NCBI GenBank assembly: GCA_965649765.1
Contig: OZ287751.1
Span: 59,768,001-59,832,000 of the forward strand
Length of the DNA: 64,000 nucleotides
DNA from: Bispira polyomma
Lineage: Eukaryota
Reading direction: 5' to 3'
Shown here: in pieces, positions 1 through 64,000 of the stretch
Layout of the letters: each line of letters opens with the position of its first letter
Position numbering within the stretch: the stretch's first letter is position 1
The notes under the pieces: model-generated
Seen by the model: only the letters and a program-made list of their open reading frames with translations
Told to the model about the DNA's origin: nothing
Database searches by the model: none
Position numbers and translations under genes: made by a program

Positions 1-415
1 CGTAGGTCCCATTTTATAAAAAGCAAATAGGCGGCAATCTTGTGTTTTCGAATGGGTCCAAATACAATCCCAACCAAGCTATTGACATGATACACCTCCA
101 CAACAAATTTTGTGATTATATCAGCAATACTTTTCCTTTAAATGTCCGGAAACCATTTTCAAAAAGGTGGTCGTGGTGGCCATCTTGTTTTTTGGAATGG
201 GTTCAAACACAATCCCAACCAAGCTATTGATATGATACACCTCCACATGGTGATGATAGCTGCAATACTTTTCCTTAACTTGTCCGGAAACCAAAATGTT
301 GACGGACAGATGGACAGACGGAAACTAAAATGTTGACTGACAGACGTACGACTGGCCAGACGTCAGACACATCAATCTAATAGGCGTGTTGTTTACAAGC
401 AACCCACCCAAAAAT
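1..415 (+). mobile_element. 3' part of a non-autonomous Helitron/Helentron-like (HINE/pearl-type) repeat
   Basis: Two imperfect ~145-bp tandem cores (atcttg..gaatggg..caatcccaaccaagctattga at 37 and 182), then a GACG/GACA microsatellite (301-370), then a degenerate terminal palindrome (aggcgtgttg..caacccacc, ~382-409). This layout is typical of invertebrate HINE-type elements. Confidence 0.55.
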
Positions 416-804
416 TATCTAAAGCACAAAACAGCTAAATTATTCAGACATTAACAATCAAAAGTTAACTACTGTGGCATATTACTTAAACATTTTGTCC
501 ATCTTAAATGTATGCACAACTTTGGTAAGTAAGGGCAAAGGTGGAAGGGTAAAGGCAGTTGCTGAAATATACTGCCTCACCCCATCACTCTCTAGCCCCT
601 CTCTCCCAAGCCAAGAAGAACTAATCCTTGAGGGTATATACTTTTATTATTATATAAAATGTATATGTAAAATATTTAAAATATAATCTAAACTACAGTC
701 TATGTACATTTTTGGTAAGTGATACACATCATTAACATTACAAAATTTCAATCTTAAGCATGAGGCCAGGTAGGTCTTACACTCTTGTGGCCCAACTTAA
801 CTTT

Positions 805-1031
805 TCACTTTAAGCTGAGGCTCAAACTTGTATTTAATTAGTTATAATTTTTGAGTTTAAGGTGCCCTTAGCCTAAGTTCAGGATGCACCTTGGACAATA
901 CTTTAAGGTGGCCCTAACTTGAGGGGACACCATAGTAAACTTAAACTGCATTAGTTTAAGGTTACCCTAACCCAAAAAAAGGGGGGGATTATGAGTTTAA
1001 GAGAAAAGTTTCTCGACCCAGTTGACCTCAA
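805..1031. repeat. Array of 15-bp quasi-palindromes (TTAAGG-NNN-CCYTAR) in the 3' region of element 1
   Basis: ttaagctgaggctcaa at 810, ttaaggtgcccttag at 857, ttaaggtggccctaa at 903, ttaaggttaccctaa at 956; spacing 46-53 bp. Confidence 0.7.
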
Positions 1032-1106
1032 CTTGCACAATTCTTTTTATTTCATAGCATAAGAATACATAAAAAGCCTCAAACCCAACAAGTAGGTGTA
1101 TGAGCA

Positions 1107-2063
1107 TCAGATTGCATTTAACAGACACTGAAAGGTGGTAGCCACTTCAGTAGTATTTATGTTTGCTTGTATATATGTCCAAACACAGTCCAACGTCCAG
1201 GTGCCATGATTTTTTATGTGCTGTATCAGCACTTGCGCCTGGTATGCCAGAGTTGCACCTAAACGCCGGAACGCGTGAAAGGTGTAAAAATTAGAGGGGC
1301 AACCCAATTTTGTATTAAGTCGAGCCAAAATCTTCCTCACCCTAGAATATGTGACTATCTGCCTACCATTCTGTGTTCCACATTGAAACAAGGGTTCGTT
1401 TTTCCTTGGGTTGTACAATTTGAAAGGCCTTTTTAAGGCTGCATATGGACATAAAACTGATGAATTCAGTCCAGGCAATGTAATTATCTGTACCTTATCT
1501 CTACTTTGCAACGTCTTGGACCATTTTAGCAGCAGTTTGACTGTGTTATTTTCAAAGAAGACATCTCCATCAGTGAAATGGCGTGATGAGTCAAATTCCC
1601 TCACAGAATGTGAGGCCAGATGAGAAAGGCGAAAGAAGCCAAAAAACCCTGTCAAAAATATAGCTTTATATACTTGAGGATTACTGATGTGAGCACAATG
1701 CCTTATTAATTGTTCTAATGTGTTGATGTCTAGCACATTCCTTTTTACCACTGCATGGGTTCTGTTGATTTCTACAGATTTTATGAAATATTTTGTTTTG
1801 GGATGGTCAAACAACTGAAATGAAAGATCATAGACCACACACATTGCTTTCAAAGCTGAGATATAGTTTGCTATCATGTAAACAGAAACTTTGTTCACTA
1901 CCATATATTCTAAGAATGACATAATACCTCTAATCTTCAGAGCTTCTAATATTAGCCATGAATGTTCTAAACAAGCTCTCATAACATTTTCTTGTCTTGG
2001 GCCTGAATGTTGTATGAAGCCTTTTACTTGCTCCCACTTGTAATGTTCTAAGTGCTTATGTGC
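1107..2063 (-). pseudogene. Tyrosine recombinase of element 1 (one stop and one frameshift near the N-terminus)
   Basis: Catalytic motifs FFRLS (R), WSKT (K), HAFRR, HGTW and VWTY in ORF 1107-1982. The N-terminal TTFRPKT..Y..FRTF segment reads from the splice acceptor at 2064. Confidence 0.9.
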
Positions 2064-2117
2064 CTACAAAACAAAGCATAGTATCTTGACTTCACAGCTT
2101 TAATGTTGTGGTTATAT

Positions 2118-4124
2118 TTATAACGTGTCATCTAATTGTGTCAATTCTATTGAGGTTTTTAACCACACTGGACTGTACACTAAAGTATTTAATTCTGTAA
2201 TATTGCTCACTGAATTCGTCCATCTGGACAGTAAGTCTGCAACTCTGTTCTCCATACCTAACACGTGCACATACTGTATGTCAAAATCTGCTGTGGCTGC
2301 CAAGTACCACACATTTCTTGCACAAGCTGACAAGAATGGGTCTCTAGCCTTACCCGAATTGAGCACATGTACTACTGCTTGATTGTCACATTTTATAAGT
2401 ACTTTAGTACCTTGCCAATATGTTTTGTAAAGTTTCAATGTCACAAGAATGTTAATCATTTTCAGGTGAACAATACCGAGGTTTTTGGAAATTTAGAGGG
2501 ATGGGGAGGTGATATACCAGACTCCTCCATCTACCTCCCAAACAATATCTAGTTCCAACGTGTGATCTGTTGTTTTATGCCCATACATGGATATGCCATT
2601 GTAATCAGGTAGAAATTTTTGGAACCACCTGAAGTCACGTTTGAAACTGTCTGTTAATTCGACTTTATTTGGATTTTCAATATTTCTGAGTAGGTCCAGC
2701 ATTCTATTTAGAAAATACCTTGCTGGCTTGACGTATTTGTGTACGTATAATAGCTGCCCTAATAGTGATTGCAGCTGTTGTTTTGTACAGTAGTTTTTGG
2801 TCTGCCAGTGCTTTACTGTGGATTTAATTTCTACTAATTTCTCTTCCGCTATAGCTACGGTTCCCTTTACTTTATCAACCAGTAATCCTAGGCACACAGC
2901 CTGTGTACTAGGAGCTACCAGTTTTTTCTGACTGATAGTCAGTCCTAATTTTTCTATAACCTCATATAAATATTCAAATGAGTATTTTGCTACTGTGGGT
3001 GAGCCGTACCCCAAAAAGTCGTCTATATAATTTATGACACTAAATCCACGCTAACGCATAATGTAACGCACTGCGTCACTGACGCGTTGAAAGAACTGAC
3101 TTCCGAGGCAACTCCCAAATGTGGAGGGAGACATGTATCAATGTAAGTACCTTGCCAGTTCAAACAAAGCAAGTCATAATCCATGGGGTCTATTTTCAAA
3201 TGACGAAACGCGCGACTCACATCTAGCTTGTAAATGTGTGCACCCTTTTCTAATTTGGTTATTTCCCTAGTTAAGTCATCAATAGTTGGAAAGCTCAATT
3301 TAAAGTCTGCACCTAGGTAGCTATCTTTCTCAACACCCGCGTTGACTGAATAACCCTTTGGCCAGCTTAAATCTATTATTACTCGCCTATTCACAGAGTT
3401 TGGCTTGTGCCTTGTCATAAATGGAGAATGGTGACCATTCTCAATCAGATTTTTGTCAAATGGACCTATTAAGGCTCCATGTTGTTTTTCTTTATCAATG
3501 TAAACGTCTTTAGAATACTCACTGGCAGATTTATAGTTATCAACATCACTCTTGAAATGGCACTTTCTATTAAAACCCAATGGAAATCCGAACTCGAGTA
3601 ATTGGAGTAATTGTTTATCCCAATAACCATTCAACATTTATTTCCATTGTTCCATGTCCAATTGAGAGACGACAGGTATTCGCCCCCCATGAAATTAGGC
3701 CGACCCCCTTTTTCACCTCATAATACCGCCTAATTGGACATTCAATGGACATTTTTTCATTGTCTGTGCTGTCAGGGAGTGTGGGCTCACTTAACGGAAT
3801 AAAACCAAACTGGAATTCTGCTTGTTTTGTGAACAGGTCGAAACTTTGGCAATCTCTCATCACTTGTTTTGATTTGACTTTTCTCTCATTGTCAAACAAA
3901 ATGGAGTTAATGAATTTCTCATCCATGCCATTAATATTAAACACCCGTTTGGTCTCACATTTTGGTTTTTTTACCCCCATTATTTCTGACATTTTGTACA
4001 TTCTTAGGGGGGGGGGGGCTTTCATTTTTGTTCCCTTTTTGTTATTTTTGTTGTAAAATGTTTTAGCGTTGAGATGTTTGACACGCTGTGCTACTATTTC
4101 AGTAAAATTTCCTGCACTTGTCAC
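2118..4124 (-). pseudogene. Reverse transcriptase/RNase H of element 1 (frameshifted into 4 ORF pieces)
   Basis: GFPL, SPFMTRHK..RRVIIDLSWP, KLDVSRAFRHL, NYIDDFLG (~3010-3035), LQSLLGQL; RNase H motifs CDNQAVV and NRVADLLSR. Confidence 0.9.
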
Positions 4125-4257
4125 TTGCGCGCTCTATGTTGCTGACCCTTTTTTCTGTCCCTTGATTTTGGTAATTGGATAACTGTCTTTTGTGCTGGTG
4201 CGCCTTAGAGTCCTCTTTCTTAAGGGGAGATTAAGCGCAATAAAAGTCTAATTACAA

Positions 4258-5200
4258 TTACAATTTCTCAGGATGAGACAAAATTCGACCTGTAGTCAGA
4301 CAGTGAGAACAAATGTGTCTATGCAACTTACCACCAATTTCGTGGTATTTTGTGTGTTGACACGTACCGTTTTGCAAAAACTTGCAAAACCATGGCTTCT
4401 TACTCACATTATCTTGTTTTTTTCTCCCAATTTGTCCCGCTACTAAACCCACTACTGGTGTGTTCCGATCTATTCTGTTACTATCGTTCCATGTAAGAGT
4501 TCCCCGTTTCATTTCACATAGCAAGACAGCCTTGCCATGTGAAATCAGTGGCATCCTCCATGAATTCTGACATATACATGACCATTTTTTCTTTTTTCTC
4601 ACTGTCCGACTCTTCCATTATATTTTTACAGAAACCTTGCACCCACTGGGTTAATGACAATTGATCATATGATAACCTGTTCCTAGTTACTCCCCCAAGA
4701 ATTGCCTCTTAAGGCCATAATACCTTATTTTTGACCACTACGTCAACTGAACCCCTTTTGGATTTTATTTTGTTTGAATTATCAGTACCTGTACTGTGAC
4801 TGTCTCTCTCCAGTTCCCTTAATCTATTATCAACCGACGCTGGAACGAAACCGAGCTTTTGAGAGTTGATAAACTAGGCAAAACTTATTCCTCCTCAAAG
4901 GTACTTTTAATATTTGTTTTATGTTTCTGACTTAACATTGTTCTACTTAACTTTTCCATTGTCTTTCCATTGTCCCTAGGGCGTCTAATCCTGGATTCAC
5001 CGACCTGGTCTTCCACCGTGTCCAGCCTCGAGTTCACTCTCTGTAGTTGCTGCAAGATCTGCTTCTGGATGTCCTGGTCATCGCCGCTCGCCTCTGCCAC
5101 CAAATTCTTCCCGTCTCGAGTGTCCCGCCCGTGTTTTTACCAAAAGTGTCCTTCACTACACGGATTTCCTCCATAATGTCCTCAATGTCTGTGTCAATGT
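4258..5200 (-). pseudogene. gag-like ORF1 of element 1 (fragmented)
   Basis: Coiled-coil ILQQLQRVNSRLDTVE; KSKRG..LWP..SYDQLSLTQWVQGF (~4640-4770); C-terminal Cys/His finger CKFLQNGTC..H..HRHICSHC..HPEK. Colinear with the gag of elements 2 and 3. Confidence 0.75.
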
Positions 5201-5699
5201 TTTTTCCCTGTAGGTGGAGGGTGTCTATTTCCGCACTTTTTACACAGTGACTTCGATTGTGGCATTTTGCCAGTCTGTTAATTTTTTAATGTGCAATTTT
5301 ATGCACATAAAATCACTGAAATGAGAAGAAAACGATCCCACAGCACTCTGTTCTGACTACTCCAGTACTTGGTTTTTAACTCGGCAGACAATATGACTAA
5401 TTAACAAGGATGAATAATAAATTTCATCCCTTAATACCCAGCCCGAGGGCTAGACCAAGTCCTTGTGAAAGTCTCACATAAAACATAAGTAAACTGTTTG
5501 TAAAATAATGTAAACACGTAAATAAAATAAAGAAATCACAGAATCAAAAAGTTCCTGCCACACTTGTTTGTGACTCTATTTAAACTGACTGTTATTTACT
5601 AATAAGTCTCTTTCCTTACAGCTTCATCCAATCAGATACATTTATCTTAATATTTGCTTAGTAACATTGGGTTTGTTTATATCGACTTAAGAATTTTTA

Positions 5700-6418
5700 C
5701 CTGTCTCGACAACAGACTGGTAACCTCATGAATTTAAGGTTGTGGAGGACTGACAAGGGCAATGCCTTAACACTGTCCCCGAAGTCAGATTAACTCCAGA
5801 GAGCAGTAGACACCAGGCTTAAGGACCTGCAGCGAATAAATGAAACAGGTAACTTCAAGTCCCAAAGGGGAGGAACTGAAACAGTGTGGGTCAAGCAACA
5901 AGTGCCTTTGCCTCAAAATTTTATTTTGTGTGGGCAAAGTAAGACCTGTATGTCATATGACAATCTCTCAATGGCCCAGTGGGTATTTGGCTTAGTGCCA
6001 TTATTAAAGATGAAAGTAATTCAGAATTAAAAAAATGCAATGTTTGAGTACCTTTCCGAAGTAATGGAAAACTGCCATAATTTATAAAGGCAGTCACACC
6101 GTACTCCTATGTAAAATGGAGGAAGGCAAAGTATCCTGGCTAGAAACCCATAAGATTAAAATAATTCGCATGGCTCATGCTCAAAGGAGGTCAGCTTTTA
6201 AAAGTTAATCTCATTTCCAGGGAAACAAAAGTAACATCAATAAAGGCATGCCTTGCAGGTACTATCAGAAAGGCACTTGTCCGCAAAAAGGTGACCATGA
6301 AACTGGTGGTAAAAGTTATACACATGTATGTGCAACTTGCTCTGCTTTAGGAAAAAACCTTCCTTATCCTGAAAAAGACTGTAGAAGGGGAAAGGGAAAT
6401 GGTGCAAAAAACGATTAG
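5700..6418 (+). pseudogene. gag-like ORF1 of element 2
   Basis: GNFKSQRGG..PLPQNFIL..SYDNLSMAQWV (5848-5985); finger PCRYYQKGTC..H..HVCATC..PYPEKDC ending AKND* at 6416-6418. Confidence 0.7.
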
Positions 6419-6560
6419 GGCACTGCAAAACGACAGTGCATCCAAAGGGGTTGATAGTAAATAACCTAAATGGAAAGAGGGATTTGGAAAGCAGAGCAAA
6501 TTTTACTTTTTACAAAGCTGTCTGTAACTCCTGTATTAGTAACAATAAGAGTGACAACTG

Positions 6561-6810
6561 GAGATTAGACTGGGTTAAGCACACAAACAAATCATATGCA
6601 CAATTTGTGCAAATGAGAAATCAGGTAGTTAGTCTAAAACATGCTAACATGCAAACATAGAATCCCCAGTTGTCAGCCTAAAATTGAGATTAGACTGGGC
6701 TAAGCACACAAACAAATCATATGCACAATTTGTGCAAATGAGAAACCAGGTAGTTAGTCTAAAACATGCTAACATGCAAACATAGAATCCTCAGTTGTCA
6801 GCCTAAAATT
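6561..6810 (+). repeat. 125-bp direct tandem duplication inside element 2
   Basis: 6561-6685 and 6686-6810 are nearly identical (about 3 mismatches seen). Confidence 0.9.
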
Positions 6811-7299
6811 GTCCCTGTTGTACATAATACCAATGTGTTAGTCAAATGTAATAGAAGCCCACTAGGGGCGAAAAAAGTATATAAACAAACTAATGTAAAC
6901 CAGAATAATGTATTGAAATGTGACAGACAGTAAAGAGGTGGGGTAGGTGTGTAACACAAATTTGGCAGAACAATGAAGTAATTGTCCAAAACTGTTTTGA
7001 CCCTCTTTTAACACCTTATGAAATTGCCCCTACTAAAACTGATGCAAGGGACATCCCCAACAATAACACGGTTTATAAAACAGAAAAAGTATTCACGTAT
7101 ACCTATGAAGTACAGGAGGACAAGTACAACCTCCAGTTGCAGGTAAAAGCGCGACATAAAGAAGTAATAGCATTGGCTAAAAATGATGAAATTTAAAAAA
7201 ATGGAATAGCCAAACCCGAGGTAAATTTGGATATATTCCCCTGGGGCAATTAAAAACCCCCATGACTGATTAAGCGAAAGACAACGGTTTCTCGGCGTT

Positions 7300-8881
7300 C
7301 AGATTACATAATAAAGTCCAAAACATTAAAAAATACAACTTCATGGAAAAACTGCTGGTAGGTAAATTGAATTGAAATATGAGTGCTGGCATGAACTATT
7401 GCATGATTACTGGGAGGACATCCAGTTGCCTTACTTGATCCGATATGGCTTTCCGCTCGACTTTGACAGTACTTATGAAATAAAACATAAAGAACAAAAT
7501 TATCACTCCGCATGCGAGTTTACTGATGATGTCAGAGCGTATCTCAACAAAGAAGAAAAAGATCATGGAGGAATTTTGGGTCTGTTTGATCAACCCCCTA
7601 TTGAAGGGTTTTATATCTCCCCGTTCATGACCAGGGAAAAGCCGGGGGCCCTCCATAGGAGGGTCATTATTGATTAAAGTTTCCCACTTGGACAGTCAGT
7701 AAACTCTGCCATACGTCAAAATCAATATTTGGACACTGATTTTTTGTTAATATTGCCAACAATTGATGATTTAACCAATGAGATTACTAAATTGGGAAAA
7801 AAACGTACTCATTTACAAGTTGAATATAAGTTGCACGTTCCGTAATGTGAAATTGGACCCAGCAGACTATGACCTATTGGGCCTTAAGCTCATTATTATG
7901 TTGACATGTGTCTGCCATTTGGCTACAGGCATGGAAGTGCAATATTTCAACGCCTAAGTGACGCAATGCGTTACGTTATGCGCGTCAAGGGCTATGGCGT
8001 AATGAACTACATAAACGACGTAATTGGGTAAGGAAACACACCAGACGTTCACGACGCATATGCCGCTTTATATTAACTAGTGCAAGAATTAGGCTTAGAG
8101 TAACATACCTATGGGTGATAATTGATACAGAGAAGTTTACAATAGAAGTCCCTCCTGAAAAATTGACGCAAACACTAAAATTGTGTAATAGTTGGGTTGG
8201 AAAAAGCGAATGTTCAAAACGTGAACTCGAGTCGTTGCTGGGCTCACATCTGCATATCTCAAAATGCATTCGCATAGCAAGCTTTCTCAACAGAATGCTT
8301 GACTTATTGTGTAGCGCGCCGGATGCTAGACGCATATGCTTAGAACTCCCCTTTTCCAAGACTTCAACTGGTTCACAAAGTCACAGAAAAATTTAATGGA
8401 AAGGCATTCTTTGACCATAGTCCAGTTACTGATCACATTGAACTAGATGCTTGTCTAAAAGGCCTAGGAGGCAGGTGTAATGACGTGGTATATACAAAAT
8501 TGCTGCCATGAATTACCTAGAAATGAACATGGCTCGCCTGGAGATGTTAAATATGCTGGTAGCACTCCGGCTCTGGAAAAACACATGGCAGGGTAAGAAA
8601 CTGGTGGTCCACTGTGACAACCAAGCAGTTGTAACCATCTTAAACTCGGGCAAGACAAAATACTTAACCCTGGCATTGCACGTAACTTTTTCATGAAAGT
8701 GGCAAAGGGAGATATAAATATAAGGCCAGTCCATATCCTAGGTAAACTAAACGTGACAGCTGATCTGCTGTCTAGATGCCACAAGGTTCCTCAACCAGAT
8801 ATTAAGTTACAGCAGCTAGTTCCTGAACCATAATGGGTCAAGGTTTCTGATGAAATGCTAATCATTGATTGGAGTATTTAA
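7300..8881 (+). pseudogene. RT/RNase H of element 2 (many frameshifts and stops)
   Basis: YGFPLDFD, SPFMTREK..RRVIID, CLPFGYRHGS, NYINDV (decayed YIDD), LESLLG, LDACL, HCDNQAVV, ADLLSR. Confidence 0.85.
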
Positions 8882-8891
8882 TATATGTCAG

Positions 8892-9859
8892 ATGTTTCAC
8901 CCCTGGTATGCCATTTAGCTGTACACACAGCAAGCCAGCAGGCCTTTAGGCCAGCTACTCAGCAGGCCTATCAAACCATGTTCAGGATTTTTTTAGCCTA
9001 AACCATATTTGTAAGCGTCAATATTACACATATTTCCACCATTGTAGTACTATCCTTCCTCCAAGTTTTGGTAGATAGCAAGGTCTCACAGCCTTCAATT
9101 GCCAACCATCTAGCCGCCATCAAAACTAAGCTTAGTTTACAGGGGATCAATACTACAGCTTTTTCAGATCCACGTATTAGATTTTTCAGAAAGCTTTAAC
9201 TGTGCAGAGACCATTTAGAGCTAGAATTAACAAAGTAATCAATGTTTCGCTGTTGATCCAGATAGTTCAAATTTGTGATACATGGGACAGATATTTAAAG
9301 GTGCTTATCTTTTAGCCTTTTTCTCCAGATATCCAATCTGGTTCGTCATACCCTCACCACCTTCAATCCACTAGAACAGCTGGCTAGGGCAGATGTGCTT
9401 TTTGCTCCCCCTGGTCTGCAAATAATAATCAAATGGTCAAAGACCCTCCCAAATAGAAAATCTATAAAAATTATTAAAGTACCTCGCATCCTTTACCCTA
9501 TACTGTGCCCAGTAGTGGCCAATAAAAACGTACTTGCCCTTTCACCTCGGCTTAACAATTCCCCCTTATTTCAGTTTAAAACTGTAAGCGGTTGGGTTCC
9601 TCTAACAGATTCGAAGCTAAGGCTTAACCTTAAGCAAATCTTATCAAGACTTAAGTTATTAGATTCTCCTCTCACCTTCCATGATTTTAGGCACTCAGGA
9701 GCAACCCGCGCATTTAACAATCATGTTCCTCTCCAAGAAATTCAAAGCCATGGCACATAGACATCCGAATGCATATGGATATATATTACGAAAGATCATG
9801 ATGCCTCGGATCAGGTTTGAATAGCTTTCCAGAATCTATTTCCCAATCCTACTCTCTAA
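8892..9859 (+). pseudogene. Tyrosine recombinase of element 2 (degenerate)
   Basis: QAFRPATQQAYQTMFRIF N-terminus; WSKT, HDFRHSGAT and HGT in ORF 9395-9760; stop taa at 9857-9859. Confidence 0.85.
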
Positions 9860-9904
9860 GTTGGGTTTGGTGTTGTCTTTTTACTTAAACATATACTCAA
9901 AATC

Positions 9905-10228
9905 CTATACTCATGTTACCTCAGACTAAGCTCAGCTTATTCTCTAAACTTAAACTCAAATAAAACTTAAACTCATTAAGGTTACCCTAACTTAAATCAC
10001 CATCTTAAACTTAAGATGGCCTCAAACCAATTTCAATTGGCATCTTGAATTAAGATGACCTTAAACTTAAATCTTAAACTCACTTTAGGGTAACCTTAAA
10101 ACTTTTAGTTTAAACTTAATCTCAGTTTAAGGGGTGCCTTTACGATCACCTTGAACTCTTTTAGTCTTGACTTTAACTAAGTTTAAGGGGTGAGTTTACG
10201 ACTACCTTAAACATGGTGACCTTAGTCT
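9905..10228. repeat. Array of 15-bp quasi-palindromes and hairpins in the 3' region of element 2
   Basis: Units at 9976, 10011, 10050, 10085, 10140, 10196 and 10211. 9976-9990 and 10085-10099 are perfect reverse complements. Confidence 0.75.
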
Positions 10229-13200
10229 TACAAAGTGTGTACATAAAACTGGATAAACATATAGAATATAGAATAAACTATTCCCAAAGACTGTTCTTAC
10301 TGTGTTATCCTGTAACCTCAAGATCACAAAAAGGGAACTGATTGGTATAAGTTCGTATTTGAAGCTAATTCTTCAAGGTAACAAGTCTGCATCTTTTGTT
10401 TATATTTGTATAATTTGCAGTGAATTTGTGATAGTTTAGGCCGTTTTCAGATTTTTTCAGACTTATTGCCATATTTTGAACTATATAAATCAACATAATG
10501 ATATTTTGAGAGGATAATAAATGTAAAACCACCTTTTTGGTGTATATTAAAAAAATATGTGACTGAGAAAATAAAATGCACAATACACACACGCCCTACT
10601 GGGCTCGTATTGTACTGATCAATCTATAATTCCAATATCAATGACCAGAGTATAGCCGAGTCACCAGACCTGTGAGGTGAGATACAAGTGATTGAGACAA
10701 GTAGCAGTATCAAGAGGTTAAAGTCAAACTGCACTACAAGTGCCTATGACTAACCTGATATAGCCAAGTACCATTACTTATATAAGCAGAGCCAAATGCA
10801 CCATAAGTGTGTAAGGTCTAGCCACAGATGTTAAGTTTTGATAGACACCATAGATGTGGTAAGTAATAGTGTGCATGTAAGTATGAGGAAGTATGAAGAA
10901 CTATAGTCTATAGTTTAGGCCTTTATTCACTATCATAAACATCACTATTAACCATTAGTATTTTTAGTATAATGTTAATACAATACACAACTACCATTAC
11001 ATCAAATTATATAACACATCCTTAAATTTCACAAGTATAATATGAAGCGAATAAAGGGGCTGACACCATTATGATTGCTTGCTTAAGATACTAAAACATA
11101 AATAAATTTAAAATTGTGGGTTAAGGGTGGGAGAAATCTTTTGCCTCCTATGTCAAATCCACTGACAACTGAATTGCCTCATCAATTTACAAGTATATAT
11201 GGCCAAGAAGCTAGTAGAACCCTATATTGGGCCCCAATGCGTATTGCATGATTACCCATGTGCTGATAGGTTAACAGTGTACTAAATGTGATACCATCCC
11301 ACTGATAGGTGTAAGGGAGGTCTGGTTGAACAGCTCAAGGCATGAAGGTATTTGAAATCTCAACAGTACCCCATACCCTATATAATTTCAATTAAAGCAT
11401 CTGCCCTTACCATGAACATCCCAAGGTTATGCCCACATGCACCCCCAGTAAGGACAAGTGCAATTAGTTCACTTCACCTGTATGTGTGATTCTATCACAG
11501 ACATATTATCAAAAGGTGAATTTGATACTTGTTCAGCATTTTACCTGACTTTGTTACATCAAGCCACATGACCCACATTTACATTCATATAACATATGTA
11601 TACACTTATAATAATTATATATATAATAAATAACATTCCCACATTATTGATTTATTTACATACGACTGAACTTCATCGTGTTCATCGTGTACATTTTAGA
11701 CAACCTTTTTATACCAATAAAGACCTCATGTACTTAGTTTCTATGACTCAGTTGCTGAATACTAAACATAGAATGAGTGGTGTAATTATAGAACTATTGC
11801 TCTATTGTACTTTATCTTACATATAACATGTTGTTACACAGTTAGCTATAGACTGTGTATAGTGAATGTATCATAGTAACAACTAGTTGTACTTGTCACA
11901 GTATTGGGCTATAGCATGTATGTAGTTGTAATGTAGCTTGCATGTAGTATGTACATCATAGTATCATCTAGTTGTATTTGTCCTTTTATAGATATCATGC
12001 TGTAATGATGTTGTACTATAGTTTGTATGTAGTGAATACATTATAGTTACAGCTAATTGTATTTGTACATAATATTGTTATACTGTTGAGCTATAGCTGT
12101 TGTGTGGAAATAAATCATACTTGGGTTTAAGGCTAGTGCATAATCTGCAGATGTATAGGCTTTCCACAACAACTCAAATGTTGCAAGTATATTTAAATAT
12201 CACTAACAGAAATGTACCTAAATGTGAATTGGTGTTAGCTTAATACAGAATTTATTACTGACATATGCCATTAATTCACAAAGATCTTAGATAATTTAAA
12301 GTAACGTGTGTTAAAAGTAGTTAGTGATTTTTGTTGGGAGTTAGAAGAGCTAGAAGAGTTAGAATAGCTACGGCTCTTTGGACAAGGCTGGATCCATTTC
12401 CCTTCCAAGAACATTCCAATTTAGGTGCCATCTATGGATGGCTTATATACAATATAATTGTAAATAATGGTAAATAAGATATGTTTAACCCAAATCACAT
12501 AATTGACTTCAATATTAATAAAACATGTACAAATGGACCTTATTAGAGGACACAATATGCATATAAATTGTACCTACATACATATAATGGTTTTACCGCA
12601 AACAAATTCTGTACATAAATACTAGGAAACCACATAATAATTTTTTTTGTTCAAGACTCTTTATACAAGGTAAAAACACTTCCATGCACCTACGTTAATA
12701 AGAAAATATTTTAATTTTAATGAATTTAGTGCTATTAATTACATGAATCTGTTCGTGTGTTTGTCTACCTGTTTTGTCTTAACTGTGTTTAAATGTCTGC
12801 AATGTTGTGAGTGCTTGCATATGCAATTTTATCTTTATGTAAACAATGAAAATTAGTAAAAAATATTTCATACATTTATAGAATTTTAGTCACAGAATAA
12901 TATGTTGTGTACAATGAAAATAAAATACTTACAACATTAATATAAGTTTAGTTTACATGTCAGTTAACGTGCTAATATGTTAGTCTAGAATACAAAAAAT
13001 CAAATTCTTTGCCATTTTGTACACACAAGTTTTCTTATTACATCAAGTAATTACCTTTATATGAGAGAGTAAACTTATTTTGAAATATGATACAGAGAAA
13101 TTCTTTTACATATAAACCCATTGGTGGGCTGTGAGTTCTGCATATGTATCGTACTTATCTTAATAGAAGCATCCTCGCTTATAAACATAACATATTTATC

Positions 13201-14591
13201 TTTGTTGTAAATTTAAAACATATCTCTGCGATAAAAAAATGAATAAATTTAAATTGTCAATAGCTGCATAACAAATCATTATGTATAGACCAAGTTTCAC
13301 AGTTTTTAATAATGGTTGCTGCTGTAGAACTTGCTGTCAATAGACTGTTGTCCTGACGCCCTACCTACTACATCTCTTCTCAGGCCCAGACTCAGGTTAT
13401 TCTGACTCACACTCTGACCATCACTTAACACCTCAGCATAATCATTCTCAGAAGAGGACCTCAGATGGTGGGGCACAGATTTGCGGGGAAACTTGATCTC
13501 ATACCAGACCTTCAACTGACTGCCAATCCAATGTCTCCTCTGATGCCTGTGTTGTTCTATCCTAGAGGGAGTTGTACTGGTGTGGCTGTAAAAAGAAGGG
13601 TTTCTACCTGAAATAATTAAAAGATAACAGCTCTCATTATCATAATATCCTACAGTTTATTTATAATATTAATGTATAGACTCATGAACCTTTTCCTTTG
13701 ATTAGGCTACTCTTTGTTAGATAGTGATTGCCAGAGGATGTCTAAACATTGTTTGTAGCACTGAAGGATTTGGTATTAACATAGCATATTGTCTTGTAGC
13801 ATTGTAGCATTTATATGTTTAGTAAAGATGTCATGTCTAAGTCATATTAGAACTTAAACTTTGTATGCACAGTTGGTGAACTCCCAAAACTGGGGAAGAC
13901 ATGTACCAAACATTACAGATACATCAAACAAAACTGTTATTGCTCAGCATCTAAGGCTGCTATTGGATTTACTTTTATCACTGCATTTTAGTGTGCTTTT
14001 ATTTTGTTGCCATGGGTTTTGTTACACGTAAAGTCTAGACCAAGCATTTAGTTTTGGTCAAGCATTTCCACCCAATAGCTCACCTCTACTTAAGTAGTCA
14101 GTGCTTCGTGTCACCTGGCTAGTGGAGCCAAATCCATGGTTGTCATGGGAATGTGTACTGGTGTTGTAGTCAACATCACAAAGCCTACTCTTTACAGGGT
14201 TATTATGCTTTCTGTAAAAAAGAAGTGCGATCACTTAACCACTACTGGCCAGTATTATTATAATTTCTTGAAAATATAGTCGGAATAGCTTAGATTAATA
14301 AACTTAGGGGAAAATTGAAGAATTGTAAATATCAAGTACCAATTGAGCAGTACAAAACATCTGATTGTAATCATCGCTAAATTTTTAAATTTGAATTTGG
14401 TTGGGTTTTACTACATTTTTAACAGCTTACCTCATATAATGAGGACACAATGGAGGAAGCAAGTTCTTTTGCACTCTGCAAAGCACTGGCCTATGGCAAG
14501 TACAAAGTTCCCACCTGAAGCAACAGATCGATTTGAACCCCCATTGGTGAGAGACCAAGGATTATGAAGTGCAAGCTTCTGACCACAATAG

Positions 14592-14592
<1 letters not shown>

Positions 14593-14665
<73 letters not shown>
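14593..14665. repeat. (TA)n microsatellite, about 36 units
   Basis: Direct reading; absent from the paralogous position in copy B (~53575). Confidence 0.95.
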
Positions 14666-14671
<6 letters not shown>

Positions 14672-14743
14672 TCACATAATCTGATATGGTACTCCTGTAT
14701 TTAACCATTAACTGTTTTTAATGTTAACAATCTGAGAACTCAC

Positions 14744-14898
14744 CTGTTCTTCAGGAGACAGATCAACACAGCAACAACAATGAAGATAAGGATGAGTGCA
14801 GCTGTAGAGACACCTGTGGCTACAAAGATCTTTTGTGCTGGATTCAGACCTGTGTCTTCTGCGTCAGCATCCCTCACAGTCACATGGAAGCCTAAAAT
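14744..14898 (-). CDS. Copy A exon 24: transmembrane helix
   Basis: IFVATGVSTAALILIFIVVAVLICLL followed by KNR. Confidence 0.85.
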
Positions 14899-16289
14899 CT
14901 AGACAACACAGCACATTCCATATAAACTAGAAATATTGTAACTCTTGTTCATCTTGATATTAACGTATATTTTTATGTATGATTCACTGATGCAAAGAGA
15001 AAATTTTCAGAAAGGCACAGACTAATTTTTCTGTAATACAGTCTCATGTCACTTAACCAGACTAAGGAAAAATCATATATGATCCTATCATCTGTATAAC
15101 GGTTGTATCTCTCAATTAGTCAACTTTGTAAATTGATTGATAGGCAAGATACATATTTAATGTATTTAATTTTATGCAGGAGCTATTTTTAAGTACATAA
15201 AGTCTGTAAGCTGCATCTATAACAAGTATAAAATACATACTTCATCTATTGTGTCTTTCTGCTGTCTGATTGCCTCAACCATAATATCTCTGCTTACATA
15301 GATCTGTGTGGCTTCACGTTTAGATCTAATCCCACAAGGAGATGCCAATTCAGTTCTGAGGACACGTCCAATAATTTGTATTCTGAAAAATATTTACTAC
15401 ATAGGGTACCTACTACATATGGCCATACATATTTGAACCTAAGTGAACAATATAACTCTCAGAATCAAACTCTGTAGCCAAAATGAACTACCTAATATAC
15501 TACCTACTATATGATCTAAATAGACATTTATATAAAATACAAAACAAGGTTTACACAAGAAATGGTAAATAGTAATAGAGGAAACTAGAAACCATCATTA
15601 AATTTGACATTTAAATGTATTACACATAATTTTAAGGTGTGATATCACTTACATTATTTCAGTTTCTCCAGTTTCTTTTGGGAAACCATTCGCAAGGTAT
15701 ACATTGTGTGTTCCAAAAATATTGAAGATTTCTGATGATCCACTACAAACAAAACATGTATTTATGACTGATCCTTGATATCTACAAATTACATTTAGCT
15801 TACAAACTCTAACACTTCAGACACAGTATAAACTTTTTTGTGGCTCTGAAAACACTACATTTGAGACAAAATATTGGCAGAACATATTAATTCTGACATT
15901 AGGTACAAAATGGTAACTGTGCCAAAAGTAGCCAATACAAACATGTTAATATAGTTATTCTATAAGCATAACAAACAATGTCAGGACTCCATACAAAATT
16001 GTCCTTACTGGGAATACACATGTTAAAGGTCAATGACTTTAAAACAGTCTAGTTGCTATTATTCTGCAGTGTACACATGGTAATGTTTGATTAAAGAGAT
16101 CCATGGAGTATTTGTGTTATCTTATATTTGTCTCACCTGTAGGTTTGAGTAGCAGAAAGCATTCGACAGCATTTGGCATTGTTATTCGTGCAGTAATCAT
16201 TGACACCTTCAGACACTAACTCTAGAAATCTATCTTCTTCTTGTAAGAACTGTAAAGAAATAACAGTGCTAAATTTAAAAATGGGGTCC

Positions 16290-16490
16290 TCGGGGATATA
16301 TCTTCAGTTGTGGGTTTGAATCCTGGTATTTATGTGGTAAAGTGGACAGTTAACTTATTAAAGACTGGTGGGTTGCAGAGCAGAAATCCATAACAAACTA
16401 TGGTGCTAACATGCTCTGATTTTCTCCACCACTGAAATGCCTGTTGCGATATAAAACAAGACATGTTGAAAGTCGCTGTTAACCTAACTT
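16290..16490 (+). mobile_element. Degenerate tRNA-derived SINE-like fragment (also in copy B at ~55230-55430)
   Basis: B-box-like gggtttgaatcctgg and a 3' tail tttctccacc..gatata..gttgaaagtcgc..ttaac resembling invertebrate SINEs. Confidence 0.35.
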
Positions 16491-17522
16491 AAGCTAAATT
16501 TATTCCAGAAAGTACTGTAAATTGTTGCAGTCGGTCTGCTTTTTCTTTCATGTTGCATAGAACATTTTGGCAGGGTATTCAGAATTGTCAGTATTTCTGA
16601 ATAAAGTTGTATATATATGTACTACATATTATGAAATTACATAGATCAAACCAGTAGCTATGAAATTATCAACACTACTCCATATTATGGTGGAGAGATA
16701 AAGATTTTCAATTTAGAATTATATTTGTATGCTAGAATGAAATTAGAGTCCATCCTTACCTCTATCATGGTTGGTCCAGTCACCTCTGCTACTGCTCCAT
16801 GGTCAGATTCCTCAGATTTTGCTGTTGTTAGAGACATATTGGTTTTGACAATTAATCTAATTTAGGTTTGGTAAATCAAAATTAGTTGATGTACATGTGA
16901 AAGTTGGACATTGTTTCTGCAATTTAAACAGTAAATTGTATTCCTTCATTACTTACTTTAAGTTGAGTCCACCAAATGTATATATATGTATTAATTACTC
17001 TGTATAAGTGCCATTGATGAACATAATCATGAGGGCTCTACTTTTAACTACTAAACCAATCTAAGTATACACTACAAGTGTAAAATGAAGATATTATCAA
17101 TACATACAACATGTGTGTTTCATCTTAGAGCCACCATATCCCTATCCCACTACAAGTATTTCTATTCCCATATGAATGCTTAACATATATTTAACATGTA
17201 TACAAACACATGTATACAACACATATACGATCCTATCTGCCACTATGGCCTAAAGGCTAACATACTAGCTTATGAACGCAGTTGGGTTAAATCTTAGCCT
17301 GGGGATAGATAAAAAGTGGGGGTCTTATATTATTGGTTCTTATTGTCAAAAATTTGGAAATGTTCATCATCAAGCATCTCCTTCAGTTAAGGCGATGACA
17401 TTAATTGTTTCTGGTTGACTATACTAGGACAGTCAATAAAAGGTTAATGTGCTCTTTGGATACCAGATAAAGGTAGATATATGTGCAGAATATAAATTTG
17501 TATTGTGATCATATTTAAATAC

Positions 17523-18839
17523 CTGGACATGCCACAGAATTGCAGACTCTGACTTCAATGTCATTCCCTTCACAAGTATCTGTCAACAGACATGTCCTTT
17601 GCCTGTTCTGACGTCCATAGTCACAGGTTTTCGAGCAGGTGGTATATGCTGACCATTGGCTCCACACACCACTTCTCACATCAACATCACAGAGTTGCCC
17701 TGTGTAGTGAGCTTCACAAAGACACTTATAACCAACGCCAATCACTTGACATGTGCCATGTTCACATGGAGAGGACAGGCAATACTCTAACATTGTTTCA
17801 CAGTTTTTGCCAGTAAAGCCATCTACACAGTTACAAGAATAGTTGTCCATCCCATCAATACAGCTTCCATTCTCACAAGGATGGCTGCTACATTCATCGA
17901 TATTGGTTTCGCAATTTATGCCGGTGTAGCCTGGAGTGCACTCACAAAAGTACTGGTTTATGTCATTGTTACATAATCCGTGATGACAGGGATTACTTAA
18001 GCATTCATCAATGTCTTGATCACAGTTGACACCATCGAATCCACTGTTGCACTCACAACTATATGTATTTATGCCATCAACACAGTTACCATGTAAACAC
18101 AGGGAACTTTGACACTCATCTATATCCTCTTCACATAAAGTACCACTGTATCCAGCATTACAAGAACATGCAAACTTGGCAACAGCATCAGTGCAGGAAC
18201 CATGGATGCAAGGATCAGACAGACATTCATCTAGTTCATGTTCACAATGCTGTCCTGAAAAGCCATCGTAGCACTGACATTGATAAGATGCAAGGGAGTC
18301 CATACATTCACCTTTTACACAAGGTGATGAAAAACATTCATCCACCTCAGTTTCACAGTGGCTTCCAGTAAAACCTTCCAAACATTCACATTTATAGTCA
18401 GTAATGCCATCTATACATGTACCTTTCCCACAGACCACTCCATCACAGTCATCAATATTTATCAGACATAGTTCACCTGTAAAACCTTCAGGGCAGGTAC
18501 ACTGGTACTTACCACTGCCATCTGATGCTAAAGGTATGCAGATGGCATTACCTGGACATGGACAATCAATCACAGTCAGATTCACCAATACAATTGTATT
18601 TAGATTACAATCATCTATCAGTATAATTGGTACCGACACATTTTGTGTCAAGCTTCCTTTCCATAGTAGTGTGTTATCCTCTTGAAGTTCCACATATAAA
18701 CTATCTGACTGACTCTGTAAAGCAAACCTTAAAGCTCTACCTTCCGGGTCAAAGCTGTGTTCTCCAATCTGGATAATTACCTCTTCATCCATTATCCTCT
18801 GGTACATAGATGAGATATTGTGCACAGGAGGATAATTGT
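17523..18839 (-). CDS. Copy A exon 19: 8 EGF-like (mostly Ca-binding type) repeats plus a TSP1 domain
   Basis: Repeated (D/N)IDEC.S.PC..G.C.D....Y.C.C..G(F/Y).G..C; WSQWSAYTTCSKTC..G.Q.R.R.C; 1317-nt phase 1-1 exon. Confidence 0.95.
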
Positions 18840-21800
18840 CTGTAACACATTGATAAAAAGTATTTAGATAGCTGTTAGTTGTTTATACAGGTTACATTAG
18901 AATGTAACTTTGCAAGTAGGATTGAAAACAGAATGTTTTAGAAATATATAAAGGATCATGTCGATATTGATAGAAATAACATTTTGCTTATAATTTAAAC
19001 AATATGTATGACACACTACTATTGTTTCCCTTTAAATTAATAATATCCCAAAAATACACATAATTAGTTTTTGTACTTTTTAATAGGGTTTGTAAGATTT
19101 AACTACTTCCTATTGGGACTTAAACAACGATTTGTATAAAAAAGTAGTGTCTAGTATACATGACTTTCAGGCTTCATATTATAATATATCTATAAATACT
19201 TAATATTATGTCAATTACATATCATCCAAAGTATGCAATGTAGAATATATTTGTCACTTACATGGAGAAGCAGACCATGTCTCTTTGCCAGTTGTTGGAT
19301 CACACAGCAAACAATCAGTGTCAGGATTGAGGTCTTCAGGGTCATAGCAAGTACCATCAATGGAGCACATTGTACTCTGTGTTAATATAGATTAGACCCA
19401 AGTTAAACAAAAGTCCATCAAATGAAGAAGAAATTTGTGCTCAGTACAGCATACATATTCACGGTAAACATCTAGTTAATGTCATGTTTTCACTGTAAAG
19501 TGTGATCAGAATATAAACAGCATGAAGCAGTCAGTAACAACTACTTAAAATAATGAAGATTTATATAAACTATATAGCTGTTTGAAATATTATCTGGCAT
19601 TATAATAATATTAGTGCTATTTTACTTAGTTGGGACAATAACACAATTTCTGGTAGTATGTCAACCAGTTCACCTATATATATCGCAGACCATCGAGAAC
19701 AGAAACAAGTAAATTAGTTTGAAATTGCTGTATGTAACTCTTTGCCACAGAGCAAGGATATCACAAGCAGTTTGATTGTACATGAAACTATTGGAAAATG
19801 TTTGAGTCCAATAAGTAGCATAAAGCAACATGGAGTAGCAAAGACAAATATTTCATGAACCTTGTAGCGTAGTTCAGCCAGGGAACCTCTATCAGAACAA
19901 TACCACATGCACATGCACAATTACACATACCACAACTTGACATTCCTGTACAGCAGAGCACTGAATACAGCTCCCATTAAACACTGTCATTACTCCTGGT
20001 GTACCAAAGTCCTGTTCATTCTTTGTGACACTGATGTGAAATGTTAATAGATTTAGCTCTGAGAAGATCTTAGAAGCTGGCAACACACACAAAAGTTGAT
20101 CCTGACCTTGGAAGCTGGCATTTGTGAAAAAAGTGTCGGCTGTCTCTGCAACCTTAAACCACAAAATCAATTTATTTTATATTGCAAACTTATTTGGAAA
20201 TACTAATAGACACAATCACACAATAAACAGACTGAGACCCAAAACGAAAAGACCTTTTTGTATAATGTTAAATACTGTCGAAAAGCAATATTAAGGCAAT
20301 AGGTTTTATGTTCCATTGTAGACTCGGAATTACCGTACCATTTTTACTAGTACCATTTGGACTGTACCTACACCAAGTGAAAACACTAATTACAAACATT
20401 AACTGTATTCTACCTCAGAACTTTGATTCTCTTAATGTATCTTTTTATAATCTCAACATATCTATTTGCTTCTGTGTGTGAAGCGCTAAACCTCCCCTCC
20501 CCCAGAAGTAGGGAGATAAAGTACCTGTATTTTACACGTGAAGTTTGCTGTTGCTGCTAGGTTTTCCACCCCGAGAAGTACACTACCACAGAGCTGTATG
20601 TGTGTATCACACACACCACTGTTAGCCACTGACACCACATTAGGGACAGAGGAGGAGTTTACAGAACAATCCACACCTTCAAAGCCTAAAATAATCAAAT
20701 GAAATTCTTTATGAATGAGTTCCAAAAAATCAGCTTTTGAAAATCATTTTTTTTTTATCAGACTATAAATAATATAGTATGATACTCCATGAAATATATA
20801 TATAATACTAATAAGTTCCCTCCATATTTGGAAGAATCTGGTTCAACACCTGGTGCACCAAATGTTAAATCTGTTCCAAGCATGTGGTAGGTTTTCTCAT
20901 AATGGAGGCATCCATTTATAATTGTGCAACCAACCATGCACCACGGAACACAAAGTACTACATTAATTGGTATGATTAGGAAGTTTGTGAGAAGAATAAG
21001 CAAAGTTTATGACGATGCCACACTCTAGGGGATGATTGTGAAACAATGTGCAATGTTTTGATCAGGATGGCTAAAATCATCTGTGTAGGTGTGACCTAGG
21101 CATCAGTCAGATACCCCTTTAGGCAGAGGTAAAATTATTGTATCACATGATACCCTTTCTATTTCATAATACCAATTTTAGTAGATGTCCTTTATTCTTG
21201 TTGCTGTTTAACTTTCAATCAGGTTCAATAATGTAATAAGTGGTGAACTACATATATCATTTCATCTACTTTAAAATATGCACTGAAATATTCTTTGTTG
21301 TCAAACTTCTACTAAGAGTGGTTTCAAAACTCAAATGTATATATATATATATATATGTTCTTCTATTGTTCTATACAGAAATGCCTCTATTTTGCATTAT
21401 ATTAACTTAACAAAATCTACCTGTACTAGGATATTCGAATAATGGAGGTTATATAGCTATATAGCTACCTTGATGGCAGTGACAGACAGCGTTGGCACAA
21501 GCCCCTTGCCCACTGCACTGGTTAGTACAGATGTCAGCTGTAACTGCCTCCACTAAACCTACCACCACCTGGCTGATGTCTACAGCTGTGGTGTTCCCCT
21601 CACTCTCTGTGACATTAGACTGAAGGATGACCTGGATACAGTTCTCTCTCACCTCTTCTACCTTGTCTGAGGCCCAGTCCAAGTCATCACTGACCTAATG
21701 CACAGAGAGAAGAGTTAACTTATAAGTAACTGCTAGTGCCTACCACCTTGGGATGCCTAAATATTTTAAACTATACTCCAAATGCATCAAACTGAATGGA

Positions 21801-22575
21801 ATGAAACTCAATACTTTAAACATTCTATAAATTTACATTTCTTCTTGAAAGTGTGGTGTGTAGAGATAGGCATTGTAATTATAGGGCAACATGGCTATAT
21901 AACATGATATAACAGTAGGATTTACCTGTATGTCTTCTACACACTTTGCTATAACTTTATCCAGCTGTGTAGTGTAGGCAACACAGCCTGCCACTGCCTC
22001 AGTCAGAGATGTATTACAGTGTATCCAGGCTTGATCTTCTGTTATACCTGAAGCAGTGGGCCAGTATACACTGATCTCATTGGTGGAGTTAGTGTCATAG
22101 TTAAAGTTACCAGGATTATACACATAGTCTACATTATCTGTCTCCTGACCAATAGACAGACTCCGTTTTCTCCTCTTTCCTAAGGTCCCAATAGAGATAA
22201 ACACAAGACTGGTGGTGATTGGAAACTGGGCATTTGTGATAATGTTGTACACCAGCTGGTCTATGACACTTCCACAAGGAATTTCTTCCTCGAGTGCTTT
22301 CAAGGAGCAGTAGCAAAATACAGATACACCAGAAACACCAGGTGTTAGTGGATCGGGATCCCTCTCAAAGAAAGTCTGGCCTACAGGGATCCTGTAGGAA
22401 AGATGAGTGAAATTGTGATTGATAAATGCATTGTGTTTTAAACTAATTAATTATACTTAGCAATTTTATAATAGATGAGCTATATGTGTCTGCTTGTACT
22501 TAATATACATGCTAGAAGAAAATAATGCGTTCCCCACCCATTCAGTATGGAGCTTTAGTAGATATGCTCTGTTAC

Positions 22576-25057
22576 CTCCAACTATTGATGAAATCATCAA
22601 GTGCAGTGGCATCATCTACAGATGCAACAGCGTCAGAATTTCTGAATTTCAGGTCATTTTGTCTATTGTTGTCATAGGTTCCACATAGTCCCTCTGTCTT
22701 TCCAAAATCTTGTCCCAGTACTCGCACAATGACATTCATCCCCCAGGAGTAGACGTAGACATTGGCATATGCACCAGAAGGAGTACTGATCTGTGGAAAA
22801 AAATGGCTTGGTTTGTTGTAAGTGGGGATATAGGTTAACTAGGGCAAACACTTCAGTAACTATTCTGGATGACCAAGGCTATGTAAATGTGTAGGTTTAT
22901 AGTATGATATCACCCCGATTGAGGTCTCGTCCAACCTTACAATTTACACCCCAGCCAGTTATTCACTCTCAGCTCCCAGAGAGAGCACACTAGCCATGCA
23001 GTCACATTCAGCACAAAGACTAATTTTAAGACCCATTAGTGGTCAGGTACCCACTCAAACCCACGGGTGCAGAGGGACAACTTTGTGTGAAGTACCTTGT
23101 CCAAATGGTAGAATATCCAGGCCAGCAGCGAAGATTAAACCTGGGACCCTCTGATCCAAAGAACAACCAGGTCAAAGAGACCACACTAAACCTGTTGTGT
23201 AATTAATGGTTGACATCCCAATAGGGATATTACCTTAAAGACTTTAAAAACAGGCTGACAACAGAAAGCATATAGTATTTTATCAGCTTAATCACATACT
23301 TAAGGTACATGTCATTTGAATACACTGAGAAACTATTTATAGTATTTAGCAGATTTATTGTAGAGTTTTAATATTATATTACAGTCAAATCAATTTTGTT
23401 TCATAGCTTACAGTGTGTGCACTGCCACCATTTGAGGTAATTTTCATGCCCTGTGTTAGTTGTCCAGTACTTGAGGCAGTTCTGTGGAGTTTCTTCACTG
23501 TTGTTGTGTTACACATATCCATGATGAGTACATCATTACCTTCCCTGACTGCCACAGCACACACACATGCTACAATCACACCTCTGCTGCATTTCTGGGT
23601 GCGTATATGAACCTAGAAACACAACAATGAACTGATAAAATGCCACAGATGACTTAAATGAGAGCATTACATAAATAAGTCATATAGGTAGACATTGTTT
23701 ACATAAAATAGATGCTTTCTGACTAGATTTACAGACGATGCACCTAAAGTAACATTATTACTAACAAACAATGGGTGCATAAAACATTACAAAACTTGAA
23801 GTTCTGTTTTTAATTAATTACAGTAGAGAGCTTCCATCATATTAATGACACACTAGGAGCAATGCATGTTATCAGATGAAAACAAATATCCACACATGTT
23901 TGATTTCACGTCAATGTTTTAATTTGACATAACACAAATGATGTCTTGGACATACATCAGTAAAGATATTATATTCACTGCTCTCTTGCATGTATCACTA
24001 TAATGGTACATTTATGATAACTCTCCAGCATGGATTTTGTGGTTCACCTCAAATTCTCGAACACTGTTACTTTTGACCATCACTAACTGTCCTGTTAGAT
24101 ACTCATTGTAATATCTGCAAATACATACAATACCTTTGCAATCCTAAAAGTTGAAATTTATTTACATATCTGCCACTGTGGTCTACTAGGTAATTGGTAT
24201 CTGTCTTTGACCACAAGGTATATAGAATGGCGGTCCTCTGTCATGGGGTATTGGGTTCAATCTCTAGTAGCAGGCTAAAGAACCAAAATGGGACATTTTA
24301 AAATGGTCATCTTATACATATCCGTGAATGTGGTCCAGTGGGTTACTGGTCTCAATCTAGGACCACCAGGTATATAAAATGGAGGTCTTCTGTCTATCAT
24401 TGGGTATTAGGTCGTATCCCCAGTAGCAGGCTATAGCACCTTGGGGACATTGTTAAATGGTTCTCTTCAAGCCTCTGTCTTCGGTTAGGGAGAATGACAG
24501 TTACTGTTGGTATTTAGCTCTACTTGGTCAATCATGAAAAGGTTAATTACTGAATAAAATATACAGGTAGAAAAATTTTAATACAAGAAATGCAGCAATA
24601 CAATATCAGAAACATGATCCTGCTTTATCTTCCAATATTATCTGGGTGCTGGTTCAAAATCATTCTTAGTTGCAGCACCTGCTGAGTGGAATAGCCTCCC
24701 TACCAGTCTTCGGACTGAGACAAGCATCATGGGCTTCAGAAAAAGACTCAAAACACATCTGTATCAGCTCGCTTTCCCACCCTAGCATGCATCTGATGGT
24801 CACGACTGAATCTCTGATCGTGAACCTTTTTCTGTCTACCGGACTATGCTCTTGCACACTTACTAGGATAGCGCCACAAAGGATACCTGGTCATCGATTG
24901 TGGCACTATAGAAGTAAAAACATTAACATTAACATTATGTATCAGCAACATTTCAAATTTAACATGTTACTTACAGGTTGTCAAAAGTAGTCATTCTTGG
25001 ATCTCCACTTGCTACACAAGAAGCCCCAAGTTCACTTACAGGATCGTATCTGTAGAC
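22576..25057 (-). CDS. Copy A exons 10-13: VWD domain (span includes introns)
   Basis: CVASGDPRMTTFD, ACVCAVAVREG, TEGLCGTYDNN..ND, FINSWR. Confidence 0.85.
22915..23185 (-). mobile_element. tRNA-derived SINE-like element (copy B equivalent ~62265-62560)
   Basis: Minus strand of the B copy reads gtggtctttgtggttagag..ggttcaatc (A and B boxes), followed by a CORE-like ttggacaaggtatttcac. Confidence 0.5.
24641..24935 (+). mobile_element. 5'-truncated CR1/L2-type LINE 3' end, specific to copy A
   Basis: Translates to GSKSFLVAAPAEWNSLPTSLRTETSIMGFRKRLKTHLYQLAFPP*, a typical ORF2 C-terminus; (cattaa)n tail; empty site ccaatattatgtatc in copy B (~63767-63781). Confidence 0.85.
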
Positions 25058-28000
25058 CTAGATTTTAAAATGCAATATTCCATCAACTAGTGAGAGTTTT
25101 AATTTGGAAATTATTAGTGAACGATATAGGAGTATAATTTTACTATTGTAAAACCACAAAATGTTTTGAACTTATCCGGGATATAAGCCAGTATAGTGTC
25201 ATTTTAGAATGTTGCTTTCATGTTTTCCCGTACACTGCTTTCGGAGAACCTTATTTATCTGAACAATATAAAATAGTAGTTTGAGTGTAGTTTCAATGAT
25301 TCAGTGATGAGTCCTTTGCCCAGGGAACAATGTGATCTCATGTGACACTATGGCAAATGACTTGGGGGATGACCACTTATTCTAGTCTGTCTAAATCCTC
25401 TGTCATTGGGTTCCCCTGAGGCTGATAAATGACCATCCCAAAACCACTTAGTTATGTGAATAACAATTACTGGTGATGGTAAGCTGTACTTAGAGACTCC
25501 CAAAGAAAGGTAAATTAGTGTTTTGAATGTAAGATACAGGTAACTAAATGGGCTGAGTACAAAATTGAATACAACTACTATACATGACTTGCACTGAGAT
25601 GTACATACTGTTATGCTGGGTGGATTGTATCCATTCCAGAAGTGTGTGTATGAGTCCCCATCCTCATCTACTTTGTCCAGGTATGGGACAGCCTGAAACT
25701 GGATGAGGTCTATCTTAAGGGGTTTAACTACCGGGCTCCTGGTGGTGATCACTTCTAGCTGGTAGTCCAGGTGATAAGCTTTAGACTCCTCGTCTATCCA
25801 CTCACTCTCATCTATCCTGTACTGGCAGGTGAAGCTCTCTTCTCCAGTCCTACCAGGCTGGTATACAATTAGGTCAGCTGCTCACAAAATGAGACATAGA
25901 GCTCAAGTGTTACCAATGGCCATGATTTTATGAATTTTACTATTATATACATACATATTGAATATTTTAGCCAAACAAGACTTAGCTAATAAGTGGTGTC
26001 TGAGTGAAGTAATTACCTAACATCCAGCATCTAGTGTGTAATCTTTTGCCGTTAGCCCTGCCATTTAGTAAGATTTTAAAATGGCAAAAAATATTTGACA
26101 TTTATTATTGATAGCAAAATGTTCACGTATATCTTTCATGTTCAACAGGGTATAGCACAAAGAAAAATGTATGCTGATTATGTAGTGAGTCTTGAACAAC
26201 GGGTTATGTAATATGCTGAGATATGTAATATAACAGGTCTATAACATTCTAACACAATATATATGGTGCAATAGAATAGTTTGGAGATTGGATGCAGAAT
26301 TATTTACCAGATGAGTCAATGTTGAATTTCTGCACACAGCCCAGAACTGTACCACTGGGTGTGATTACCCGGCAAGCAATAGGTAGTGTAGACCTGAGGT
26401 AGACTTTGGCAGGTAGGTCATCTCCCTCAAACACATTCATAGAATAGCTGGAAGGCTGCAAGCGGGGTGTGAAAAAAAGACTAACAACAGTAATGGTTCT
26501 ATCACATTGACCATGGTCCGTATTCCCCTAAAGAAGCTCAACTCAAATGAAGGCTGTGGAAGTCCATCTATGTAGCAACAACCTATACTTGTCACTATTT
26601 GTTTTAGAAGAACATTCAGCATTCTATTCACTGTATTTAACTGCACTGCAGAGTTGTGGATACCATATATTTAAGCTTGAAATTTTTGGAGAATACAGCC
26701 GCTAAATAAACCTTTACCTTCTGCTGGGATGTGCTTAAGGAATTGGCTGAAGGGACCAGAGACAAGGGACCAGTATGTTAAGAATATCATATTCCATATT
26801 CATTGAAGTGACAGAAAGTTTTACATGCAGATGTACCCCATGATGTGGAAATTTGGTTAGCAATAGAAGTACACGTACACCTACTTAAGCAGAATTTCTA
26901 TTAAACACAGAAACACGGAAAACAAAGAAAAGACCTGTGTTGAGTTCCACTTAAAGGGATGTGGCTGTAATGATATTTGATAAAAATGTCAGTATGTGGT
27001 CCAGTGAATCTCAAATTAGTCAATTATCAAATATATAATCACATTTATATCGCCAAAGAAAGGCTAACTTTGTATGTGAGGCTTAGTCCATCACTGATAT
27101 TTACCAGATGGGATTGAACTGTTGAAAAACCTCTGTGTGTGTGTAATCAGTTGAAGCTTTGCTCTTCACTGACACAGATATTTATTATTATATTGTTCTT
27201 CTCTTTTATGAATTTAATACTAATGGAAAAAGTATTCCACCTCCACCCCCGTCTCCACTCTCAAATCTGTATATATAAATGGTAATTTTCTGTATTACCA
27301 TTTCTGTATGTTTGTTTTGTAAATCATACTTTTTAATATTGGTGGGTTTGTGTCCCTCACCACATTTATGTAAATAAATAATATATATATAAGTCACTTG
27401 TGTGATGTAATAAAATTTTAAAGATCTTGTATGCTTGGTTTAATATATACATTTTTGTCAGTTGAGTAAACTGACCATTTCAATCCACATCCTGTGTTTT
27501 TATTTTAGTTTATAAATATTCCTGAATTTGGGCTGATATAAATATTATTTTGATTATGGGCATAGTTGGGTATAGTTGTATGGGTTTAGTCATTGACAAC
27601 ATTTAGTACATAAATTTTAGTCATTAAAGTACATTAGTGACTTACCTCTATACCTATAAAGTACCCTTCACTCATATATGACATACTCTTATTATGAGAC
27701 GTTCTTGTGAAGTATGAGCGTACAGCACAGCTCAGCTGAAAAGAGTATGAACAATGTCAGGTACACAATGTCTACTAAGTGCAAATAGGCTGGATAAAAT
27801 CACTTTTAATTTGCCATTAAACTACATTAGCTGTTGCTGTCCATACAAACATTTACTAGTGCATGCATTCTTTTAGAAAAAGATATAAGTACTAAAGTAA
27901 ATGATTAGCTTGAATTTGAAATAAATGTTTTAGGCACTATCCATTGTTTTATCGCTTTCTTAATTCCATTAACAACCCACTTACCCACGTCCCCAGATTT

Positions 28001-29523
28001 CCGTGTAGGTATTTTTCATGGAGTGGAACAGTCTTCATTGTTCCATCCACAGTGACGACAGGTACATTGGACCTGTGTTCGCCATCAAACAAGAAGGTCA
28101 CCTCAAAGCCCACTTAATCTACATCTGTTTGGTTATATGGGATGTTACAGTGGAAGTAGATGTAGGTTCTGTTCAGTACCACTGGTCCGAGCAGTTTGGG
28201 ACAGCTTGTCAAGGCTGGGGCTATCACTGTGTGGTATACAAGGATTATGGATGCAGGGCTTAAATTGTCAAAATATCCGTTGTATGTAATCATATTGACA
28301 ATTAATAATAAAAGTGAAAGATATAACAATAGTGGCAGTCTTTAACAGTCATAAAATGTTTACCTTCACAGTCTCCTGATTCCGTCTCTATTTCATTTAG
28401 TCCACAGGATCCTAAATGCAACAGAACATAAGGAATTGATTAGTGGTCGCTGTGTAAAATTAGCACCAATATAATAGGATCTCCTGTTTCAAACACACTC
28501 TACGATCTATACAGGTGAGGCTTGGTGGTGTATATCCTACAGGTTGGGGGTGTTAACTTGGTTATGAAGTTCTTTAATCACCAATAAATAAGTACAAGCT
28601 CGAGTATTTTATTTTTATTATACAAACTGACTAGAGTGTATTTTAAAGCAAATAATAAGATATTTGCCAACTTACTGTGCATTAGTTTTTGTACTTACTG
28701 TGAACTATTTATAGGTACATTAATCTCCCAGATAAAGCTATAAACTGTGCATTGGCGGCTTTTGTGTTTGATGCACACATTCTGTCTCTGTAATGGGTGT
28801 CAAAGTGCATCCTTATTAAATTTGATAATGCAGCTGTCGTCAGCATACTGGCAGGACCAGGGATGAGTCCCAGACCACTTGTGTTAGGCACATACATATA
28901 TATGCTGGTTAGTAAGGTCAAAGTTCGACACATATTAAAGGTAAATAATAATATATAGATTAGGTAATATGACATGATGTGTTTGTGGTTTTAGGTCTGG
29001 TTTATGCCAGTTGTATTTGTATTTAGTATATTTCCAGATTTATCTGTAGCACATAGCAGGTTGATGTGTACTGGATATGCTTTACTACTTCAACTGGCAG
29101 GGCATACAATATCATGTTTAAGATATCAATAGCTTTTTTCGTATTGATGGACTGGCCCATAAATCAGGTGACAGTGCCATTCCTATTGTTGTTGCTGGAG
29201 TTTTGAACCTAAATAACATATCAGCTCAACAGATGATCAAACTATCTGTTAGCTGACCTGTGGTAGTGGTTTAGCTATAAAATTATAAGCTATTCTACAC
29301 AGTTTGGATGGCTCTGCTTTATGAAATAGCAATCACCTTGCATAAACCTTTGTAAGCAAAAATTTATAAAAAATTTCATATGAAAGTGCTCACATTGTTG
29401 AAAATATAAAATTTATGTGTGCGGTTAGAAATAAGATGAGATCATCCTAGTCTACAATATTAGAGACAATAACTGGTTGTCAAAATTTTGAAATAGCGGA
29501 CATGAGGTAGTAGTTTTACTAAC

Positions 29524-30784
29524 CTTCTGACTCACATCCCCCAGCATCTATCTCAGTTTGATCTGTTCGGAACACCCATCGTCCAGGTTTTCCAATATTG
29601 CTTGTCTCTTCTATGTCAGTGACATCAGGGGTTCGAGAGCCAGGGATAAGGAAGAACTTCTCACCGTCACCAGTGTTAAAGCCAGCCTAGATAGCAGAAC
29701 CGGGTGTTTGTTACTGTTATTACATTTCACACAGTAAACATGCAGATACTATATCAATTAAAAGTAGGTTTTATGCAAAGTAGCTAACTTAAAAATTTAA
29801 ATGACAATGGGATATAACTTGTTATTCTATAACATACCTTCACTCTAACAATTCTTCTAAAGTACTTAGTTATTATACTATAAGAGACTCACACATGTAT
29901 TCTTGCTTGTATAACAGGGCTTACCTGGGCATGTACTGGCATCCAGCTGTTAATTGTCCAGGTTATGTTACCATAGTTATAGACAGTGAATGAGTAGACA
30001 CTGTCAGAAAGGATGGCCATCTGAAATGTGTTCACCTGGAAAAAACCCATTCCAATGTCACTAAATTGTGTGATGTTGACATATATGAATCATAGTCAAC
30101 TTCTATGGATACTTAAGTTTTTTCCTGCTACTAAATTTAGGAATTTATGCCCATAGATGAGATATAATTCCTGGACCTACTATAATTAAAAATATACCTT
30201 TTGATTGAGAGGTCATTTTTATCCAAAGTTGTATGGAATTTCTGTAATATAGTGGCAACAATTTATTTTATGTTGTTTTTCAATGTATGAATACTTTAAC
30301 TGTTTAATTATTCATTTATTCAACAATTGCATATATATCAGTAATCTAAATAGATATCCATGTACCAGTCCTTGCCCTAGCTTCCCATATTTTTTGTTTT
30401 TAACCGAGTACCCGATTAAAACATCAATATAATGTAAACTAATATGTACAAGTCTCTGGCAGACTAAGGCAGTATTTGGGCACTTACAGGTGAAGCTTGA
30501 TTACCACCATAGTCTGTGACATTGATCCACGTCACCACATAAGCCCAAGTAGCCTTGAAGAAGTACAAGCCCCTGGGACCAAAAACTTGTAACACATCTG
30601 TGGTCAGTCTGTCCAGCAAATCAGGGTCAACCGTCTCTCTGTAGTAAATTTTGCCATCATTTCTAGAGGCATCCACATCAGCCCAGAATGCGGCCAGGAA
30701 GACATAGCTACCTTTAAAAGGGAATGCCTGAGGTTGGTAGTTGGTTACTTGTGTCTCGAAGGAGATACCACCAACAGAATTGAC
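29524..30784 (-). CDS. Copy A exons 2-4: NIDO domain (span includes two introns)
   Basis: FLAAFWADVD, VVTW, VNTFQ, YNYGNITW, AGFNTGDG, SNIGKPGRWVFR are standard NIDO motifs. Confidence 0.85.
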
Positions 30785-32283
30785 CTGGTATAAAAAAGGA
30801 TTAGTTGAAGACTCTCATTTGCAAAGACTTGGCATATTGAACATGTAGCAGTGAGTCAGCGCATTATGTATTGTGATAACTCTTAATTCATGTATATCTT
30901 CTGATGAATCATGCTGCCTCATTTATTCATCAATATTTTTAGGGCCTACAGAAATATTTACTTTCATTTTTTTGGGAGTTCGGAATCAGTGCACTTTTGA
31001 ATAATTGCAATAGTTCCATTTCTTTTTTATAGATCAGGGTCTATAAGGTCAGTCTTAGACTTAAATCTAGTATACTTTTGTGCTAGGTTTAAGCCTAAGA
31101 TTTGGCTAAGCCCGTTATTGAATACGGGCCCTAAAAATAGTTGATAGATCAATGTATATTTCAATTGTGTCAAATTATTCATATATGGTTTTATTACAAC
31201 TAACACCCGAGTGTTAAAGATGTTGACTATATGTGTGCATGTAATGCGTGTGTGCAGAGGTCTGTTTTACAGCTTAAGAGTAAACCATTCAATCTCAGGT
31301 TATTTACTTTTACATTTTTTTATATAAGTATCTGTTAAGAACTAAGCCTATCAAATATACAGACGACAGACACAAGTTTTTCACACAATACTTGTATTTC
31401 CATATTTTTGTTAAAAGACACCTTTGCATGGGTATGTGCATTGTTTATTTTATTCATCAAACCCCCCATGGATCATATTTCATGAAACCCTCTAAGGATC
31501 ATATGTTCTGTAGAACTCTAAAAGATACCTCAGGCTTGAATACTAATTTAACTGTTCAAGTTTTGGATGAGGAAGTTGATTAGGTACAATATACACTAAT
31601 ATTATTATCATAGTTTTGTGTGCATAGATTCAAAATCAATTAACTTTACACCCCTGAATGCAGAGTATGTAACATAGTTTCAATGTACAGATTTGAAACA
31701 AGAATTGCTTTGAAAAGACAAACGCCTAGCTTTGGAGAACCTATTTAAGTTGAACTTCAAGGGACTAGGAGAAATACCTCTACTTAAGTAGGATTTCAAC
31801 TTTACAGGGTATATTTTATATTAAATGGCTTAGTGGGATAACATATTTTGTCCACATTAAAAGGGAAATTGACCAAACAGAGTTCTCTTTACCAAAGTAT
31901 CAGTTTATTTGTGTAAGCCTGTATATAATGGGGCAGTCCCACTCGCAAGACCTATTTGGAGTAGACCCCGATAATGCGGTCGGCAGCAATCGTTAGTATT
32001 TTGCCCCGATTCTAAAAAAACTGATTGACAAAGATAGGTCCTTACAACCAGTTACGATCATAAAAATAGGTCGTTGTCATCCCCGATAGGTCTGTACCTC
32101 GATCCCGATAGGTCACTACCTTGATCTTGATTACTCGCTACCACGATCCCGATTGGGAAGATAGATATTTCAATTTTGCAATCGGAAGATGTACGGAACC
32201 TCCCAATTTGCCCCTAAAAGCATATATAGTAGCAGAGCTCACATATCCAGACAGTTTTTTTTTTAGAAATTGACTGAGGGACA

Positions 32284-33270
32284 TGATACCATAAAGGATA
32301 ATAGATGTGGACGGAATTTTACAAGCTTTATTAGCATTTATGCGTATACAATTATTTACACTTTTCAAAGAAGGTCAAAGAAGAAGACAAAATCTCATAC
32401 CGGCACAGAATCAGAATCAGGATAATAATATAGGGATCCGGAGAGGCAGAGCACGAAGGAGATTCCGGGTGAAGCCATTGCTCAAGGATAGGGAGGAGTA
32501 CGGTCACTACTTGGCACTTCTGCCACAGATGGAAGCACAAGAAATATGGTCATATAGCAACTTTTTGAGGATGACTTCAGACTTTTTCCATAAATGGCAA
32601 ACACATAGCAAAGATGTCCAAGGAAGGAGGGGGGAGTGAGTACTTCAACAACAATACTCCATCGATATGCTGGCCCTGGTGGATGCTGAGTACTGCTTCA
32701 TGTGGGTGGACCTTGGTTGCAGTGGCTCCTGGTCTGATTCCCACATTTTCAACCTATCTGAATTGAAGGAAAAGATTGAGAACCAGTCTATCAACATCCC
32801 CCCTCCTTATCCCATAAGCCCTGGTAGGCCCCCAACCCCCTATTTCATCACGGGAGACAACACATTTGCATCAAAGACCAGGATGATTAAACCTTTCTCC
32901 AATCAAAGCATGTTTAACTACAGGATATCCGGGAGTAGAAGGGTGGTGGAGAATGCCTTTCGAATATTAGTGGCAAGGTTTAGACTTTTACTGTCAACGA
33001 TGTAGCAGGAACCACCTGTGGTAGCCACCTTAAGCCTAGCCTGTGTAGTCCTCTACAACATGCTCAGAAGTGCAAATATCTACCAGGAAGGAGAGCACCC
33101 AAACCCAGCAGGTGACCCCTACCCCCCTTCCACAGGATGCACCGATGAGAAATCATCACAACCCAGCTAACATCAGAAAACCTAGCCGAGTAGCCAAGGA
33201 ACAGAGAAAAGCCCTGATGGACTACTTCATAAACAAGAGGGCAGGTGATATGTTTTTTAACTCCGATTGA
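32284..33270 (+). pseudogene. Harbinger (HARBI1-like) DDE transposase remnant
   Basis: SNFLRMT..F, LALVDAEYCFMWVDLG..GSWSD..IF, GDNTF, FNYRISGSRRVVENAF.IL..RFR. Confidence 0.85.
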
Positions 33271-34020
33271 ACTTAACGGGGTGAGGATACGATACAACTT
33301 ACACCCAATAGGATCTGACATATTCACTCCCGACCAATAGGATCGAACTTTTGCTTCAACGTAACAGAAGCCAGGTCCGCAGCAGTGCCTTTGTGAGGAC
33401 AGTCCCCAGCTTCACACAATACGAGCACCAGGTTCTACCTATGTTTCTCAGCAGATACCTTCGTATCAACCGCAGCAGCCTCAACATCCAACACAGCATT
33501 CCCAAGTTCTCGTGCTGAATAAAGCTACCACCTCCCAGATGGCTCCGCATCAGCTACTCCAGAGTTAGAGTCAGCCTTATTCTGTTATGGGTTCCTATGA
33601 AGGTGAAAATGGCTAGCCCTTCACCCAGTAAACAGTTCTCAAACCCACCATCAAACATATTAGTGATGTATGAGGATTCGGCATAGTTATGAACATTCCA
33701 GTGCCCCCAAAACCCCAGCACTTCTTTTACCAGATATGCAGCAGCTAGAACCATCTTCAATGGTTACAGTGAACGTACAGCAACTGACAGATCAGCAGCA
33801 ACAGCAACTTGGATCGATCACACAGCAACAGCGACAGCTCCACTTCCTGCCCGCTTCACCTCGACATCCAACACCCACTCCACAGCCAACACCACCGCCG
33901 CAGTAGCCAGTCAGCAATCTCCTGGGCGGTCCTTTTCAGACCGCCATGCATCACCTCAGGCCCTGTTCAGGGCCACCCGAATCTTCCAAGAACAATATAT
34001 TGAGCGATTTTGTTGAAAAC

Positions 34021-34322
34021 CCCAAACAACAGATTACACCATCCTTTCAAAAACAGTTCACACATACAGACAGAAAGAATAATATCATTGGCCTAAACCT
34101 CAAATATTAGCCCCAAATGTAATCCCAAACAAACAGATTACACCGTCCTTTCAAAAGCAATTCACACATACAGACAGAATTGGCCAAGAGTTCAAATCCC
34201 AAAATATTAGCACAAACAAACAGATTACTTTGTCCCCTCACACATACAGACAGAAGTTATGAGTCATTGGCCCAAATTTTAAACCCCTAGATATACCCCG
34301 GACCAGACATTACACCGTCCCA
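34021..34322 (+). repeat. Imperfect ~90-105-bp tandem repeat, 3-4 copies
   Basis: aaacagattacacc.tcc..cacacatacagacaga recurs at about 34021, 34124, 34211 and 34301. Confidence 0.7.
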
Positions 34323-34981
34323 ACATAAAAAATTGTCCCCACCAAAAGTAAAAATTATATGATTTTACATCTCCCAGTAACAGAAATAAAGAAAGCCCAC
34401 ATAATTACCAAATTGAGAGAACAAGTCCCGATTTCCATTGCAAATTTTTTTTTCAAATAATAAAAGAAAATAAATGATTTGCAAACAATTTAGAAAAAAG
34501 AAATAAGCAACTCTTTGTAACCCCATAGTTGTGCAATAGAAAGAGTTTCTCATAGACAAAATAAACAAATTCCTGAGATATTCCTCTTACAAACAAGTGG
34601 TCACACCACTTGCAGGATTTGAACCCAGTTTTGTTTCCAAACAAGTGGTCACACAAATGACAAAGTTAAAAAAAAAAAGATTTGTAACAGTGAATAGGCC
34701 ATGAACTATCTAATGCTGGAAAATCTGTATGTTATATATTATGGGGGTCCCCAGTTGGGATTTATAATGTCAGTGTAAGGCCTTGGGTTCGAATCTGTTA
34801 CAATAAGGGGTTTAATACATCAGTGTGTGTGTTTGGGTAAAAAAAATTCAATTTTGGTGGGGATGTGCTATGTATGGTTTGTATGGTGGGGCCACAAATT
34901 TTACATGTGTGAGGATTGGGTTTGATCCCTAGGAAGTGTTTTGTCTGAGTTGTGATTGGGTGAAGGGGTGTAACAAACAGC

Positions 34982-35880
34982 CTAGTAAATGTTCTTGAAA
35001 TATTTGGGTGGTCCTGAAAAGGACCTTTTTTGATTACAGCTCAGCTTGAGGTGGCTTCTCATCAGGCTCAGGTGGTTAGGCTCATGCTCAGGTAAAAGTT
35101 CATATTCGCTCATTTTGCCAAGGGACTGTCCCCTCATTGTTGAAGTATCCATCAATGTGTCCCTTTGTTGTTTGGCCCATCCAGATGGATTTCTGTCATT
35201 GGCCAGTTGATCCCCCACGAGGTTCTCCTCAGGCTCAGGCGGATCATCTTGAGGGCTGGGGTGCTCCAGGGCTGAGTTACTGCACTGACTTCTTCAATGT
35301 TAAGTGATATCACACAGGTTAAAGTCAGGTTTGAGGCCACCAGAGGATGCTGGTGCATGGTGGTCAGTAGAAGGCGGAACCTGCTCACCAATATCCCGAA
35401 GGCATTCTCAACTACCCTCCTTCCCCTTGATATCATGTAATTACATATTCTTTGCTGGAAGGCGTTGTCATCCAGCAGAAAGTAGCCACATCGCGTTGAG
35501 ATCCCTCAAATAGTGGTGCTGGTCTGGGCTCTGAGCTCTGAGTGGTTGAAAATTTTGGCGTCTGAACAGGAACCACTGCAGCCAATGTCCACCCAAATGA
35601 ATCTGTAATCAACATCAACCAGGGCTAACAGGACTATGGAGTGAAAGCCCCTATAGTTGAAAAATTCACTCCCAGCCTTGGGAGGTTTGTTTATAGCTAC
35701 ATGCTTTCCATCAATGGAGCCCACAGCATGAGGGACGTTCCATTGGTTCCTGTAGACTTCTTACAGTTTCAGCCAGTCAGCAGGGGAGGTTTGGCAGGCA
35801 AAATTTTCTGTCTCATTTTCCGTGATGATGGCCTTACAGACCTTTGGGATGATCTTAGCAAAGCTTCTCTCTTCTCGATT
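34982..35880 (-). pseudogene. Second Harbinger DDE transposase remnant (H2)
   Basis: [48 protein letters not shown]; SRGRRVVENAFGILVSRFR. Confidence 0.9.
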
Positions 35881-36498
35881 GCTGGCATTCTACTCAATTA
35901 TTTACTCAATATTACATAACGTTTAGGGTTCAAATGGGTATATATAGGGTTAGAAAGCGTTCCTGTAGCAGTCCAGTTTTTAAAAAGTTCAATCCTAGAG
36001 GTCTGGATCATCAATTCGTCAGATCCTATTGCCAATACATTCGATCCTGGGACGATACGTCATATCATATCGCCAATAAGTTTGATCCTACCAGGATCGG
36101 GAAGGTCGGGCAACCTTGGAGTCCAAAGTCGTATGACCATTAAGTTAGATCGAGATCGATGTCCCGTCAAAACGGGGCAAGCTCAGTTTGATCTGGAAGG
36201 TCAGGCCATATTTTAATTTTCCACCCCTAAAAATGGATTTCATTGATTTCTTGTCCCCGACCACCCCGATCTCAAAGTCGGGCCCATTTTGCCAATCGAA
36301 CTTGAGTATGGAACCACCACTTTATCGACATAAGTTATTTGTGGGGCCAGTTTGCTTCTTGTCATGAGGGTTTTTTTTTAAATATTGTTTTTTAAAAAAA
36401 CAGCTCAATTCATGTTTTGGGATGATTTGGATGGCCCTGCAAAGGTGTTGTCTGTTTTTAACCGTATGTCAGCAATATCCCCGAAGCCTGCAGGAGTC

Positions 36499-37755
36499 CT
36501 AATGTTCTGGTAGCTGGTGTATGGTGTGTTCAAATCTAAGTCTCTTGCAAATCAAGAGGTTCAAGGTATTTAGGATGTCACTGTCCACTGACTGTGGGTT
36601 TAGTGACAGAGGGTTTACTGACAGTGGTTTATAATAAGCTCCACTAGTCCCACTAGTCGCGCTGCCTCCAGATATCACTTGCTGGCTCTGAAGACCACTG
36701 GTGCTGGGCATCGATGGTAATGTAGGTAGTATTTGTGTTGTAATCACATGTGGCCCCGGCTGTGGCTGTGGGGGAGACTGTGGTGTTGGTTGTGGCGGTT
36801 GTGGCGGTGGCTGTTGATAAATGTAGTGTCCCTGCTGTGGTGGTTGAGGAATGTAAGATGGAGGTTCCATCTGGTAGTGGGGGAAAGCCTGCTGCTTTGG
36901 CAGAAAAGCTGCTGTTGGAGCTGTTGGAGCTGCTGCCCTGTCCTGGAGTGTGGAAAGACTCCCTCTTGAACTGCAGGGAGGAATGTTCTGGCAGTTTCCC
37001 CATCTCCATGGTCAACCAGTACAAAAAGGTTTCTTGTGCTCTTTCAGCTTGGGGTTTCTGTGCCTCCTTTAGGATCAATGTTATTGTCTCTTCCATCCTC
37101 CCAATGGAATCGCGCAACTCAATGCTAAACTGTCGCTCCTGGATAGGGGAAGAGGATCCAAAGGCTGTTGAAGACTTTGGTGAGGCGGCGTTGAGGGACG
37201 ACTCGATTTCGCCATGATCTGTATGGTAGTGGGACAACATACCAGGAGATTTATGAGGGTCAGCCCCCTTAGAAGCTGACAAGATAGGCTTGAAGCCGGC
37301 AAACTTGTTGAGCTGGCATCTGATATGCGACTTCAGGAAGTTGAAGTTGGTGTTCACCCACTGCTGTCGCTCGGACGGCAGCTTGCCCACTCAGCTTGCC
37401 GAAGATAGTGGATCATGCTTATTGTAGAGCCACTCATGGTCCTTCAGGAAGTCCACCACAGCCTCCTCCTGCTCATCGGTTAACAACACAGTTCTCATCT
37501 TCCCCTCCTTCCTCTCCTTTTGCAACTGAAGGCCGCCACCTCACTGTCCAGTGTATCCCACATATGCTGGGTATCCTGGGTATCCTGTATATCAAGAATC
37601 TCCTGGCCCAACTGATGAAAAAGTTCTTGGGTGTCACTGACTTGTGTTTCTAGAATAATTCCCTCATCATCTGTCTATCTCCCTTCAAACTCCCTCTCCT
37701 CTTCCTGTACTGGCTGTATCCTCCTCTTCTTTGCAACTCTTCTTTTTCCTGGCAT
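36499..37755 (-). pseudogene. Harbinger accessory DNA-binding protein remnant (MADF/Myb-SANT-like, BESS-like, Q/P-rich tail)
   Basis: LTDEQEEAVVDFLKDHEWLYNK (~37418-37485), FGKL, QQWVNTNFNFLKSHI, TFLYWLTMEMGKLP..LQFK. Sits next to a Harbinger nuclease. Confidence 0.65.
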
Positions 37756-40188
37756 AATTGCAATATTTATTAAACTTAGTCTCACAAAAAAAGCTAGGAT
37801 GAATCTAGTGAAAAATAAGAGTCCCGTCTGTCTTTTATACAATCCGCAATCCGATTTTCCCCCAAGTGATCGCTTTCACTCCCGAGTTATCTTTTGTTCT
37901 GCCCGACCTATCGTTAGTCTTCCTGAGCTATCTTTACAGTTGGGGCTTCCTAACAATTTAAGATAACTTGTTAGCAGCTTACGATTGACCCTCATTGACC
38001 ACGACCTATCGGCTGGAGGTCATCCAATCACAGATGTTTTCTAACATGTTAGCTAATTTGCACGAGTGACCAAGAGTATCCCGAGTGAACACGATAAGTC
38101 AGAACAACTCACCAATTGTCCCGAATATTGTCCCGATAAGCTCCCTATTGTATAATTTTGTTAGAGTTTCTAATGAAGTGAATAATAAAAGTAAAAAAAC
38201 TTGTGTGGTGTGCATATAAGCAAATGATATGACTTAAGAAGATAAAACGCACAATACCTCAGGCCTAAACATATAAATACCATTAACCTGTTCAATTTTG
38301 TAGGAGGAAGTTAATAAATTATATCTATATATATACACATACCAATAGGTTTATTATAGTATTTTTAACACATAATTTTATGATGTAATAAATAAACTGG
38401 CTAGTGCTGTAAAACTTCCTTGAATGTATATTGAACTCATCAAATTACTTCTCTGTACTCTAGTGAATCCAAAAATAATATTCCTTCAGAACTACACATT
38501 GCACAATGAAACACACTGATGTGGCACTGTGTGGTTTCAACTTTTACTAATAAAGAGTCCCTTCAAAATGGCTCTCAGTTGTGTTTATCCCTAGTTTCCT
38601 CAATGCCACCACCGTATTGTCTTTCTTGAATATTTCCTTTCATATTATCTGGCAGTTATTATCTTAATTATGCCAGTTATATTAACCAGGAGTGGGAATT
38701 TCTTGGATTTGAATTTTGACTTACTTAAAGGTCAGATGACCCTGGCGGTGGAATAGTGCTTTTCACCGTGTTTTCCACGAAAATATTTGCCATAGCTTAA
38801 TGAAATTTACATGTACGTTGCTAAGGCAATTTTCTGGATGTGAGGCACTTCAGAATTTTATTGGTATTCTACTTTTTGATTCGATGTAGGATGTGAAGTT
38901 TTCACTGTTTTCACTGTACTTAATGAGTACTGAGTATCTAAAATGAGTAGGTTGCTCTATTTTGCTCTATCTTGCCCTTTATTAACTTTTCTTTTGAAGT
39001 ACTTGTCATAGTTCAATGCTATTTGGCATGCACATTGCAAATACAAAAGCCGAGACGTCTGCAAATATTAAGATTAATCGGGTAATAATTGACTGATCGA
39101 CAATCAATCCTACAAAATGGGAAAAAAATTGTTGATGGGTGCTATTTTAGGCGGGTGATGATTTTCATGTATTTAAATAGTACAAACAACCAGTGTTAAT
39201 ATCTGTCGGTTTATTAAACTGACCATTTCAATCCATCACAGTTGTTTCCTTTTTTGTTATATAATCTGCTCTAAAATGTATCAACTCTTTAAACGTTGTA
39301 TCATTAACATAATAATAGAACTTGTCTCACTTTTGGGAAATGTTAAGTGTGCAATTTATATATTATGCATTTAAACAGTAGTGTATGTATAGATGCATGA
39401 TAATAACTTATTTTTATTATAATTGAAGTTACAAATAAACTGATTTGGTGCCTCTAATCAAGGACATATAAAATCAATGCATTGTAGTTTATCAGAGGGC
39501 AGGTCATATGAGTTAAAAATAATATCAAAAAGACAATCGTTTAAAAATAAGCAATATCCTAGTACATCCCAAACAAATTTTATAAATCAAATATTTGAAA
39601 AAATCATCATGTGAAGATTACAATGGTTCAGACCATTCCATTGAGCACCTTTGAATAAGTCATTCAACGACTTAAACTTTTTACAGGAAAGATTAGGAAA
39701 CGTTAAGATCTAAAGATTGTACGGAGCAGCAGGAAATCTAACTATTTTCATCCTTTGGTCTGTACAATTTTGTCATAAAATACAGTAAGGGGTCACTGTA
39801 AAAAGACATATTGTGTGTTGTTATCAAAATGTTTTTTACAATGTACACTATATTGTTACTCGAGCAGCCCAAATTTCATGGATTGGTAATGTGTTTCTGG
39901 ATACTCCACAAAAACACACACATATATTAATATCTCTAAAAATAAAAATATACTTGACAATGAGTTCACATGTTATTATAATAGTGTTGTTAATAGTACT
40001 AATGATATATTAGTGACCTTATTTGTATTGGAACACTATTTAGGTTTCAAAAGTTATAGATATTTTTTAACTTAGTATCATCAATTTAAATTAGAATAAC
40101 ACAAATTTTATTATACCTGATACTAACAAAAATAATCAAATTAATATGATCAGAATTAATGTTCTATAATTTAGTGCTGACTACTTAC

Positions 40189-40401
40189 ATACAGTGAGGT
40201 GTAGGTCTTGTTATAAAATGGAAATGCCACTTTGATAGCAATGGGTCCTCTGTAGGTGCTCACAGTATCCCAAGAGGTGTAGTTGAGTTCAGTGTCCCCT
40301 TCCTCCAAACCAAAGGGGTAAAAGAAGTGAGGCACAGCTTCAGTACTACATGACAAACTGCACAAAAACAGCAGAGAAAGTAACACTCTCCCCAGCTCCA
40401 T
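40189..40401 (-). CDS. Copy A exon 1: signal peptide and start of the NIDO-associated region
   Basis: MELGRVLLSLLFLCSLSCSTEA, then FYPFG..GD..FPFYNKTYTSLY; donor gtaagt. Confidence 0.85.
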
Positions 40402-41224
40402 GACTGTGTCAATGCTGGATACTATCACTGTTACTATTCACAAAGTCCCTCATAAAGTCCCTGATAAATCCTCAGTCAAAATAGAGCTCTCTTATACATG
40501 AATTACAATAACCAAGCCAAAACACCTCTCTAAAAAGTCCTCCACAAAATATATCTGGTTTCTATATGACGAAAAAGATCTTACTGAAAGAAGTTATTTG
40601 CATATGTACATATATGTAATGTATGTTATCATTTCCTTATTTACTAGTAATATGTGAATTGATTTGGGATCATAACCAGAAAGGATATTGTATTGTGCAA
40701 TTCTCTACCACCTTTACACATTTCCTTTATGTACGTTTATGGCCCCTTCCCACATAGGCAAAGGGCTCTCCTCATAGTCCTTTTGGTGTCTCCTATATTT
40801 CTTTTAGTGTCTCTTTGTAGTCTCTTTGATGTCTCCAGTAATCGCTGCCACTTTTTTTAAAATTTTATTACATGTAATACATAAAATGCGATATATAAAC
40901 AGATGAGACAAAATGACATGATAAAAAGGACAAAGTGGACATCAGACAAAGGGTACATTATACCAATTAGAAGATAAAAACAAAACCCAACACAAGACTG
41001 GGAATACACATACAATACATACAACTAGTGATACTAGTAGAGCTGCCTTAGTGTTATTATCATCCTTATTATGTTTCCCTTAATATTTTTCTAAAGGATT
41101 CCTTAAAAGTGGTCTCTTTTCCTTTTAATCTGTCGAGGTATTTTATCGTTATGAGTTTATATTGTAATTGTAGTAAAAAGTCTGATATTGTAAGTGTTTT
41201 CTTATTCACCACCAACAGAATTTT

Positions 41225-41400
41225 AAAATTATGGCGTGTCATTGCATTTATTGTCTTATATTGTTGCCAAACGAATGAAAGTAGATGATACAAAATTATG
41301 GTGTGTCATTGCATTCATTGTCTTCTATTGTCCCCAAATGAATTAAAGTAGGTGATACAAAATTATTGTCTTACATTGTCGCCAAATGAGTAGGTGACGC
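41225..41400 (+). repeat. 67-bp tandem repeat, about 2.5 copies, probably inside a degenerate MITE starting near 40741
   Basis: aaaattat(g)..tgtc..ccaaa.gaat.aaagtag.tgatac at 41225, 41292 and 41359. Confidence 0.7.
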
Positions 41401-44387
41401 TAAGGTGACAAGGAGGCAACAGTAGAAGACAAGCAGGAAACACGAAAGAGACAATGAAGCGAATACAAGATAAAACAGATTTTATAAGGGATGATGGTTT
41501 TGAATTTACTAACAAAGTGTAAACTAAATACGACATCAAGGAGACAGGTAGGTGACCACTTGGAGACAACAGGAGGACAAGGGAACAACAATTATTTAAT
41601 TAGTGACCCTGGTGGATGGCTTCAGGTGACAAGCTCACAAACAATGCACCTTTAAGAAAACAAAGAGATGACACTCAGGTGACATGGTGACAGCCAGGCA
41701 ACACCATTGAGCCTTTGTTGAGCCATTTTGCTGACTCTAGCCATGTTTGTCTCCAGCAATCATCATTCGATTCTAACTTCTTGTGGACCAAACACTGTGT
41801 CCTGAGTGACAGCAGCTCCTCCTCTAAGTAGCAGCCTAAGTCCCTCAGCAATAGCAGCCCCTCCATCAGCACCATTTTCAAGCCACATCCCGACCTGTCA
41901 CCCCATCCCAGGAAACCAAGAACCACAATATCTAACCCTCTTAAATTTTCTGGCCCTGTTTTTCCATGCCCCAAAGAGTGAATTCCAATATACCCGGAAC
42001 CTTGAACCAGTCAACATACCCTTCTGACCTCCAGAGCCAGTCTACATCCATTGTGAAAACCAGCTTTGTCTGAGCCAATAGATTATAGAGTATCTCGGAC
42101 CAGGACCCAGCCGTATTATGTTTAATAATTTTTATGGTGAATAACTATTTCATAATGAATTCAAATTTAAAAATAAACCGCTGTTAGCCGCAAATTACGA
42201 GTTAGCGTCCATCTGTCATTCACAATTTGTATTTATGTCTTATCACTATCATGAGGCAGCCACAATTTGCCATATCTCACCATTTATCATATCATTGTCC
42301 TATCTTTTTCCCACAATGGTCTGTCCCATCTCTATCTCGTAAACCTCATCTGACTGTCTCAACGATGGAGTGGTGAGGGTTTTTTCTTGATTCTTACAGG
42401 CAAATAGGCACAAACATTGAGGACAATCGTCAACTTTAGTGCATTTTTGTCACTCGTGGGACGCTGGCTTATTAAGACAGCTAGAATTACATCAATGTAG
42501 TATGAAGTAATATAAGGATATTTTACTTAAAAGAAGAAACAAGAGAAAACATAGATGAGAAGGTTTTGTTCAACAGGAACCTTCTGTTTACAATTGAAGA
42601 AAAATCAGAACATCAGAACTATTGCTACTTCATTTTGCTTCCGTCCTGAAAAAGTCGAAATGACTCAGGAAGAACAATTGTTGAAACATATAGATAGCAG
42701 ATAAAGTTTATTAGAACATTAGAAAAAACATGGAATGACAGGACACATAGTATGATCCAGAGTAAAGTGGCTACAATCAAGTGAGAAACCATTTAAGTAA
42801 GTCCTGAAATCGTAAAAGCTTTAAAATGTCTTCAAAAAGCTGGTATTTTAAACAAGTTAAATAAGTTTATGCTTAACTGTTTAATAGTAAAGATGCAGGT
42901 ATACCAGATATGAACCTTTAAGAAATTTTTGAAAACCACTTTGTCATGAAACTAGCTAAACCTTAAGCTTTGTCCCTTAGAGGAGCTTTGACTATGATTG
43001 ATAAATCTGATTGAAGTGCTCACTAAAAAATAATGTGTTCATGGATATAATAAATGCGTGCAAATTTTTTTCATTGCTTACCTACTGTCTATGTAGAGGT
43101 TACATTCGAAGACCAAGTGGGTAATAGTTTCATTTATATACACCACACTGCACAGGTTATTGTGTATAACAGGTAAGTTGTTCATCAGATGATCGTTCAG
43201 TGGACTGCATTGCATTCACAGCCTTAAGTAAATTAGATTTCGAAATTGATCAACTTAAAAGGTTAATTTTTTTTACCTTAGTTCATAATTTTCATCCTTT
43301 TTAAAGTCAGCAAAAAGACAAGATTTGAAAGAAGAAAGGAAAAATCTTCAGCAGAATCATTAATTTTTTCCAAATAGGGATAGCTCTACAACATAGTCTT
43401 CGTCGGCATCAGTAGGCAATAGCATGTTCACATCTTGCCCAAGGATGTTGTCCTACCAAGGAACCTAGTGACACCAGTAGGAATCAAACCAGGACCTTCT
43501 CATCATCAGACCAAAATCTCGAACTTCTAGGTCACATAATCTACTCACTTTTAAGGTTATAAATTCAGGTCAACCTCCCTACCTCCACTTCCTTATTCAG
43601 TCTATTAATCTCACACATGATTACTCCACCCGACCACATAGACATGCTGGAAGACGCAGTTACCAAGTTGCTCCATATGAGTGGAATAGGGTGCCAACTG
43701 AGATTAGATCCCAAACAGATATTTATCAAACCAGGAGCAAACTTAAGACACTTCCACCAAGTTGCTGAGCAAACTCAAGACATATCGGTTCTGACTGGCT
43801 TTTCCCCCAATTTAGCCAATCTCTTCTATGGATGCTTTTCTGGCCGAACCCATTTCTATCCTCCGACTAACCATTTGAACAACCAGTGCCTTAGAATATT
43901 TTAAATATCAATTTGGTGCTATATAAATTTTTCTATTCTAATTAAGACTTTGATGTGATGTACCACAGTAGCAGAACATTGTAGCAGTATAGGTAACCAA
44001 ACCTACTATATTATGACGTTGCTGTGACGTGCACTGTAGTAGATGCAAAGAAAGAAAATGATAGTACCGCAGTCAAAATGAAACGTAAGAACTTTCCATT
44101 AATAACACAAATAGTTCTAGTTATAACACATTTATTTTAAAATATTATTCAGTATTTTATAAATTGTAGTTTAGTAACTTGGATAACACACAGTTTTCAG
44201 TAAACAACAGTTCTAGCTACAACACCTTTATTCTGTGTTAATGTTGAATACGCAATGACAAAATATACAAGTTCAACCTGAAACGTCAATCCCCCACAAG
44301 AGGAAATAGTGATATAATAAGACTAAACAGTCACTCCCATATTTTGGCATGTCCTATATTGTTTACCTTAGTAACCTGATACAAAGC

Positions 44388-44668
44388 TTATATATTTAAT
44401 AATTTTGACATGTGAACTTGTGTATTTGATCATGTGTATGAATTTGAGTTATAATGACATTGTATAACCATGTGTACCATGTTTGAGATATGTAACTATA
44501 ATTATAGTCATATATACAGTATTAGAGAACATACATATATATTTAATAATTTTGTGTATTTAATCATTTATATGAATTTGAGTTATAATGACATTGTATA
44601 GCCATGCGTACCTTGAGATGTGTTAATATATTAGTCATACATACAACATTAGAGAACATACATATATG
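44388..44668 (+). repeat. Imperfect ~140-bp tandem duplication
   Basis: tgaatttgagttataatgacattgtata and attagagaacatacatatat each occur twice. Confidence 0.7.
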
Positions 44669-44863
44669 TATATGTAATAAACAGTATTCGCATGTCAGAT
44701 ATTTTTAAACTGGTGGGGAGGGGACAGTTCATCATGTACATTTTAGACAACCGTTTTTACAATATAGACATCATGTACTTAGTTGCCGAATACTGAACAT
44801 AAAATGAGTGGTGTAATTATAGCAGTTCCCTATGTTAGTGGAAAGAAGAAAAGTGCTAAATCC

Positions 44864-45978
44864 TTATATGAGGAAAATGAACAAGAATGAATAAAGTTCT
44901 ATTTGCGTTTTATTTTCTATACATGTTAGTTGGTATGTACAGGTTAAAAGGATATTTAAAATATTATAAAAGGATATTTTAAAATTGAGCCCAAACCCCA
45001 ACTCCAAGGAGGAAGGGACAATGGTGACAAAAGTGGAAGGAACTATAGCAGCAGCTTGGGATGTGGATTGCAAATATGTCCACACTGAGGAACTACGCCA
45101 TAGGCCGTGTGACATAATGTTTTGGAGTGACACATTGTTATTAAAAGCTGCTGTGGCGCCCAATCTGCGAAAGGTATGGAAGCCATGGAATGAAGGATCA
45201 ATTCCAAGGTGCTGAAGAATTTGTCTGAGTGCAGAACGGACATGACAATCCACTATTGGGTGATGTGGTAATGTGGCAGAAGTGAATAGAGGAGCAAAAG
45301 GGGAAGAATGTCTAGCCTTCATAAGTGTGCGCAGAGCCTTGGCCGGACACATGTGTGCCACCGAAATTGTTGGAAGTTGAATAATATGTGATGTACTTCT
45401 GTCTTGGAGGTTTTTGGCCCATTTGATGATAATATGGGCACCTGGGGAACCAAAAATCACATCTTGTTGTAACAAGTGCCTAGTAGGATCAAATTTGGAC
45501 CTAGAGTGAGGTGCAATATTGGACATTCTTAGGAAGCCATAGAATGCGACCAAGAATATAGATCTATACAAAACAGGATCTGGTAATATTTCACATGCTT
45601 GTGATATGAGAGAAATGTGTTTGATGGTAAAAACCCCTTTTGGTGAAGGTCTAAACTGCGAATTATGTGTAAGGCTTCTGATAAACAGTGAAATAGCATT
45701 GTGATGTAATATGTCAGGGAGTATGTTGTATTTCTGAGTCATGAGCTTTAGTGCTGCCAAATAGTTCTTTACTACTTTTGGTGACAGATTGTTCTGTACT
45801 AGATATTCCATAAATGCCAGAATTGAATGAATGGATATTTCTTGAATCTTGACATATTGAAGAAACGCCAGAAATGTTCTAAACTGTGAAGTATAGGCTG
45901 AGATTGTTGAAGGCCTGAGTGCTGACTGTAGTCTTTGAATGGCAGCGTTCCCCAGAGAAGAAGATGCTACTGTGGAAC
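44864..45978 (-). pseudogene. Tyrosine recombinase of element 3 (one frameshift near 45830; the original stop may be lost)
   Basis: SALRPSTISAY N-terminus from the acceptor at 45979; FLRMSN, WAKN, HTFRR, HGLW, VWTY. Confidence 0.92.
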
Positions 45979-45999
45979 CTGAAATTATATATGAGAATC

Positions 46000-48806
46000 T
46001 AAATTATAATATTGAATGGGAACGTGTCTACGTGTGTATTTGTAAAGTGATTGTAATATGTCCTGACTAGGTGGATGGTCAGAATATATACGTGATAAAG
46101 CATTCAGCGTGTACGTTACCCTTACCCCTTATATGTTGCATATTTATAGTTATGTTGTGTGTGGCACTAATTAGCCAGATGTTTCTGATGCAAGCAGCTA
46201 AGAAAAGATCTTTGGTCTTTCCGGTCTGCACGACCAGTACAACCGCCATATTATCACAGTTAATGGTAACTTGGTGGTGCTCCTAGTCCTTACCCCAGAC
46301 CCTTAAGGCTATGACTAGGTTAAGCATTTCTAACTGAGTGATAGCTAATTTCTGGTCGTAGATGTCTAAGACTGGATTAAAGTAAACTTCTTGTTCCCAT
46401 ATAGCACCCATGCCTGTAAGGCATGCATCCAAATGAAATTCGTCATTTGCCCTTATGTTCTGTGGGTTATAATATGTAATGCCATTGTAAGTGGGTAAGA
46501 ACTGTATAAACCAGTCGAGGTCTTTCTTTATGTTATCTGTAACCTTAAAACGTTTTGCATTGGGAGCAGCCCTAAATACTGACAGTAGTCTATTTATGAA
46601 ACACCTTGCAGGCTTCACACATTTGTGAACATAAAGGAGCTTACCTAAGGCTGACTGGAGTCGTGTACGTGAGAGCCAGCTTTTAGTACGTGCTTCAATG
46701 CATTCTGCATATATCTGTTCTATTTTTTCTTCAGTGATACTTATTGTATTTGTCTCAATGTTAATATCTATGCCTAGGTATGTAGCCTATGTAGCAGGTA
46801 GAGATATCTTACTTGAATTCATAGGAAGACCTAGGTCATTCAAAAGAGCGCACAATTTTTGGAAAACTTCATCTGCTTTGTCTCTAGGACAAGCGCATAG
46901 GTAGTCGTCTATATAACAATGTAATGTGTAGCCTAATGTTTTCATGTGGTCAGCTATGACGTCAGAGCAGCGCCCAGCCAAACGCTACCGCACCGTCCAA
47001 GTAATATTTGTCTTTCCACTTAATGCCAAATTTTAATGCGTCCACAGGGTCGATGCGCAAATTTCAAAACGCCCTTGTGACGTCGACCTTGAACAATAGA
47101 GGATCATCTAAATCAGTTATAGCTTTGGTTACGTCATCTATGTTTGGAAATTTTAAAACAAAATCTATATTATCAAAATCTTTCAAGACATGAGAGTTCA
47201 CAGATGCACCTTGTGGGTATGATAAGTTCAGTATGACTCGCCTGTCACAGACGTCCTTATGTCTAGTAAGGAGAGGAGACCAGTGATAGCGTGCACTTGG
47301 TATGTTGGAGACAGGGCCTAACATTGCACCTTTAGTTTTTTCTTTGTGTAAGTATTTCTCAACTGCCTCTGTGTATTGAAGTGCAGAGTGATGATTTGTT
47401 ATATTAGTTTCCTTCAAGATATGTGAATTATCAAGGGATAAAGGAAAACCAAACTTAAGGTACTGGCAGAGGAGTTGGTCTGGGTGATTCTTTGTAATAT
47501 TTTCCCATGCTTTTATATTTAAGCCACAAGTGATGGGGATTCTGGCCTGCCTATAATTGGGGACCCCTGTTTCCCTTATAATATCTGCTAAGTGACACAG
47601 TGGGAATTGAATCAACTGTGACCGAATCCCTGCAGGTCCAGTGAACTGAAAAGTTCTGTTTGAAATTTTTATAAAACCTATGGTTTTATTAGGCTCAGAA
47701 ATATCCTTAATCTGAGTGGTTTCTCGAGAAGAATTAGAAACTAAGTGGGCATCCTTTGACTCGATTGCGACGCATTTCGTGTTGATGGACGAATGCCCCA
47801 ATATATCTATACTCTGGTATTTGCTTGTCTTCCCAGGTAATGTAATTTTATTATTGTTGTTGACAGCACAATCATTACTGCTATCAGTGATATATTTGCT
47901 TGACTTCAAAGGCACCTTGCCTTTACTGGTATTGTAAGCATCATTTTTAATAATATTATCAATAACATTTTGCATGAATTTAGTATAGTCAAGTCCATAA
48001 AGATTGTAACACTTCATGTCTCTACTGTGGTTTTCGTGCGCTAATTTTGCTTGATTAATCTGAGTTCTGTTAAGCCTTTGTGTTTTTATCAACTCGTAGC
48101 TTATGTTTACTCTAGAATCAATGGTGTGTAACACACTAAAAGGTAAACTGGGAATGTCCCCCAAAGGTATATATATATCATTGGTAAAATGATCCAACTT
48201 CCTGACACAGTAGAAACCTGACATGTTTACATCATCTGGAATTTGTAAGTACACCACTGGTTCTTGATAACCCCAGCAGTTAACGTACTGAAAATCCATA
48301 ACTGACATTTTGCAAGCTAAGTTCCATGCAGAATAATACATGGGTACATTATTATAAAGCCCGTTATTTCCCTCTATTTCCTGAGAATTATAACGTCCCC
48401 AATTTCTGTGTGCATTATGAAACTGTGAATCATTACCCTGCTTTGCAAAGTTGTCAGTATGGCAGCAATCTATATCACCTCCCATAAATGGTGAGTTGAT
48501 ATCATCCGTAATATTGTATGCATTACCCAAATGCCCACTATCAGTCTGTTCGTGATTGTCTATTTCAGTTACATGAGAAACGTTGTTATTATTCTCATTA
48601 AATTTACACATGTCTATGTTAACGTCTTTTATGTCTTTAAAATTATGAAATTGATTATTACCAGATTGTTCATCAGTATTTAATTTAACTACATGAGACA
48701 TGTTGTTATTGTCTCCATTCAAATTAATACTTTTAAAATCTACGTCTCTTATGTCTCTGTTACCATTAACTTTACTGACAGCTGTATCTGGTCGATGACC
48801 TCCGTC
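46000..48806 (-). pseudogene. pol (long Asn-rich leader, RT, RNase H) of element 3, several frameshifts
   Basis: FGFPL, SPLLTRHK..RRVILNLSYP, KVDVTRAF, HCYIDDYL, LDACLTGMG, LEMLNLVIAL. Confidence 0.9.
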
Positions 48807-49933
48807 CTAGCTGCTAGGTTTGGCGTTGGCACTGTTGGCTTTCAGGCATTTAAATTCGGAGTGATTACTTTCTTTACTCAATACCTTGAAACAATATGAG
48901 CAGTGATGCCTATACTGGCTATGGTCACCATCATGACTGCATGACCCACTGTTGAAATACTTGCATATAACCTTGTGTGTGTGATCCTGAGAATGCACCT
49001 TCTGACCTTTATGTTGATTCTGAGATGTAGCGTGGTATTCGCGAGTGCCATCTGGGACATGCTGAGGCGGTTAAGCGCCCACTGCGTCTGGTTGGACCAG
49101 TCCAGCCTACCTTCCTCGATGTCCTGCATGTTGTGTCCCCATGCTGCGCAAACTGCTGGCCAAGGGAGAGCGTGCGAATCACATAACGAGTGAATCATCT
49201 GGTTTAACATACCTTTCATAATGGTGAGGTCAGTCGTCTGTACTGCATTAGTTAACTGGCCTGCTGCCCATTGAGATAAAGACAGTTCATCGAATTGGGT
49301 TTTCTTACGTGCTGTGCCCCCGATCCAACCCTCATTGGGCCACTTAAATTGGGGTTCAGCCATGCAAACGTCTGTAGTGTTATATCTTCCCGACTTTAGC
49401 CTAGAGTGCGGCTTACCTTGTGCCAGGTCCTGGTGGTATCGCGCATCATATGCTGCCAATCTGAGGTTCACTGCTGAATTCACATCTGGAAGATTTCGTA
49501 GAACATCCACGCATGGTACAATCCCGTCCCTCTGGTAGTCTTGGCCTACTGCCGTTCCCAAACGCTGAAGTAACGTTGGCTGAACCATCGGGTTAGTGAA
49601 GCCGGCTCCCACCTGTGTGTGCATGTTCTGTCTGTGCAGGTCTACGATGGACTCGTTCAGTGGCATGCCCAGTGATGCGAGTGGGGTAGAATTACCTCTG
49701 GCCTCAACCTGGTCGAGTCGCCGGTGGATTTCGAGATTAGCTGACTCCAAACGCTGGAAAATAGCCATCATGGCATTGTCCGAACTGTTACTGTGGACTT
49801 CAGATAACGGTATCTGCAAATTTTTCACTATTGGATCTGTATGACCTGATACTGCACCTTTCTTTCTGTTGTTAACCGTCTTGCTCTTGGATGGAACACT
49901 AGCCGGTGTTTTAGTGCTTTTGGTACGTCCCAT
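48807..49933 (-). pseudogene. gag-like ORF1 of element 3 (one frameshift near 49020)
   Basis: Basic N-terminus, coiled coil, KSGRY..KWPNE..FDELSLSQW; finger CKYFNSGSC..H..HHCSYC..HSEFKC. Confidence 0.85.
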
Positions 49934-51295
49934 GACGATAGTTATGTGAACAAAATGTATAAAACCTTTTTAAAAACAAACATGAGACTAAAAACAAATA
50001 AAAGACACTTCAACAAGTTCATAAAATAAAAATATACACAAATTTTCTGTACACGTGTTTACCCTTGTCTTGCTGGGTTTAAAACGGGACAGCTGCATGT
50101 GTGGGGTTCACAAGCCAATGCAGGGAGGTTTGTCAAGCTGTGATTGGTTGATACCCTAGTGTGGATAGACAGAGTGTATTAACAAGAATAGTTTTTAGAA
50201 ATGGTTTTTAGGAACTGACACAGCAGCTCCCTAAAGTGTGCTTGCTCGTCAAACTATTGCTCCAGTGTACTGTATCTTTACATATAACATGTTGTTAAAC
50301 AGTTTAGCTTTATTTGTATGTAGTAAATGTATCACAGTCACAACTAGTTGTACTTGTACTGTTATATAAAACATATTGTCACAGTATTGGGTTAGAGCTT
50401 GTATGTAGTTGTACTATAGCTTGGATATGTAGTAAATGCATCATAGTAACAGCTAGTTGTATTTGTACCTTCGTAGATAACATGGTGTTCTGAGGTTGTA
50501 CTATACCTTGTATGTAATGAATACATCATAGTTACAGTTAATTGTATTTGTTTTTTATATTGTTATACTGTTGAGCTATAGCTGTTATGTGGAAATATAT
50601 CATACTTGGGTTTTAAGGCTAGTGCGTAATCTGCGGATATCTAGGCTTTGCACAACAATACATAATGTTGCAAGTATATTTACATATATAGTTATCACTT
50701 ACATAAATGTACCCAAATGTGCATTAGTGTCGCTTAATACAGAATTTATTGTTGAGCCTGTACCATTAGTTTACAAAGATCTTAGAGAATTTAAAGTAAC
50801 ATGTGTTCAAAGTACTGTTAGTTAGGTCAGTTGTGAGTTAGTATAGTAAAAATTAGGTAAAACCAGTCACTGCTCTTTAGACAAGGCTGGGTCTATTTCC
50901 CTTCAAGAATATTCCAATTTAGGTGCCATTTATAGAGAGCTTATATACAATGTAATTGTAAACAATGGTAATAATATATGTTTAACCCAAATCACATAAT
51001 TGACTTCAATATTAATAAAACGTGTACAAATGGACTTTATTAGATGACACAATATACATATACATTGTACCTACATACATACCATGGTTTCACTGCAAAA
51101 CAAATTTTGTAATGTACATAAATACTAGGAAACCACATAATAGAACATTTCATTTTTTCAAGACTTTTAATACAAGATAGAAACATTTCTATGCCTCTAC
51201 GTTAATAAGAAAATATCAGTTTGAATATAATGTATTGTTTTTAATTACATGTTTCTGTTGCATGAATCTGTTCCTGTGCTTGTCTACCTGTCTTA

Positions 51296-51865
51296 TTCCT
51301 GGTCACATCTACACGTTCTAGAGCTACGTTTGTATCACATTGTGTGGATTTTGGAAACGTTTTGAAACGTAGTAGGAAATGAGGATCCCTGGTGTGTTTG
51401 TTCAGTGACGTTGATTAACAGATGGTATTGTTACGGAAACATATCCATTTCGTCATTTGCGTGTAGCATTTCAAACTGTTTGAAACAGTACAGTCACAGC
51501 TCCCGTTTCTCCCCGTTTCTCTGTCCGTCCCCGAATGTTTTCGAAAATAGCATAGACGTATTAGTGAGTAGCTCTACTTAGTAGTAGGTAGCGAGGAAGT
51601 AGCAGAACGAAGCAGAACGCACCAGTAAGTAGAAGTCTGTAGCTGAATATAGTAGTAGCTAGTGATATCTTACCAGTAAAGGGTCCGTTTTTTGCCCCCT
51701 CTTCCTGTGTACAAGTACCAACATTGTCACAAAACATCACAAAACGTCACAATCGACTACCCCTTTATGGATATGACATCACTTTGATACAACACTAATG
51801 CATTTTCAGTGCATATTGCTTAGGTACGTTGGGGGACGTTAGCACGTGTAGGTGTGACCAGGCCA
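51296..51865. mobile_element. Tourist/Harbinger-type MITE, specific to the copy B region
   Basis: TIRs cctggtcacatctacacgttcta (51298-51320) and tagcacgtgtaggtgtgaccagg (51840-51862); flanking tta..tta; single tta at the empty site (~12779). Confidence 0.85.
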
Positions 51866-52405
51866 TTACCTGTGTTTAAATGTCTGCAATGTTGCATGTA
51901 CTTGCATGTGCAATGTTATCCTTATGTAAGCAATGAAAATTAGTCAAAATATTTAAAATATTTATCGAATTTTAGTCAGGGAATAATATGTTGTGTGTAA
52001 TGGAAATAAAATGAAATACTTACAACATTTATATAAGTTTAGTTGACATGTTAGTTAATGTGCTAATATGTTAATCTAGAATACAGAAAGAGTCGAAGCA
52101 AATTCTCTGCCATTTTGTACATACAAATCTTCTTATTGCATCCGGTAATTACCTCTATATAAGAGAGTAAACTTATTTTTAAATATGATACAGAGACATT
52201 CTTTTACATATAAGCCCGTCAGTGGACTGTGGGCTTTGTATATGTACAGTACTTATTTTAATAAAAGTACCCTCCCTAATAAACATAGAACAAATTGCTC
52301 TTTGTTGTAAATTAAAAACATATCTCTACAATAAATAAATGAATAGATTTTAATCATCAACATCTACATAAGATATCTTTCCGTAAAGACCAGGTCTCCC
52401 AATTC

Positions 52406-55400
52406 TCAATAATGGTTGCTGCTGTAGAACTTGCTGTCAATAGGCTGTTGTCCTGACGTCCTACCTATTACATCTCTTCTCAGGCCCAGACTCAGGTTAT
52501 TTTGACTCACACTCTGACCATCACTTAACACCTCAGCATAATCATTTCTAGAAGAGGACCTCAGATGGTGGGGCACAGACCTGGGGGGAACCTTGATCTC
52601 ATACCAGACCTTCAACTGACTGCCATTCCCATGTCTTCTCTGATGCCTGTGTTGGTCTATCCTAGAGGGAGTTGTACTGGTGTGGCCATAAAAAGAAGGG
52701 TTGCTACCTGAAATAATTAAAAGATAACATCTCTCATTATCATAATATCATACAATTGATTTATAATAATAATGTATAGACTCATGAACCTCTACCTTTG
52801 ATTGGGCTACTCTTTGTTTGATAGTGATTGCCACAGAGGATGTCTAAACATAATCTATAGCACTGAAGAATTTGGTATTAACATTTAAGCATATTATCTT
52901 ATAGCATTGTAGCATGTATATGTTTAGTGATGATGTCATGTCTAAGTCATATTAGAACTTAAACTTTGTATGCACAGTTGGTGAACTCCCAAAACGGGGG
53001 AAGACATGTACCAAATATTACAGATACATTAAACAAAACTGTTATTGCTAAGCATCTCAGGCTGTTATTAGATTTACTTTTTTACCATGGTTTTTGTTAC
53101 AGATAAGGTCTAGACTAACCATAAGCATTTCCACCCAATAGCTCACCTCTACTTAGGTAGCCAGTGCTTCGTGTCATCTGGCTAGTGGAGCCAAATCTAT
53201 GGTTGTCATAGGAATGTGTACTGGTGTTGTAGTCAACATCACAAAGCCTCCTTTTCACAGGGTTATTACTCTTTCTGAAGGAAAATAATGAGATTACTTA
53301 ACCACTACTGATATCAAGTACCAATTGAGCAGTACAAAACATCTGATTGTAATCATCGCTGAGTTTTTAAATTTAAAAATTTTGTTGGGTTTTACTATGC
53401 ATTTAACAGCTTGCGTCATATAATGAGGACACGATGGAGGAAGCAATTTCATTTGCACTCTGCAAACCACTAGCCTATGGCAAGTACAAAGTTCCCATCT
53501 GAAGAAACAGATGGATTCGAACCCCCATTGGGGAGAGACCAGTGATTATGAAGTGTAAGTTTCTGACCACCAGGATACAGCAGTGAAACCTTAACATAGA
53601 TAGACATAATCTGATATGGTACTCCTGTATTTAACCATTAACTGTTTATTAATGCTAACAATCTAAGAACTCACCTATTCTTCAGGAGACAGATCAACAC
53701 AGCCACAACACTGAAGATAAGGATGAGTGCAGCGGTGGAGACTCCTGTTGCTACAAAGATCTTTTGTGCTGGATTTAGACCTGTGTCCTCTGTGTCAGCA
53801 TCCCTTACAGACACCTGGAAGCCTAAAATCTAGACAACACAACACATCCGATATAAACAAACTAGGAATATTGTAACTCCTGTTCATCTTTATATATTTA
53901 CATATATTTTTATGCATGATTCACTGATACAAAGAGATAATTTTCAGAAAGGCAGAGGTTACTTTTCCTGTAATACAGTCTCATGTCATTTAACCAGAGT
54001 AAGGAAAAATCATATATGATCCTATCATCTGTATAACAGTTGTATCTCTCAATCAGTCAACATTGTAAATGGATTAAAAACCAAGATACATATTTAATGT
54101 ATTTAATTTTATTTAGGAACTACTTTTAAGTACATAAAGGCTGTAAGCTGCATCTATCACATGTATAAAATACAAACCTCATTTATGGTGTCTTTCTGCT
54201 GTCTGATTGCCTCAACCATAATATCTCTGCTTACATAGATCTGTGTGGCTTCACGTTTAGATCTACTCCTACAAGGAGATGCCAATTCAGTTCGGAGGAC
54301 ACGTCCAATAATTTGTACCCTGAAAAATATTTACTACATAGGGTACCTACTACATAGGGCAGTACATATTTGAACCTAAATGGACAATACAACTTTCAGA
54401 ATCAAACTCTGCAGCCAAAATAAACTACCTAATATACTACCTACTATATGGTCTAAATGGACATTCATGTGAAATACAAAACAAGATTTACACAAAAAAT
54501 GGTAAATAGTAATAGAAGAAACTAGAAACCATCATTAAATTTGACATTTGAAGGTATTACACATAAGTTTAAGGTGTTATATCACTTACATTATTTCATT
54601 TTCTCCATTTTCTTTTGGGAAACCATTTGCAAGGTATACATTGTGTGTTCCAAAAATATTGAAGATTTCTGATGATCCACTACAAACAAAACATGTATTT
54701 ATGACTGATCCTTGATATCACCAAATTACATTTAGCTTACAAACTCTAACACTTCAGACACATAAACTTTTTCGTGGCTCTAAAAACACAACTACATTTG
54801 AGACAAAATGTTGGCAGAACATATTAATTCTGACATTAAATACAAAATGGTAACTGTGCCAAAAGTAGCTAATACAAAATGTTAATATATTTATTCTATA
54901 AGCATAACAAACAATGTCAGGACTCAAAATACAAAATTGTCCTTACTGGGAATACACATGTTAAAGGTCAGTGACTTTGAAACAGTCTAGCTGCCATTAT
55001 TCTGCAGTATACACATGGTAATGTTTGATTAAAGAGACCCATGGAGTATTTGTGTTATCTTATATTTGTCTCACCTGTAGGTTTGAGTAGCAGAAAGCAT
55101 TTGACAGCATTTAGCATTGTTATTCGTGCAGTAGTCATTGACACCTTCAGACACTAACTCTAGAAATCTATCTTCTTCATATAAGAACTGTAAAGAAATA
55201 AGAGTGCTAAATTTAACAATGGGGTCCTCGGTGATATATGTTCATTTGTGGGTTTGAATCCTGGTATTTATGTGGTAAAGTGGAGAGTTAACTTGCTAAA
55301 GACTGGTGGGTTGCAGAGCAGAAATCCATGACCAACTATGGTGCTAACATGCTCTGATTTTCTCTACCAGGGAAATGCCTGTTGCTATATAAAACAAGAC

Positions 55401-58400
55401 ATGTTGAAAGTGGCTGTCAACCTAACTTAAACTAAATTTACTCCAGAAATTACTGTAAATTGTTGCAGTCAGTCTGCTTTTTCTTTCAGTCTTTTTCAGT
55501 CTGTTTTGTATCATGATCATATTTATATATCTGGACATGCCACAGAATTGCAGACTCTGACTTCAATTTTGGCTGTGTATTCTGAATTGTCAGTGTTTCT
55601 GAATAAGGCTGTATATATATGTACTGTGATATTACATAGATAAAACCAGTAGCTATGAAATTATCAACACTAGTCCATATTATTGTGGAGGGATAAAGAC
55701 TTTGCATATAGAATTGTATTTGTATGGTATAATGAAATTAGAGTCCATTGTTACCTCTATCATGGTTGGTCCAGTCACCTCTGTAACTGCTCCATGGTCA
55801 GATTCCTCAGGTTTTTCTGTTGTTAGAGGCATATTGGTTTTCACTATTAATCTAATTTAGGTTTGGTAAATCAAAATTAGTTGATGTACATGTGAAAGTT
55901 CGACATTGTTTTTGCCATTTAAACAGTAAATTGTATTCCTTCATTACTTACAGTTGAGTCCACCGAATGTATATACATGTATTAATTACTCTGTATAAGT
56001 TCCATTGATGAACATAATCATTTGAAGGGCTCTACTTTTAACTGCTAAACCAATCTAAGTATACACTACAAATGTAAAATGAAGATATTATTAATACATA
56101 CAACATGTGTGTTTCACCTAAGAGCCACCATATCCATGTCCCACTACAAGTATTTCTATTCCCATATGAATGCGTAACATATATTTAACATGTTTACAAA
56201 CACATGTATACAACACATATATGATCCTATCTGCCACTGTGGCCTAAAGGCTAACATACTTGCTTAGGAACACAGTTGGGTTAAATCTTATCCTGGGGAT
56301 AGATAAAAAGTGGTTGTCTTAAATTATTAGTTCTTTTTGTCAAAAATTTGGAAATGTTCATCAGCAAGCATCTCCTTCAGTTAAGGCGATGACATTAATT
56401 GTTTCTGGTTGACCGTACTTGGACAGTCAATAAAAGGTTAATGTGCTCTTTGAATAACAGATAAAAGTAGATATATGTGTAGAATATAAATTTGTATCAT
56501 GATCATATTTATATACCTGGACATGCCACAGAATTGCAGACTCTGACTTCAATGTCATTCTTTTCACAAGTATCTGTCAACAGACATGTCCTTTGCCTGC
56601 TCTGACGTCCATAGTCACAGGTTTTAGAGCAGGTGGTATATGCTGACCATTGGCTCCACACACCACTTCTCACATCAACATCACAGAGCTGCCCTGTGTA
56701 GTGAGCTTCACAAAGACACTTATACCCAGCGCCAATCACTTGACATGTGCCATGTTCACATGGAGAGGACAGGCAATACTCTAACATTGTTTCACAGTTT
56801 TTGCCAGTAAAGCCATCTACACAGTTACAAGAATAGTTGTCCATCCCATCAATACAGCTTCCATTCACACAAGGATGGCTGCTACATTCATCGATATTGG
56901 TTTTGCAATTCATGCCGGTGTAGCCTGGAGTGCACTCACAAATGTACTGGTTTATGTTATTGTTACATAATCCGTGATGACAGGGATCACTTAAGCATTC
57001 ATCAATGTCTTGATCACAGTTGACACCATCGAATCCACTGTTACACTCACAACTATATGTATTTATGCCATCAACACAGTTACCATGTAAACACGGGGAA
57101 CTTTGACACTCATCTATATCCTCTTTACATAAAGTACCACTGTATCCTGCATTACAAGAACATGTAAACATGGCAACAGCATCAGTGCAGGAACCATGGA
57201 TGCAAGGATCAGACAGACATTCATCTAGTTCATGTTCACAATGCTGTCCTGTATAGCCATTGTAGCACTGACATTGATAAGATGCAAGGGAGTCCATACA
57301 TTCACCTTTTACACAAGGTGATGAAAAACATTTATCCACCTCAGTTTCACAGTAGCTTCCAGTAAAACCTTCCCAACAATCACATTTATAGTCAGTAATG
57401 CCATCTATACATGTACCTTTCCCACAGACCACTCCATCACAGTCATCAATATTTATCAGACATAGTTCACCTGTAAAACCTTCAGGGCAGGTACACTGGT
57501 ACTTACCACTGCCATCTGATGCTAAAGGTATGCAGATGGCATTACCTGGACATGGACAATCAATCACAGTCAGATTCACCAATACAATTGTATTTAGATT
57601 ACAATCATCTATCAGTATAATTGGTACAGACACATTTTGTGTCAAGCTTCCTTTCCATAGTAGTGTGTTATCCTCTTGAAGTTCCACATATAAACTATCT
57701 GACTGACTCTGTAAAGCAAACCTTAAAGCTCTACCTTCCGGGTCAAAGCTGTGTTCTCCAATCTGGATAATTACCTCTTCATCCATTATCCTCTGGTACA
57801 TAGATGAGATATTGTGCACAGGAGGATAATTGTCTGTAACACATTGATAAAAAGTATTTAGATAGCTGTTAATTGTTTATATAGGTTACATTAGAATGTA
57901 ACTTTGCAAGTAGGATTGAAAACAAAATGTTTTAGAAATCTATAAAGGATCATGTCGATATTGATAAAAGTAACATTTTGCTTATAATTTAAACAATATG
58001 TGTGACACACTACCATTGTTTCCCTTTAAAATAATAATATCCAAAAAATACACATCATTAGTTTTTGTATTTTTTAATAGGTTTTGTAAGATTTAACAAC
58101 TTCCTATTGAGACTTAAACAATGATTTGTATAAAAAGTAGTGTCTAGTATACATGACTTTTAGGCTTTATATTATAACATATCAATAAATACCTAATATT
58201 ATGTCAATTACATATCATCCAAAGTAGGAAATGTAGAATATATTTGTCACTTACATGAAGAAGCAGACCATGTCTCTTTGCCAGTTGTTGGATCACACAG
58301 CAAACAATCAGTGTCAGGATTGAGGTCTTCAGGGTCATAGCAAGTACCATCAATGGAGCACATTGTACTCTGTATTAATATAGATTAGACCCAAGTAAAA

Positions 58401-61400
58401 AAAACGTCCATAAAATGAAGAATAAATTTGTGCTCAGTACAGCATACAAATTCACGATAAACACCTAGTTAATGTCATGGACGTTTTCACTGTAAAGAGT
58501 GATCAGAATATAAACGGCATGAAGCAGTCAGTAGCAACTACTTAAAATAATAAAGATTTGTAAAACTATATAGGTGTTTGAAATATTATCTGGCATTTTG
58601 ATTATAATATTAGTGCTATTTTACTTAGTTGGGACAATAATACAATTTCTGGTAGTATGTCAACCAGTTCACCTTTTTTATCGCAGACCATCGAGAACAG
58701 AACCAAGTAAATTGTTGTAATTAGTTTGAAATTGCTGTATGTAAGTCTTTGCCACAGAGCATGGATATCAGAAGCAGTTTGAATGTACATGAAACTGTTG
58801 GAAAATGTTTGAGACGAATAAGTAGCATAAGGCAACATGGAGTAGCAAAGACTAATATTTCATCAGCCCTGTAGCGTAGTTCAGCCAGGGAACCTCTATC
58901 AGAACAATACCACATGCACATGCACAATTACACATACCAGAACTTGACATTCCTGTACAGCAGAGCACTGAATACAGCTCCCATTAAACACTGTCATTAC
59001 TCCTGGTGTACCAAAGTCCTGTTCATTCTTTGTGACACTGATGTGAAATGTTAATAGATTTAACTCTGAGAAGATCTTAGAAGCAGGCAACACACACAGA
59101 AGTTCATCCTGACCTTGGAAGCTGGCATTTGTGAAAAAAGTGTCGGCTGTCTTTGCAACCTTAAACCACAAAAGCAATTTATTTTATATTGCAAACTTAT
59201 TTGGAAATACTAATAGACACGATCACACAATAAACAACAACCCAGCAATATTAAGTCAATAGGTTTAATGTTATTGTAGACTCGGAATTACACTTCCATT
59301 TTTACACTTAGCATTTTGACTGTACCTACATCAAGTGAAAACACTAATTACAAACATTAACTGTATTCTACCTCAGAGCTTTAGTTCTCTGAATGTGTCT
59401 CTTTATAATCTAAACATATCTATTTCCTCCTGTGTGGGAAGAGCTAACCTCCCCTCCCCCAGAAGTAGGGAGTTAAAGTACCTGTATTCTACATGTGAAG
59501 TTTGCTGTTGCTGGTATGTTTTCCACCCTGAGTAGTACACTACCACAGGGCTGTATGTGTGTATCACACACACCACTGTTAGCCACTGACACCACATTAG
59601 GGATAGATGAAGAGTTTACAGAACAATCCACACCTTCAAAGCCTATAATAGTCAAGTGAAATTCATTATAAATTAGTTAAAAAAATATCAGCTTTTGAGA
59701 TTCATTTTCGTTTTTCTCAAACTTAAAATAATAGAGTATGATACTCTATGAAATATATATATATAATATATAATACTAATAAGTTCCCTCCATATTTGGT
59801 AACATCTGGTTCAACTCCCTGTGCACCAAATGTTAAATCTGTTCCAAGCATGTGGTAGGTTTTCTTATAATGGAGGCATCCATCTATAATTGTTTAACCA
59901 ACCATGCACCACGGAACACAAAGTACTACATTAATTGGTATGATTAGGAAGTTTGTGAAATGATTAAGCAAAGTGTATGATGATGCCACACTTTAGGGGA
60001 CTATTGTGAAACAATGTGCAATGTTTTGATCGGGATGGCTAAAATCATCTGTGTAGGTGTGACCTAGGCATCAGTCAGATACCCCTTTCTGGTAGAAGTA
60101 AAATGATTGTGTCACAAAGAATACCCTTTCTATTTTATAATACCATATTTAGTAGATGCCCTTTATTCTTGTTGATGTTTAACTCTCAATCAGGTTCAAT
60201 TATGTAATATGTGGTGAACTACATACATCATTTCATCTACTTTAAAATATGTACTGAAATACACTTTGTTGTCAAAACTTCTACTAAGATTGGTTTCAAA
60301 CTCAAATGTATATATATATATATATATGTTCTCCTGTTGTTCTATACAAAAAAAAATGCCTCTTCTATTTTGCATTTTATTATCTTAACAATATGTACCT
60401 CTCCTAGGATATTCGAATAATGAAGGTTATATAGCTATACAAATAGTGCATGCACACTACCTTGATGGCAGTAGCAGACAGCGTTGGCACAAGTCCCTTG
60501 CCCACTACACTGGTTAGTACAGATGTCAGCTGTAACTGCCTCCACTAAACCTACCACCACCTGGCTGATGTCTACAGCTGTGGTGTTCCCCTCACTCTCT
60601 GTCACATTAGACTGAAGGATGACCTGTATACAGTTCTCTCTCACCTCTTCTACCTTGTCTGAGGCCCAGTCCAAGTCATCACTGACCTAATGCACAGAGA
60701 AAATAGTTAACGTCTTAGTATTTGAGTTTACAAAGTAACCGCTATTGCCCAGGACCTTGGAATGCCTAAATATTGTAAACTATACTCCAGATGCATCAAG
60801 CTAAATGGAATTAAAGTTAATCCTTTAAACATTCTGTAGAGTTACATTTCTTCTTGAAAGTGTGGTGTGTAGAGAAAATGATAATTTACTGTGTATTGTA
60901 CAAATTATGGCCATAAGCATTGCAATTTTAGGGCAACATGGCTATGTTGAAAAAATAATAAAAATGATTTATACAGTAGGATTTACCTGTATGTCTTCTA
61001 CACACTTTCCTATAACTTTATCCAGCTGTGTAGTGTAGGTAACACAGCCTGCCACTGACTTAGTCAAAGATGTATTACAGTGTACCCAGGCTTGATCTTC
61101 TGTTATACCAGAAGCAGTGGGCCAGTACACATTTATTTCATTGGAGGAGTTAGTGTCGTAGTTAAAGTCGCCAGGATTATACACATAGTCTACATTATCT
61201 GTCTCCTGACCAATAGACAGACTCCGTTTCCTCCTCTCAATGGAGGTAAACACCAGACTGGTGGTGATTGGAAACTGGGCATTTGTGATAATGTTGTACA
61301 CTAGCTGGTCTGTGACACTTCCACAAGGAATTTCTTCCTCAAGTGCTTTCAAGGAGCAGTAGCAGAACACAGATACACCAGAAACACCAGGTGTTAGTGG

Positions 61401-63895
61401 GTCGGGATCCCTCTCAAAGAAACTCTGGCCTACAGGGATCCTGCAGGAAAGATGAATGAAATTAGCATTGTGAAATGCATTGTGTTTTCAACTAATTAAT
61501 TATACTTTTATAATAGATGAGCTATATGTGTCTGCTTATACTTAATCTACATGCTAGAAGAAAATAATACATTCCCCACCCATTTTGTAGGGATCTTGTT
61601 TACTATTAATTTAATGCATTTTTAACATGCTTTATTGATGCTAGGCATCTTCTAAAGTGCAACAGCAGAATCATTGATCCAATCCTGTGATCTATGCCTC
61701 TCTTTAGGTTACTGAAAGAGAGAAGAGAAGCCTGGTGGAAGGGCTTTTAAGGGACTACAACTTGGAATATGGTAACATGAATTTTAAATAAAATTTTATA
61801 ATGAATGAGAAGCCAGTTTAGTCTTTTAAGGAATGGAATGACATCAGTGCGACTGCCCAGGCGAAAAGGAACCTGCATACGTAGTGTAACTTTAGTAGAT
61901 ATGCTTTGTTACCTCCAACTATTGATAAAATCATCAAGTGCTGTGACATCATCTACAGATGCAACAGAGTTAGAATTTCTGAATTTCAGGTCATTTTGTC
62001 TATTGTTGTCATAGGTTCCACATAGTCCCTCTGTCTTTCCAAAGTCTTGTCCCAGTACTCGCACAATGACATTCATCCCCCAGGAGTAGACGTAGACATT
62101 GGCATATGCACCAGAAGGAGTACTGATCTGTGGAAAAAACAATGGCTTGGTTTGTTGTAAGTAGGGATATAGGTTAACTAGATAACAGGGCAAACACTTC
62201 AGTAACTATACTGGATGACCAAAGCTATGTAAATGTAAATGTGTAGGTTTATAGTCTAATATCACCCCACTTGAGGTCTCATCCGACTAAAGAATTATTT
62301 AGACCTACAAGCCTGGAATCTTCCACTTATCAACCAGTTATTCACTCTCTGCTTTCTGAGGGAACATACTAGCCATGCTGCCACATACAGCGCAAAGAGT
62401 AACACCTATTCCTGACCCAGTACCCATTTATACCCCTAGGTGCAAAGGGACAACTTTGTGTGAAATACCTTGTCCAAAGGGTAAAATATTAAGGCCAGAA
62501 GCGAAGATTGAACCTTGGACCCTCTGATCCAAAGTCAAATACTCTAACCACAAAGACCACACTAAACCTGTTGTGTAATTAATGGCTGACATCTCAATAT
62601 GGATATTACCTTAAAATCTTTAGCAAAACAACCTGACAACATAAAGCATATAATATTTTATTAGCTTTATCACATACTTCAAGTACATGTCATTTTAATA
62701 CACTGATAAACTATTTATAGTATTTAGCAGATTTATTGTAGAGTTTTAATATTAAATTACAGTCAAATCAATTTTGTTTCATATCTTACAGTGTGTGCAC
62801 TGCCACCATTAGAGGTAATTTTCATTCCCTGTGTTAGTTGTCCAGTACTTGTGGCAGTTCTGTGGAGTTTCTTCACGGTTGTTGTGTTACACATATCCAT
62901 GATGAGTACATCATTACCTTCCCTGACTGCCACAGCACACACACATGCTACAATCACACCTCTGCTACATTTCTCTGTGCGTATATGGACCTAGAAACAC
63001 AACAATGGACTGATACAATGCCACAGATCACTTAAATGAGGGCATTATATATATAAGTCAGATAGGTAGACATTGTTTACATACAATGGATGTTTTCTAA
63101 CTTAGATTTACAGACTATGCAATCAAAGTAACATTATTACTAACAAACAATGGTCGCATAAAAAATAACTTTTGTAGCTCACCTCAAATTCTCGAACACT
63201 GTTACTTTTGACCATCACTAACTGGCCTGTTAGATACTCATTGTAATATCTGCAAATACACACAATACCTTCACAATCCTAAAAGTTAAACTTGATGTAC
63301 ATATATGTCGCTGTGGTCTACTAGGTAACCATTACCAGTCTTGAACCACAAAGTATATAGAATGCCAGTCCTCTGTCATGGGGTATTGAGTTCAATCTCC
63401 AGTAGTAGGCTAAAGAACCAAAATGGGACATTTTAAAATGGTCATCTTATACATATCTGTGAATGTGGTCCAGTAGGTAACTGGTCCCAGTCTAGGACCA
63501 CCAGGTATATACAATGGAGGTCTTCTGTCTCTCATTGGGTATTAGGTCGTATCCCCAGTAGCAGGCTATAGAACCTTGGGACCAATGTTAAATGGTTATC
63601 CTCAAGCCTCTGTCTTTGGTTAGGAGGAATGACAGTTACTATTGGTATTAAGCTCTACTTGGTCAATCACAAAAAGGTTAATTACTGAATAAAATATACA
63701 GGTAAAAACATTTTAATACAAGAAATACAACAATACAATATCAGAAACATGATCCCATTTTATCTTCCAATATTATGTATCAGCAACATTTCGAATTTAA
63801 CATGTTACTCACAGGTTGTCAAAAGTAGTCATTCTTGGATCTCCACTTGCTACACAAGAAGCCCCAAGTTCACTTGCAGGATCATATCTGTAGAC
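52406..63895 (-). CDS. Copy B: exons 10-26 of the paralogous VWD-EGFx8-TSP1-TM gene; the 5' part lies beyond the window
   Basis: Exons 63813-63895, 63183-63249, 62790-62990, 61913-62127, 60987-61440, 60461-60686, 59482-59642, 58938-59159, 58255-58369, 56517-57833, 55755-55816, 55075-55187, 54590-54679, 54178-54319, 53675-53829, 53147-53274, 52406-52707. Phases are consistent and no lesion was seen. Confidence 0.88.
56517..57833 (-). CDS. Copy B exon 19: 8 EGF-like repeats plus TSP1
   Basis: 436-aa ORF nearly identical to 17515-18825. Confidence 0.95.
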
Positions 63896-64000
63896 CTAGA
63901 TTTTGAAATGCAAATTATGAGTTTTATGGCCACAACGATGAAGGAGTATAATTTTACTATTGTAAAACTACAAAAAAATTTCAAACTTATCCGGGATACA

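Follow-up and report, generated by a model that had tools for sequence, protein, structure and literature searches.

Conserved splice signals point to a Gag–tyrosine recombinase fusion in Ngaro-like retrotransposons of Bispira polyomma

Main finding

Analysis of a 64,000-nt stretch of the Bispira polyomma genome (hereafter the window) and of related loci provides strong comparative evidence, drawn from sequence conservation, for what appears to be an undescribed route of recombinase expression in a known type of mobile element, a Ngaro-like tyrosine-recombinase (YR) retrotransposon. A donor within gag and an acceptor in front of the YR domain would probably be spliced together in the RNA to encode a fusion of the N-terminal part of Gag with YR, hereafter Gag(N)-YR. 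In the proposed scheme, one promoter would serve three proteins: unspliced RNA would be the source of Gag and also of Gag-Pol, the latter through recoding where gag ends (stop readthrough in clade 1, the clade of the window element, and -1 frameshifting in clades 2 and 3); the phase-1 donor located just past the second Gag helix would be joined to an acceptor ca. 21 codons before a conserved YR arginine, resulting in a Gag(N)-YR product of ca. 500 aa. Such a splice would give YR the start codon that it lacks and would drop pol together with the finger and the C-terminal domain of Gag. This output of Gag, Gag-Pol and spliced Gag(N)-YR from one promoter had been put forward in the original prediction and is supported by the conservation of signals and phase, the join itself being deduced from them.

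A Ngaro-like element inserted in a duplicated host gene

The element is 5,429 bp long and its parts are listed in Table 1. Its bounds were set by means of an empty paralogous site, between positions 11,791 and 11,792, inside a duplicated host region. This region (11,680-25,183 and 44,727-63,998) corresponds to two copies, 80-93% alike, of a host gene whose large exons encode EGF repeats, and the element sits in the second copy only. It matches a full-length relative, L062, at 96%, and retains only A1 and one B repeat, its end falling at the exact B1/A2 boundary of L062, so that an A-ORFs-B unit devoid of the A2-B2 tail was either inserted or left behind. The window copy is dead, with a change of frame in gag near 49,040 and stops and frameshifts in pol, and its YR is without the stop codon found in close relatives, the frame continuing to 44,864.

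Table 1. Features of the Ngaro-like element in the window.
Feature	Position	Strand	Remark
Whole element, A1-gag-pol-YR-B	44823..50251	(-)	Without A2/B2 tail and without target-site duplication
A1 split direct repeat, 5' end	50042..50251	(-)	93% match to A2 of L062
Coding part of predicted exon 1 (Gag residues 1-172)	49417..49933	(-)	Contains two conserved helices; donor at the end of the second
Phase-1 splice donor, AAG/GTAAGC	49411..49419	(-)	
Predicted intron, 3,438 nt (Gag C-terminal half and entire pol)	45979..49416	(-)	Deduced from sequence
C-terminal half of Gag, with helical domain and Cys/His finger	48807..49416	(-)	Frame disrupted near 49,040
Gag stop in the context TAG-G, candidate readthrough site	48806..48809	(-)	In frame with pol; 18/18 scored clade-1 loci
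pol (variable N-terminal region, reverse transcriptase, RNase H)	45985..48806	(-)	Broken in the window copy
Phase-1 splice acceptor ending TTTCAG	45979..45995	(-)	
Predicted exon 2, tyrosine recombinase (SAM-like and catalytic domains)	45003..45978	(-)	
B split direct repeat, 3' end	44823..44996	(-)	Match to B1 and B2 of L061 and L062

Two further decayed YR elements occur in the window, one at ca. 1,100-4,900 on the (-) strand that belongs to clade 2 and one at ca. 5,800-10,000 on the (+) strand that belongs to clade 3. Both retain the donor (GT at 4,788 and 5,849, respectively) and the acceptor (AG ending at 2,064 and 8,891, respectively). In a GC-richer stretch at 36,499-37,390, low-complexity open frames 157-245 codons long overlap one another.

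In full-length relatives, self-BLAST revealed direct repeats in the order A1-ORFs-B1-A2-spacer-B2, and both repeat pairs were found in this way in most clade-1 loci and in several clade-3 loci. The gag, RT/RNase H and YR coding regions all share one orientation and the element contains no SGNH hydrolase ORF. Six intact pol frames gave Pfam matches to reverse transcriptase and to RNase H-like domains and end 24-62 residues past the latter; none of the six had a Pfam match to a methyltransferase after the RNase H at E-values of up to 1. Gag itself had no clear match in Pfam, PDB, fold or Atlas searches.

In the available text of PMC3783388, PMC3266345, PMC13465315 and PMC13003380, Ngaro-like elements are defined by A1-ORFs-B1-A2-B2 split direct repeats, gag, RT-RNase H and YR on the same strand, the lack of a methyltransferase and a small overlap between pol and YR. 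The element is Ngaro-like by the structural definitions that could be consulted (PMC3783388, PMC3266345, PMC13465315), an assignment made on structure. Its terminal repeats are direct, not inverted with an internal complementary region, which rules against a DIRS1-like element. It has the Gag zinc finger and the split direct repeats of PAT-like (Pat1) elements; this affiliation was rejected because no methyltransferase domain was found in pol.

Predicted splice sites of the window copy

The original prediction placed a donor GT at 49,416-49,415 and an acceptor AG at 45,980-45,979, and these were confirmed as part of AAG/GTAAGC and TTTCAG/GT, respectively. The gag ATG (49,933) is separated from the donor by 517 nt, both sites are in phase 1 and, as had been claimed, they join in frame, with the frame open through the recombinase. 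The length and content given for the intron are likewise correct, and 5 nt separate the pol stop (TAA) from the acceptor AG. It had also been noted that no ATG precedes the N-terminus of YR: the first Met of the stop-free frame is indeed residue 65 (45,811), which falls inside the SAM-like domain (Pfam 21-91). Only two GT(A/G)AG sites occur on the element strand within 48,800-50,300, the sole one other than the donor being located at 49,308 and altered in relatives L062 and L071. The predicted intron has the sequence attributes of a spliceosomal GT-AG intron, namely a consensus donor and a consensus acceptor in compatible phase and under selection.

Conservation of donor and acceptor across three clades

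Related loci were collected from a genome of 1.035 Gb in 75 contigs; there, 108 of the 14,260 first-look candidates of the YR search were scored and at least 110 matches resulted. Each YR element of the window, three in all, served as the seed for one group; from the match lists, 60 loci 9-9.6 kb in length were hand-picked for spread and open frames, and 10 additional loci (hereafter the outside loci) were taken from a metagenome collection. In a YR tree that comprised, besides these sequences, one Mytilus gene model, the three groups formed well-supported clades, with clades 2 and 3 sharing 32-38% YR identity with the window copy. Loci less than 80% identical were retained as representatives; because these share ancestry, the counts given below are not independent.

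On the acceptor side, the AG was seen by eye in 26 of the 30 nearest YR loci, the other 4 being without that end of the gene. With the AG allowed at codon -21, -20 or -19 relative to the conserved YR arginine, 60 of the 61 loci that could be anchored, out of 70 examined, have one in phase; its position is constant within each clade, and 33/34 representatives have it. All but one of these 60 AGs are YAG and, among the representatives, in-phase YAG elsewhere has a mean frequency of 5% and a maximum of 39% per position. The AG is spanned by 11 different amino-acid pairs and is preceded by TT at -6/-5 in 32/33 cases. Stops in the YR frame account for 72 of 780 codons upstream of the AG and for none of 806 downstream; this one-sided distribution, together with the conservation of the AG, indicates that the YR coding region begins there. 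Among outside loci, the acceptor is kept in L121, L122 and L124-L128. Locus L120 is without the AG.

A conserved motif like GATACTAT(G/A) was also observed in L081-L100, about 25-17 nt before the acceptor and beyond the end of pol. It may represent a branch-point element, and it supplies the ATG found in clade 2 (see below).

The donor is equally constrained. GTAA occurs at this position in 26/26 anchored loci among the 30 near gag loci. Of 64 loci examined, 48 could be anchored, and 47 of these have GGTA at the glycine that follows the second Gag helix. The codon of this glycine is GGT in 26/27 representatives, two close clade-1 copies being counted separately, as compared to 130/441 (29.5%) for other Gag glycines and 6/27 for a conserved control glycine. 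The preceding codon ends in A in 25/27 representatives, across 6 amino acids, and the following one begins with A in 27/27, across 4 amino acids. The donor is kept in the outside loci L121, L123 and L124, in which it was taken as the first glycine after the helix, a choice that is partly circular. In an AlphaFold model of a clade-3 Gag (mean pLDDT 77), residues 44-75 and 133-158 form helices, the donor glycine is residue 160, and the confident helical domain and the finger lie beyond it, which would place the donor at the end of a predicted helix.

Conservation of GT, AG and phase across the family had been proposed as a test of splicing, and all three held in three clades that are ca. 35% alike as well as in outside loci. 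On this comparative sequence evidence, their conservation goes well past the demands of the encoded protein sequence.

Predicted Gag-Pol recoding

The end of gag carries recoding signals that the original prediction did not include. The Gag finger could be scored in 48 of the 60 loci. The clade-1 gag-pol junction consists of an in-frame TAG-G (Table 1), after which pol remains open for 897-920 codons in four loci, and a folding test detected no significant structure after the TAG (median z +0.5). In clades 2 and 3, the slippery heptamer A_AAA_AAC/T occurs in phase at the junction in 14/16 and 13/14 loci, respectively; it is followed by a hairpin with a median z of -3.5 (clade 2) and -3.75 (clade 3) versus base shuffles, and pol is open in the -1 frame for 812-848 codons in three loci. 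Three outside loci have an in-frame TGA and one has the heptamer. From these signals, Gag-Pol looks to be made by recoding, which we infer to be readthrough in clade 1 and -1 frameshifting in clades 2 and 3.

Alternative routes to the recombinase

Both splice sites may be real and have other partners, YR receiving a different first exon or pol using a second acceptor. The outside locus L125, which has the acceptor and no donor at the usual place, would fit such a situation, and the link between donor and acceptor is drawn from sequence, not RNA. We nevertheless regard this possibility as improbable since donor and acceptor phases agree in all three clades, no in-phase acceptor shared by loci with a long open frame was found in the N-terminal region of pol, and the lone alternative GTRAG, as noted above, is not maintained among relatives.

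The published proposal, as quoted in PMC13003380 from Poulter and Butler 2015, is that the Ngaro YR ORF has a slight overlap with RT/RH in the -1 frame, programmed frameshifting being the probable way into it; this would generate Gag-Pol-YR from the end of pol. A hand tally of the loci in which the pol end was found shows YR in the -1 frame relative to pol in 32 of 49, including 14/14 in clade 1, and one called ORF, P0271, corresponds to pol continuing into YR. However, YR is in the +1 frame in 10/49 loci and in the 0 frame in 7/49, counts that indels in decayed copies have possibly blurred, and 14 of the 32 have an overlap of 4 nt or none, into which a heptamer would not fit. Slippery heptamers were found in the pol-YR overlap in only 3/49 loci, versus 27/30 clade-2 and clade-3 loci at the junction of gag and pol. 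Since the clade-1 pol stops 5 nt before the AG, the fixed -1 frame may simply follow from pol ending within the acceptor. Frameshifting, which accounts for neither the AG nor the donor, is thus very unlikely. The original prediction held that an overlapping frameshift into YR would count against splicing: the slight -1 overlap does exist throughout clade 1, but the slippery site that should accompany it is rare.

Finally, YR might be translated from its own ATG, on an internal transcript or by reinitiation past the pol stop. An in-frame Met precedes the YR arginine in 14/34 representatives (10/12 in clade 2 and 3/7 among outside loci), and in one young clade-1 family the pol TGA overlaps an ATG. 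A conserved ATG had also been named as evidence against splicing, and the outcome differs between clades: it is rare in clade 1 (1/7) and absent from clade 3 (0/8), whereas its frequency in clade 2 makes an own start possible there. Even so, the clade-2 ATG alternates with ATA and this clade retains both splice sites, and use of the first Met in the window copy would remove half of the SAM-like domain. As a general route to YR, an own start has in our opinion very little chance of being correct.

Searches for spliced or fused products

In three contig sets whose library type is unrecorded, unique flanks were evenly covered, a DNA-like pattern, and the predicted joint was absent from the 15 of 128 joints shown, a result that speaks neither for nor against splicing. 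No spliced genomic copy was found in 78 loci. One clade-3 locus, L164 (G000:C3:52760412-52763751), has an in-frame internal deletion and was rejected as a clean splice: the left end of the deletion is 2 nt short of the donor, the right end lies in RT and not after an AG, and 2 bases are unmatched. No Gag-YR fusion protein occurred among the listed 120 YR matches, 150 exon-1 matches and 3 long matches, mostly DNA-ORF-like entries; the three long matches are pol-YR. Loci L078, L103 and L115 adjoin long tandem arrays, L078 being flanked on both sides by a unit of ca. 189 bp.

Implications and comparison with known systems

If splicing to Gag(N)-YR is correct, the recombinase proper would be expected to bear ca. 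150-190 Gag residues, annotated YR ORFs being incomplete. The fused Gag helices could also bring the recombinase into the particle; that these shared helices tie YR to Gag particles is speculative, and the original prediction likewise had a Gag N-terminal coiled coil that could recruit YR to the RNP. The scheme also suggests how the recombinase could meet its cDNA, and how the element could retain its intron, by copying of unspliced RNA only. It provides exact, testable junctions for a YR without a start codon, where the printed account is a guess at frameshifting.

In simple retroviruses such as MLV and MMTV, Gag is produced from unspliced RNA, Gag-Pol results from UAG readthrough (MLV) or from frameshifting at A AAA AAC (MMTV), and the 3' gene is reached by one splice. 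The scheme proposed here would share, by analogy, unspliced Gag, Gag-Pol by recoding and a single splice to the 3' gene. It differs in that the 3' gene encodes a recombinase and not env, that the donor lies inside gag, giving a fusion, and that the window element is without protease, integrase and LTRs. The original prediction of a retrovirus-like scheme with YR in the env position is therefore supported as to the scheme, while the env analogy is loose because the donor is inside gag and the product is a fusion. We lean, with reservation, towards the view that a wide animal lineage of Ngaro-like elements independently reached the full simple-retrovirus plan, with readthrough and -1 frameshifting interchangeable for Gag-Pol and with YR fused to Gag helices as the 3' gene. 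On that view, Ngaro elements in general would obtain YR by a single splice instead of by the frameshift proposed in print.

As had been suspected, such a product seems not to have been described for DIRS, Ngaro or PAT elements: no spliced Gag-YR is mentioned in the accessible portions of the literature (PMC7192593, PMC4157794, PMC6681497, PMC9341512, PMC12477816, bioRxiv 10.64898/2026.05.21.726589, PMC3783388, PMC8547959, PMC3266345, PMC13003380, PMC9210276, PMC13465315 and PMC5580714), and subscription papers or Repbase notes may mention one. The window element resembles Ngaro-like elements of the DIRS order, as the available text describes them, in its split direct repeats, same-strand ORFs, lack of a methyltransferase and small pol-YR overlap; it differs in that print gives a probable frameshift for YR, whereas here conserved splice signals would lead to Gag(N)-YR. 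The Xenopus Ngaro families, according to the part of PMC9210276 consulted, have an SGNH hydrolase ORF that the window element lacks. Echinoderm-form Pat1-like elements, which are reported from molluscs and cnidarians in the sections available (PMC4157794), have in common with it the Gag zinc finger and split direct repeats whose internal pair lies close to the 3' end, but PAT elements are placed there in a methyltransferase-bearing group, unlike the present family. In Cafeteria Ngaros, loss of ORF1 is linked to changed insertion sites in the text available (PMC8547959), which fits a link between Gag and YR without showing one. Lastly, plant Ty1/Copia elements, in the portion of PMC5580714 consulted, also separate retrotransposon products by conserved alternative splicing; there the splice yields a Gag-only RNA, whereas the one predicted here would bypass pol and lead to the integration enzyme.
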